Positions 1-40,000 of a stretch of 40,000 nucleotides of DNA are shown here, one piece after another. A program made the translations under genes and the position numbers. The DNA lies in contig NZ_LNTB01000001.1 in assembly GCF_001462395.1 (NCBI RefSeq), positions 1,304,758 to 1,344,757 of the forward strand. The letters are read 5' to 3'. The notes beneath the pieces were generated by a model. The model ran no database searches, was not told the DNA's origin, and saw nothing but the letters and a program-made list of their open reading frames with translations. The stretch is from Pyrodictium occultum. Its GTDB lineage: Archaea > Thermoproteota > Thermoprotei_A > Sulfolobales > Pyrodictiaceae. The first letter of the stretch is position 1. Every line of letters begins with the position of its first letter.

Positions 1-219
1 ACGCTGGCGGAACGCCTGGAGGTAGGCCGAGGCAATAGCCGCCAGCTCGTCCGCAGCCGCCTCGTAGTCCGGGTTCCTAGCGTTGACGGCGTAGGTGAAG
101 CCCTCGTACGCGGCCACAGTGACATCTATGCCGTCGACGGAGGAGGCCAACGCTATAAGCCTTGTGAGAACCTCCTCCGGCGACTCCGCTTTGGCCCTCT
201 CCTGCGCTGGCACGGACAA
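1..219 (-). CDS. 5' part of a hypothetical protein gene that runs off the left edge of the window
   Basis: Minus-strand frame is open from TTG 219 / GTG 213 to position 1 (VPAQERAKAESPEEVLTRLIALASSVDGIDVTVAAYEGFTYAVNARNPDYEAAADELAAIASAYLQAFRQR...). It is absent from the ORF track because it is truncated. A TATA-like box (minus-strand gcaatttaaaaagcc, 253-267) lies about 35-45 nt upstream. No family recognised. Confidence 0.4.
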   Translation of the reverse strand, partial: MSVPAQERAKAESPEEVLTRLIALASSVDGIDVTVAAYEGFTYAVNARNPDYEAAADELAAIASAYLQAFRQR

Positions 220-365
220 GGAGCCCGGCTCCCTAGCTTGGTGCACATGCCTTGGCTTTTTAAATTGCTTAGCCCCGGCAATGGGCTAGTCCCACGCCTC
301 CACAGCCAGAACCATGGTAGCCCCGTCAATTCAGCCACACAGTTAATCGTAAAATACATGTTGCC

Positions 366-974
366 GTGGGCCGCCGCTTAGAAACGCGGCTGCAGCGCCG
401 CCAGAGGGGTGGCCCCGAGATGCCCCAGAGACCGCTTACAGCCGGGAACGGCGGCTCAGGAATGCGGCTCCGGCCCTTCGCCGTCCTGGCCGCGCTGGCT
501 GCCCTGGCCTCTCTGGCGGCGCTTGCAAGCATGCTCTCCCCCGACAAGCCCGGGCCCAGCGTGCTGCTGACAACAGTCGTCCAGCCCTCGGGAGGGGTGC
601 TAGTAGACGTCCGGCCCAGCGTCCGCCTCCCGGGCGCAGCCCAGAGCGCCAGGGTGGATAGGTGGCTCACGCTCCTCTGCCGGAACAGCAGCACGGGCAC
701 AGTGGGCCTACGGGTGCAGCTCGCCGACAGGGACGTCGTGGAGGCCAGGCTTGACGGGCTTAGCATCGTCCTTAAGGGGCCCCGGGGAGAGAGGCTTGGC
801 GTGCTAGACGCCCTTCACCCGGCCCTGGATGTAAACATCTCCTGCGGCCCGGGCGGCCTAGCCTGGGTGGACGCCCTCGTGGAGTACAGGCTCCGGGGTA
901 GCCCGGGCGACGGGGGCGAGGTGCCGGTGGTACTGGCTGTTAGCGTGTACAAGGCCCGGGAGCCCGGGGAGTAG
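366..974 (+). CDS. Secreted hypothetical protein, tentatively a distant member of the TasA-like secreted family in this window
   Basis: ORF track. The hydrophobic leader MRLRPFAVLAALAALASLAALA begins at internal ATG 462, which is the more likely start. The mature part is about 150 aa. Its C-terminal half (VGLRVQLADRDVVEARLDGLSIVLKG...ALVEYRLRG...VPVVLAVSVY) has the same segment order as 11282-11812. Confidence 0.55.
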   Translation: MGRRLETRLQRRQRGGPEMPQRPLTAGNGGSGMRLRPFAVLAALAALASLAALASMLSPDKPGPSVLLTTVVQPSGGVLVDVRPSVRLPGAAQSARVDRWLTLLCRNSSTGTVGLRVQLADRDVVEARLDGLSIVLKGPRGERLGVLDALHPALDVNISCGPGGLAWVDALVEYRLRGSPGDGGEVPVVLAVSVYKAREPGE

Positions 975-1128
975 GCGGCCCAGGCGCGCCGGCGCTCCCG
1001 CAGGCCTCGCTAGCCCCATACCGGATGATTAACAAGGTTAATAAGGAGAATGCGCGGGGACGCGTGGGGGAAGGTCCCAGCAGGCCCGCTGCAGGGGCCG
1101 CTAAAGCCCTGGGGAGCGTTGACGGGCC

Positions 1129-2634
1129 TTGCCGACAGGCTCCGTGACGCCTGGCCCGCTGCTAGGCGGCGGCCCGGGCGAGCCTCTAGTGGTCCCCCTC
1201 GACGCGGAGAGCATACACTCGCTCATAAGCGACTTCAAGCGTGTGCTCTCCAGGATAGAACTTGTGGAGGAGGTCGGCGACGGGTACGTCGTTCTCCGTG
1301 TCCCCCGGCGCTTCGGCATCCTGAGGCTCGGCTCCAGGCCTATGCGGCTGGACATGCACGTCTATAGGCTCGAGAACGCGCTGGTGGTCCTCCTGGGCCG
1401 CGGCGCCGACTCCCTGGTCCTGGTGGTAAGTATAGCTGATGTGGGCGAGGGCGTGCACATAGTTGTCAGCGGCGGTGGCAGCGGCAGGCTATCCCCGGCG
1501 GCGGGTAGCCTGGTTAGGGGCGTGAGGGAGGCTATAGCGGGTGTAGTCGAGGAGGCCTGGCCCACGGTGAGCCTCTCCGGCGCCGACGACGAGCTGGCCG
1601 CTGCGGGCGTGCAGGACGCGGCGCTGGTGTTCTATGACAGCTTCACCCCCGTGAAGAACGTGCTCGTCGAGGCGGCGTACCGTGTCATAGCCGCCCTGGG
1701 CCCCGGCGAGTACCTGGCGGAGATACAGGGTATGCTCCACGAGTACTACTACCTCGCCCGCCTGGTCATCCGCGGCCGCAGCGTGACCGGCGTCTACGCC
1801 GAGATGGACGGGCACAGCGTCCGGGGCGAGGACGCGCTGAAGACCGCGTGGAAGCCCCCAAGCCACCGCGTCCGCCTACTCGCCTGGGCCCTCGGAGGCC
1901 AGCGCCATAGGGTGAGGGTCAACGCCCCCCAGCCGGTCTACGAGGAGGGGCGGCACGCGGTCTACAGGCTGTGGCCCGGCGGGCGCCCCGAGTACGGCGG
2001 GCTGACAGTCTCCACGTACATCGTAGGCGACGGCTACGAGTACGCCGTGGTGGACCCGGCGGGGCCCGCGGAGTGGAGCCAGGCTGTACGCGGCCTCGTC
2101 GGCGACATGGAGCAGCTGCGCCTCATAGTGGCCGGGGATGCGAGCGCATCCACCTACCCCCTGCTTAGGGAGCTCTACGCCGCCTCCCCCGCCCAGGTGC
2201 TGGCCCCGCCCTACGCCTGGGCCCAGCTAGCAGGCCTCCTAGACCAGCCGGACCGCGTGTCGGCCGTACCCCTAACCGGGGGCCGCGTCAGGCTGGGGCG
2301 GAGCGAGCTACACGTAATACCGGCCAGCTGCTGCGGCGGCATGCTGTCCCTCTACGACCAGGCCTCGAGGACGCTCTTCACAGGCCCCGTGCTGGGCTTC
2401 CTGCTTCCACCCGGCCTGCCCTACGCCGGGGACCCCGTGCTCCGGCGTGCCCTCCGCGCCTACCTGCGGAGCACGCTCACGCCCCAGGCCCTGGGCCGCT
2501 GGCTGAAGACGGTCCAGGGCCTGGAGGTTGAGAGGCTGGCCCCGCGCTACGGCCCCCTCGTTGAAGGAGTGGAGCGTGTAAAGTCGCTGCTCGGCGAGGC
2601 GGCGGAGCTCGTGGCGGAGGGTGAGGCGGAGTGA
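1129..2634 (+). CDS. Hypothetical protein with a C-terminal metallo-beta-lactamase-fold domain lacking the metal ligands
   Basis: TTG 1129 is the first start after in-frame stops at 1102 and 1120. A 4-nt overlap (GTGA) with the next gene suggests an operon. The MBL-like pattern is YIVGDGYEYAVVDPAG...LIVAGDASASTYP...LHVIPASCCGGMLSLYD...LFTGPVLG, with the HxHxDH, PGH and GD positions substituted. Confidence 0.6.
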   Translation: MPTGSVTPGPLLGGGPGEPLVVPLDAESIHSLISDFKRVLSRIELVEEVGDGYVVLRVPRRFGILRLGSRPMRLDMHVYRLENALVVLLGRGADSLVLVVSIADVGEGVHIVVSGGGSGRLSPAAGSLVRGVREAIAGVVEEAWPTVSLSGADDELAAAGVQDAALVFYDSFTPVKNVLVEAAYRVIAALGPGEYLAEIQGMLHEYYYLARLVIRGRSVTGVYAEMDGHSVRGEDALKTAWKPPSHRVRLLAWALGGQRHRVRVNAPQPVYEEGRHAVYRLWPGGRPEYGGLTVSTYIVGDGYEYAVVDPAGPAEWSQAVRGLVGDMEQLRLIVAGDASASTYPLLRELYAASPAQVLAPPYAWAQLAGLLDQPDRVSAVPLTGGRVRLGRSELHVIPASCCGGMLSLYDQASRTLFTGPVLGFLLPPGLPYAGDPVLRRALRAYLRSTLTPQALGRWLKTVQGLEVERLAPRYGPLVEGVERVKSLLGEAAELVAEGEAE

Positions 2635-3209
2635 AGGGCCCGTACCTTGACCTCCGGGGATACCGTGGCTTCATCCCCTACAGGGAGCTGGAGAGGAGCA
2701 TGGAGGGTGTGAGGGAGCTGCGGCTCGCGGTAGACCCCGAGGCGGTGCCCCTCGTGGAGGCGTGGGCCCGGCTCCAGGGGCTCCAGGCGAGCCTGGCGGA
2801 GGACGGTACCCTGCGGCTGGCCAGGAGAGGTGACAAGCAGGGCGGCGCCAAGGAGAAGGTGGAGCGGGAGGCTGCTGCCCCGCCGCTCTGGGTCGACCAT
2901 GGCTCCTGGGACAGCGAGCTCTCGAAGCGCCTATCTGATGCGGGCTACATAGTCAACACCGTCATCCAGGCCCCCGTCCTCTACCGGGGCCACCCCTCCG
3001 GCTTCAACTACGATAGGCTCCGGGGCCGCTCGGCCCTGCTCCGTGTAACCATGCCAGACAGCGACTACTTTCTGGCCGTTCGCGGCGGCAGGGTGGTGGC
3101 GGCCGCCCAGCTGGGGAAGCCCCTGAGCCCCCGCCAGGCGGAGACGCTGCTGGCCACGCTCCAGTCCAGCTCGGAGGCCCTCCTAACGGTCTACAATACA
3201 TCCGTCTAG
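2631..3209 (+). CDS. Hypothetical protein, translationally coupled to the upstream gene
   Basis: ORF track; the start overlaps the upstream stop. No confident family. The C-terminal segment (ALLRVTMPDSDYFLAVRGGRVVAAAQLG) is weakly Roadblock-like. Confidence 0.5.
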   Translation: MKGPYLDLRGYRGFIPYRELERSMEGVRELRLAVDPEAVPLVEAWARLQGLQASLAEDGTLRLARRGDKQGGAKEKVEREAAAPPLWVDHGSWDSELSKRLSDAGYIVNTVIQAPVLYRGHPSGFNYDRLRGRSALLRVTMPDSDYFLAVRGGRVVAAAQLGKPLSPRQAETLLATLQSSSEALLTVYNTSV

Positions 3210-3310
3210 CGTGACGGCACGGAGCCCCTAGGCGCCTCCAGCTGCCTCCGCAGCCCCCCGGGCTGCCCGTAGGGGCCTCTCCCCGGCTCCAGGGCTTCTA
3301 GTGGACATAG

Positions 3311-3320
3311 GCTTTTATCC
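3311..3320 (+). promoter_or_regulatory. TATA-box-like element for the leaderless 3342 gene
   Basis: gcttttatcc is centred about 26 nt upstream of ATG 3342, the canonical archaeal TATA-to-TSS spacing. Confidence 0.5.
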
Positions 3321-3341
3321 TACGGAACTTCCGCCTGCTGC

Positions 3342-5198
3342 ATGGTGACGCTGGTGGCCCTCGCCAGGACGCTCCTGCTGCTCGCCATCCTGGCCGCGGC
3401 GCTCTATCTCCTCAAGCCCGTCCACGCCGCGGAGGCCGGGTCTAGCACCCCCCAGCCCTCGTGGAGCGTCATCCTGGGATACAGCGTCACCAGGCTAGCC
3501 TGGAACACCTCTAGCGACCACTTGTTAGTGGGCACTAGCGGCGGCGCCGTCCTGCTCGACCGGTCCGGCCACAAGGTGTGGGGGCTGCTGCCCAAGGAGC
3601 CGGTCTACGACGTGGCGTTCTCCCCCGACGGGAGGCTTGTGGCAGTGGCCGCTGGGAGGATATGGCACTACGTATACGTGCTCGACGCTGCCACCGGGAG
3701 GGAGGCCGCGAGGATATTCAGCATATGGGGCGACCTGGCGAGCGTCTGCTGGGTCTCCACCGGCTTCCTCGTCGCGGGGGAGTCGGGGAGGCCGAGGCTC
3801 CACCTCTACAAGCTGGTCCAGGGGCCGACGGGGTCCCTGGAGCCGCGCAGCCTGGCGGTGATAAGCCTAGGGGATGGGGACTATGGCGGCGTGGCCTCCA
3901 TAGCCTGCATACCCGGGAAGGAGCAGGTGGTTGTAGGCATGCGCAACGGCTACATAGCCCTCGTCTCCCTCATTTCCGGCAAGCCCGTCTGGGTGTCGCC
4001 CAGCCTCGGGGGGCAGCTGGCCGGCATGGCTCTCGGCGGCGATGTTGTGGCGGCAGCCGTCATCGACAAGAGCCACGGTGTCTCAAGGCTCTACCTGCTA
4101 TCGCTCGCTAGAGGGGAGGTTATGGCCTCCTATAGCGTCGAGACGCTTATCACCTCGATAGCGGTCACGGGCAACTACCTCATAGCGGGTGATCTAGGCG
4201 GCGACCTCTACCTCTTCCAGTACGGCCGAGGAGGCCTCGAGCTGGTAGACATAGACAGGGTCTCGCTTGCCCCGATAACAGCTATCGCGGTCAGCCCCGA
4301 CGGCTCCCAGCTGGCCATAGGCGTGGAGAAGGGTGTCGTAGCCTCGTTCAACGCCGCCGACTTCATCTACGAGAGGCTTGCCAAGATAGTGTCTGGGGTG
4401 AGCACCGTCTACACCCTGATCAGCGTAGCCATTGATGATAGGCCCGTGGTGTTGTTCAGGACTGTCATAGACCTGCCGTCCGTGCTTTCGCTGAACGTGG
4501 GCAGCTATAATGTATCCTTCGACGCGGTCCTGGAGCAGGTTAGGCTGCCCTGCAACGTCGTGCTTGAGGTGAACGTGGTGGAGCTGAAGGAAATGGACAC
4601 CAATATGACTGTAGCAACTATGCTGCTCGACAAGCCTCTAGAGATATCCTGCCACGGCATAAAATACGGCTACCAGGAGTCTAATGTGAGCGTCCATGGC
4701 CGGGCGGTGCTAGCCCTCTCCGAGACCAGTAGCCTGCGGCTCCTCGGCGACAGGGAGCATGTACTGGTTAGGCTGCAGGCAGCGCCCTACATCGCGGTGT
4801 ACTACGGGGGCCGGCCCGGCAGGCTGGCCTCCGAGATAAGGGTGGATAACCTGGTCCCGGCCACAGTCATACTAGCCAAGTACTTCAGCCGCATCCAGGG
4901 CCTAGTGGCGCCGGCCCCCGGAGCAGCTACAAGGACGGTAACAACCACTGTCACCACTACCGTGACGAGGACGGTGACCACGACCCCGGCTGGAGCCTGC
5001 GGGGGTGCAGCCACGCCTCCGGCCAGCTCGGCCTCCAGGGGGCCCGCGGCCAGCGCGGCCACCAGCGCCGCCGGGGGAGCCTGGTCCGGCAGCAGGCTGG
5101 CCGCGGCAGGGATCGTGGCGGCCCTGACGGCTATAGGCCTTCTCATGCTCGTAGCGGGTCATAGGAGGAGGGGCGGCAGGAGAGGCGGCGCCGCTTAG
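3342..5198 (+). CDS. Surface-anchored beta-propeller (WD40/PQQ-like repeat) protein with a Thr/Val stalk and a C-terminal TM anchor
   Basis: N-terminal signal/TM (LLLLAILAAALYLLKPVHA). Repeated propeller-type blades (VYDVAFSPDGRLVAVAAG, ITAIAVSPDGSQLAIGVEKG, LIAGDLGGDLYLF). Linker TRTVTTTVTTTVTRTVTTTP. C-terminal TM IVAALTAIGLLMLVAG followed by the basic tail HRRRGGRRGG. Confidence 0.75.
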   Translation: MVTLVALARTLLLLAILAAALYLLKPVHAAEAGSSTPQPSWSVILGYSVTRLAWNTSSDHLLVGTSGGAVLLDRSGHKVWGLLPKEPVYDVAFSPDGRLVAVAAGRIWHYVYVLDAATGREAARIFSIWGDLASVCWVSTGFLVAGESGRPRLHLYKLVQGPTGSLEPRSLAVISLGDGDYGGVASIACIPGKEQVVVGMRNGYIALVSLISGKPVWVSPSLGGQLAGMALGGDVVAAAVIDKSHGVSRLYLLSLARGEVMASYSVETLITSIAVTGNYLIAGDLGGDLYLFQYGRGGLELVDIDRVSLAPITAIAVSPDGSQLAIGVEKGVVASFNAADFIYERLAKIVSGVSTVYTLISVAIDDRPVVLFRTVIDLPSVLSLNVGSYNVSFDAVLEQVRLPCNVVLEVNVVELKEMDTNMTVATMLLDKPLEISCHGIKYGYQESNVSVHGRAVLALSETSSLRLLGDREHVLVRLQAAPYIAVYYGGRPGRLASEIRVDNLVPATVILAKYFSRIQGLVAPAPGAATRTVTTTVTTTVTRTVTTTPAGACGGAATPPASSASRGPAASAATSAAGGAWSGSRLAAAGIVAALTAIGLLMLVAGHRRRGGRRGGAA

Positions 5199-5346
5199 GC
5201 TTTTCGGAGGCCGGTCCGTGTCCGCCCCTACATTCCTCTACGCGCCTGGCAGCGCCATGGCTCGCTGCGGCGGCCCCGCGCCATGGGCGACGCGTATTTA
5301 GTGTCGGCACGGCCCTGGAGGGATTGAGAGGGCGGGGTTATAGACC

Positions 5347-6132
5347 TTGGCCCCTGTTAAGAGGAGCGCGGTGCTCGACGTAGCCGCCCCCTGCGACCGG
5401 GTTATACGGCTGCTATCCTCCCGCGACCCCTCCTCCTTCCTGGCGGGCGCGGCCAGGCTCAGCGGCCAGGGAGAGAAGCGCGGCGTGAAGGTGCTTACCT
5501 TCGCCTCCGCCAGGTACGGCAGCCTGCGGGTGGAGGCCGAGGAGAGGGTCGAGGCTGACCGCCTGGAGCTGCTCCTCCGGGGCGACCTCCACGGCTCCGT
5601 GCGGGTTGTCGGGGTCAGCAAGGGCAGCGGGTGCCGCCTCTACCTCGAGGCTGAGGGGGAGGGTAAGCTCGTCGAGGAGTACGGCGGTGACGCCCTCTCG
5701 CGCGTAATAAACCGTATAATGGTCACGCTGGTCAGCGTGTTCCCCGCCACTCTGCAGCCCCGGGTCTCCGGGGGCAGGCTCGGGGACTACTTCATCGAGC
5801 TCCTGGAGCTCATAAACCTCGCCCAGGGGGGTAGCGCGAGGATCCAGGGCAGGCTACGCAGTATAGCAGTGGACCTCAGCCGCGGGGTCGTGATAAACTC
5901 GGAGGGGCTGGGCGAGGAGGAGGCTAGCACGATAGCGAGGGCCCTCTCCGACGCCTACTCTAGGCTTGTTGAGGCCCTGGGTATTCTCGGTGATGGCGAG
6001 GTTTCACGCCTCGTAGTATCGGGTGACAAAAGCCTTATAGTGGCCAATGTAGCGGGTAAAATATCTGTGGCCACCGTGCTGCAGCAGGGTGGCGGAGAGG
6101 AGGCCGGCGCCTCCGGCTCCGGGGCGTCGTAG
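5347..6132 (+). CDS. Two-domain protein: SRPBCC-like N-terminus plus a Roadblock/LC7 (MglB-like) C-terminal domain
   Basis: The C-terminal 100 aa (SIAVDLSRGVVINSEGLGEEEASTIARALSDAYSRLVEALGILGDGEVSRLVVSGDKSLIVANVAGKISVATVL) fit the Roadblock/LC7 pattern. The N-terminal part (VKRSAVLDVAAPCDRVIRLL...) resembles SRPBCC/CoxG-type domains. The start codon (TTG 5347) is uncertain. Confidence 0.55.
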   Translation: MAPVKRSAVLDVAAPCDRVIRLLSSRDPSSFLAGAARLSGQGEKRGVKVLTFASARYGSLRVEAEERVEADRLELLLRGDLHGSVRVVGVSKGSGCRLYLEAEGEGKLVEEYGGDALSRVINRIMVTLVSVFPATLQPRVSGGRLGDYFIELLELINLAQGGSARIQGRLRSIAVDLSRGVVINSEGLGEEEASTIARALSDAYSRLVEALGILGDGEVSRLVVSGDKSLIVANVAGKISVATVLQQGGGEEAGASGSGAS

Positions 6133-6138
6133 AGGCTG

Positions 6139-6966
6139 ATGCCCCAGTCTCCCAGCCGCCCTTGGAGGCTGATGAGCTTGTCAAAGCCGTTTGTTATGAG
6201 GCTGCTGCGTAGGCGCCCGCTCAGCTACACTGTCCTAGTCCTCTTCATACTAGACCGCTCCCTGAGCATGATGGAGCCCAAGACCTATGACTACCGCGGC
6301 AAGTGGTTCCACCTAGTGGACCTGGTTGAGGCTCTCCTACGCAGGCTGGGCCGCAGCAGGATGGCCCCCGCCTTCCGGGTCGGCTTCGTCTGGTTCAGCG
6401 ACGACGTCGAGGTGGTTGAGTGGAACGGCGAGGTCTACTTCCCCGTCGCCCCGAGGAACGTGGCGCTCGACGTGTTCCGTAAGAGTGCGGAGAGGAACCG
6501 GCCCTACGGCATGACCGCCATGGCTGACGCGCTGGAGGCGGCGGCGTCCGTGGTCGAGCGGTATGTGGACCAGTTGACGCTGCCGCCGGAGAAGTATGGG
6601 ACTCTCTTCCTCTTCACCGACGGCAGGGAGACCAGGAGAACGGTGGACGACGTGGTGGTGGCAGCGGAGAAGATAACCATGGAGCTGGCGGAGAGGATGA
6701 AGAAGCTCAACGAGAGGAACCGTATAGGCCTCGCAACCATAGCCCTCGGCCAGGACGCCGACAGGGAGACGCTGAGGGATATAGCGAGCTTCCTGCGTGA
6801 GGCGCAGCGCCGTGTCCTCGAGGACCGGGGGCTCCTGGACCTGGTGGACCCGCCCTACCACGAGAAGATGTTCATAGACGCGCCCGCCGATGACCGTATA
6901 ACGCGCGAGTGGGAGGAGGCTGTGAGGAGGTTCGTGGAGAGGCTGAGCGAGACGGCTACGGTCTAG
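6139..6966 (+). CDS. von Willebrand factor type A (vWA) domain protein
   Basis: MIDAS motif DRSLSM (DxSxS) after the beta-strand VLVLFIL. A downstream TAMADAL and LFLFTDGRET match vWA motif order. The start may be ATG 6172. Confidence 0.8.
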   Translation: MPQSPSRPWRLMSLSKPFVMRLLRRRPLSYTVLVLFILDRSLSMMEPKTYDYRGKWFHLVDLVEALLRRLGRSRMAPAFRVGFVWFSDDVEVVEWNGEVYFPVAPRNVALDVFRKSAERNRPYGMTAMADALEAAASVVERYVDQLTLPPEKYGTLFLFTDGRETRRTVDDVVVAAEKITMELAERMKKLNERNRIGLATIALGQDADRETLRDIASFLREAQRRVLEDRGLLDLVDPPYHEKMFIDAPADDRITREWEEAVRRFVERLSETATV

Positions 6967-6976
6967 GCCTTCTAGG

Positions 6977-8032
6977 GTGTCAGCCCCCATGGCTAGGCTC
7001 AGCCTGGTTTTCCACAGCGGCTTCGTGGTGTCCACTGATAGCGATGAGTGGGAGCTGCTCGATAGCGGCGGCGAGGCCGACATATACCGGGCTAGGCTCC
7101 GGGGCGGGCAGAGCTACATAGTCAAGCTGTATACGCCCAAGTACACGGGGCTCGCCCGGCCGGTGGAGCGCATCGCTGAGATGCTTAGGAGGCTCACTAG
7201 GCTCCGCAGGAGGTGTGGGGGGTCGATACCCGAGAGCCTCTGGGCCCGCGGCCTCCCCGTAGCCGTGGGAGCCCTCGAGGACAGGGCCGTGCTAGTGTTC
7301 CGGGAGGTGGAGGACTTCACTACGGTATCCGAGCTGGTGAACAACCCGGAGCTGCTGGGGGAGTACCTCGAGAGGCACAGCCTGGAGGAGAGGAGGCGGT
7401 TCGCCCGCGAGGTGCTGCGGGGCCTCGCCTGCCTAGACGCGGCCGACATAGTCCATGTCGACGCTACGACGCCCAACGCGGCCTACGGCAGGGTCGGGGA
7501 GACTAGAGGGGTATTCCTCTACGACTACGAGACGGCGGGCATTATAGGCTCCGAGGACTACCCCCTCACCGTTCTCCCCGCCCGCGACGCCAACCTCCTC
7601 CCCGTGGAGGTGCTGGCCGAGGCCGGGGTTGAGATACAGCCCCCGGACCCGGGCGAGCTGCCCATACCCCTCCAGCCCTCCCGGCTCCCCAGGCCCATCC
7701 TCTCCTGGATAGCCTGGACCCCGACCTGGTACGGCCTGCAGCTGGTGGCGCTGGTCTACAGCGGCCTCAGTCCCTTCCACGGCCTCCCCGTGCTGAGCAG
7801 CAGCTACTGGCTAGAGATAGTGGAGGCCGAGGCCGCGCAGGGCTACCCGGGCGGCTGGCCCCCGCTGAGCATGGTGGACCAGGGCTACCTGGACCAGACC
7901 GAGTACCTGGAGCTGAGCAAGCTGTGGAGAAGCCTTGGCGAGGACGTGGTGGAGGCGATGTACCACGTCTTCATCGTCGACCCGGGCGAGCGGCGGGGCA
8001 TGCCGAGCTACCCACTCTCGTCAATATTCTAG
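6977..8032 (+). CDS. Eukaryotic-like protein kinase-fold protein (putative Ser/Thr kinase)
   Basis: Gly-rich loop plus Lys strand (LDSGGEADIYRARLRGGQSYIVKLY). Catalytic-loop-like IVHVDATTPNAAY (HxD...N). DFG-equivalent LYDYETAG. It begins 11 nt after the vWA stop, so the two are probably co-transcribed. Confidence 0.7.
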   Translation: MSAPMARLSLVFHSGFVVSTDSDEWELLDSGGEADIYRARLRGGQSYIVKLYTPKYTGLARPVERIAEMLRRLTRLRRRCGGSIPESLWARGLPVAVGALEDRAVLVFREVEDFTTVSELVNNPELLGEYLERHSLEERRRFAREVLRGLACLDAADIVHVDATTPNAAYGRVGETRGVFLYDYETAGIIGSEDYPLTVLPARDANLLPVEVLAEAGVEIQPPDPGELPIPLQPSRLPRPILSWIAWTPTWYGLQLVALVYSGLSPFHGLPVLSSSYWLEIVEAEAAQGYPGGWPPLSMVDQGYLDQTEYLELSKLWRSLGEDVVEAMYHVFIVDPGERRGMPSYPLSSIF

Positions 8033-8174
8033 CCCCCGGGCGGCCCCGCAGCCTCTCATGGAGCTGCCGCCCCGCCCGCCAGGGGTAGAGATTAGTAGGA
8101 CGGACCACAGTCAAGCCCATACTGTGGAGGGAGTCCCGCCCCGGCTGCCAATGAGGGAGGGCTGGCCGGTATAG

Positions 8175-8471
8175 GGGTGCCCTAGAGCCTTGAACCACCG
8201 CTCAGCAGCCCTCGCCCTGGCCGCCCTCGCCGCCTCGGCTGCCGCCCTCGCCCTGCTAGCAGGCTTCGCCACCACCCAGAGCCCGCTGAGCAGCTTCTAC
8301 GCGGTGGGCTGCGCGCAGGCGCCCAACGAGCCCATAAGCCTCCAGCAGCTCGGCAGCATAACCATAGCCCCAGCCTCCGGGGCCGAGGGCTCTCTCGAGG
8401 AGCCCGAGTGGCTCAAGATAACAAGGCACAGTGATGTCGACTATGTGAAGCTGGAGCTGAGCCTGGAGAAC
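8175..8471. repeat. 5' homology block of large paralog A, an inverted copy of 36513-36809
   Basis: By eye, both 297-bp blocks start 15 nt upstream of the TTG start (gggtgccctagagccTTGaaccacc...) and are near-identical, apart from a 42-bp fully diverged sub-block (8367-8408) and a few point differences. Confidence 0.85.
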
Positions 8472-9350
8472 GCGGATCAGCTGCGCCGGCTCCTAGACTA
8501 CCTAAGCATAGAGGTTAGGGAGGCATACCAGGTCTTCGAGGGCAACGTGACGACGGATCAGCCGTACTGTAAGAGGGCTCCTCAGGATGAGTGGCCGCAC
8601 CTCTCCTGGGCCATAGACGGCCACGGGAAGGATATAGCCGAGAAGCTTAAGCACGTCCTGCGGGGCCACGTGCAGAAGGGAATAGACGTCGATGCCGCGG
8701 TGCAGGACATACTCAGCAGAGTCTCCTACGCCACCATAACCCTAGCCTACCGCAACTACACCTACAACGGCACCCTATACCTGGCCCCGGGCAACGGCAC
8801 AGCAATCAACGAGACCCTCCACGAGATAGCCCGCCACCTGGTCCGGGGAAGCGGGATAGTGGTCCACACGCCCTACGCTGACGGTAGAGGCTTCCACCAC
8901 GTAGTGATTGAGGCCGACACGCAGCCCCCAACACTGTTCTTCGACTCCGCGGATTACGGCATAATAGTGGGCAACGGTACGAGCGGCCACAGGCCCGCGT
9001 CCGCTCTCAACTTCACCCTGCGGCTAGACTTCTACGATAGCTCCGGCAACTGGCTGTTCGCCATATGGTGGGACACGATCTACTACAGCTATGCCGGCGG
9101 CCGCTTTAACAACTGGGCCTCGTACGAGTATCTCAGCGTCGCCCGGCCGGTCCTCAAGCTGGGCAACGTTAGGGCCGTGCTCAGCCTGGGTAAGCCCAGC
9201 GCAGTGGTCGCTGTGGACGGGGACTCCTGGCTCTACGATGGAGGCCGGGCGGCGGTCCTGGGCGCCCGGGTGTACTACGAGGCTAGGGAGGGCGTGCTCT
9301 TCGACAGCGTGCCCCTGGTGATCAACGCCAGGGTGGTTGAGACGGGCTAG
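8190..9350 (+). CDS. Secreted TasA-like family protein, large paralog A (subunit fold with a roughly 250-aa inserted domain)
   Basis: Leader MNHRSAALALAALAASAAALALLAGFA followed by TTQSPLSSFYAVG. The N- and C-terminal segments are collinear with the short paralog 11282-11812 (KLELSLENADQL... / LSLGKPSAVVAVD...VLGARVYYEAREGVLFDSVPLVINARVVETG). Many N-x-S/T sequons fall in the inserted region. Confidence 0.8.
   Translation: MNHRSAALALAALAASAAALALLAGFATTQSPLSSFYAVGCAQAPNEPISLQQLGSITIAPASGAEGSLEEPEWLKITRHSDVDYVKLELSLENADQLRRLLDYLSIEVREAYQVFEGNVTTDQPYCKRAPQDEWPHLSWAIDGHGKDIAEKLKHVLRGHVQKGIDVDAAVQDILSRVSYATITLAYRNYTYNGTLYLAPGNGTAINETLHEIARHLVRGSGIVVHTPYADGRGFHHVVIEADTQPPTLFFDSADYGIIVGNGTSGHRPASALNFTLRLDFYDSSGNWLFAIWWDTIYYSYAGGRFNNWASYEYLSVARPVLKLGNVRAVLSLGKPSAVVAVDGDSWLYDGGRAAVLGARVYYEAREGVLFDSVPLVINARVVETG
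9225..9350. repeat. 3' homology block of paralog A, an inverted copy of 35526-35651
   Basis: 126 bp (tcctggctctacgatggaggccgg...gagacgggctag) read identical in both copies up to the stop codon. The flanks diverge immediately after the stop. Confidence 0.85.
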
Positions 9351-9362
9351 CCTCCTGGGCGC

Positions 9363-9857
9363 CTAGCCTCTCTCCACCCCCGCGTCCAGGGTCTCCGTCC
9401 TCGCCGGCCTGAGAATGCATCCACGCAGAAGCTCCGGGAGCTTCTCGAGGACCACCCGCGCCCCGGGGGTTAGGGGCAGCTGGAGGGCCTCCCGGTAGGG
9501 GAAGAACCTGGCATCCGCGGCGTCGCTCCCGCCCCGGGGCTCGCCGCCCCGGTACCTCATCAGCACGTCCATTATGACGTAGTGCTCGGGGCCCACGGGG
9601 CCCATGGCCAGCAGCTCGTGGATATGCACCACCCCCAGGGGCTCTGCGTCCACCCCGGTCTCCTCCATGAGCTCCCTCCGGGCCGCCTCCAGCACGGTCT
9701 CCCCGGGCTCCAGGTGGCCCCCGGGGAAGCTCCAGAGCCCAGGGAAGGGCGGGTAGCGGCGCTTCACGAGGAGCACCCTGAGCCCCGCCCCCTGCCCGAG
9801 GGCCACTATCGCGCCCACGCCCACCACTGGGCCGTGGAGCCCACCCCTCCTGGACAA
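9363..9857 (-). CDS. Nudix hydrolase
   Basis: Complete Nudix box [24 protein letters not shown] (Gx5Ex7REUxEExGU). Confidence 0.85.
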
Positions 9858-9939
9858 GCCCGGCCGGCACCCCAGGGGTGTGTAAACCGGGGGCCCAGGG
9901 GCTCTTAGACCGTGGCCCCTCGACGCCCCTGGGGCGCCA

Positions 9940-10179
9940 CTACTCCTCGAGGGGCTCGGCCCCCAGCACCTCCCTGGCCACCTCGTCCACCTCCCCGCCG
10001 CGGGCCTCCCTGAACCTCCTCGAGAGCAGCTCCTGGGCCTGCCTGTAGGCCCTCTCCAGCCTCTCGAAGGGTATGTATATCAGCTCCCCGCCGCCCGTCT
10101 CCAGGAAGACCACGAAGCGCCTACGGGGATAGTCGACCGCCACGTGGAGGCACGGCGGCTCCTCGCACTCGTAGCTCAT
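9940..10179 (-). CDS. Small hypothetical protein (79 aa)
   Basis: ORF track only, with plausible codon usage. No family recognised. Confidence 0.45.
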
Positions 10180-10212
10180 CCGGCCTCCCGGGGGGCTCCC
10201 CCGGGGCCCCGG

Positions 10213-10222
10213 CGCTATAAAC
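10213..10222 (+). promoter_or_regulatory. TATA-box-like element for pyrD
   Basis: gctataaacc is centred about 25 nt upstream of GTG 10242. Confidence 0.45.
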
Positions 10223-10241
10223 CGGGGGCCCGGGGGCGCCG

Positions 10242-11165
10242 GTGTGGGGGTGCCATTTGCCCGTCCTGCGGGTCAGGGCTGCGGGCCTAGAGCTGGAGCA
10301 CCCGGTTATGAATGCAAGCGGCATCCTGGGCTCCAGGCCTGAGGCGCTGGAGAGGCTCGCGCGCGCCGGCTCCGCGGCGCTGGTCACGAAGTCCTTCACC
10401 CGCGAGCCGCGGAGCGGCTACCCGACGCCGATAGCCGTGCCCATCCCCCAGGGCCTGCTCAACGCCGTGGGGCTCTCGAACCCGGGGCTCGAGGCGCTCC
10501 CAGGGCTCCTGGAGAGGATCCGGGGGCTGGGCAAGCCGGTGATCGTCAGCATAGCTGGCTCCACCCCGGAGGAGTTCGCCGAGATAGCGGCCGCTGCCGA
10601 GGAGGCGGGCGCGGCGGCGGTGGAGCTGAACCTCAGCTGCCCCCACGCGAGGGGAAGGGGCCTCGAGATAGGCATGGACCCCGTCGCGGTCAGGGAGGTG
10701 GCCGGCGCCGCCGCCTCCACGGTGACCATACCGGTGCTCGCCAAGCTCGGCGTGGTGGATAGGCTCGTGGAGGTTGCCGGCAAGGCGCTCGAGGCAGGGG
10801 CGAGGGGCCTGGTGCTCATAAACACCATACGGGCCATGGCTATCGACGTCTACGCCATGAAGCCCGTCCTGGGTCACGGCGTGGGCGGGCTCTCGGGCCC
10901 CGCCATCCACCCCGTGGCGGTGCGCGCGGTCTACGAGGTCTACCGGGAGTACAGGACCGACATAATAGGGGTGGGCGGGGTCGAGGACTGGCGCACAGCG
11001 GCGGAGATGATCCTAGCCGGCGCCCGGGCGGTACAGGTTGGCACCGCGGTAATAACCAGAGGCGAGACAGTCATAAGCGAGATAGTACAAGGGCTCCAGA
11101 AGTACCTCCAGGAAGTAGGCGCCACGAGCATCCAAGACGTTGTGGGAGCAGCCCACAAAAACTAG
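10242..11165 (+). CDS. pyrD: Dihydroorotate dehydrogenase (class 1 catalytic subunit)
   Basis: Motifs LELEHPVMNASGILG, LVTKSFT, NAVGLSNPG, ELNLSCPH, LSGPAIHP and IGVGGV, in the order typical of class 1 DHODH. Confidence 0.9.
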   Translation: MWGCHLPVLRVRAAGLELEHPVMNASGILGSRPEALERLARAGSAALVTKSFTREPRSGYPTPIAVPIPQGLLNAVGLSNPGLEALPGLLERIRGLGKPVIVSIAGSTPEEFAEIAAAAEEAGAAAVELNLSCPHARGRGLEIGMDPVAVREVAGAAASTVTIPVLAKLGVVDRLVEVAGKALEAGARGLVLINTIRAMAIDVYAMKPVLGHGVGGLSGPAIHPVAVRAVYEVYREYRTDIIGVGGVEDWRTAAEMILAGARAVQVGTAVITRGETVISEIVQGLQKYLQEVGATSIQDVVGAAHKN

Positions 11166-11242
11166 CACAGCAAAAAGAAGAGCAAGCATAACAGGCATAT
11201 TAACACGCGTAGCATATTACCAGAATGGGTCATGATTAGATA

Positions 11243-11252
11243 GTTTTTATTT
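11243..11252 (+). promoter_or_regulatory. Strong TATA-box-like element upstream of the short TasA-like subunit gene
   Basis: gtttttattt lies within a markedly A/T-rich intergenic region (11166-11281), 30-39 nt upstream of GTG 11282. Confidence 0.55.
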
Positions 11253-11281
11253 CCCCGAAGTCGCCCTCATTTACATGACCC

Positions 11282-11812
11282 GTGAAGGGTCTGGTGAGGC
11301 GTATGAGGTACACGAGCCTGGCTCTAGCCGGCCTCGTCGCCTCGGCTGCCGCCCTCGCCCTGCTAGCAGGCTTCGCCACCACCCAGAGCCCGCTGAGCAG
11401 CTTCTACGCGGTGGGTGGCGCGCAGGCGCCCAACGAGCCCGTCACCATAACCAGCAACCTCAGCGGCATATCGCCCGCCGCCGGCGCGCAGGGCGATGCC
11501 GACATAGGCACTGTGACGGTGAAGGCCGGCAGCAACGTGAACGTTGTGAAGATAAGGGCCACCCTCGCCAACGCCGAGCAGCTGAAGAAGTACTTCGACT
11601 ACCTGGAGATAACCATAGCCAACGACAACGGCGAGGCTAAGGCCATGGTGAGCCTGGAGAAGCCCAGCGCCGTCATAGTGCTCGACCAGAACGACATAGG
11701 CGGTGACAACCAGGCGACGCTGAGCTTCCACGCCTACTACGAGGTCAAGGAGGGCATGCTGTTCGACAGCATGCCGGTGATCTTCAACTTCCAGGTGCTC
11801 AGCACCAGCTAA
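11282..11812 (+). CDS. Short secreted TasA-like family protein (paralog B), candidate major filament subunit
   Basis: 176-aa ORF (alternative start ATG 11303). Leader ...LALAGLVASAAALALLAGFA, then TTQSPLSSFYAVGGAQAPNEP. No Cys, beta-rich appearance, and a hydrophobic C-terminal strand MLFDSMPVIFNFQVLSTS. Confidence 0.8.
   Translation: MKGLVRRMRYTSLALAGLVASAAALALLAGFATTQSPLSSFYAVGGAQAPNEPVTITSNLSGISPAAGAQGDADIGTVTVKAGSNVNVVKIRATLANAEQLKKYFDYLEITIANDNGEAKAMVSLEKPSAVIVLDQNDIGGDNQATLSFHAYYEVKEGMLFDSMPVIFNFQVLSTS
11338..11440. repeat. About 103-bp block shared with paralogs A (8231-8333) and C (reverse strand)
   Basis: cgcctcggctgccgccctcgccctgctagcaggcttcgccaccacccagagcccgctgagcagcttctacgcggtggg...gcgcaggcgcccaacgagccc is identical to copy A except for 2 positions. 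Confidence 0.8.
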
Positions 11813-12113
11813 GGCGCGGGGGCGGCAGCCTCCAGAAGCCAAACCCCATCCTTTTACCCCCTACACTTGGCTCCTAACATTCCTCGCCACTCTCACCTCC
11901 CTTGTGGAGACTCCTGGCCTCTAATCCACATCTCCGTCTTGCCGGACTTCTCCCGAGCTTCCTCGTTTAATGCATATAAATGTGTTAGAGGTCTTTCAAG
12001 CCGTTTCTTATCTACCGGGTTGTCGTGGCGGATGCCGGGCTGGTCGGGGGCCTGGCCGTAGTGCTGAAATATCCCCGGTCCGCTCCATCGCGTTAGTACT
12101 GGGGCCTGCAGAC

Positions 12114-12190
12114 GGGCCCGTAGCTCAGCCCGGCGGAGCGCCCGGCTGATAACCGGGAGGTCGGGGGTTCGAATCCCCCCGGGCCCACCA
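12114..12190 (+). tRNA. tRNA-Ile (anticodon GAU), with encoded CCA
   Basis: Manual cloverleaf: acceptor GGGCCCG/CGGGCCC, D stem GCUC/GAGC, anticodon stem CCCGG/CCGGG with loop CUGAUAA (GAT at 12148-12150), T arm GGGGG-UUCGAAU-CCCCC, discriminator A, then CCA at 12188-12190. Confidence 0.9.
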
Positions 12191-12253
12191 CCTCCTCCGG
12201 CCCCGGAGGGACGGGGCCTGCTGCTCTTCCATCTGGTTCTCCTGCCGGCTCCC

Positions 12254-12283
12254 TCTTTAGGGGCTGGTTCTTTAGGGGCTGGT
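12254..12283. repeat. Perfect 2 x 15-bp tandem duplication (tctttaggggctggt)
   Basis: Read directly at 12254-12268 and 12269-12283, in the spacer between the tRNA and the PGI/PMI gene. Confidence 0.9.
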
Positions 12284-12318
12284 GTCTTCCTTCCCCGCGG
12301 CGCTGTTCTAAGGGGTGC

Positions 12319-13323
12319 GTGGGCGGGATGGCCGGGTTCTACGAGTATTATCTTGGCTGGGCTGGGCCTGCCCGGCGCGCCTATTCCTCTGGGGTGGCGC
12401 TGCAGCTGCCCCAGGGCTATGCCAGGGCCGGGGAGGTGGTGGTCTGTGGCATGGGTGGTAGCGGTGCTGCTGGCGACTATCTCGCCGCCCTGTCGGCCCG
12501 GTATGGCGGGCTCCCGGTCTACGTTGTGAAGTCGGCTGAGCCGCCGGCGTGGGTGCGGGGGAGCCTTGTCTATGCGGTGAGCTTCTCGGGTAACACTAGG
12601 GAGACGCTGAGCTGTGCCTCGCGCGCCTATAGGCTCGGCGGCCTGGTAGTCGCGGTCACCACTGGTGGGAGGCTGGCCTCCTGGGCACGGAGCGTGGGGG
12701 CGCCGGTGGCGCTGGTGGAGGAGGCTCCTGCCCCGCGGGCGGGGTGGCCGCAGCTCTTCTACACGCTGCTGGGCAGCCTGAAGGCGGCTGGGTTGATCCA
12801 GGTGCCCGAGAGCCATGTGGAGGAGTCTCTGCAGCTTCTCGGGGAGCGTGAGAGGGCTGAGGCCGAGGCCGGGGAGCTTGTGGCGTGGCTCCGGGAGAGC
12901 CGGGGGAGGCTGGCGGTTCTGGCGCCAGAGCCCTACTACCCGGTGGCGGTGAGGGCTGTGAGCGAGCTCGCCGAGAATGCTAAGACCTCCGCTGTGGCTA
13001 TGCAGGTGCCGGAGGCGGGGCATAACCTTCTCGAGGCGCTGGCGAGGGATGGTGACTCCAGGCTACTCCTCATAGACCCTGGGGAGGAGCCGTGGAGCAC
13101 TCTCCTCCATGAATTCGCGGGCCTCGCGAGGCCCGCCAGCATACATGTGGCTAGGCTGCAGGGCGGGAGCCCGCTCTCCAGGATGGTGTGGGGCACCTGG
13201 CTGGCGGGCCTGGCCTCTGTCCGCCTAGCGCTGGAGGAGGGCCTGGAGCCGGAGCCAGTGAAGACTATCAAGGCTTTCCGCCGCGTGGTGGAGGAGACTA
13301 GCGGCTGGGATGCCCACAGCTAG
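12319..13323 (+). CDS. Bifunctional phosphoglucose/phosphomannose isomerase (SIS-domain PGI/PMI family)
   Basis: SIS motifs VVCGMGGSGAAGDYL and VSFSGNTRETL. Size and layout match the crenarchaeal PGI/PMI family. The start may be ATG 12328. Confidence 0.8.
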   Translation: MGGMAGFYEYYLGWAGPARRAYSSGVALQLPQGYARAGEVVVCGMGGSGAAGDYLAALSARYGGLPVYVVKSAEPPAWVRGSLVYAVSFSGNTRETLSCASRAYRLGGLVVAVTTGGRLASWARSVGAPVALVEEAPAPRAGWPQLFYTLLGSLKAAGLIQVPESHVEESLQLLGERERAEAEAGELVAWLRESRGRLAVLAPEPYYPVAVRAVSELAENAKTSAVAMQVPEAGHNLLEALARDGDSRLLLIDPGEEPWSTLLHEFAGLARPASIHVARLQGGSPLSRMVWGTWLAGLASVRLALEEGLEPEPVKTIKAFRRVVEETSGWDAHS

Positions 13324-13365
13324 CCCCAGGCCGCCGCGCCCTCCAGGCCCCCGGGATTGCAAGGG

Positions 13366-13379
13366 GTAATTTTTAATAG
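13366..13379 (+). promoter_or_regulatory. TATA-box-like element for the leaderless 13403 gene
   Basis: gtaatttttaatag is centred about 27-30 nt upstream of ATG 13403. Confidence 0.5.
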
Positions 13380-13402
13380 AGCTTGGCCGGCCCGTCCCCG
13401 GC

Positions 13403-13669
13403 ATGGAGGTGGGTGCTATGGCTAGCGAGTACCTCTCCAAGCTGAAGGACCTGATAAAGCCCAAGGCCCAGGAGAAGGGGATAAAGGTGATGGTTGTTGG
13501 CTCGACCATGAAGCTCGTCAAGGACGGCAACACCGTGATGAACATCGCCGACAAGGGCGAGATAGTTGAGCTGAGCTTCAAGGGCAAGAAGTACACCTAC
13601 GACAAGTGGTACACCAAGCCCGAGCACCTCGCGGCGACGATAACCAGGACCCTCGACGTCCAGCTCTAG
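13403..13669 (+). CDS. Small Lys-rich hypothetical protein (88 aa)
   Basis: ORF track. It has a strong upstream TATA and Lys-rich composition (KLKDLIKPKAQEKGIKV..., SFKGKKYTYDKWYTK) that differs from neighbouring genes. No family recognised. Confidence 0.6.
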   Translation: MEVGAMASEYLSKLKDLIKPKAQEKGIKVMVVGSTMKLVKDGNTVMNIADKGEIVELSFKGKKYTYDKWYTKPEHLAATITRTLDVQL

Positions 13670-13755
13670 GATGGGGCCTTGGGCCGCCCTCTGGGCGGAG
13701 CAGCACCGGCCGGTTTTTAGCCCCCGGGGGCAGGGGAGGGCAGAGGACCCTAGGG

Positions 13756-15441
13756 CTACGAGCCCCCGCCGCCCTGGTCCTCGTAGCAGTAGTGCTTCCG
13801 GGCCTCCTCCAGGCTTATCCTCCCCTCGGCTAGGTCGCGCTCGACCAGCTCCCTGGGCCTGGCGCAGGGGTCGCCATAGCCCCCGCCGCCTGGGGTCTCG
13901 ATGTAGATAGTGTCGCCCCTACTCAGCACCAGGGTTGTCTTAGAGGCCAGCTCCAGCCTCTCGCCGCTCCCCCTCACGAGGAGGGCGCGGAAGGGGGCGC
14001 CGGGGCCGCCGCCCTCCAGGCCCCAGGGCCTGGTCCTCGAGCGCTCCGCATACACTGTCGCCACCACCCCATCCTCGAGGACGGTTATCGCGCGTACAAC
14101 CCCCAGGCCGCCCCTCCAGCGGCCCGGGCCCCCGCTCCCTGGCCTCAGCTCGTACCTCCTGAAGCGCAGTGGATACTCCGCCTCCGCCACCTCCACCGGG
14201 GTGTTGAGGGTGTTGGTCATGTTGGTCTGGACCCCGTCGACCCCGTCGCAGCAGGGCCTAGCGCCAGCGCCGCAGCCTATGGTTTCGTAGAACACCCAGC
14301 CTCTCCCGGCGAGTATCAGGTTGCTCATCGTCCCGCAGCTTGCCGCCGGCACCCTGCCCGGGAACGCCTCGGCGAGGGCCCGGAGCACGACGTCCGCTAT
14401 CCTCTGGGAGGTCTCCACGTTGCCCCCGCCGACCGGGGCCGGCGGCCTGGGGTTCACCAGGGTGCCCTCGGGCGCGTGGATCTCGGCGACGCGGTAGAAG
14501 CCGCTGTTCATGGGCATATCGGGGTCGAGCACGGTCTTCAGGGCGTAGGTTGTAGCTGCCACTGTGACCCCGTAGACGGCGTTGAGGGGCTCCTCGACCT
14601 GGGGGCTGGTGCCGGAGAAGTCTACCCTCACCCTTGACCTGGTGACCTCGAGCCGGGCCCGTATCCGGAGCAGCCTGCCGGAGGCGGTCTCGAGGCCGTC
14701 CTCCGCCTCGTAGACTCCCCCGCCGTGCTCCTCCACGAGGCGGGCCAGCACGCTGCGGGTGTAGCGCTCAGTATAGCCGAGTATCTCCCTCCAGGCCTCC
14801 AGCAGCGTGCCGGTGCCGTAGCGGCCCGCGAGCTCCCTTATCCTCTCGGCGCCCCTCCTCAGCGCGGCCAGTTGTGCCATCGCGTCGCCCCTCACCCTCC
14901 CCGGCTCCCTGACGTTGGCCTCCAGGAGCCGGAGCACGTCCCAGCGGACACGGCCCGCCTCCACCAGCTTGACCGGCGGGACCACGAGGCCCTCGTCCCT
15001 GAGGCTCCTGGCCCCGGGGCCTATGCCCCCGGGCACGCAGCCCCCCACGTCCACGTAGTGGGCCTTGCACGCGACGTAGGCCGCCAGCCTCCCGCCGGCG
15101 TGGACGGGCGCCAGCATCATGACGTCGTTGATGTGAGTGCCGGTGAGGTACGGGTCGTTGGACACCACCACGTCCCCGGGGCCGGGCTCGACGCCGAGCC
15201 TCTCCAGCTCCCCGAGCACCGCCCTGGCGCCGACGGGCATGCTGCCCAGGTGGACGGGTATGTGCTCCGCCTGCGCCACCAGCTCGCCCTCGGGGCTGAG
15301 GACCGCGCAGGAGAAGTCCAGCCGGTCCCGTATATTCGGGCTCATTGACGCGTTGCGGAGCACAACCCCCATCTCCTCGGCGGCCGCTATAGCGGCGTGC
15401 CTCACCACCTCCACGGTAACCCGGTCGACCATCCCCGCCAC
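13756..15441 (-). CDS. hyuB: Hydantoinase B / 5-oxoprolinase family protein
   Basis: N-terminus VTVEVVRHAAIAAAEEMGVVLRNASMSPNIRDRLDFSCAVLSPEGELVAQAEHIPVHLGSM is typical of the Hydantoinase_B family. It starts 5 nt after the hyuA stop. Confidence 0.9.
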   Translation of the reverse strand: MAGMVDRVTVEVVRHAAIAAAEEMGVVLRNASMSPNIRDRLDFSCAVLSPEGELVAQAEHIPVHLGSMPVGARAVLGELERLGVEPGPGDVVVSNDPYLTGTHINDVMMLAPVHAGGRLAAYVACKAHYVDVGGCVPGGIGPGARSLRDEGLVVPPVKLVEAGRVRWDVLRLLEANVREPGRVRGDAMAQLAALRRGAERIRELAGRYGTGTLLEAWREILGYTERYTRSVLARLVEEHGGGVYEAEDGLETASGRLLRIRARLEVTRSRVRVDFSGTSPQVEEPLNAVYGVTVAATTYALKTVLDPDMPMNSGFYRVAEIHAPEGTLVNPRPPAPVGGGNVETSQRIADVVLRALAEAFPGRVPAASCGTMSNLILAGRGWVFYETIGCGAGARPCCDGVDGVQTNMTNTLNTPVEVAEAEYPLRFRRYELRPGSGGPGRWRGGLGVVRAITVLEDGVVATVYAERSRTRPWGLEGGGPGAPFRALLVRGSGERLELASKTTLVLSRGDTIYIETPGGGGYGDPCARPRELVERDLAEGRISLEEARKHYCYEDQGGGGS

Positions 15442-15446
15442 CCCTC

Positions 15447-16883
15447 CTAGACCCTCTCGATGTGGAGCGCGTAGAGCCCATCCACCCGGGCAGCGTGGCC
15501 CGGCGGCACCAGGACGGTGGAGTCCTCCTCCTCGACCACCGCGGGGCCCGTGATCTCGGCCCCAGGCCTCAGGAGGGGCCTCCAGTACACCGGGGCCTCA
15601 ACCCAGCCCGCCTCCTCGAAGTAGACGCGCCTCCGCCCCCGCGGCTCTGGCCGGTGGGGCCTCGGCTCCCCCTGCGGCAGCCTGGGCTTCCCCGTCCTCC
15701 CGTAGGCGGTGAGCCGGGCCGCGACTATGAAGACCGGCGCCTCCCGGAGCCTGTAGCCGTACCGGGCCTCGTGGAGCCGGTGGAACTCCTCCACCGCCTC
15801 GCCCAGGCTGCCGCGGTAGGGGACCGTGATGCTGTAGGCCTGGCCCATGTACCTCATCTCCAGGCTCCTTGTCATCACTATCTTGTTGCCCGGCACGCCC
15901 TCCGCCCTGAGCATTGCCAGGGCCTTCTCCGCGAGGCTCTCGAACACCCTGTCGAGCTCCTCCTCGGAGACCTCGCCGGCGGCCCTCGCCACAGCCGCGT
16001 GGAGGTCGTGCCGGTAGTCGGTGAGCAGGAGCCCGAGGGCGGAGAAGACGCCGGGCATCGGCGGGACCACGACCCTCTCCATCCCCAGCTCCCCCGCCAG
16101 CTCAGCCGCGTGGAGGGGCCCGGCGCCCCCATAGGCGTAGAGGGTGAAGCGCCGGGGGTCGTAGCCCCTCTCCACGGTCACTATCCGGAGCGCCCTCGCC
16201 ATAATAGTGTTGGCTATCCTAACCACCGCCGCCGCTGCCTCGACCAGGTCCATGCCCAGCTTCTCCCCGAGCCCCGTGAGAGCCTCCAGCGCCAGGTCCC
16301 TGCGGAGCCGGAGGACGCCGCCGGCGAGGGCCTCGGGGAGCCTCCCGAGGACGAGCTGCGCGTCCGTAACCGTCGGCTCCCTCCCGCCCCGGCCGTAGCA
16401 GGCCGGCCCCGGGTCGGAGCCCGCGCTCACCGGGCCCACGCGGAGCGCGCCCCCCGCGTCGACCCAGGCGATGCTGCCCCCGCCCGCGCTGACCTCCACG
16501 AGGTCTATGAAGGGGTAGCGTACCGGGTACCCGGAGCCCCTCAGCTTCCTCCCCATGTGGGCCCTGCCGCCGACCTCGTACTCGCCCACCACGAGCGGCT
16601 CCCCGCCCACCACGGCGACAGCCTTCGCCGTGGTGCCGCCCATATCGAAGCCCACGGCGTGCTCGACCCCCATCAGCCTGGAGAAGTAGGCCGCCGCGAC
16701 CGCGCCGGCGGCGGGCCCGCTCTCGATGAACGCCGCGGGCCTCTCGACAGCCTGCTCGACCCCGGCCACCCCGCCGCTGCTCTGCATGACCAGGAGCGTC
16801 CCCCGGAACCCGCGGCGCCGCAGCTCCTCCAGGAGCCTGGCCAGGTAGCCGGAGAGCAGCGGCCGGAGCAGCGCGTTCACCAC
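15447..16883 (-). CDS. hyuA: Hydantoinase A / oxoprolinase family, C-terminal fragment (gene interrupted by a frameshift)
   Basis: Continues the Hydantoinase_A sequence (...VVNALLRPLL..., GFDMGGTTAK, SAGGGSIAWVD). The conserved REYERASTA immediately upstream is in this frame but lies before any start codon. Confidence 0.8.
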   Translation of the reverse strand: MVNALLRPLLSGYLARLLEELRRRGFRGTLLVMQSSGGVAGVEQAVERPAAFIESGPAAGAVAAAYFSRLMGVEHAVGFDMGGTTAKAVAVVGGEPLVVGEYEVGGRAHMGRKLRGSGYPVRYPFIDLVEVSAGGGSIAWVDAGGALRVGPVSAGSDPGPACYGRGGREPTVTDAQLVLGRLPEALAGGVLRLRRDLALEALTGLGEKLGMDLVEAAAAVVRIANTIMARALRIVTVERGYDPRRFTLYAYGGAGPLHAAELAGELGMERVVVPPMPGVFSALGLLLTDYRHDLHAAVARAAGEVSEEELDRVFESLAEKALAMLRAEGVPGNKIVMTRSLEMRYMGQAYSITVPYRGSLGEAVEEFHRLHEARYGYRLREAPVFIVAARLTAYGRTGKPRLPQGEPRPHRPEPRGRRRVYFEEAGWVEAPVYWRPLLRPGAEITGPAVVEEEDSTVLVPPGHAARVDGLYALHIERV

Positions 16884-17509
16884 AGCGGTGCTGGCCCTCT
16901 CGTACTCGCGGGCGCAGGGTCTACCTCATGGCTCGCCACCACCTCGGCGCCGGGGCACTCCTTTAGGATAATCCTCTTCGCCTCCTCCTCGTGCCCCGGG
17001 TTGGCGTAGCTATGGAGGAACGAGACGACGAACACCCTGGCTCGGCCGCACCACTCCCTCGCGATCCTCCTGACGGCCTCCCCGTCGAGGGGCTCTATCT
17101 CTTCCCCGCGGGGCCCTACCCGGCCCCTGACGGTCAGCCTCCGCTCCCTGGGCACGAGGGGCCTGGGCCGCTGGAAGAAGGGGTCGTAGAGGGTGGGGCG
17201 GGCCTGCCTGCCCAGCTCCAGCACGTCCCGGAAGCCTTCATTGGTCACGAGGACTGCCTCCGGCGGCTCCAGCCCCTCCTGGCCCAGGAACATGTTGGTG
17301 CCAAGGGTGGAGGCGTGGACTATGACCTCCACTGTGTCGAGGCTCCAGCCGAGCATCGCGAGGGCGTTCAGCACGCCCCTCCACGGCTCCCTCGGGGTGG
17401 TGAGGGTCTTGAGGCTCACAACCCTCCCCAACTCCTCGTCGAAGGCTACGAGGTCGGTGAAGGTGCCCCCGATGTCAACCCCTATCCTCCTCAAGGCCCG
17501 GGCCGGCAC
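16877..17509 (-). CDS. hyuA: Hydantoinase A / oxoprolinase family, N-terminal fragment
   Basis: IGVDIGGTFTDLVAF is the N-terminal ATPase motif of the Hydantoinase_A_N domain. The frame ends ...ASHEVDPAPASTRGPAPLW*, straight after the conserved SHEV. Confidence 0.8.
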   Translation of the reverse strand: MPARALRRIGVDIGGTFTDLVAFDEELGRVVSLKTLTTPREPWRGVLNALAMLGWSLDTVEVIVHASTLGTNMFLGQEGLEPPEAVLVTNEGFRDVLELGRQARPTLYDPFFQRPRPLVPRERRLTVRGRVGPRGEEIEPLDGEAVRRIAREWCGRARVFVVSFLHSYANPGHEEEAKRIILKECPGAEVVASHEVDPAPASTRGPAPLW

Positions 17510-17560
17510 CCCAGAGGGGCTGCGGCGCCGCCGGCCTAATACCAGGGCCCCCCGGGGGGC

Positions 17561-18148
17561 TTAGCCGGCGCGCGTCCTGGGCAGGGCACGGTAGCCCTCC
17601 ACAAGCCTCTGGGCGAAGGTCGTCCACGCTAGGACGGCTAGCAGGCTGTAGAGGTACACGGCCACCCCCACGCCCAGGGCGGCGTGGACCAGGAGCACGA
17701 GCAGCTGCGCCACCACCCGGTCGCTCCTCTCGAGGAGCCCCGTCCCCTCCATGCTCCCGCCCGCCAGCGACTCGTAGCGGGCGCGGGCGTAGCTGGTCAG
17801 GAGCGCCCCGGTGAGGAAGGCGAGCACCGCCCAGGCGGGGTAGCCCAGCTCCATGAAGCCGGCGGCGTACACCGTGTCCTCCACGCGGTCCAGGAGGCTG
17901 TCGAGGTAGGCCCCCCGCGGCCCCGCCTCGCCGCGCAGCCTTGCCACCGCGCCGTCGAGCGCGTCCAGGAGCCCGCTCACCGCGAGGAGGAGCACGGCGA
18001 GCAGGGGGCTCCCCGCGGCCGCGGCGGCGAGGTAGGCCAGGGAGGCAGCCAGGCCCAGCAGCGTGTAGACGTCACCCGGCAGCGAGGCCAGGGGCCTGGC
18101 CGCCGCCTCCACGAAGCCCTTTATCCTCCCACGTAGCCTGCCCATCAA
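17561..18148 (-). CDS. CDP-alcohol phosphatidyltransferase family protein (archaeal polar-lipid head-group synthase)
   Basis: Signature DALDGAVARLRGEAGPRGAYLDSLLDRVED (DGx2ARx8Gx3Dx3D) and multiple TM helices. Confidence 0.85.
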   Translation of the reverse strand: MMGRLRGRIKGFVEAAARPLASLPGDVYTLLGLAASLAYLAAAAAGSPLLAVLLLAVSGLLDALDGAVARLRGEAGPRGAYLDSLLDRVEDTVYAAGFMELGYPAWAVLAFLTGALLTSYARARYESLAGGSMEGTGLLERSDRVVAQLLVLLVHAALGVGVAVYLYSLLAVLAWTTFAQRLVEGYRALPRTRAG

Positions 18149-18166
18149 GGCTCCCGGCCGCCCCGG

Positions 18167-19384
18167 CTACTCGTGAGCCATGTCCAGGCCTGCGAGGAGC
18201 GCCTTGAGGGTATCGGCCTCGGGGTCCCCCTCGGGGAGCGTAGCCCTGGCTATGATCTCCCTGTAGACCAGCTCGGCCAGGCCCCTGCGGAGCCTCGCCT
18301 TCTCGTGGGCCAGGACCACTGGGAGCGGGTGGCTCTGGCCGGGCAGGGTCAGTCCGTGGGCGGCCGCGGCCAGCCTCTCCATGACGGCGTGGGGGTCGCC
18401 GCCCTCGGGGACCGGCGCCTCCAGCCGGTATGGCCGGAGCGTGTAGGGGGAGACGGTGTAGCTCGCGTAGATCCTCAGCCCCCTGCGGCGGTAGCAGCGG
18501 TAGACGTCCCTGGGGATGCTGGAGGCCTCCAGGGGCTCGGTGTAGAAGGGCCTGCCCAGCCTGGAACGGGCCGCGGCCGCGAGCGCGGCGGCCAGCTCCT
18601 CGTCCCCCATGCCGGGCAGCCCGGCTGCGCTCCGGAGCCTGGAGGCGAGGAGCCGGACCCTGCCGATCCTCTTCACCACGCCGGCGGCGAGGTGGCCCCG
18701 CTCGAGCAGGGCCGCCACCACGGCTGCCCGGGCGCAGTGGTAGCCCTCCACCAGCCGGAGGGCCTCGGAGGGATCAACCCCCAGGAGCCCTGCCACCGCC
18801 CGCGCCGAGGCGGCCGGGTCGAGCCTGGAGGGCGGGTCGGCCACCGGCCCGTCGATAAACACAACGCCGGGCTCCATGCACTCCAGCCTGGAGAGGGCGA
18901 GGGTCTCCAGCACCATCTGGGCGGCCTCCGCCGCGGCCTCGGCGGCGGCGCCGGTGGGGTCGAGGATCTCGACCACCTCGGCCCCCGGGTAGAGGATGAC
19001 CGGGCTCCTCGACGCGATGCCCTCGGGGAGGCCTACCACCACGGCGGAGAGGAGCGCGTAGTAGCTGCCCATGCCCCCGCCCACCAGCTGCCGGGAGCCG
19101 TCCGCCCCGTAGCTCCTCGCGGACGGCTCAGGCTCCGGCGCCTCGCGGATGAGGCCGCGGCTGAGCGCCTCCCGGAGAGCCTCCACCCCGGCCTCGCGGA
19201 GCCTCTGGTAGATGTCCCGCCTCTCCCTCGCCCTCTGCAGCGCCTTCTCCAGCAGCCTCTGGACCAGCGCGGGCTCGCTCCTCTCCAGGTCCATCATCTC
19301 CCTGGCCTTCCTGGCCAGGGGCTCTGGGAGGCCCCAGCTGCTAGCCACTACCACCACCCCCGTATAGGCGGCGGAGCGTCTCAA
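18167..19384 (-). CDS. NurA-like nuclease domain protein
   Basis: YGADGS and VFIDGPV motifs sit in the positions of the NurA catalytic Asp motifs. It lies immediately downstream of, and overlaps, the HerA-like ATPase. The true start is probably an internal Met near 19297. Confidence 0.55.
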   Translation of the reverse strand: MRRSAAYTGVVVVASSWGLPEPLARKAREMMDLERSEPALVQRLLEKALQRARERRDIYQRLREAGVEALREALSRGLIREAPEPEPSARSYGADGSRQLVGGGMGSYYALLSAVVVGLPEGIASRSPVILYPGAEVVEILDPTGAAAEAAAEAAQMVLETLALSRLECMEPGVVFIDGPVADPPSRLDPAASARAVAGLLGVDPSEALRLVEGYHCARAAVVAALLERGHLAAGVVKRIGRVRLLASRLRSAAGLPGMGDEELAAALAAAARSRLGRPFYTEPLEASSIPRDVYRCYRRRGLRIYASYTVSPYTLRPYRLEAPVPEGGDPHAVMERLAAAAHGLTLPGQSHPLPVVLAHEKARLRRGLAELVYREIIARATLPEGDPEADTLKALLAGLDMAHE

Positions 19385-20999
19385 CTACCCTGGTCCTCCC
19401 CATTGCGTGGCCCACGCTCCTCCTCCCGGTCCGGACCAGGGCGGGGAAGCCCAGCATGTTCATCTGCCCCGTCACCACCGCCACGCCGCGGGGGAGCCTG
19501 GTGAGCCTCCTCTCGAGCCCCGCTGGGAGCCCCCCGGCCGCCCGGGAGACGTAGGCCACGTCCTCGACGGGGAGCCTGTAGATGATCCACGTGTTGAGCA
19601 TCGAGAGGACCACGGGGTCCACGAAGACCGGGCGCTGGCTCACCAGCACCAGGCTGAGGCCGAACTTCCTCCCCTGCGTGGCTATGAGGGAGAGGTAGTC
19701 CCTCGCCAGGCTCCAGGCCACCGGGTAGCTGCGGGGGTTGGGCGCGTAGTTCTGCGCCTCCTCCAGGACCAGGACCAGGTAGCGCTCCTCGCCCCTGGTC
19801 TTGTAGCCCGTGAACTGCTTGTAGAGGAGCCTGGCCAGGTACGCGACCACCAGCTGGCGGACAGGCAGCGGCACTCCCGGTGCGCCCTCAGCGGAGAAGT
19901 CTAGTATGGCGAGCCCCGGCTCCCGAGTCAGGGTGTCCACGAAGCCCGGGTCCAGGCTCGGCCTCCCGGAGATCACCCGGTAGCCCTCGACTATGTCGCG
20001 GTGGAACTTCTCCACTGCGGCGCGGACAGCCCTCGCTGTCTGGGCGTGGATGGGCGCGCCCCTCCCCGTGCTGAGATCCTCCAGGGTCTCGTAGACGAGG
20101 CCCACCCTGGACGTGAGGAGCTCCGTGAACCCGTAGCCCATTGCCTCCAGCTCCCGGAGCGCCCTCTCCAGCGCCGAGACCTGGAGCTCGTTGAGCTCCA
20201 CGCCCCCCGTCTTGTAGGTTATTATGAACTCCGCCAGCTCCCTGGCGGTGAAGCCGTCGAGGCTTATCGTTATCGGCAGGGTGTAGGGCCGGTACCTCGC
20301 CGGGCTCCCGGGGAACACGAGCCTGTAGACCCTCCTGTAGGCCCCCACCTTCCTGCCGGAGGCGTAGGCCTCGTGGTAGTCCATGTAGTCCCCGTTGGCG
20401 TCCACTACTATTGCCGGGAGGGCGCCCTCGAGGCCGCCGCCGAGGGGGATTCTGGAGAGCAGCTCGAGGAGGTAGCCCACCCCGTAGCTCTTCCCGCTCC
20501 CCGTCTCGCCGAACACGCCGACATGCATGGTTATGTTCTCCACGTCGAGGGGGAGGCCTAGGCCCTGGTAGCCGAGCAGCTCACCGAACCACACCACCCC
20601 TGGCTCCTCCTCGCCGAGGCCCAGTGCCTCTCTCAGCTCCCCCGGTCCCAGGAGCCGGACACGGTCGCCGGGGAGGGGCGGTGCTTGCAGCTCCTCCAGC
20701 CCCCGGTCCCCGGGGCGGCCGAGCACCGTCGCCTCGGCCACCGTGTAGCGGCGGGCCGCCTCCTCTAGCAGGGGCGGCTCGAGGCCACGGCGCCTAGCCT
20801 CGCTCCAGAGGTCGCCCTCGAGGTAGAACTCGTTGACGGGGACTATCCTGTCTATCCTCGCCAGGGCCCTGTCCTCGCCCCTCCGGGCCTCCACCAACAC
20901 CAGGAGGCCCTCGCGGGCCAGCCTCTCCCCCTCGAGGGTGAGCTGTATCTTCAGGGTCTCCGTTGTGGAGCCGCTGAGCACCACTCCTATCGGCTTCAA
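19341..20999 (-). CDS. HerA-like (FtsK/HerA superfamily, DUF87-type) ATPase
   Basis: N-terminal HAS-barrel-like segment, Walker A GVFGETGSGKSY and Walker B-like YLVLVLEEAQNYAP. Confidence 0.8.
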   Translation of the reverse strand: MKPIGVVLSGSTTETLKIQLTLEGERLAREGLLVLVEARRGEDRALARIDRIVPVNEFYLEGDLWSEARRRGLEPPLLEEAARRYTVAEATVLGRPGDRGLEELQAPPLPGDRVRLLGPGELREALGLGEEEPGVVWFGELLGYQGLGLPLDVENITMHVGVFGETGSGKSYGVGYLLELLSRIPLGGGLEGALPAIVVDANGDYMDYHEAYASGRKVGAYRRVYRLVFPGSPARYRPYTLPITISLDGFTARELAEFIITYKTGGVELNELQVSALERALRELEAMGYGFTELLTSRVGLVYETLEDLSTGRGAPIHAQTARAVRAAVEKFHRDIVEGYRVISGRPSLDPGFVDTLTREPGLAILDFSAEGAPGVPLPVRQLVVAYLARLLYKQFTGYKTRGEERYLVLVLEEAQNYAPNPRSYPVAWSLARDYLSLIATQGRKFGLSLVLVSQRPVFVDPVVLSMLNTWIIYRLPVEDVAYVSRAAGGLPAGLERRLTRLPRGVAVVTGQMNMLGFPALVRTGRRSVGHAMGRTRVVETLRRLYGGGGSG

Positions 21000-21113
21000 G
21001 GCTTATGCCCATCCCCGGCTTATCCTGGGCGGGGCCCTAGCTATATCCGCCCGGGGCCGCTGCCCGGGAAGGGGCTGCGGAGAGGTAGAAGGGGGAGGGG
21101 AGGCACGGAGCTG

Positions 21114-22301
21114 TTGACGCCCAGCATTGGGGGCTGGTGCCCGGGGCGCTGCGAGGCCCAGGAGATAGACAGTGGCGTGTACATGCTCAGGATCGCCGAC
21201 TATAGGGTCAAGTTCTTCGACTCTGTCTGGGAGGTCCCGGAAGGGGTAACCTACAACGCCTACCTGGTGGCCGGGCCGGAGAAGCTGGTCCTCGTTGGGC
21301 TCGCGGAGAGGAGGCATGCCGCGGCGCTGCTGGAGCTGCTCCGGAGAGCCGCCGGGCCCCGGGACCTGGATGCGGTTGTCCTCCAGCACACCTCCCACCT
21401 GGCCGCGGCCGAGCACCTGCTCCGGGAGGCTGGCGGCGTGAGGCTCTACACCCTCCCAGGGCTCGGGGAGCCGCCGGGCCTCAGGGCGGCCGTGCTGGAG
21501 CCCGGGGAGGGCATCAGCCTCGGGGGCGGCTGGAGGCTCTTCCTGCCGACGGGGCAGCCGCCCTGGCCCGGAGGCATCCTAGTGCTGGAGCCCCACGGCC
21601 TGGTGTTTACCGGCGACCTGTTCTCCGGCTACTCCACGCCCCCCATAATGGTTGACCGCGAGGACGTGGAGCTGTTCAGCTACTACACCTACTTTATGAG
21701 GAAGTACTTCGCCACTGTCATAGGGCCCTACAGGGGTAGGCTCCAGAGGCTGCTGGAGAAGCTGGCTGCCCTCGGCCCCAGGCTGCTGGCACCTCTCCAC
21801 GGCCTGGCGCTGGAGGCCCGGGCCGCGGAGGCGCTGCAGCTCTACACTGGCTGGGCCCGGGGCAGGCTGGACCCGGGCAAGGCTGTCGCGGTCTACCTCG
21901 ACCTGGACTCGGGCCCGGTGGCCGAGGCGGTTGAGAGGCTCGCCGAGGCCCTGGAGGAGAAGGACGTGGATGTCGCTGTTTACGGGTTCACCGAGACCCG
22001 GCGGCCCAACATCTCGGAGATCCTGGGCGACGCTGTCGACGCCGCCTACATAGTCATGGGCTTCGGCCGGCCCTGGGACGGGGGAGCGCCGCCGCCCCTC
22101 TCATTCCTCGTCAACCTCCTCTGCAGCCACGCCGCCTCCAGGCAGAGGCTGCTCATCCTCCACGGCCCCGGCGCCACGTCGCCCGCGGCCCTTCTCGCGG
22201 CCAGGCTCCAGGCCTGCGGCATGGAGGCTCTGGGGGCTCTGGAGCCCCGGGGAGACTGGCTCCACCGGGCCCTGGGGAAGCTGCTATCCGGGCCAGGCTA
22301 G
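21114..22301 (+). CDS. Flavodiiron (FprA)-like protein: MBL-fold plus flavodoxin-like domain, with a degenerate diiron motif
   Basis: YRVKFFDSVWEVPEGVTYNAYLV and LVFTGDLFSG match the FprA layout. The expected HxExDH is QHTSHLAAAEH. The C-terminal flavodoxin-like part is AVAVYLDLDSGPVAEAVERLAEALEEKDVDVAVYGF. The start may be ATG 21183. Confidence 0.65.
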   Translation: MTPSIGGWCPGRCEAQEIDSGVYMLRIADYRVKFFDSVWEVPEGVTYNAYLVAGPEKLVLVGLAERRHAAALLELLRRAAGPRDLDAVVLQHTSHLAAAEHLLREAGGVRLYTLPGLGEPPGLRAAVLEPGEGISLGGGWRLFLPTGQPPWPGGILVLEPHGLVFTGDLFSGYSTPPIMVDREDVELFSYYTYFMRKYFATVIGPYRGRLQRLLEKLAALGPRLLAPLHGLALEARAAEALQLYTGWARGRLDPGKAVAVYLDLDSGPVAEAVERLAEALEEKDVDVAVYGFTETRRPNISEILGDAVDAAYIVMGFGRPWDGGAPPPLSFLVNLLCSHAASRQRLLILHGPGATSPAALLAARLQACGMEALGALEPRGDWLHRALGKLLSGPG

Positions 22302-22339
22302 CCCCGGGGGCGCAGCCCGGGGGGAGGAGAAGGGAGGCG

Positions 22340-23713
22340 TTGGCGCCCGGGGAGGAGCTGCAAGAGGCGCTTGCAAGGCTCGGCTGGCTCCGCGAGCCCA
22401 GCGTCCCCGTCATCGGCTGCAGGGGCTCCGGCCGGGCCTGCTGGAGAGTCCGGGGGGACTACTGGCTGGCGGGCCGCTACGAGAAGAGGATCCTAGACTC
22501 CCTGGCCCAGCTGGCCTTCGGCGTAGACCCGGGGCTCCGGGAGAAGCTGGTGGTCCTCCACCGCGCCCCCGCGCCGGGCGGCGAGTACGCCGCCGAGGCC
22601 TTCGGGGAGGCCCTCCGCCTCGGCGTGGTGGAGTACACGAGCAGGGGCTGGAGGCTCCACCCCAGCGGCGCCCTGGCGAGCCTGGCCGCCAGCCTCGGGG
22701 CCGAGGCGGTGCAGGCCCCGGCAGGGGGGAGGCTGAAGGGCAAGCGTGTCCGGCTCCCCGCGGGGGCCTGCAGGGGCCGCCGCTGGGTCATCGTCTCCTC
22801 CCGGGGCTGGCTGGGCCCGGCGAGGGTGGACCGGGTCGAGGACGGGGCCTGCCTGGCCAAGGTCAAGGACATGGCGCCGCGGGGTCTGGAGCCGCTCCCG
22901 CCGGCCGGGCTCGACGAGGCCGTGGAGAGGAACGCCGAGCTGGTCGGCGCCCTGGCCTCCGAAGCCAGGGAGTTCATCAGGAGGGCCTACGCGAGGGTGC
23001 AGGCGAGCAGGGGCAGGGTCTACGTAGCCTTCAGCGGCGGCGCCGACTCCACCGCAGTGCTCAGCCTCGCCAGGGAGGCGCTGGGCGCCGAGAGGGTGGT
23101 GGCGGTCTACGCCGACACGGGGATGGAGTTCCCGGAGGCGAGGAGGCACGTGGAGAGGATAGCCTCCATCCTCGGCGTCGACCTCGAGGTCGTGGAGCCA
23201 GGCGTCGACCCCCTGGAGGAGATAGAGAGGAGGGGGTTGATGACGAGGGATAATAGGTGGTGCACCAGGGTCTTCAAGCTCGGGCCCCTCCGCCGCTTCT
23301 ACCAGCGGGTCGGGGCGAGGCTCATCCTCGACGGGGCCAGGCGGTGGGAGAGCAGCAGCCGGGCCAGGACGCCGAGGCTCGGGGAGAACCCGCTCATCCC
23401 CGGCGTGGCGAGGGCGCTGCCCATCCACCACTGGCCCCGGCTAGCAGTCCAGCTCTACCTGGCCGAGAGGGGGATCCCCCTGAGCCAGCTCTACCAGGAG
23501 GGGCTGACCAGGATAGGCTGCATCGCCTGCCCCGCGATGCACCTCTACGAGATCCACCTCGCCTACCGGCTCCACCCATCCTGGTACCGCCGCCTCGCCG
23601 AGGCGGTCGCCCGGAGGGAGGGCATCGACCCCGGGGAGGCGCTGCGCCTCCTCCTCTCCGGCCGGTGGCGCCGCCAGGGGGAGCCCGGGACCTGGATCCA
23701 GGACCGGGGCTAG
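22340..23713 (+). CDS. PAPS-reductase-family PP-loop ATPase with an N-terminal extension (PUA-like)
   Basis: PP-loop VYVAFSGGADSTAVLSLA and downstream RWCTRVFKLGPL, typical of the PAPS reductase/CysH-like family. The roughly 190-aa N-terminal region includes GKRVRLPAG...VIVSSRGWLGPARV. Confidence 0.75.
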   Translation: MAPGEELQEALARLGWLREPSVPVIGCRGSGRACWRVRGDYWLAGRYEKRILDSLAQLAFGVDPGLREKLVVLHRAPAPGGEYAAEAFGEALRLGVVEYTSRGWRLHPSGALASLAASLGAEAVQAPAGGRLKGKRVRLPAGACRGRRWVIVSSRGWLGPARVDRVEDGACLAKVKDMAPRGLEPLPPAGLDEAVERNAELVGALASEAREFIRRAYARVQASRGRVYVAFSGGADSTAVLSLAREALGAERVVAVYADTGMEFPEARRHVERIASILGVDLEVVEPGVDPLEEIERRGLMTRDNRWCTRVFKLGPLRRFYQRVGARLILDGARRWESSSRARTPRLGENPLIPGVARALPIHHWPRLAVQLYLAERGIPLSQLYQEGLTRIGCIACPAMHLYEIHLAYRLHPSWYRRLAEAVARREGIDPGEALRLLLSGRWRRQGEPGTWIQDRG

Positions 23714-25041
23714 CCGGGGATACGGCCCTCCGCGGCCTCGGCCCTGCTCCTCCTGCTCAGCTCCTCAGCCGCCTCCGCGACCGCCTCGGCGTCCAGCGCC
23801 TCGTCCAGCCCCCGGGGCGGGGCCGTGAAGCCCTCAAGCGCCACGGCGCCCGCCCTGGGTATGCCCAGGCCCCGTATCCAGGAGGCGTAGCCCTCCGCCT
23901 CCCCCGCGGCCATCCTCCCCATCTTCACCTCGTACCCTATGAGCGGGCGCCCCCTCCCGTCGAGGAGCACCACGTCCACGTCCCTGCCGCTGGGCTGGAG
24001 GGAGTACCCCCTCCGGGCCCCGTGAAGCCTGGCGAGAAGCTCGCCCAGGGTGAACTGCAGCTCCACCCCGTACCTTGAGCGGAGGGCCTCCACGCTGGGC
24101 GGCTGGCCCAGCTCCTCCACCACGTCGGCGACGCTGTAGAGGAGGGAGAGGAGGGGCGACCGGTGCCGGTAGTAGACGCGGGCGCCCCGGGTCCTCCAGA
24201 GGGGCACCCTCTTCACCAGCCCCATCTCCTCCAGCACCCTGAGCACTCCGGTGGCTGAGCCGGGCTGCGGGCTCGAGACGAGCCCCGCCTCGTAGAGCCT
24301 TGCCGCTATCTCGGCGGCCCTCCAGTAGCCCTCGGCGAGCAGGCGGAGCACGGCATCGTAGACCCTGGTGAGCTGCCTCTCCTCCTCCTCGAACACCTCG
24401 CCCACCAGCCCCCGGGCGGCCGGCGTGAGGCCCGCCGCGTGGGCGGCTAGAGCCCTCCAGGGGTCCCCCCGGGGCTCCACGTGGCGGAGCAGCCAGGGGT
24501 CCCGGGCCACCACAGCCCAGAGCACGGCCTCCCTGGCCCCGAGGCCCAGGCGACGCAGCGACGCGATGGCGTCGGCTACGTCGACCAGGTCCACGTGGAA
24601 GGCCTCGAAGAGGCCCAGGAGGGGGCTACGGCGGTCGAACACCCGCCGCACCACCCCCATGCTGGAGCCGCAGGCTATGAGGCCTGGCTCCGCCTCCCCC
24701 GCCACAGCGGCTAGGAGCTCCCAGTAGCGCCGGGGCAGCCTCTGGAACTCGTCGAGCACCGCCAGGCCCCGGCCCCTCCGCAGCCACCCGGCGACCAGGC
24801 TGACACAGTCGCCCAGCCCCGTTATCCTCGGGCCGCCGCCCCTCTCCTCCACGATGCACTCGCCGTCCCCCGTGGCTGTGGCGTAGAGCCCCCAGTCGAC
24901 GCAGCGGCGGAGCAGCCAGGTCTTCCCCGTCTTCCTCCTCCCGTAGACCAGCAGCCAGCCCTGGCGCCGCGAGGCGAGGTAGCTGCACTCCCACCGGTCC
25001 AGCGCCGCCGGCAACCCCGAGGACCTCCAGGACACTACCAC
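23710..25041 (-). CDS. Archaeal-type ATPase (Arch_ATPase/DUF234-like P-loop NTPase)
   Basis: Walker A VYGRRKTGKTWLL and Walker B LAVLDEFQRL. C-terminal wHTH/DUF234-like tail (VDVVLLDGRGRPLIGYEVKMG). Confidence 0.8.
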   Translation of the reverse strand: MVVSWRSSGLPAALDRWECSYLASRRQGWLLVYGRRKTGKTWLLRRCVDWGLYATATGDGECIVEERGGGPRITGLGDCVSLVAGWLRRGRGLAVLDEFQRLPRRYWELLAAVAGEAEPGLIACGSSMGVVRRVFDRRSPLLGLFEAFHVDLVDVADAIASLRRLGLGAREAVLWAVVARDPWLLRHVEPRGDPWRALAAHAAGLTPAARGLVGEVFEEEERQLTRVYDAVLRLLAEGYWRAAEIAARLYEAGLVSSPQPGSATGVLRVLEEMGLVKRVPLWRTRGARVYYRHRSPLLSLLYSVADVVEELGQPPSVEALRSRYGVELQFTLGELLARLHGARRGYSLQPSGRDVDVVLLDGRGRPLIGYEVKMGRMAAGEAEGYASWIRGLGIPRAGAVALEGFTAPPRGLDEALDAEAVAEAAEELSRRSRAEAAEGRIPG

Positions 25042-25152
25042 TATATAACAGCCACTATATAACCAGAGTTACAGGGCATCGGCAGCCCCCTTGGAGGGCT
25101 ACCCCTTTATCCGCCCAGCCGGGCCCTAGGGGCCAGCAGCGGGGACAGTGTA

Positions 25153-25713
25153 TTGGCTGGGGGCGGGGTTGAGGTTGAGGCCAAGCTGAGGCTCCGGGAC
25201 TGCAGGGAGCTGGAGGAGGTCGAGAAGAGGCTCCAGGAGCTGGGGGCGGTCCACGAGGAGGATGTTGCAGAGGAGGACACCTACTACCAGCACCCCTGCC
25301 GCGACTTCGCAGAGACCGACGAGGCCCTCCGCGTAAGGCTCGTAGACGGCAGGGCGGAGCTGACCTACAAGGGGCCCAAGAGGATAATCGGGGGCTCCAA
25401 GGCCAGGGCAGAGTACACAATAACGCTCGAGGACCCCAGCAGCGCCAGGAGGATACTGGAGGCCCTCGGCTTCCGGCCCGCCGCAGTGGTGAGGAAGAGG
25501 AGAAGCTACTACCGGCTGGACGGCGTATCAGTCTCCCTCGACAGGGTGGAGGGGCTCGGCTGCTTCCTCGAGGCAGAGTACACGGGCGAGGGGGGCCAGG
25601 AGGCGGCGAGAGCTATAGAGGAGGCCCTAGAGAAGCTGGGCGTCGCAGAGAGGGAAAGGATCTACAAGTCCTACCTAGAGCTCCTCCTGGAGAAGAAAGC
25701 TCCGGAAGCCTAG
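25153..25713 (+). CDS. CYTH-domain protein (class IV adenylate cyclase / triphosphatase family)
   Basis: N-terminal ExExK signature VEVEAKLRL, with size and acidic/basic strand pattern of CyaB/ThTPase-like CYTH proteins. Confidence 0.85.
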   Translation: MAGGGVEVEAKLRLRDCRELEEVEKRLQELGAVHEEDVAEEDTYYQHPCRDFAETDEALRVRLVDGRAELTYKGPKRIIGGSKARAEYTITLEDPSSARRILEALGFRPAAVVRKRRSYYRLDGVSVSLDRVEGLGCFLEAEYTGEGGQEAARAIEEALEKLGVAERERIYKSYLELLLEKKAPEA

Positions 25714-25866
25714 GGGGCCACGGGGCTGGATGGGTGCCCCGCAGCCCCCGCAGCGGTACACCTTGCACCGGGAACCCGGTCCTATATGGGGTGCTGGTTC
25801 CATAAGGCTACGATTATCACCAATATCGTCTATGACACTGTATGGCGGGGGTGGCTGGCGGCGGGT

Positions 25867-27111
25867 CTATGGCCTGCAGTGTGGAGGGTCTGTGGTGTAG
25901 TCGAGCACTATGCTGATGCAGTGAAGCTTGTCGTTCCTGTCTACTGTGGCCTCTATTCTTGCCTGGAGCACTGCCGCGGGGTAGGTTCGGTCTCCGAGTC
26001 TTAGCTCGACGCAGTTGGATTTGTCTATGGGTATGGTTGCCGCTGGTTTCTGCGGTGTTAGGGTGGCTTTGTGCTCGTGGGCTGGGCTGTAGAGGTCTAT
26101 TCTCAGGCTGCGGATTAGTGAGCACGGGTGCATGGATTTGAGGGCTATTGTCAGGGCGTCTATGGGTGCGCCCCCGCTGCAGCCGCAGCTGCGGTCGAGT
26201 ATGATGTAGAGCGTGTAGTTCGCTACTAGCCTGCATATCCCCTCCTCCTCGCCGTGGTCTGCGGCTTTGCAGCTGCAGTCGAGGCGGATGGGGATGCTTG
26301 TTCTCCCGTGGAGTACCCAGGCGCGGGGGCAGTGACGGCCCTCTTCCTCTTCCTCCTTGGAGGTGTTGGTGGCGCTGGTGGTGCTCGTGCCGCTCCTCGT
26401 CCCCGTAGTGCTGCTCCATGTGCTAGTTGTGGCTCTGGTTGTTGTGATGGTTGTCGTGTTGCCCTGGGGGGCTGTGGTGCCTGTGGCTGTCGGGGCGGCT
26501 GGCGCTGTGGCCTGGCCCGTGGTGGTTGGCTGGGTGGTCTGCGTTATGGTGGCTCTGGGGGTTGCTGTGGGTGTGAAGTATATTGTGCCCGTCTCCTCGT
26601 CGGATATGGAGACCAGGACTGGCAGCTGCACCGCTGCCGTGCAGTTTCTCGGCATGTAGTATATCCTTGCCCCGAGGACCGCGTAGCGGCTGTCGCCGCT
26701 GCCGGCCCAGCTATCCGCGTCGAGCACTATGGCTGCTGAGGGCTTGTCGAGGGACAGTGTTGCGAGCAGCTCGTTGTTAAGCGTGTTGTAGACCTCGATG
26801 TGGAGGTAGCTGAGCCAGGCCCTCAGCAGGCTGGCGTCCGCTAGGCTGACCACCAGCTTGGCCAGCCGCACCCCCGGGGCCGGCTCTACGCGGATCCACC
26901 TGCCGACGTCGAGGCTCTCGACGCTGCAGGCCCCTCCCGTCCTGAGCACGGGCGTCTCTATGATGGAGACCTCCACCGGCTTGTGGACGGCCCTGGCCCC
27001 GCCCACGGCGTAGAAGTCGTTCAGGGGGCTCAGCGTGGTGGCGAACACCGCCGCCAGCGCAAGGGCTAGCGCGGATAGTATCAGCGCCAGGGCGAGGCTG
27101 GCACGCCTCAT
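25867..27111 (-). CDS. Secreted TasA-like family protein, paralog D: subunit domain, Thr-rich linker, then a second Cys-rich copy of the domain
   Basis: Leader MRRASLALALILSALALALAAVFA followed by TTLSPLNDFYAVGGA. Domain 1 (aa 1-175) is collinear with paralog B. The linker (aa 176-258) is T/S/P-rich and ends EEEEEG. Domain 2 repeats the key segments (ATLSLDKPSAAIVLD vs ATLTPQKPAATIPID; YAVLGARIYY vs AAVLQARIEAT) and has 10 Cys. Confidence 0.75.
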   Translation of the reverse strand: MRRASLALALILSALALALAAVFATTLSPLNDFYAVGGARAVHKPVEVSIIETPVLRTGGACSVESLDVGRWIRVEPAPGVRLAKLVVSLADASLLRAWLSYLHIEVYNTLNNELLATLSLDKPSAAIVLDADSWAGSGDSRYAVLGARIYYMPRNCTAAVQLPVLVSISDEETGTIYFTPTATPRATITQTTQPTTTGQATAPAAPTATGTTAPQGNTTTITTTRATTSTWSSTTGTRSGTSTTSATNTSKEEEEEGRHCPRAWVLHGRTSIPIRLDCSCKAADHGEEEGICRLVANYTLYIILDRSCGCSGGAPIDALTIALKSMHPCSLIRSLRIDLYSPAHEHKATLTPQKPAATIPIDKSNCVELRLGDRTYPAAVLQARIEATVDRNDKLHCISIVLDYTTDPPHCRP

Positions 27112-27283
27112 GCAGGACGGCCTCCCCGAGGGACAGCGTACCCCGGGGGCGGCTGGGCACTGGAGACGCTTATATAGTGCAGGCCCCGTGTTTCAAGGCA
27201 GAGCCTGTAGCCAGGAGCACCACGCGCAAGGTTTTGCCGGGGTCTGAGGGCCACCCGGCTGGCATCGACGCCTCTGGGCAGAG

Positions 27284-28432
27284 GTGTACTCTATGAGGCT
27301 GAGGCTTCCCCGGCGCGCGAGGGTGAGGAGGGAGCTGAGGCTAGCGGACGTCTGGCTCATGGAGCGCTGGCCGGTGGAGACCCTCGACGCCTCCAAGATG
27401 ACTGACCCACCGTTCGCCGACATAGGCGGCGCCGGCTCGGTTCTGGAGAGCCTCGTGGACCAGGCGGTGTCGGGCAGGGGCGGGATATACGTAGTAGTCG
27501 GCGGCCCCGGCTCGGGCAAGACGACGCTGCTCAAGACGCTTCACAGCCGGCTCCGCCGGGGAGGCGTGTACTCGGTCTACGTCAACGCCTCGGGCCGCAG
27601 CCTCGACGACCTGGTGGCCGGCCTCTGCACGATACTCGGCTGCACCGAGCCGAGCCTCGACTCGCTGAGGGAAAAGCTCCGGGAGAGGGCCGCCGAGAAG
27701 GGGGCTATGGCTCTGCTAGTAGACGATATCGACAGGATGGCGGGCGGGAACATCGACGACGTGATCAAGCTGCTCACAACCCTCACCTCGGCCCAGCGGG
27801 AGCTGGGCCGCAGCCTGCTCATAGTGTTCAGCATGGCCCGTGACACCCTGGCGAGGCTCAGCCTCGACCCGCTCACCAGGGGGCTGATAAAATCCTACAT
27901 GGAGGTTATAGACATGGACGAGCACCTGGTGAAATCCCCCAGCGACCTGGCGAGGCTTATCTACGCCCACTTCCAGCGGGTACGGCCCCGCAGCCTAAGC
28001 AAGAAGGCGGCCGCCACCCTGAGCCGCTACCCCCTCCACCCCATCAGGGACCAGAGCGTCATAAACGTGCTCTACGACGTGATAGGCGATGACACCCCCC
28101 GCGTGTACCTAGAGAAGCTCGACGAGCTCCTAAGGATAGCGGCCAGCTCGCGCTCACGCCTGGTAAGCGTTTCACACGCGAACGTGCTCGCCAGAAGGAT
28201 CCTCCAGGCCCGTCGCGGGGCGATACCCCTAACCCAGATCCGAGCCGTCATCCTACGCCGCTACGTCAACGGCCTCCTGGCCGGCGGGCTCGTAGTACTG
28301 GGCACGATGGCCGTAACACTCTCAATGATAAACCTCGTGCCACCAGGCCTCAAGCTGCCGTACATAGTCGTGGGCCTGGTGCTGATGCTGGTAGGCGTGC
28401 TCGTGCATATGAAATCCGTATCGGCCCCCTAA
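27284..28432 (+). CDS. AAA/P-loop ATPase with a C-terminal double-TM membrane anchor
   Basis: Walker A VVVGGPGSGKTTLL and Walker B ALLVDDIDRM. The C-terminus LLAGGLVVLGTMAVTLSMINLV...YIVVGLVLMLVGVLVHM forms two hydrophobic helices. The start may be ATG 27292. Confidence 0.75.
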   Translation: MYSMRLRLPRRARVRRELRLADVWLMERWPVETLDASKMTDPPFADIGGAGSVLESLVDQAVSGRGGIYVVVGGPGSGKTTLLKTLHSRLRRGGVYSVYVNASGRSLDDLVAGLCTILGCTEPSLDSLREKLRERAAEKGAMALLVDDIDRMAGGNIDDVIKLLTTLTSAQRELGRSLLIVFSMARDTLARLSLDPLTRGLIKSYMEVIDMDEHLVKSPSDLARLIYAHFQRVRPRSLSKKAAATLSRYPLHPIRDQSVINVLYDVIGDDTPRVYLEKLDELLRIAASSRSRLVSVSHANVLARRILQARRGAIPLTQIRAVILRRYVNGLLAGGLVVLGTMAVTLSMINLVPPGLKLPYIVVGLVLMLVGVLVHMKSVSAP

Positions 28433-28459
28433 AGAGGGGCCGCGCCCCCCAGGCTGCAG

Positions 28460-29053
28460 GTGGGGGATGGTATGAGCAACGACTACCTAGACCTCACTGT
28501 GCCGGAGGAGGGCTCACTGACTGGAGCCCTACTAGCCCTGGCCGTGCTCGGCGTCATTGTAGCGGTTGGGCTAAGCCTGCGGGGCACTCTGCCGCGCTTC
28601 GCGGTGATCCAGACGACGAGCATGGTTCCAACCCTCGTGCCCGGCGACGTTGTTATGATAACCCATGTAAACCCTAATGACATACACATAGGTGACATAA
28701 TAGCCTTCAACCTGGTGGCATATGATATCGATAGCCAGGGGAGGCCCGTAGACGTAAGACGCACGGTAATAGTGGTCCACCGCGTGATAGGCAAGAAGGT
28801 TATCAACGGGCACCTCTACTTCCGCACCAAAGGCGACAACAACCCCACGCCAGACCCCTGGTATGTGCTCCCTCAGGGCGTGCTGGGCAAGGCCGAGAAG
28901 GTGGCCAGCCTGGGCAGCTTCGGCCTGGTGCTAACCAACCCGGTAGGGAGGATATTCGTGATAGTCATGATGCTCTCGTCCCTGGTGCTCCTGCTAAGCA
29001 CTGTGAGGAGCTATAGTAAAGGTATACGTGAGGACCTCGAGAGCTACATGTAG
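28460..29053 (+). CDS. Signal peptidase I, archaeal/ER type (S26B; Sec11/SipW-like)
   Basis: Catalytic Ser box TTSMVPTLVPGDVV, His box VVHRVIGK and the signature TKGDNNPTPDPW. It has N- and C-terminal TM anchors, as in SipW-type enzymes. Confidence 0.85.
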   Translation: MGDGMSNDYLDLTVPEEGSLTGALLALAVLGVIVAVGLSLRGTLPRFAVIQTTSMVPTLVPGDVVMITHVNPNDIHIGDIIAFNLVAYDIDSQGRPVDVRRTVIVVHRVIGKKVINGHLYFRTKGDNNPTPDPWYVLPQGVLGKAEKVASLGSFGLVLTNPVGRIFVIVMMLSSLVLLLSTVRSYSKGIREDLESYM

Positions 29054-29103
29054 ATGTCTCGGCAAACGCTAGAAACACTAATGCGGTAGGCTGGCGGGTA
29101 GGA

Positions 29104-29511
29104 CTACCGGGAGGCACTGGTGTTGCTGCCGGCGTGCAGGAAGGGCCTGCATATGGCTAGCTTCTCTGCCAGCGTCTGGTTGAGGCTGTAGATCTGCCTG
29201 CACACCTCCCCAAGCTCCTCGCTGTTAACCAGCGTCTTGAAGCCGTTAACATCAAGTATGAAACTGCTATTACCGAGAGGGTGGAGGCTTATCATCAACG
29301 TGTTAGACTTGTTTACAATACTTATAAAGTCGCTGCTAACCTTGTCAACTATTGTCCTATTCAGCTTGTTCTGTGCAATCGCGTTAGCCACCTCCACGAG
29401 ATCCATACCGGCCTGGTTTACGACCGTCTTAACGTACTGGGCTATGACGCCTATTATGAGTGATGACGCGATGAGCGCTATGAGGCCCGGTACAATGAAC
29501 TCTTTTAGCAT
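29104..29511 (-). CDS. Membrane-anchored hypothetical protein (N-terminal TM, extracellular domain with N-x-S/T sequons)
   Basis: ORF track. The N-terminus is MLKEFIVPGLIALIASSLIIGVIA. Coding sequence is A/T-richer than most of the window. No family recognised. Confidence 0.55.
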   Translation of the reverse strand: MLKEFIVPGLIALIASSLIIGVIAQYVKTVVNQAGMDLVEVANAIAQNKLNRTIVDKVSSDFISIVNKSNTLMISLHPLGNSSFILDVNGFKTLVNSEELGEVCRQIYSLNQTLAEKLAICRPFLHAGSNTSASR

Positions 29512-29728
29512 GCAGAACCACCACTAATGCCGAGGATTATCAACTATAATGCCTAATATAACGGTAACGTGGCTGGGCCACGAAAAGCGTAGAGCAAACC
29601 CAGGGTTTATCCCCCGAGGATTCTGCGGGGAGAAGGGCTACCTAAACCCTGGATGGCTCTGCTCCTCCAGGCCCCCGGGTATCAACGATGATTTTTAGCG
29701 GGCTGACGCCCATAATTCTCTAGCGGAG

Positions 29729-29893
29729 ATGAGGGGCGTGCCCGACCAGCCCGGCTACAGGGATGAGGAAGACGAGACAAGGTACTGGATTGGTATTGCG
29801 CTCATAGTCATCGGCGCGCTGCTCATACCCTTCTCGCTGGTGATTGGCGCCATCCTCGTAGCCGTGGGCGCTGTCCTCCTGGCGTCCCGGTGA
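29729..29893 (+). CDS. Small two-TM membrane protein (54 aa), below the ORF-track size cutoff
   Basis: Manual translation: MRGVPDQPGYRDEEDETRYWIGIALIVIGALLIPFSLVIGAILVAVGAVLLASR*. TATA-like gatttttagc (29690-29699) is centred about 30 nt upstream of the ATG. Confidence 0.45.
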   Translation: MRGVPDQPGYRDEEDETRYWIGIALIVIGALLIPFSLVIGAILVAVGAVLLASR

Positions 29894-29941
29894 GGAAGCC
29901 CCTGGGCTTCCCTCTTTTCCGGCCGGCAGCGCCGGAGGGCT

Positions 29942-30511
29942 CTATATGTTGAAGCCTATCTCCCGTAGCTTGTTGGCCACAAACCGCTTGTCCTCTTCGG
30001 GCAGCAGCTCTATGCCCTGCCTGATCAGCCTCTCGTCCACCTTGAGCCTGCCCTCGTCTATGTACTCGCGTATTATCTTCAGGTCCTCTATGTCGGTCTC
30101 CCGCGCCGCCTTCGCCTTGAGCACTATGTAGTCTTCGAGCCTTAGCAGCCTGGCCTCGATGTTCCCTAGCCTCCTCTTGCCCGCCCTCTCGAGCATCTCG
30201 GGCGGTATGTAGTAGTCGTGGATATTCTCGTAGAACTCCACTATAACCTCCTCGCCGCTGGGGAGCCTCGCCACGAACTTCGGCGTGCCCAGCGCCGTGT
30301 AGGCTACCTGCCAGCCCTCCTCCTCCGCTATGGCGTGGTACCTTTCCTCCTCTATCAGCGGGCTGGGCTCCAGGGCGAAGATGTCTACGTCGTCCTCGAA
30401 CCGTCTACGCCGCAGCTCTAGCTCTACGACCGTGCTCCCCACTATGACCCCTTTCACCCCGTGCCGCTGCAGCCTCGAAAGCAGCCACGCCAGGTCCTGA
30501 ATGCTGTACAC
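29942..30511 (-). CDS. Pol-beta-superfamily nucleotidyltransferase-like protein
   Basis: N-terminal GVIVGSTVVELELRRRRFEDDVDIF (the G-S ... DxD pattern of minimal nucleotidyltransferases). The C-terminal helical part RLLRLEDYIVLKAKAARETDIEDLKII is typical of this family. Confidence 0.6.
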   Translation of the reverse strand: MYSIQDLAWLLSRLQRHGVKGVIVGSTVVELELRRRRFEDDVDIFALEPSPLIEEERYHAIAEEEGWQVAYTALGTPKFVARLPSGEEVIVEFYENIHDYYIPPEMLERAGKRRLGNIEARLLRLEDYIVLKAKAARETDIEDLKIIREYIDEGRLKVDERLIRQGIELLPEEDKRFVANKLREIGFNI

Positions 30512-30601
30512 GGGCTATGCACCCTCCAAGGGAGCGGTGGGCCTCCCCCATGTGGCCCGCTAGTGGCGGCCCCTGGGTTTAGGGTTTAGATGGCTACCGC
30601 C

Positions 30602-33600
30602 TCATGGCCCCCGGCTGGCCCTCCTGGCCCCGCGGCTGCGCCTGAGCCTCAGCTTGCCCATGGCGGCGAGCAGCGAGACCACCGCCACGATGCTGACCGC
30701 AAGCACTATGAGGGCCCGCTGGCGGCGGGTCAGCGTCACCCCTCCCGCGGCGGGTGCGGGCGTGGCGTGGGCGGCCGTGGTGGGTGTCGCGGCGCCTCCC
30801 GCCGGCGTTGCTGTGGTGGGTGTCGTAGGCCTCTGGGACGCCGTGGTGGGACCGGCGCGGCTCGGGCCGAGGGGTATCTGCCCGCTTGTGCTTGCCAGTG
30901 TGAATGACTCGCTCGCCCCATCCGGCACCGCTCTAAGCACGACGCTGTATGGTATGCTGCTGCCGCTCCTCAACGCCACCTTCACCCTCATGGACAGGGT
31001 CTCGCCTGGGCGCAGCAGGCCGCTCCGCAGGGAGGCGGTCCCCGCCGTGTGGTTGCCCGGCTCGGCTTCGAGCACTGTCACACTATCTGGGAACGATATG
31101 CTGAGTATGGCGTTCTTGAAGTCTATGGAGTCTAGGTTGGCCACGCTGACCTCCAGCACTGCGAGGTTCCTATAGCTCTCCAGCTTCTTCACCTCAAGCT
31201 TCACGTAGGGCACCTTGACCCTGATGGGCACTGTTGCCAGCGCCTGGCCGCCCAGCCGGAGCACGAGGTACAGCGTGTCCTCGCTCCCCGGCGCGGCCAC
31301 CGGGGACACCTGGACCCCGGCCCACAGGGTGGTGAACTCCCCAGGCTCTATATCCACGCGGGTTGCCGGGAGGAAGAGCCTGGCTATGGAGCTCTCGTTA
31401 ACCGGCTCCAGCGCCGCGCCCGCTATCCTGACGCCCGAGGAAACCACTATCTTGACGTCAACCTTGCCGCCGGGCGGGGCGGCGATGTAGCTGGGCGTCA
31501 CGTCGACCCCCACGCTGCGGCGCAGGAGCTCTATCACCGGCACCCTGGCAATCTGGTACCTCTTGAGCAGGTAGCTGCCCGTGTCATCGTAGATCTCCAG
31601 GACCACGCTCAGAACGTCCAGGGGCTTGAGGCTCACCGTTCCCAGGCTCATGCTCACGTCCAGCGTGCGGTGGCTCCTAGCGGGCACCGTGACTACCTGG
31701 GCGTAGTCGTAGATGGCGCAGGCGCTGACGTTCACACAGTTCCCCTGGCCCCTGACCACCAGGAACCTGGCCAGGAACACAGAGTCGCGCTCGCTGGGGT
31801 TGTAGAAGGATACGTGGGCCACCAGCCCCCTCCTAGCTATGTCGACGCTCGCGCTCTCGAGCTGCGGCTCCACAACCACCGACCGTATCCTTATGCTCGT
31901 AGTGGCCGTGGCTACAGCCCTGCCGCTCGAGTCCAGCACCTCTATGCTGGCCGTGTAGGTGCCCGGGTAGGCTGTAGGGGGGACTGGGATGCTCACTATG
32001 AAGCTCGTGTCGCCGCCCAGGGGGACCAGCTCCTCCGCCGAGTCGGCCTCCCCAAGGCCCTCTATGGATATGTGGACCCTCAGCTTGGCCGCCGTGTTCC
32101 CCTCGTTGGCCACCTTCACCTCTACCCGGAAGCTCTTACCCACAACGGGCAGGTCTAGGACACGCACCTCCTCCACGCTCGCGGAGACCACGGGCTTGAC
32201 CTGGAGCAGGTTGTGGAGCCTCCAGGAGGCGTAGGGCTTGCCCGCTATGTAGAGCGTCGCGCTGGCGTCGTAGCTGCCGGCGGCCGCGTCCCTGGGGACC
32301 TGGATGGGGACCTCCACTACGTTCGCGCCGGGGAAGAGGGGGGCCTTGGCGCTGTAGCTCTTCCCGAACATGTTTATGACGAGCGTCGCGTCGACCGAGC
32401 CCTCGCCCTCCAGCCGCAGCCGGAGGGTGGCTATCGCCTGGCCGCCTGGGTCCACGCTCCCGGGGGACGCCGTGTAGCCCGTGAGGGATACCCGGTAGGA
32501 CACCACCTCTACCGCCGCGCCGGCCTTCGCGGGGGCGTAGAGGCTGTCCCCCTCGAACCTGGCCACTACATCGTGCCTGCCCAGCCCGAGCCATGAGGTG
32601 TCAAACTCCACCACCGCCACGCCGCTGCGGTCGGTGCGGCCCGTGCCGACGAGCCTCCCATCCACGTAGAAGCTGACAGAGCGCCCCACGATGGGCCTGC
32701 CCGAGAGCCCGTCGAGGAGCCGAGCCTCTAGGCGGGCCAGGCTGCCGCGGGTGACGATTATGCTCTGGGCCTCTACCCTGGCGGGCCTCCTGAGCACCTC
32801 TATAGCCGCCGTCTTCGAGCCCCTCAGCCCCGTGTTGTCGACTACGGTGAGCGTGACGTTGTAGACGCCGGGCTTCTCGAAGACGTGCGTGACTATCGCG
32901 CCGCTCGCCACCGTGCCGTCGCCGAAGTCCCAGTGGTACTCCGTGATGTTGCCGTCGGGGTCGTAGGAGAGGAGCCCGTAGAAGGTGACGTTGGAGCCCC
33001 AGTAGACGCGTCTAGGCGTGAACCAGAAGCCCGCCACGGGGGGCCTGCCCTTCACGCACCAGGTGGGCCGGGTGGTGAGCCAGGGCCGGTAGTCGACCGT
33101 CGCCTTCTCGCCGAGCATTATCCTGCTCCCCTTGCCGCCCGTGTTCCCGGGGGCTGCGGGGCCGGAGGGGTCGCCCCACCAGTTGTGCCCCGCGTAGACG
33201 TAGCCGCTGTCCACCCGGAGCCCGTAGAGCCCCTGGCCCAGGGGGCAGCTGTAGCTCACCACCGCCGTGGCGTCTTCAACGCTCTTGATGTATATGCCGC
33301 CGTTGATCCTGGAGTATAGGACAAGCAGCCTCGCCTTATTGCCCACGCCGCCCTTCTCGCCGTCCACGGTCAGGCTGTCGAGCTGGCACCTCTCAAGCCT
33401 CATAACCGTCGACTTCCCGTAGAGGCCCCAGTCCTCGCGTATCCAGTTGTCCGCTATGCTCTCCCCCCTCACAGCCACGGAGCCTAGGACGGAGTTCACC
33501 GCCGTGAAGCTCGAGTAGTCAAGCGCCCGGCCGGAGGAGGTCCCGTTGTAGAGGCCGTAGCCGTGGAGGACGACGCCCTCCAGCGAGGAGTCGAGCACGC

Positions 33601-34492
33601 TGAACTGGGAGGAGAGGAGCCCGTCAGGGCCCTCCACGATGAGCTTGCCGAGCCTGACGCGCTCCAGGGTTACGGTGCTGCGGAACACCGCCGCCCCCTC
33701 CCCGGCGTAGCTCCTGTCAACCACTATGCTCATGTTGGAGAAGCTGGAGTCCGACACCGTTATGTTGGAGTCGTACACGGCGTACATGATGGCTGGTATG
33801 AGCTTGTAGCTGGTAACAGTGACAGTCTTATTGCCGGCGGTCACGTTGTAGGTAACGGGGACCCGCAGCTGCAGCCCCGTCGCGCGCGCGTGTATCGTGA
33901 AGGCGCCGGTGGCGTTGACGCGGCTCAGCTCTATCCGGGACCCGTAGACCACTGTAGACTCGTTACCCAGGCCGATAGACTCCAGCTCAAGGTCCCCCTG
34001 TATGGTCACGTTGTCCAGCAGGAGGCTTGAGTTGTAGAGGCTCCTGTATGCTGACCGGAAGGAGATGCCTCCCTGCACCACGGAGTCTATGAACGTCGCG
34101 TTGGAGCTTGTGAACTCTGCGAACTCAAGCCCGTTTCTCACCACGACGTGCTTGAAGACGAGCACAGAGCTAACAACCACGAGGGTGCCGCGGCCGACGA
34201 GGATGACGGGCTCGCTCCGCGTGCCCTCAGCGAGTATAACCCCCCGCTCCACAGTGACGGTGACGCCGGGCGCGAATATGATTGTGACACCGCTCTCTAT
34301 CTTGACCTGCGCCATTATGCGTATATCCCTGGTTACCACGTAGGGGCTCCCGTCGCGGGTCAGAACAGTGTTAACCGTTATATCGCGGTCTATCGCCGTG
34401 GGCCCGCTCGCCCCCGCCGGGAGGCCTGCGAGCAGCGGCGCCGCGAGCGCTAGTAGGAGGAGAATGAGCATCAACAGCCTTCCGGGCTTCAA
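30602..34492 (-). CDS. Large (1296 aa) surface-anchored protein: signal peptide, beta-helix-like region, PKD domain, Ig/CARDB-like repeats, Thr/Pro stalk, C-terminal TM anchor
   Basis: Signal peptide MKPGRLLMLILLLLALAAPLLAGLPAGA. The N-terminal 430 aa contain repetitive short beta-rung-like segments. Classic PKD motif YHWDFGDGTVASGAIVTHVFEKPGVYNVTLTVVDNTGL. The C-terminus is TTASQRPTTPTTATPAGGAATPTTAAHATPAPAAGG plus TM ALIVLAVSIVAVVSLLAAM plus a basic tail. Confidence 0.85.
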   Translation of the reverse strand: MKPGRLLMLILLLLALAAPLLAGLPAGASGPTAIDRDITVNTVLTRDGSPYVVTRDIRIMAQVKIESGVTIIFAPGVTVTVERGVILAEGTRSEPVILVGRGTLVVVSSVLVFKHVVVRNGLEFAEFTSSNATFIDSVVQGGISFRSAYRSLYNSSLLLDNVTIQGDLELESIGLGNESTVVYGSRIELSRVNATGAFTIHARATGLQLRVPVTYNVTAGNKTVTVTSYKLIPAIMYAVYDSNITVSDSSFSNMSIVVDRSYAGEGAAVFRSTVTLERVRLGKLIVEGPDGLLSSQFSVLDSSLEGVVLHGYGLYNGTSSGRALDYSSFTAVNSVLGSVAVRGESIADNWIREDWGLYGKSTVMRLERCQLDSLTVDGEKGGVGNKARLLVLYSRINGGIYIKSVEDATAVVSYSCPLGQGLYGLRVDSGYVYAGHNWWGDPSGPAAPGNTGGKGSRIMLGEKATVDYRPWLTTRPTWCVKGRPPVAGFWFTPRRVYWGSNVTFYGLLSYDPDGNITEYHWDFGDGTVASGAIVTHVFEKPGVYNVTLTVVDNTGLRGSKTAAIEVLRRPARVEAQSIIVTRGSLARLEARLLDGLSGRPIVGRSVSFYVDGRLVGTGRTDRSGVAVVEFDTSWLGLGRHDVVARFEGDSLYAPAKAGAAVEVVSYRVSLTGYTASPGSVDPGGQAIATLRLRLEGEGSVDATLVINMFGKSYSAKAPLFPGANVVEVPIQVPRDAAAGSYDASATLYIAGKPYASWRLHNLLQVKPVVSASVEEVRVLDLPVVGKSFRVEVKVANEGNTAAKLRVHISIEGLGEADSAEELVPLGGDTSFIVSIPVPPTAYPGTYTASIEVLDSSGRAVATATTSIRIRSVVVEPQLESASVDIARRGLVAHVSFYNPSERDSVFLARFLVVRGQGNCVNVSACAIYDYAQVVTVPARSHRTLDVSMSLGTVSLKPLDVLSVVLEIYDDTGSYLLKRYQIARVPVIELLRRSVGVDVTPSYIAAPPGGKVDVKIVVSSGVRIAGAALEPVNESSIARLFLPATRVDIEPGEFTTLWAGVQVSPVAAPGSEDTLYLVLRLGGQALATVPIRVKVPYVKLEVKKLESYRNLAVLEVSVANLDSIDFKNAILSISFPDSVTVLEAEPGNHTAGTASLRSGLLRPGETLSMRVKVALRSGSSIPYSVVLRAVPDGASESFTLASTSGQIPLGPSRAGPTTASQRPTTPTTATPAGGAATPTTAAHATPAPAAGGVTLTRRQRALIVLAVSIVAVVSLLAAMGKLRLRRSRGARRASRGP

Positions 34493-34624
34493 GCTTGGCC
34501 CCGGCTGAGCCCCAGCATGCTAGTACTTAAAAACCGTAGTCCAGCCTCCAGGGAGGGTAATCAGCCTAGCCCTACGTAACATAATAGGGTCTTTGGGTGC
34601 TACCCGGGGGAGGGGCCGCGGAGG

Positions 34625-35470
34625 GTGGCGTGGCGCGCCTGGGTGGCAACCGCGAACACGGTCCACTACGAGGACGACGCCAGCCTGTGGCTCCACGGGG
34701 GCTACGGCGCCATAGCCGTGGCGGACGGTGTCTCCACGAGCCGCGGCGGGGGAGCCTCCCTCCTAGCAGCCTGGGGGTTCACAGCGTTCTGCAGGGCCGT
34801 CCTGCCGGGGTGGCGGGGGAGCATAGCCGGCGCGGCGCGCCGCTGCCTAGAGCTCCTCGACGAAGCGGCTCGGGAGGCGTCCCCACGCGACGCCGACACC
34901 GCGGCGGAGGCTAAGCGCCTCTACTACAGGGGCTGCGGGGCCCCCTGCACCAGGCCGATGAGCCCATGGGAGCCGGCTAGGCTCGAGGCCCAGGCCCCGC
35001 AGGAGGGGGGCGGCGGGCAGGCGCCCTCCACGACCCTTCTAGCGGCCCTCCTGGGCCCCGGGGGCCAGCTGGCACTGGTGCTGGCGGGCGACGGCGTGGT
35101 TGTGGCTACGACGGGGAGCAAGGAGTCCACCTGGCTCCTATGGGGCGCGCTGCCACAGTTCTACGAGGGGAGCCGGCTAGCCCGCTTCATCGAGGTCGGC
35201 AGGGGGCTCCAGGGGGAGCCGGTGGTCCTGGAGACCAGGCTCCCAGGCGACACCCTGCTGGCGCTCGCGACGGACGGGGTGGATCCCGCGGCGCTGGCGG
35301 AGGAGCTTGTGGAGCTGGCCCGAAGAGGGGTGCCGGAGGACGCGGCGGAGGGGAACCCCGCCTCCCTGCTGCTCAGCCGCATCCAGCAGCGGGCCGGGGG
35401 GCTGGAGGATGATGCGACGATAGCGCTGGCGTATTGGGCCAGCCAGGCCCCCGGGCGGCTAGGGCGCTGA
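34625..35470 (+). CDS. PP2C/SpoIIE-family Ser/Thr protein phosphatase-like protein
   Basis: AIAVADGVSTSRGGGAS (DG motif), LLALATDGV and the terminal DDATIALAY, in PP2C motif order. Confidence 0.6.
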   Translation: MAWRAWVATANTVHYEDDASLWLHGGYGAIAVADGVSTSRGGGASLLAAWGFTAFCRAVLPGWRGSIAGAARRCLELLDEAAREASPRDADTAAEAKRLYYRGCGAPCTRPMSPWEPARLEAQAPQEGGGGQAPSTTLLAALLGPGGQLALVLAGDGVVVATTGSKESTWLLWGALPQFYEGSRLARFIEVGRGLQGEPVVLETRLPGDTLLALATDGVDPAALAEELVELARRGVPEDAAEGNPASLLLSRIQQRAGGLEDDATIALAYWASQAPGRLGR

Positions 35471-35525
35471 GAGGCGGGGATGCAGAGGGAAAAAGGTGTG
35501 AGGTGTGCCCTGGGGCCGCCGCCCC

Positions 35526-35651
35526 CTAGCCCGTCTCAACCACCCTGGCGTTGATCACCAGGGGCACGCTGTCGAAGAGCACGCCCTCCCTAGCCTCGTA
35601 GTACACCCGGGCGCCCAGGACCGCCGCCCGGCCTCCATCGTAGAGCCAGGA
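35526..35651. repeat. 3' homology block of paralog C (inverted copy of 9225-9350)
   Basis: The reverse complement reads identical to 9225-9350, including the stop codon. Confidence 0.85.
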
Positions 35652-36794
35652 GGAGTTGTCCAGCACGAGCACAGCCTCCGGCACGGACCAGCCGCTGGAG
35701 GAGTCAAAGCCGAGCACAACCCTGGCGCCGGCATGCCCGCCCTGGCCGGCCCGAGCAGCCTGGACGGGCACCGCCTGGGCGGAGACTGTGGCGCCCTCTT
35801 TAACGTCTATCCAGTTGTACCTGCCCCGCTGTGGTACAGTAATATTGGCGTTGCCGATAGTGACGCTGCTCTTATTGACATAGGTGTAGTAGCCGCGCCA
35901 CCATATGCTGAAGAGCCACCGGCCGCTGGCGTCGTAGAAGTCTAGGGAGAGGGTCCAGTTCAATGCAGAGTAGACGATGTCAAACCCTCCCTCGACGCTG
36001 CCATTGAGCAGCCAGACCCCGTAGTCCCTAGAGTCGAGTACAACCCTCTCAAACCGCCATGGGCCAAGTACGCCGGCCTGCATGTACACCGACAACCTAG
36101 CCCCCTGCGGCGGCTCGCGGTCAAGCACGTACGCGAAGAGCTTACCCCTCTTCAGCGAGTCCACAATAATGCCTGGAGCGGTGCTGTTCTCCGGCGCCAG
36201 GCTTACCTCCCCGCCGGCAGTGGAGTTGCCGTACGAGAACCTCACTACAGCGTAGGAGGCATTGCGCCAGAGCCTGTTTGCGGCAGCGTTTGCATTCTTC
36301 ACGCCCGCCTTGGCCAGCGCGTTGCTCAGCAGCCATAGGGCTTCAGTCCTGTCCACCAGCGCCCCCCACCAGCAGTCGAACATGTAGAGGGGGGCGTCCA
36401 CCAGCGTAACGTTGTAGCTCATAGCGGGGGGCGGGGCGGCGCTCCCGGCGGCGGGCTCCCCCACCTCTACGACCACGGCCAGGTACCTGAAGAGCCTCTC
36501 CAGGTACTCTATGTTCTCCAGGCTCAGCTCCAGCTTCACATAGTCGACATCACTGTGCCTTGTTATTTTGAGCCAGGTGGTCACCTCCACTACTCCCTGG
36601 GAGCCCGCTGCGGGGCTTATGGTTATGCTGCCGAGCTGCTGGAGGCTTATGGGCTCGTTGGGCGCCTGCGCGCCGCCCACCGCGTGGAAGCTGCTCAGCG
36701 GGCTCTGGGTGGTGGCGAAGCCTGCTAGCAGGGCGAGGGCGGCAGCCGAGGCGGCGAGGGCGGCCAGGGCGAGGGCTGCTGAGCGGTGGTTCAA
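35526..36794 (-). CDS. Secreted TasA-like family protein, large paralog C (subunit fold with a roughly 270-aa inserted domain)
   Basis: The first ~60 aa and the last 42 aa are (near-)identical to paralog A. The central region is homologous to A but strongly diverged (e.g. ALNWTLSLDFYDASGRWLFSIWW vs ALNFTLRLDFYDSSGNWLFAIWW). At least 9 N-x-S/T sequons. Confidence 0.8.
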   Translation of the reverse strand: MNHRSAALALAALAASAAALALLAGFATTQSPLSSFHAVGGAQAPNEPISLQQLGSITISPAAGSQGVVEVTTWLKITRHSDVDYVKLELSLENIEYLERLFRYLAVVVEVGEPAAGSAAPPPAMSYNVTLVDAPLYMFDCWWGALVDRTEALWLLSNALAKAGVKNANAAANRLWRNASYAVVRFSYGNSTAGGEVSLAPENSTAPGIIVDSLKRGKLFAYVLDREPPQGARLSVYMQAGVLGPWRFERVVLDSRDYGVWLLNGSVEGGFDIVYSALNWTLSLDFYDASGRWLFSIWWRGYYTYVNKSSVTIGNANITVPQRGRYNWIDVKEGATVSAQAVPVQAARAGQGGHAGARVVLGFDSSSGWSVPEAVLVLDNSSWLYDGGRAAVLGARVYYEAREGVLFDSVPLVINARVVETG

Positions 36795-36809
36795 GGCTCT
36801 AGGGCACCC
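36513..36809. repeat. 5' homology block of paralog C (inverted copy of 8175-8471)
   Basis: The reverse complement matches 8175-8471, including 15 nt upstream of the TTG start, with one 42-bp diverged sub-block. Confidence 0.85.
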
Positions 36810-36955
36810 GGGCTGCCCTAGCCATGAATGTTAAGCTGCAAAGCCGGGTATAGGCTGGGCGAGGCGGCATTAAATAAGTGCAGTGTAGCATTATGTGCTG
36901 TGCCTAGCGGGCTGCTGGCCTGTCTTGGGCTGTGCGGCCCCCGGGGTTGGGGAGG

Positions 36956-39938
36956 CTAGGGCTCTAGGCTTAGCACCAGCTCCTCGCCTTCTATTCGCCA
37001 CTTCTTCCCGTCTCTAGGCGGGCTGGAGGCTAGCTCGATGCTGCCGACCCTCACCTCCCGTGCTATCAGCTCCCGGTGCCTCTCCACCGCCTCCCGCAGC
37101 TTCCCCGTGGCGTAGACTAGGAGCCTCCTAGCGGTGTGGTCTACGGGGAGGTCCAGCTCCTTCCTGAGCACCTGGGCGCGGCGTATGACCTCCCTGGCGA
37201 GGCCCTCCAGCATAGTCTCCTCGTCCAGCTGCATGTCCACGTACACTGTCATGCTGCTGGTCTCTATTTTCTCCGCTCTGGGGGCCCAGCCGGGCTCCGA
37301 ATCCACCACCTCCACTGCCTTTATGTTGGCGAACCTGGCTAGCACGTCAGCTGCCTCCCGCAGCCTCTCCACTGGGAGGCTGGAGCCGGGCTTGGCTGCT
37401 ATAGCGGCGCGGCGGAGGGGCCAGCGCCTCTTCAGCCTCCTCTCGCTCCTCAGTGCGAGCACCTTCTCCGCCGCCTCTAGCGCCTCCTCGACGGCGAGGT
37501 AGCTCTCCTCGTCGAGGAGCTTCTCGTCGACGCTCGGCCACTCTAGCATGTGGACGCTCTCGGGCGCCCCGGGCTCGTACTTCTTTACGAAGGCCTGGTA
37601 GAGGTACTCGGCTATGAAGGGCGTGAAGGGCGCCATGGCGGCTATGGTCCTCCGGAGCACGTAGTAGAGGGTGGCGTATGCCGCCTCCTTGCTCTCTGTG
37701 GCCTCCTCCTCCCAGACCCTCGGCCTGACCAGGGGGATGTAGCGGTGGCTCAGCTGCTCCACCACCAGGTCGACCAGCGTCTGGAGCGCCTGGTGCATGT
37801 TGTCGTTCTCGACCGCCTCCTCCACCCTCTTCAGCGCCTGGCTTAGCCTGTAGATTATCCAGCGGTCCTCTGCCTGGAGCCTCCCGGGCTCCGGGGGCCC
37901 GGGGCTCCACTTGTCGAGCTCCATGTAGGTGTCGGCGAACTTCACGGTGTTCCATAGTATGTTGAGGTAGCCCCGGTACCTCTCCACCTCGTCGGGGTCG
38001 AAGTTCACGCTGTCCCAGGGCGCGCGGCTCAGGAGAAGCATCCTCATAGGGTCGGCGCCGTGCTTCTCCATCCACTCCAGCGCCCACACCACGTTGCCCT
38101 TGCTCTTGCTCATCTTCTTGCCCTCCTTGTCCAGCACGTGGCCCTGGAGCAGCACCGAGCGGTAGGGGGCCTTGCCGTGCCACACCACGCCGGTCACGAG
38201 CAGTGTGTAGAACCAGCCCCTGGTCTGGTCAGCGGCCTCGGTTATCCAGGTGTAGGGGTAGAGCTGGTCCCATAGCCTGAGCCAGCCGTACTGCTTCAGC
38301 GCCGCGGTGTGGGCCACGCCGCTGTCCATCCAGACGTCGACCACGAACGGCTCCCTCCTCATCACGCCGCCGCACTTGGGGCAGCGGAGCTCCACACGGT
38401 CTATGTAGGGCCGGTGGAGGTCGTCGGGCACGCTGGAGGGGTCCACGGCTAGCCTCCTGAGCTCCTCGAGGCTCCCCACGACCACAGTGTGGCCGCAGCT
38501 GGTGCAGCGCCACACGGGGAGGGGGGTGCCCCAGTACCGCTCGCGGCTTATACACCAGTCGCGGGCGTTCTCAACCCAGTCGCTCATCCTCCTGGCCGCC
38601 CAGCTGGGGGCCCAGCGCATCGAGCGTACCCCGTCGACCATCTTCCTCCGGATCTCGTCCGTTATCCTTATGAACCACTGGCGGGACGCGTAGTAGAAGA
38701 GCCTGGTGCCGCAGCGCCAGCAGAACGGGTACTCGTGTCTCACCGTGCCCGCGTGGACTAGGAGCCCCTTGCCCCGGAGTACCTCTATCACCTTCTCCCC
38801 GGCGTCCTCGAACCACATGCCCTTGAAGGCGCCGGACTCGGGGCCGAAGTAGCCGTCCTCGCGGAGCGGGGTGTAGGCCTCTATCCCCCTCTTGCTGCAC
38901 TCCTCAAAGTCCTCGGGGCCGTGGGCGGGGGCCAGGTGCACTACCCCGGTGCCATCCTCCATGGTCACCCAGTTGGCGGCGAGCACCGTGTGGTAGGGGG
39001 GCTCGTGGCGCTGGTGGTAGGGTACCTCCTCCGCCAGGGGGTGCCGGTACCTCATCCCCGCGAGGGTGGCGCCCTTCACCCTCTCGACAACCATGTACTT
39101 CTCCAGCCCCACCTCCCTGGCGAAGGCCTCCAGCCTCTTCTCAGCCACCACCCATATCTCATCGCCGACTGAGATGAACACGTACCACTCGTCCGGGTGG
39201 ACGGCCGCCGCCTCGTTGGCTATTATCGTCCACGGCGTGGTGGTCCAGGCTACAAGGTAGGTGTTGTCGAGCCCCTCCAGGGGGAGCTTGAAGTAGACGC
39301 TGGGGTCATCCACCTCCTGGTAGCCCTGCGCCACCTCGTGGCTGCTGAGCGCTGTGCCGCAGCGGGGGCACCGGGGGACCACGCGGCGGCCCTCGTAGAG
39401 GAGCCCCTTCTCATGCGCCTTCTTGATGAACTCCCAGATAGCCTCTATGTAGCGGGGGTGCCTCGTCTGGTAGGCGTGGCCATAGTCCAGCCACAGCCCG
39501 AGCCTCTTGCTCGCCCTCTCCCAGTGCTCGATGTAGTAGTCTACCAGCCGCCTGCACTCCTCGATGAAGCGGTCGACGCCGTATCGCTCGATATCCCTCT
39601 TGCTCCTCATGCCAAGCTTCTTCTCCGCCTCAAGCTCCACGGGGAGCCCCTGGGTGTCCCAGCCGGCCTGGTCCCAGACTCGGTAGCCCCTCATCCTGGC
39701 GTAGCGCAGCTTCACGTCCTTCAGGGTCCTGCCCCTGGCGTGGCCCACGTGCATGAACCCGTTGGCGGTCGGCGGGCCCTCAAGGAACGCGAATAGAGGC
39801 GCATTGGGCCTCTCGTCCCACGTCATCCGCTTGACCTTCTCATATACCTTGTTCTTGTCCCAGAAGCGGAGAACCCACTCCTCGACCTCTAGGGGGCTAT
39901 AGCTTCGCTTCAGCGGGGGCCTCGCGGATAATGGGCAT
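36956..39938 (-). CDS. ileS: Isoleucyl-tRNA synthetase (5' end ambiguous: ATG 39938 is out of frame by one nucleotide with the body of the gene)
   Basis: HIGH motif (FMHVGHARG), KMSKS (KKMSKSKGN), WCISRERYWGTPLPVW and YPFCWRCGTRLFYYASRQWFI are IleRS-type. The ORF track starts at ATG 39826, but the conserved N-terminal SYSPLEVEEWVLRFWDKNKVYEK lies upstream in the same frame without a start codon. Confidence 0.9.
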
Positions 39939-39967
39939 CACCGCTGGCCATCGTGGCAGGGCCGGCT

Positions 39968-39978
39968 CCCTTAAACCC
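39968..39978 (-). promoter_or_regulatory. TATA-box-like element for ileS
   Basis: Minus-strand gggtttaaggg is centred about 35 nt upstream of ATG 39938. Confidence 0.4.
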
Positions 39979-40000
39979 TCCGCGGCCGCCCCTCTGCACG

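Follow-up and report, generated by a model that had tools for sequence, protein, structure and literature searches.

The window analysed here is a stretch of 40,000 nucleotides from the genome of Pyrodictium occultum (contig NZ_LNTB01000001.1, forward-strand positions 1,304,758 to 1,344,757; coordinates below are counted from its first base). It carries four genes, A, B, C, and D, encoding cannula subunits of the CanX/CanA family (TasA superfamily), two of which, A and C, share nearly identical ends on either side of strongly diverged cores. The genes, and the segments distinguished within A and C, are the following.

Gene A: 8190..9350, + strand; 386 aa, TTG start, large insert; CanX/CanA-family cannula-subunit paralog (open reading frame, PDB matches, and AF2 model).
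First putatively converted 5' tract of A: 8175..8366, + strand; 192 bp, 2 mismatches to C.
Unconverted patch of A: 8367..8408, + strand; 42 bp, aa 60–73.
Second putatively converted 5' tract of A: 8409..8471, + strand; 63 bp, 1 synonymous mismatch; remainder of strand B and strand C.
Diverged core of A: 8472..9223, + strand; insert domain and inner jelly-roll strands, all 7 N-X-S/T sequons.
Putatively converted 3' block of A: 9224..9350, + strand; 127 bp, 100% identical to C.
Gene B: 11303..11812, + strand; 169 aa, the CanX counterpart, with a leader and donor-strand tract at 11317–11440.
Gene D: 25867..27111, − strand; 414 aa, cannula-like paralog with an orthologue in P. abyssi.
Gene C: 35526..36794, − strand; 422 aa, TTG start; cannula-subunit paralog, inverted relative to A and about 27 kb apart from it.
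3' block of C: 35526..35652, − strand; identical to 9224–9350.
Diverged core of C: 35653..36512, − strand; all 9 sequons.
5' block of C: 36513..36809, − strand; ungapped counterpart of 8175–8471, with the unconverted patch at 36576–36617.

Searches of Pfam and NCBIfam gave no family for A, B, C, or D, and the family was identified via PDB sequence and fold searches. In the PDB sequence search, B matched CanX (9h8b, the ex vivo subunit from cannulae of Pyrodictium abyssi; 4e-58) and CanA (7uii; 7e-41), and A matched CanX at 1.2e-37 in two stretches (aa 5–108 and 326–383) flanking an insert of about 215 aa; the similarity of A to CanX/CanA spans both jelly-roll halves, CanA 7uii being also among its matches. 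The AF2 model of A has a mean pLDDT of 66.5, with jelly-roll core segments at 80–94 and part of the insert below 50 and poorly modelled. A fold search with this model retrieved 7uii, 9h8b, 9hdi, 9bab, and 9dlo at probability 1.0 and TM(target) 0.59–0.72, and its probability-1 matches were cannula structures only. The leader can be aligned with CanX/CanA residue for residue, and so can the motif that follows the predicted cleavage site; the family features described in the structural study are a Sec-type leader and an N-terminal, amphipathic donor strand that has an aromatic residue and a conserved central Gly (Sleutel et al., Nat Commun 2025; PMC12518558; PDB 9h8b, 7uii). Like these P. abyssi subunits, A and C combine a Sec-type leader, an N-terminal donor strand, a jelly-roll core, and putative calcium loops. 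Both loops (CanA 34–40 and 161–173) are present in A and C by alignment, the first with substitutions in both genes relative to a nearly invariant family motif; according to the same study, loop 34–40 is an axial calcium site that rearranges upon calcium binding and 161–173 is the other axial calcium loop (PMC12518558).

The 5' block shared by A and C extends over 297 bp (8175–8471 against the reverse complement of 36513–36809) and starts 15 nt upstream of the TTG codon, as a reading of this stretch made from the sequence alone had noticed, and outside the patch an ungapped comparison gives mismatches only at 8298, 8310, and 8417. The patch had been described as completely different, which goes too far: 20 of its 42 bases differ, leaving 52% nucleotide identity and 5 of 14 identical amino acids, and it is as diverged as the core. 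At the other end, exact identity runs through the stop codon over 127 bp, one base longer than the 126 bp originally claimed, and then ends abruptly, the 100 nt flanking each block being unrelated between A and C. The cores had been taken to be homologous only as proteins, and indeed blastn gives a single match between them (71 bp, 76% identity), set against roughly 30–35% identity with several indels at the protein level. All the coordinates given in that first reading were right to within one base. The genome as a whole is poor in repeats, with 47 repeat pairs, and the A–C 5' block is its longest dispersed repeat.

The blocks were mapped onto the cannula fold using the published description of CanA/CanX (PMC12518558), alignments, and a DSSP assignment of the AF2 model. 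The first tract opens with the 15 nt that precede the start codon and continues through the signal peptide and donor strand A into short strands (CanA numbering), and the patch is equivalent to the CanA loop 34–40 and the beginning of strand B. The 5' block as a whole takes in the coding sequence of the signal peptide, donor strand A, two short strands, and strands B and C, and ends just ahead of a helix. In the 3' block lie strand J, the counterpart of CanA loop 161–173 (the one putative calcium loop included in the identical blocks), strand K, and the stop codon. In the CanA/CanX description donor strand A inserts into the next subunit, between its strands B and K (PMC12518558), so that the identical DNA spans the whole donor/acceptor interface; the suggestion that the ends form the leader, donor strand, and acceptor strands is thereby upheld by homology to CanA/CanX. 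The insert sits at the position of a CanA loop projecting from the outer surface. The exposed insert had been taken to be glycosylated, and all N-glycosylation sequons (7/7 in A, 9/9 in C) fall in the cores and none in the blocks; each of the two proteins would display a different glycosylated outer domain. Along the first 190 bp, A and C differ only twice, both times non-synonymously and in the donor strand, by Tyr to His in C and by Gly to Cys, next to the conserved Gly, in A, and comparison with B and with the distant paralog E indicates that each substitution is derived in its own gene.

A comparison of synonymous divergence along the two genes had been suggested in the sequence-only reading, and the segment-wise values, calculated by Nei-Gojobori on the codon alignment, are not uniform, with ends near 0 and a core near 1.3, which favours conversion. 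Without the patch, the 5' block has a dS of 0.017 and a dN of 0.011, the 42-bp patch 1.37 and 0.61, and the core 1.28 and 0.75. For the 3' block dS is 0, its dN not being reliable because the calculation took in one extra codon ahead of the identical stretch, within which there are zero differences. Where A and C have the same amino acid, the codons are identical at 118/119 positions in the ends vs 41/82 in the core (Fisher p = 1.3e-18), and the longest identical run in the gap-stripped alignment is 124 nt, whereas permuting the differing sites 5000 times gave at most 32, so chance is excluded as the source of these runs. The same end segments are far from frozen between lineages: A or C against the P. 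abyssi homologue AC1 gives a dS of 0.88–0.96, and against the metagenomic sequence P0006 a dS of 0.79–0.80. It follows that protein or codon constraint alone cannot yield a dS of about 0 between A and C, and the initial argument that protein-level selection is insufficient to account for the conserved synonymous sites stands. Core pS values of 0.61–0.81 are too near saturation to order the A/C duplication against speciation. A diversity-generating or hypermutation origin of the core was also considered and discarded, given near-saturated synonymous sites, several indels, and, in Pfam scans, no reverse-transcriptase domain in the open reading frames of the window.

Of 28 family genomes, only P. 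abyssi (G007) and a more distant one (G018) yielded homologues, and A/C-type genes are carried by only two genomes. P. abyssi AV2 encodes CanX exactly and has two A/C-type genes, AC1 (P0008) and AC2, the latter lying directly downstream of CanX and changing reading frame mid-gene. Two further sequences come from environmental data. P0006 (JGI metagenome fragment) is the closest relative of the core of A, at 56% amino acid identity, and P0009 (ENA contig gene) is 82% identical in nucleotides to AC1 just past the leader and has a CanX-type leader. The core of C gave nothing closer than A either in a word-based search of 5.8 billion proteins or in an exhaustive HMMER search of 1.84 billion representative proteins. 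In P. abyssi AC1 and AC2 lack homogenised ends, and identical ends are thus not a general property of the A/C subfamily. In both A and C the patch is most similar to AC1 and P0009 (25–29 of 42 nt), not to B or E, which rules out that the patch arose by micro-conversion from either of these and marks it as a remnant of old divergence that escaped conversion. Selection against converting a paralog-specific calcium loop is a possible reason for its survival.

Five clear cannula paralogs are present in the P. occultum genome, four (A, B, C, and D) in the window and a fifth, E, roughly 1 Mb distant, together with a weaker sixth, F. Similarity at the DNA level between B and the start of A and C had been put at about 103 bp and in fact covers 124 bp (8210–8333 vs 11317–11440) at 94.4% identity to each of them. 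Over a segment of 36 codons comprising leader and donor strand, A, C, B, and E are 92–98% identical in nucleotides within this genome, and the leader segment has 72–83% identity between the two genomes (D-type and AC2 left out). One donor-strand motif is common to A, C, B, and E of P. occultum, and the P. abyssi genes carry different motifs. The ends of D are not homogenised with those of the other paralogs, its leader having 65–69% nucleotide identity to them. In the leader tree A, C, and B form a clade (support 86/82), and in the tree of the next 62 residues B and E fall within the CanX clade (97/99) with A and C outside, these being short segments with moderate support. This conflict between leader and post-leader trees points to an older layer of conversion that homogenised the leader across subfamilies. 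The early claim that conversion of the ends is recurrent is borne out for the leader and donor strand in this genome only, the two A/C-type genes of P. abyssi having diverged ends. Divergence is 1.2% between A and C vs 4.8% from A/C to B, and the A–C events are the most recent conversion layer.

We consider it highly probable that the mosaic is the product of recent, discontinuous ectopic gene conversion between A and C, laid over an older homogenisation of leader and donor-strand sequences among A, B, C, and E. Conversion of the ends had been the preferred explanation from the beginning, and the contrast between end and core dS, the dS of about 0.9 for the ends between species, and the disagreement of the leader and post-leader trees all speak for it. 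A and C would be old, diverged paralogs of the Pyrodictium cannula-subunit family, and recombination between the inverted copies would recently have written the sequence of one gene over that of the other at both ends, in the tracts 8175–8366 and 8409–8471, sparing the patch between them, and in the final 127 bp. An earlier layer of the same process would have homogenised the coding sequence of leader and donor strand in A, C, B, and the distant paralog E. Conversion would be limited to the ends because only these retain enough colinear nucleotide similarity: encoding the polymerisation interface, they presumably evolve slowly, and the substitutions and indels of the core would block heteroduplex formation. 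A comparable pattern has been described in the hyperthermophilic crenarchaeon Sulfolobus acidocaldarius, where homologous recombination is short-patch and discontinuous, with tracts of tens to hundreds of bp, and two replacement tracts are sometimes separated by a block of recipient markers (PMC3367456). The 192- and 63-bp tracts around the 42-bp patch match this pattern, although the S. acidocaldarius case is experimental, with introduced DNA, and belongs to another order of Thermoproteota rather than to chromosomal paralogs of Pyrodictium. Selection for interface compatibility may have had some part in the outcome, a suggestion that we make tentatively and lean slightly against.

The same outcome could in principle be reached from a recent whole-gene duplication giving A and C, after which one core was replaced, through the conserved ends, by a foreign divergent allele acquired by horizontal transfer. 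In favour of such a replacement, the core of C is without a relative closer than A in either of the large protein collections, for the core of A such a relative clearly exists in P0006, and the identity of the blocks ends precisely where the gene unit does. However, the patch within the 5' block has diverged as far as the core and would need a second event, the genes are 27 kb apart and inverted rather than tandem, and no donor is known. This scenario differs from conversion only in the source of the DNA, and we regard it as improbable.

The inverted arrangement also brings to mind programmed variation, in which the identical ends would serve as recombination sites swapping exposed inserts between two expression sites. 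The blocks are inverted repeats about 27 kb apart, and include the longest dispersed repeat of a repeat-poor genome; by their geometry, a crossover within the 5' block would place each core behind the other upstream region, and the cores hold all the glycosylation sites. A wider version of this idea, likewise improbable in our judgement, would treat the ends as a selected 'plug' module that keeps the glycosylated domains of A and C compatible with the lattice of B, with inverted-repeat crossovers swapping these domains between differently regulated loci; if true, it would amount to recombination-based variation of the cannula surface in a hyperthermophilic archaeon. Against programmed variation, Pfam found no recombinase or integrase among 27 open reading frames of the 40-kb window (8 of them without a Pfam match), and the 27 kb between the blocks consist of housekeeping genes (hydantoinase/oxoprolinase subunits, HerA, PAPS reductase, signal peptidase, and similar functions). 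Whole-genome searches for silent partial cassettes found none, only the six paralogs, all full length and with their own ends. The 'variable-cassette logic' that the sequence-only reading saw in this locus is not borne out by these results, and programmed variation of this kind appears very improbable.

Another explanation lies in the assembly itself, where reads of moderately similar ends could have been merged during contig extension and superassembly. The draft of P. occultum PL19, the only assembly available for this genome, does derive from short reads (MiSeq, SPAdes 3.1.0, k values not given) and was brought from 14 contigs to 2 via read extension/mapping and manual superassembly (PMC4767911). 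Nevertheless, the 5' block retains 3 SNPs and the distinct 42-bp patch, the copies having thus been resolved, and across the junctions each gene keeps its reading frame and its colinearity with family members. The length of the 3' block, 127 bp, coincides with 127, the largest k-mer size that SPAdes accepts, but the longest exact stretch in the 5' block is 123 bp, below 127, and at k = 127 the two copies would therefore form separate paths. There are no orphan 3' ends elsewhere in the genome, and B and E carry the same leader tract with differences of their own. An artefact is accordingly unlikely, with only a very slight chance of accounting for the identity.

Weakest of all is the proposal that purifying selection alone, at the protein and codon or RNA level, keeps the ends identical with no recombination, which has in its favour the conservation of signal-peptide codons across species and leader pS values below those of mid-gene in all comparisons (means of 0.38 vs 0.62 between species), but which we give next to no credence, since the same end segments reach a dS of about 0.8–0.96 between species, the identity reaches 15 nt into upstream sequence and breaks off abruptly, and the segment trees are incongruent. 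The leader does appear to be under some constraint of its own. In its 20-codon signal-peptide core almost every paralog of the two species uses the same codons, the minor TCG, GCT, and CTA among them, and at conserved residues the observed fraction of identical codons is 0.81, vs an expectation of 0.38 based on genome codon usage; leaders in the more distant genus (G018) are different and were uninformative on this point. Within-genome conversion cannot explain conservation between species, so a constraint at the nucleotide, codon, or RNA level acts in the leader, and part of the similarity of B to A and C in this region is not due to conversion.

Cannula subunits and their insert-bearing paralogs were already known, as were concerted evolution of subunit paralogs and the conversion process itself; the new element is a probable interface-limited, discontinuous conversion between chromosomal cannula paralogs in Thermoproteota. 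Many cannula paralogs with substantial domain insertions, located in gene clusters, have been described, and the accessible part of that description contains no report of nucleotide-identical ends or of gene conversion among them (PMC12518558). The A/C-type genes of P. abyssi, with their diverged ends, are unlike A and C in this respect. Concerted evolution of prokaryotic subunit paralogs is documented for the flagellin gene fla, for tuf, and for mtrA (PMC6053082, PMC4632066), and has been tied, under the argument of 'paralog interference', to proteins sharing one assembly; the seven archaeal cases of that survey are all from methanogens, and none is a surface filament or belongs to Thermoproteota (PMC6053082). 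As in those cases, A and C are closer to each other, at their ends, than orthologues are between species. Unlike fla, tuf, and mtrA, however, only the interface-coding ends are homogenised and the core has a dS above 1.

Other systems resemble the present one in part. Bacterial flagellins have conserved N and C termini that form the filament core, and a hypervariable, exposed, and often glycosylated middle that tolerates replacement. They share with A and C polymerisation determinants at both ends and a variable exposed middle, although they polymerise through the coiled-coil D0/D1 domains instead of donor-strand complementation and have a different fold with no homology to cannulae. Among hyperthermophilic archaea, a partial, segment-limited conversion between the paralogs of the crenarchaeal chaperonin (thermosome) was reportedly described by Archibald and Roger in 2002. 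It would be similar to A and C in affecting limited segments of subunit paralogs and different in that the thermosome is a cytoplasmic hetero-oligomer, not a secreted filament, with the ATPase domain as the conserved segment. In the pilE/pilS system of Neisseria, pilin segments are exchanged by gene conversion via conserved flanks, from many silent promoterless cassettes and with a dedicated initiation site. Variable segments between conserved flanking sequences are common to both, but silent cassettes and an initiation site, the hallmarks of pilE/pilS, are not present here.

Cannulae were structurally solved only in 2025. The conversion that we infer would have left A and C with identical acceptor grooves (strands B and K) and with donor strands identical bar one substitution each and nearly the same as that of the main subunit, B. 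Sharing donor strand and acceptor groove, A and C should dock into one another, and probably also into B. The prediction is that A and C co-assemble, perhaps together with the major subunit, giving the tube surface different glycosylated domains.

Near-identical tracts between diverged paralogs are also found elsewhere in this genome, for example 270 bp at 97.8% identity between two ABC ATPase genes, which suggests that partial conversion is a general feature of the P. occultum genome.

In the cannula-subunit paralogs, we compared the codons of the signal-peptide core, a segment of 20 codons found in three genes of the window as follows:

8231-8290, forward strand, signal-peptide core of paralog A
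11338-11397, forward strand, signal-peptide core of paralog B
36694-36753, reverse strand, signal-peptide core of paralog C

The comparison took in these three and the equivalent segment of the paralogs on L041 (the P. abyssi sequence with CanX), L039, L043, and L044. In nearly all of the cannula paralogs of P. occultum and P. abyssi the codons of this core are unchanged, and the ones kept in both species include the minor codons TCG, GCT, and CTA. At conserved residues, identical codons were observed at a frequency of 0.81, versus 0.38 expected from codon usage. This points to a constraint at the nucleotide or translation level, which within-genome conversion would not explain.

Another tract of partial conversion is present in the P. 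occultum genome, inside two ABC-transporter ATPase genes that are otherwise different, where 270 bp with 97.8% identity span the signature region of both. It is listed here with the short dispersed repeats and a sixth, cannula/Abp-like paralog from the same contig (G000:C1, the larger one of the genome):

260974-261243 and 908984-909253, ABC-transporter ATPase tract
633443-633687, 1408975-1409229, and 1435557-1435807, repeated element of ~245 bp (three copies)
197139 and 1482561, further repeat pair of 263 bp
1414835-1415062, sixth paralog, with a surrounding 162-aa ORF

The copies of the ~245-bp element are 99–100% identical to one another, and none of the three contains a convincing ORF. The sixth paralog is more distant than the other P. 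occultum paralogs, and no obvious signal peptide was found in its stop-to-stop frame.

The identical 3′ block (window 9224-9350) is exactly 127 bp long, and 127 is also the largest k-mer size accepted by SPAdes. This assembler was the one behind the P. occultum genome (PMC4767911); the match in length is probably a coincidence.

In the second A/C-type (insert-bearing) gene of P. abyssi (L041, about 16065-17300, reverse strand), just downstream of CanX, the N- and C-terminal parts are intact and share a frame, but the middle is in a different one. Either the gene is a pseudogene, or the change of frame reflects a frameshift or an error in sequencing. The frame also shifts near the 3′ end of P0009, the homologue on an ENA contig (L046).

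The neighbors of paralogs D and C in the window include:

27284-28432, AAA/STAND-like ATPase adjoining D
28460-29053, signal peptidase S26 homologue beside this ATPase, near D
30602-34492, reverse strand, protein of 1296 aa that contains PKD and Ig-like domains

The last of these, possibly another surface protein, is encoded on the same strand as C and about 1 kb downstream of it, with a PP2C-like gene between them on the opposite strand.

Follow-up and report, generated by a model that had tools for sequence, protein, structure and literature searches.

Assignment of Pyrodictium occultum CF15_06965, a candidate major cannula subunit, to the CanA/CanX cannula family

The short ORF at positions 11282..11812 (+) of the window (the whole stretch of 40,000 nucleotides that was analysed) is predicted to encode a secreted protein, and it raises the question of whether this protein builds an archaeal surface filament that has not been described before, as the sequence-only reading had proposed, or whether it belongs to an appendage that is already known. 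The ORF is identical (100% at the protein level) to CF15_06965 of Pyrodictium occultum, annotated as "hypothetical", and the other window proteins are likewise 100% identical to P. occultum entries. The analyses presented here place CF15_06965 in the CanA/CanX cannula family, and we regard it with high confidence as a polymerising subunit of this family. Cannulae are hollow ~25-nm tubes by which Pyrodictium cells are connected; observations of them on P. occultum go back to the 1980s (PMC12518558), and their atomic structures, determined by cryo-EM, were released in 2023-2025 (7uii, 9h8b). Since CF15_06965 belongs to this family and cannulae have already been described, the filament is not new; the protein is an unannotated member of an already known family and not a novelty in itself. 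The assignment nevertheless provides a "hypothetical protein" of P. occultum with a name and a mechanism, which is of use both to genome annotation and to research on thermostable protein nanotubes.

The ORF, its family and its fold

CF15_06965 is a genuine gene rather than a spurious reading frame due to the high GC content of the genome, as indicated by homologues at E = 1e-58 and by a confidently folded core. Its start codon is placed by RefSeq at GTG 11282 (176 aa) and by GenBank at ATG 11303 (169 aa); the stop codon is at 11810-11812. Since the M/V-R/K-Y/P-T sequence marks the start position in 13 of the 15 aligned homologues and a Shine-Dalgarno-like GGTGAGG lies just ahead of it, ATG 11303 with a ~28-nt Shine-Dalgarno leader appears more likely than the leaderless GTG start, and the leaderless spacing suggested earlier is doubtful. 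The canX gene of P. abyssi exhibits the same arrangement of TATA element, leader and Shine-Dalgarno sequence, with GGAAGGTG at a comparable distance from the start. The mature product is identical from either start codon. All features discussed here are collected in Table 1, with residues numbered from ATG 11303.

The ORF is separated by a spacer of 137 bp from the gene at 10242..11165, which we take by eye, without a profile scan, to encode a dihydroorotate dehydrogenase. The intergenic region is indeed as A/T-rich as had been noticed: the 60-nt stretch 11193-11252 has a GC content of 0.33, the joint lowest in the window, compared with 0.67 for the window as a whole. The TATA-like element that had been claimed here was found as the octamer TTTTTATT, a putative promoter element of CF15_06965.

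Table 1. Positions in the window of CF15_06965 features, Can-like paralogues and linked genes
Feature	Position	Strand	Basis or remark
CF15_06945, Can-like, 386 aa	8190..9350	+	Can jelly-roll interrupted by ~210-aa insertion
TATA-like T-rich octamer TTTTTATT	11244..11251	+	sole exact copy in 40 kb
Shine-Dalgarno-like GGTGAGG	11293..11299	+	read from sequence; precedes ATG 11303
Sec/SPase I signal peptide (predicted), residues 1-25, MRYTS...LLAGFA	11303..11377	+	near-invariant across 15 homologues
N-terminal donor strand region (predicted) TTQSPLSSFYAVGGAQAPNE	11378..11437	+	aligns to CanA strand A segment
Jelly-roll core	11438..11809	+	10-residue block-mean pLDDT mostly 83-96
Sole N-x-S/T sequon N52-L53-S54	11456..11464	+	sequence and alignment; site differs from CanX Asn51
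PAAGAQG loop, residues 58-64	11474..11494	+	A59-G64 invariant in 16/16; identical to CanA
EVKEGMLFDSMPV loop, residues 147-159	11741..11779	+	counterpart of CanA loop 161-173
tRNA-Ile	12114-12190		follows CF15_06965
CF15_07030, Can-like, 414 aa, diverged	25867..27111	-	complete Can domain, Thr-rich linker, Cys-rich C-terminal domain
AAA/STAND-type ATPase	27284..28432	+	Pfam AAA_22 3.8e-14; C-terminal segment hydrophobic, apparently membrane-spanning
Archaeal signal peptidase I WP_058371154.1, candidate Can leader processor	28472..29053	+	TIGR02228
CF15_07065, Can-like, 422 aa	35526..36794	-	same insertion architecture as CF15_06945

The phmmer search against the PDB confidently identified CanX of P. 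abyssi AV2 (WP_338251948.1; 9h8b, E = 4e-58, residues 1-169 aligned end to end, ~60% identity), the major subunit of ex vivo cannulae, as well as CanA of P. abyssi TAG11 (7uii, E = 7e-41, ~50% identity) and, more remotely, the cannula-like tube protein Hyper2 (9bab, E = 4e-15). Scans of Pfam and NCBIfam returned no match at E <= 10 for CF15_06965 and nothing meaningful for its three paralogues in the window. A HMMER search with the Can profile through all of 1.84 billion representative proteins reported 42 clusters only, and this tiny size agrees with the published restriction of the Can family to Pyrodictiaceae (PMC12518558). A metagenome scan with the Can alignment yielded zero relatives.

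The AlphaFold2 model of CF15_06965, calculated from an alignment of 16 sequences (the ORF and 15 homologues; mean pLDDT 76), consists of eight β-strands and one short helix. The N-terminal residues 1-42 are disordered (pLDDT < 50), and within the core the confidence is lower in the blocks 41-50 (68) and 151-160 (80). The last strand corresponds to residues 161-168 and the mature part contains no Cys, so that the Cys-free, β-rich protein with a strand at its end that had been anticipated from the letters is borne out, as is the more general prediction of a secreted filament subunit with a β-rich jelly-roll, given the modelled core and the homology to CanX and CanA. Foldseek found five PDB entries at E <= 1e-3, all of them cannula structures (9h8b, E-value: 2e-16, TM(target): 0.80; 9bab, E-value: 4e-10; 7uii; 9hdi; 9dlo). 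AbpA (7ueg, rank 19), the Sulfolobus thread subunit Saci_0406 (7pnb, rank 30) and FimG were reported as weak matches. Pyrodictium cannulae had been listed in the sequence-only reading among the analogues of the ORF; it turns out to be a cannula protein itself.

CanX resembles CF15_06965 over the full length and belongs to the same size class (149 aa in the mature form, compared with 144 aa), and the two proteins have in common the jelly-roll, the donor-strand Gly and the Ca loops. They differ in the glycosylation site: the modified residue of mature CanX is Asn51 (PMC12518558), and this sequon is missing from CF15_06965, which exhibits N52-L-S (precursor numbering) instead. The CanA structures (7uii, 9dlo, 9hdi) reveal the same core fold, donor strand and Ca2+-responsive loops, however with two additional long surface loops (~10 and ~30 residues) that are present neither in CF15_06965 nor in CanX. 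Hyper2, from a Hyperthermus MAG (9bab/9bac, deposited as 'DUF1102 domain-containing protein'), shows ~33% identity to CF15_06965; it also polymerises by donor-strand complementation and Ca2+, and forms 8-start tubes of a different helical symmetry.

Leader, donor strand and calcium loops

The N-terminus of CF15_06965 consists of MRYTSLALAGLVASAAALALLAGFA followed by TTQSPLSSFYAVGGAQAPNEP, i.e. of a hydrophobic leader ending in A-G-F-A and of a conserved polar stretch, in agreement with the earlier description. Its A-G-F-A/TTQSPL junction is that of CanA and CanX, and the mature N-termini coincide: recombinant mature CanA begins with M-TTQSPL, and the ex vivo CanX model comprises 149 residues, which equals 174 minus 25. 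Signal peptidase I needs small residues at positions -3 and -1, and the junction carries them at both. By analogy with these homologues, the leader of CF15_06965 is probably cleaved at A-G-F-A. A class III (type IV pilin) signal was considered and rejected, as it had been from the sequence: the hydrophobic core precedes the cleavage junction, and mature CanA and CanX lack it. In the published analysis the Can leader is classed as an ordinary Sec/SPase I signal (PMC12518558).

The donor strand of CanA corresponds to Tyr11-Ser20; the first ~19 residues of the mature protein lack order in the monomer and make up strand A once in the filament, and removal of the ten N-terminal residues abolishes assembly (PMC12518558). 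An aromatic residue at pocket P1 and a central glycine are required in the Can donor strand (PMC12518558). CF15_06965 carries the sequence S-F-Y-A-V-G-G-A-Q-A, in which F34, A36 and G38 are invariant among the 16 aligned sequences, and the disorder of its N-terminus in the monomer model parallels that in the CanA monomer crystal. The conserved N-terminal stretch, previously suggested to be a donor strand, thus corresponds to the donor strand of CanA and CanX.

Two further conserved elements correspond to the Ca2+-responsive loops. The counterpart of PAAGAQG is the CanA loop 34-40, which sits at the axial Ca2+ sites (PMC12518558). The second loop, EVKEGMLFDSMPV, is identical to the CanA sequence EAKEGMLFDSLPV at 11 of 13 positions, and E147, G151, L153, F154, D155 and P158 are invariant in the 16-sequence alignment. 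In CanA, the axial Ca2+ sites are made up by the loops 34-40 and 161-173, which also control access to the acceptor groove (PMC12518558).

As each feature required by the published cannula structures (PMC12518558) is present in CF15_06965, we propose that its assembly may follow the same course. The precursor would leave the cell via Sec, and a cut by signal peptidase I after A-G-F-A would uncover TTQSPLSSFYAVGGAQ... as the new N-terminus, whose disordered segment would serve as the donor strand. Outside the cell, in the presence of seawater Ca2+ and at high temperature, the binding of Ca2+ to the PAAGAQG and E-x-K-E-G-M-L-F-D-S-x-P-V loops would open the acceptor groove, and the donor strand of one subunit would then complete the jelly-roll of its axial neighbour. 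Additional Ca2+ sites could link lateral neighbours, to give a rigid ~25-nm tube without the help of a chaperone or usher. Cleavage, polymerisation and tube geometry are those expected by homology; the chaperone-free donor-strand polymerisation postulated for the ORF, together with its link to TasA, archaeal bundling pili and cannulae, is likewise supported by the 50-60% identical homologues of solved structure (PMC12518558).

Gene order and alternative readings

The canX locus of P. abyssi comprises genes for a PKD-domain protein, a DUF2204 protein, a 146-aa membrane protein, signal peptidase I, an AAA ATPase and a 429-aa Can-like protein, followed by canX, a fragmented large Can-like gene, tRNA-Ile, a PGI-like protein, an 83-aa protein and hydantoinases B and A. 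The order of genes downstream of canX is matched at positions 11303-17509 of the window (CF15_06965, tRNA-Ile, PGI-like, an 88-aa protein, hydantoinase B/A), where the proteins encoded 3' of CF15_06965 are 75-90% identical to their P. abyssi counterparts, and the block upstream of canX recurs in inverted orientation at 25867-34492. One inversion, with a breakpoint between the 414-aa gene and CF15_06965, explains the difference between the two orders; unlike canX in P. abyssi, CF15_06965 is parted by it from the block of the peptidase, the ATPase and the 414-aa Can-like gene. On the grounds of the conserved gene order and of this single inversion, and with the tRNA-Ile, PGI and hydantoinase genes as common neighbours, CF15_06965 is the positional orthologue of canX. 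Its sequence is no closer to CanX (60-62% identity) than to the remaining short paralogues of P. abyssi (63-65%) or to CF15_01655, the short paralogue from P. occultum (66-67%), so that the orthology is defined by gene order and not by sequence similarity.

Is CF15_06965 then the abundant building block, as had been suggested? The size class of CanX, the position of canX and an upstream region that is the best promoter-like one among the P. occultum Can paralogues make this plausible, and these features of sequence and position lead us to favour, by a modest degree, CF15_06965 over CF15_01655 as the major cannula subunit of P. occultum. It is thus the best candidate for this role in the species in which the fibres were first seen. 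It is possible, albeit rather unlikely, that CF15_06965 is a minor or condition-specific subunit and that the tube is built mainly of CF15_01655 or of a mixture of both: CF15_01655 (174 aa) is of the same size class and retains all conserved motifs, and P. abyssi possesses many short Can paralogues, just one of which was found in ex vivo tubes. However, CF15_01655 lies away from the canX position, beside histidine-biosynthesis genes, has a GC-rich upstream region with no evident TATA element and begins with GTG, while CF15_06965 is syntenic with canX.

The other readings of CF15_06965 appear far less probable. A secreted Can-fold protein that does not polymerise, for instance a capping or regulatory paralogue, could be envisaged since non-assembling members are common in families of paralogues, and the donor strand of CF15_06965 indeed differs from that of CanX at several positions (AVGGAQAPN versus ATGTAQAVQ); however, all residues reported as critical are retained (the aromatic P1, the central Gly, the small hydrophobic residues and both Ca loops), and we consider this very improbable. 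Even less credit can be given to the idea of a previously undescribed filament or matrix unlike the known archaeal appendages, which was favoured by the "hypothetical protein" annotation and by the absence of Pfam or NCBIfam model matches: CF15_06965 shares the fold and 50-60% identity with CanX and CanA, for which tube structures are available, P. occultum is documented to bear cannulae, and a published Foldseek analysis has already counted five cannula-like proteins in this species (PMC12518558). The four Can proteins of the window and CF15_01655 presumably represent these five; they agree in number, and the correspondence of the accessions is inferred.

TasA of Bacillus subtilis with its peptidase SipW, AbpA/AbpX and Saci_0406 are, like CF15_06965, Sec-exported jelly-roll proteins in which the new N-terminus becomes the donor strand and polymerisation is chaperone-free. 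The TasA product is a thin fibre, whereas cannula subunits give a tube of 25 nm that has a lateral Ca2+ lattice. At E <= 10, CF15_06965 matched neither Pfam PF12389 (Peptidase_M73) nor any NCBIfam model, a library that includes the SipW-cognate signal model TIGR04088. The protein therefore lies outside the TasA/camelysin family proper, and the TasA/SipW type that had been read from its leader does not amount to membership; the leader is published as an ordinary Sec/SPase I signal. The link exists at the superfamily level only, where HHsearch ties Can to the TasA superfamily at 80-95% probability with < 20% identity (PMC12518558). A bundling-pilus subunit of the TasA/AbpX type, with thin fibrils as its product instead of cannulae, to which the jelly-roll, the donor strand at the N-terminus and the weak matches to 7ueg and 7pnb might point, is the least probable reading of all, given the lack of a Peptidase_M73 match, the advantage of at least 10 orders of magnitude of cannula structures over AbpA and thread matches in Foldseek, and the identity of the AbpX-like gene of P. 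occultum, which is WP_058370724.1 (PMC12518558) and is not among the window proteins identified.

Chaperone-usher pilins (FimA, FimG, PapA) also use donor-strand complementation of an incomplete β-sandwich. They belong to another family and another domain of life, and cannulae rely on a Ca2+ trigger with no chaperone or usher. As the likeness to FimG is only weak and no chaperone or usher genes were found among the scanned ORFs of the window, the interpretation of CF15_06965 as a pilin of this type was rejected.

Larger paralogues and the linked signal peptidase and ATPase

The leader and the N-terminal stretch of CF15_06965 recur, as had been noticed, in three other ORFs of the window, CF15_06945, CF15_07065 and the more diverged CF15_07030. 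In CF15_06945 the Can HMM aligns in two pieces (positions 2-111 and 113-175), and the insertion in this protein and in CF15_07065 spans 210-260 residues. The genes of CF15_07065 and CF15_06945 are 92% identical over the 5' 297 bp and 100% identical over the last 127 bp. CF15_07030 was identified by the Can HMM with E = 6e-32, and in P. abyssi the gene of its orthologue (429 aa) immediately precedes canX. The larger paralogues may be minor or adhesive subunits, as had been suggested from the sequence; such large Can-like proteins have been described in P. abyssi, and a search for them in native tubes detected none (PMC12518558).

Analysis of the genomic neighborhood revealed that the gene of CF15_07030 is divergent from the gene of an AAA/STAND-type ATPase, directly downstream of which lies the gene of the signal peptidase WP_058371154.1. 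The latter matches TIGR02228 (83.6 bits, cut-off 51.85) and exhibits the invariant S50, H103 and D122/D128 motifs. In P. abyssi AV2, the 71%-identical peptidase and ATPase orthologues are encoded immediately upstream of the Can429-canX pair, with the peptidase gene 2.8 kb from canX, compared with 16.7 kb from CF15_06965 in P. occultum. The peptidases of this clade are sharply separated from the remaining ones, with 250-308 bits on the clade profile for its members and <= 117 bits for ~170 other SPase I ORFs. Of the five independent loci of this clade, four (P. occultum, P. abyssi, L006 and L008/L009, where L008 and L009 are the same organism and were counted as one locus) have a Can-like ORF within ~3 kb of the peptidase, and the ATPase is adjacent to the peptidase in the same four; the orthologues that adjoin it in P. 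abyssi, L006 and L008/L009 are full-length. Can-like ORFs were absent from ~158 loci in which the SPase I genes are more distant; the metagenome scan with the SPase alignment, which yielded mostly distant SPases, provided a negative control. A contig scan with the SPase alignment reported one close locus, L009, and a word-index search with the clade peptidase gave no named match from P. delaneyi, Hyperthermus butylicus or Pyrolobus; P. delaneyi has been reported to lack CanX homologues (PMC12518558).

The linkage of a signal peptidase I gene to Can genes resembles that of sipW to tasA. We tentatively suggest that the peptidase clade, the putatively membrane-anchored AAA/STAND ATPase and the two-domain Can414/Can429 proteins might form a conserved cannula module for dedicated leader processing, with a possible role in nucleation or anchoring; such a candidate module would be comparable in function to tapA-sipW-tasA. 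Alternatively, the Can-linked peptidase may be the ordinary housekeeping SPase I of these species. Can gene neighbourhoods have been stated to lack dedicated signal peptidases (PMC12518558). The linkage of the peptidase and the ATPase to Can genes may be new, and, if the two are indeed dedicated to cannulae, the picture of a "chaperone-free, accessory-free" assembly would need revision. Cannulae would then line up with the TasA, AbpX and Tafi loci, each of which carries its own signal peptidase; in P. abyssi, another TIGR02228 peptidase is encoded beside abpX.

A signal peptidase and ATPase beside Can-like genes

In four of five independent loci, Can-like genes adjoin a conserved gene pair: one member encodes an archaeal signal peptidase I (TIGR02228), the other an AAA/STAND ATPase whose C-terminal segment is hydrophobic. 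In P. abyssi the pair lies directly upstream of canX. A published analysis reported no dedicated peptidase near Can genes (PMC12518558). A single inversion relative to P. abyssi (window 11243..25800, compared with the P. abyssi canX locus L003) parts the canX orthologue from the block of SPase, AAA ATPase, 414-aa Can-like protein and PKD-domain protein, with the tRNA-Ile, PGI and hydantoinase genes on the side of the canX orthologue. The PKD-domain protein (1296 aa), whose gene is flanked by that of a PP2C-like phosphatase, has conserved counterparts next to the peptidase block of P. abyssi (67% identity) and of the metagenomic locus L007 (44%).

The region 28460..29600 is a compositional low point: GC is 0.57 and GC3 0.72 in the peptidase gene, and GC 0.51 and GC3 0.68 in the neighbouring gene of a 135-aa membrane protein, all well under the window norm (GC ~0.67, GC3 ~0.87). 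An orthologue of the membrane protein (40% identity) occupies the equivalent position in P. abyssi; a search for a family match to the membrane protein returned none.

Coordinates of features in the window and in the compared loci
Feature	Location	Strand	Remark
Four protein genes	3342..8032	+	just upstream of 386-aa Can-like gene
Shared 5' segment, 386-aa vs 422-aa genes	8175..8471 vs 36809..36513	+ vs -	
Shared 3' segment, 386-aa vs 422-aa genes	9224..9350 vs 35652..35526	+ vs -	
tRNA-Ile(GAU)	12114..12190	+	directly downstream of CF15_06965
88-aa ORF	13370..13669	+	90% identical to P. abyssi counterpart
414-aa Can-like protein	25867..27111	-	complete Can domain, Thr-rich linker, C-terminal domain
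SPase and AAA/STAND ATPase pair	27284..29053	+	with 414-aa Can-like gene
135-aa membrane protein	29104..29511	-	adjoins peptidase gene
PKD-domain protein	30602..34492	-	conserved beside peptidase block
PP2C-like phosphatase	34625..35470		
Isoleucyl-tRNA synthetase	36956..39826	-	
SPase/ATPase/Can-like block	L003 6617..9844		P. abyssi
SPase/ATPase/Can-like block	L006 7217..9704		
SPase/ATPase/Can-like block	L008 8001..10979		
Split Can-like gene	L003 10674..12512		downstream of P. abyssi canX

The larger Can-like genes

The 414-aa protein has the orthologues P0078 (P. abyssi) and P0090. Its linker spans ~60 residues, and its C-terminal domain contains 10 Cys and faintly resembles Can. The protein is a candidate for a subunit that acts as tip, anchor or nucleator.

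The 386-aa and 422-aa genes are inverted copies ~26 kb apart, both of which appear to start with TTG. Identity is 92% over a 5' segment of 297 bp, which takes in ~15 nt upstream, and 100% over the last 127 bp, while the middle parts exhibit only weak similarity; this pattern suggests that the donor-strand and acceptor parts have undergone gene conversion. The products of the gene group upstream of the 386-aa gene are a WD40 beta-propeller protein of 618 aa, a protein of 275 aa with a VWA domain, and two more (261 and 351 aa) for which a family match was sought and none obtained; a link of this group to surface structures is possible.

In P. abyssi, a large insertion-type Can-like gene is seemingly split into three called genes; these encode 115, 91 and 355 aa, and the 355-aa one carries the label PaREP1. 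The split represents either a pseudogene or assembly frameshifts.

Downstream of CF15_06965

In P. abyssi, too, the canX cluster is followed by tRNA-Ile(GAU). The isoleucyl-tRNA synthetase gene likewise lies within the window, which is probably a coincidence. The 88-aa ORF, for which a family search gave no match, is preceded by TTTTTAAT at true leaderless spacing: the box begins 33 nt before the ATG.
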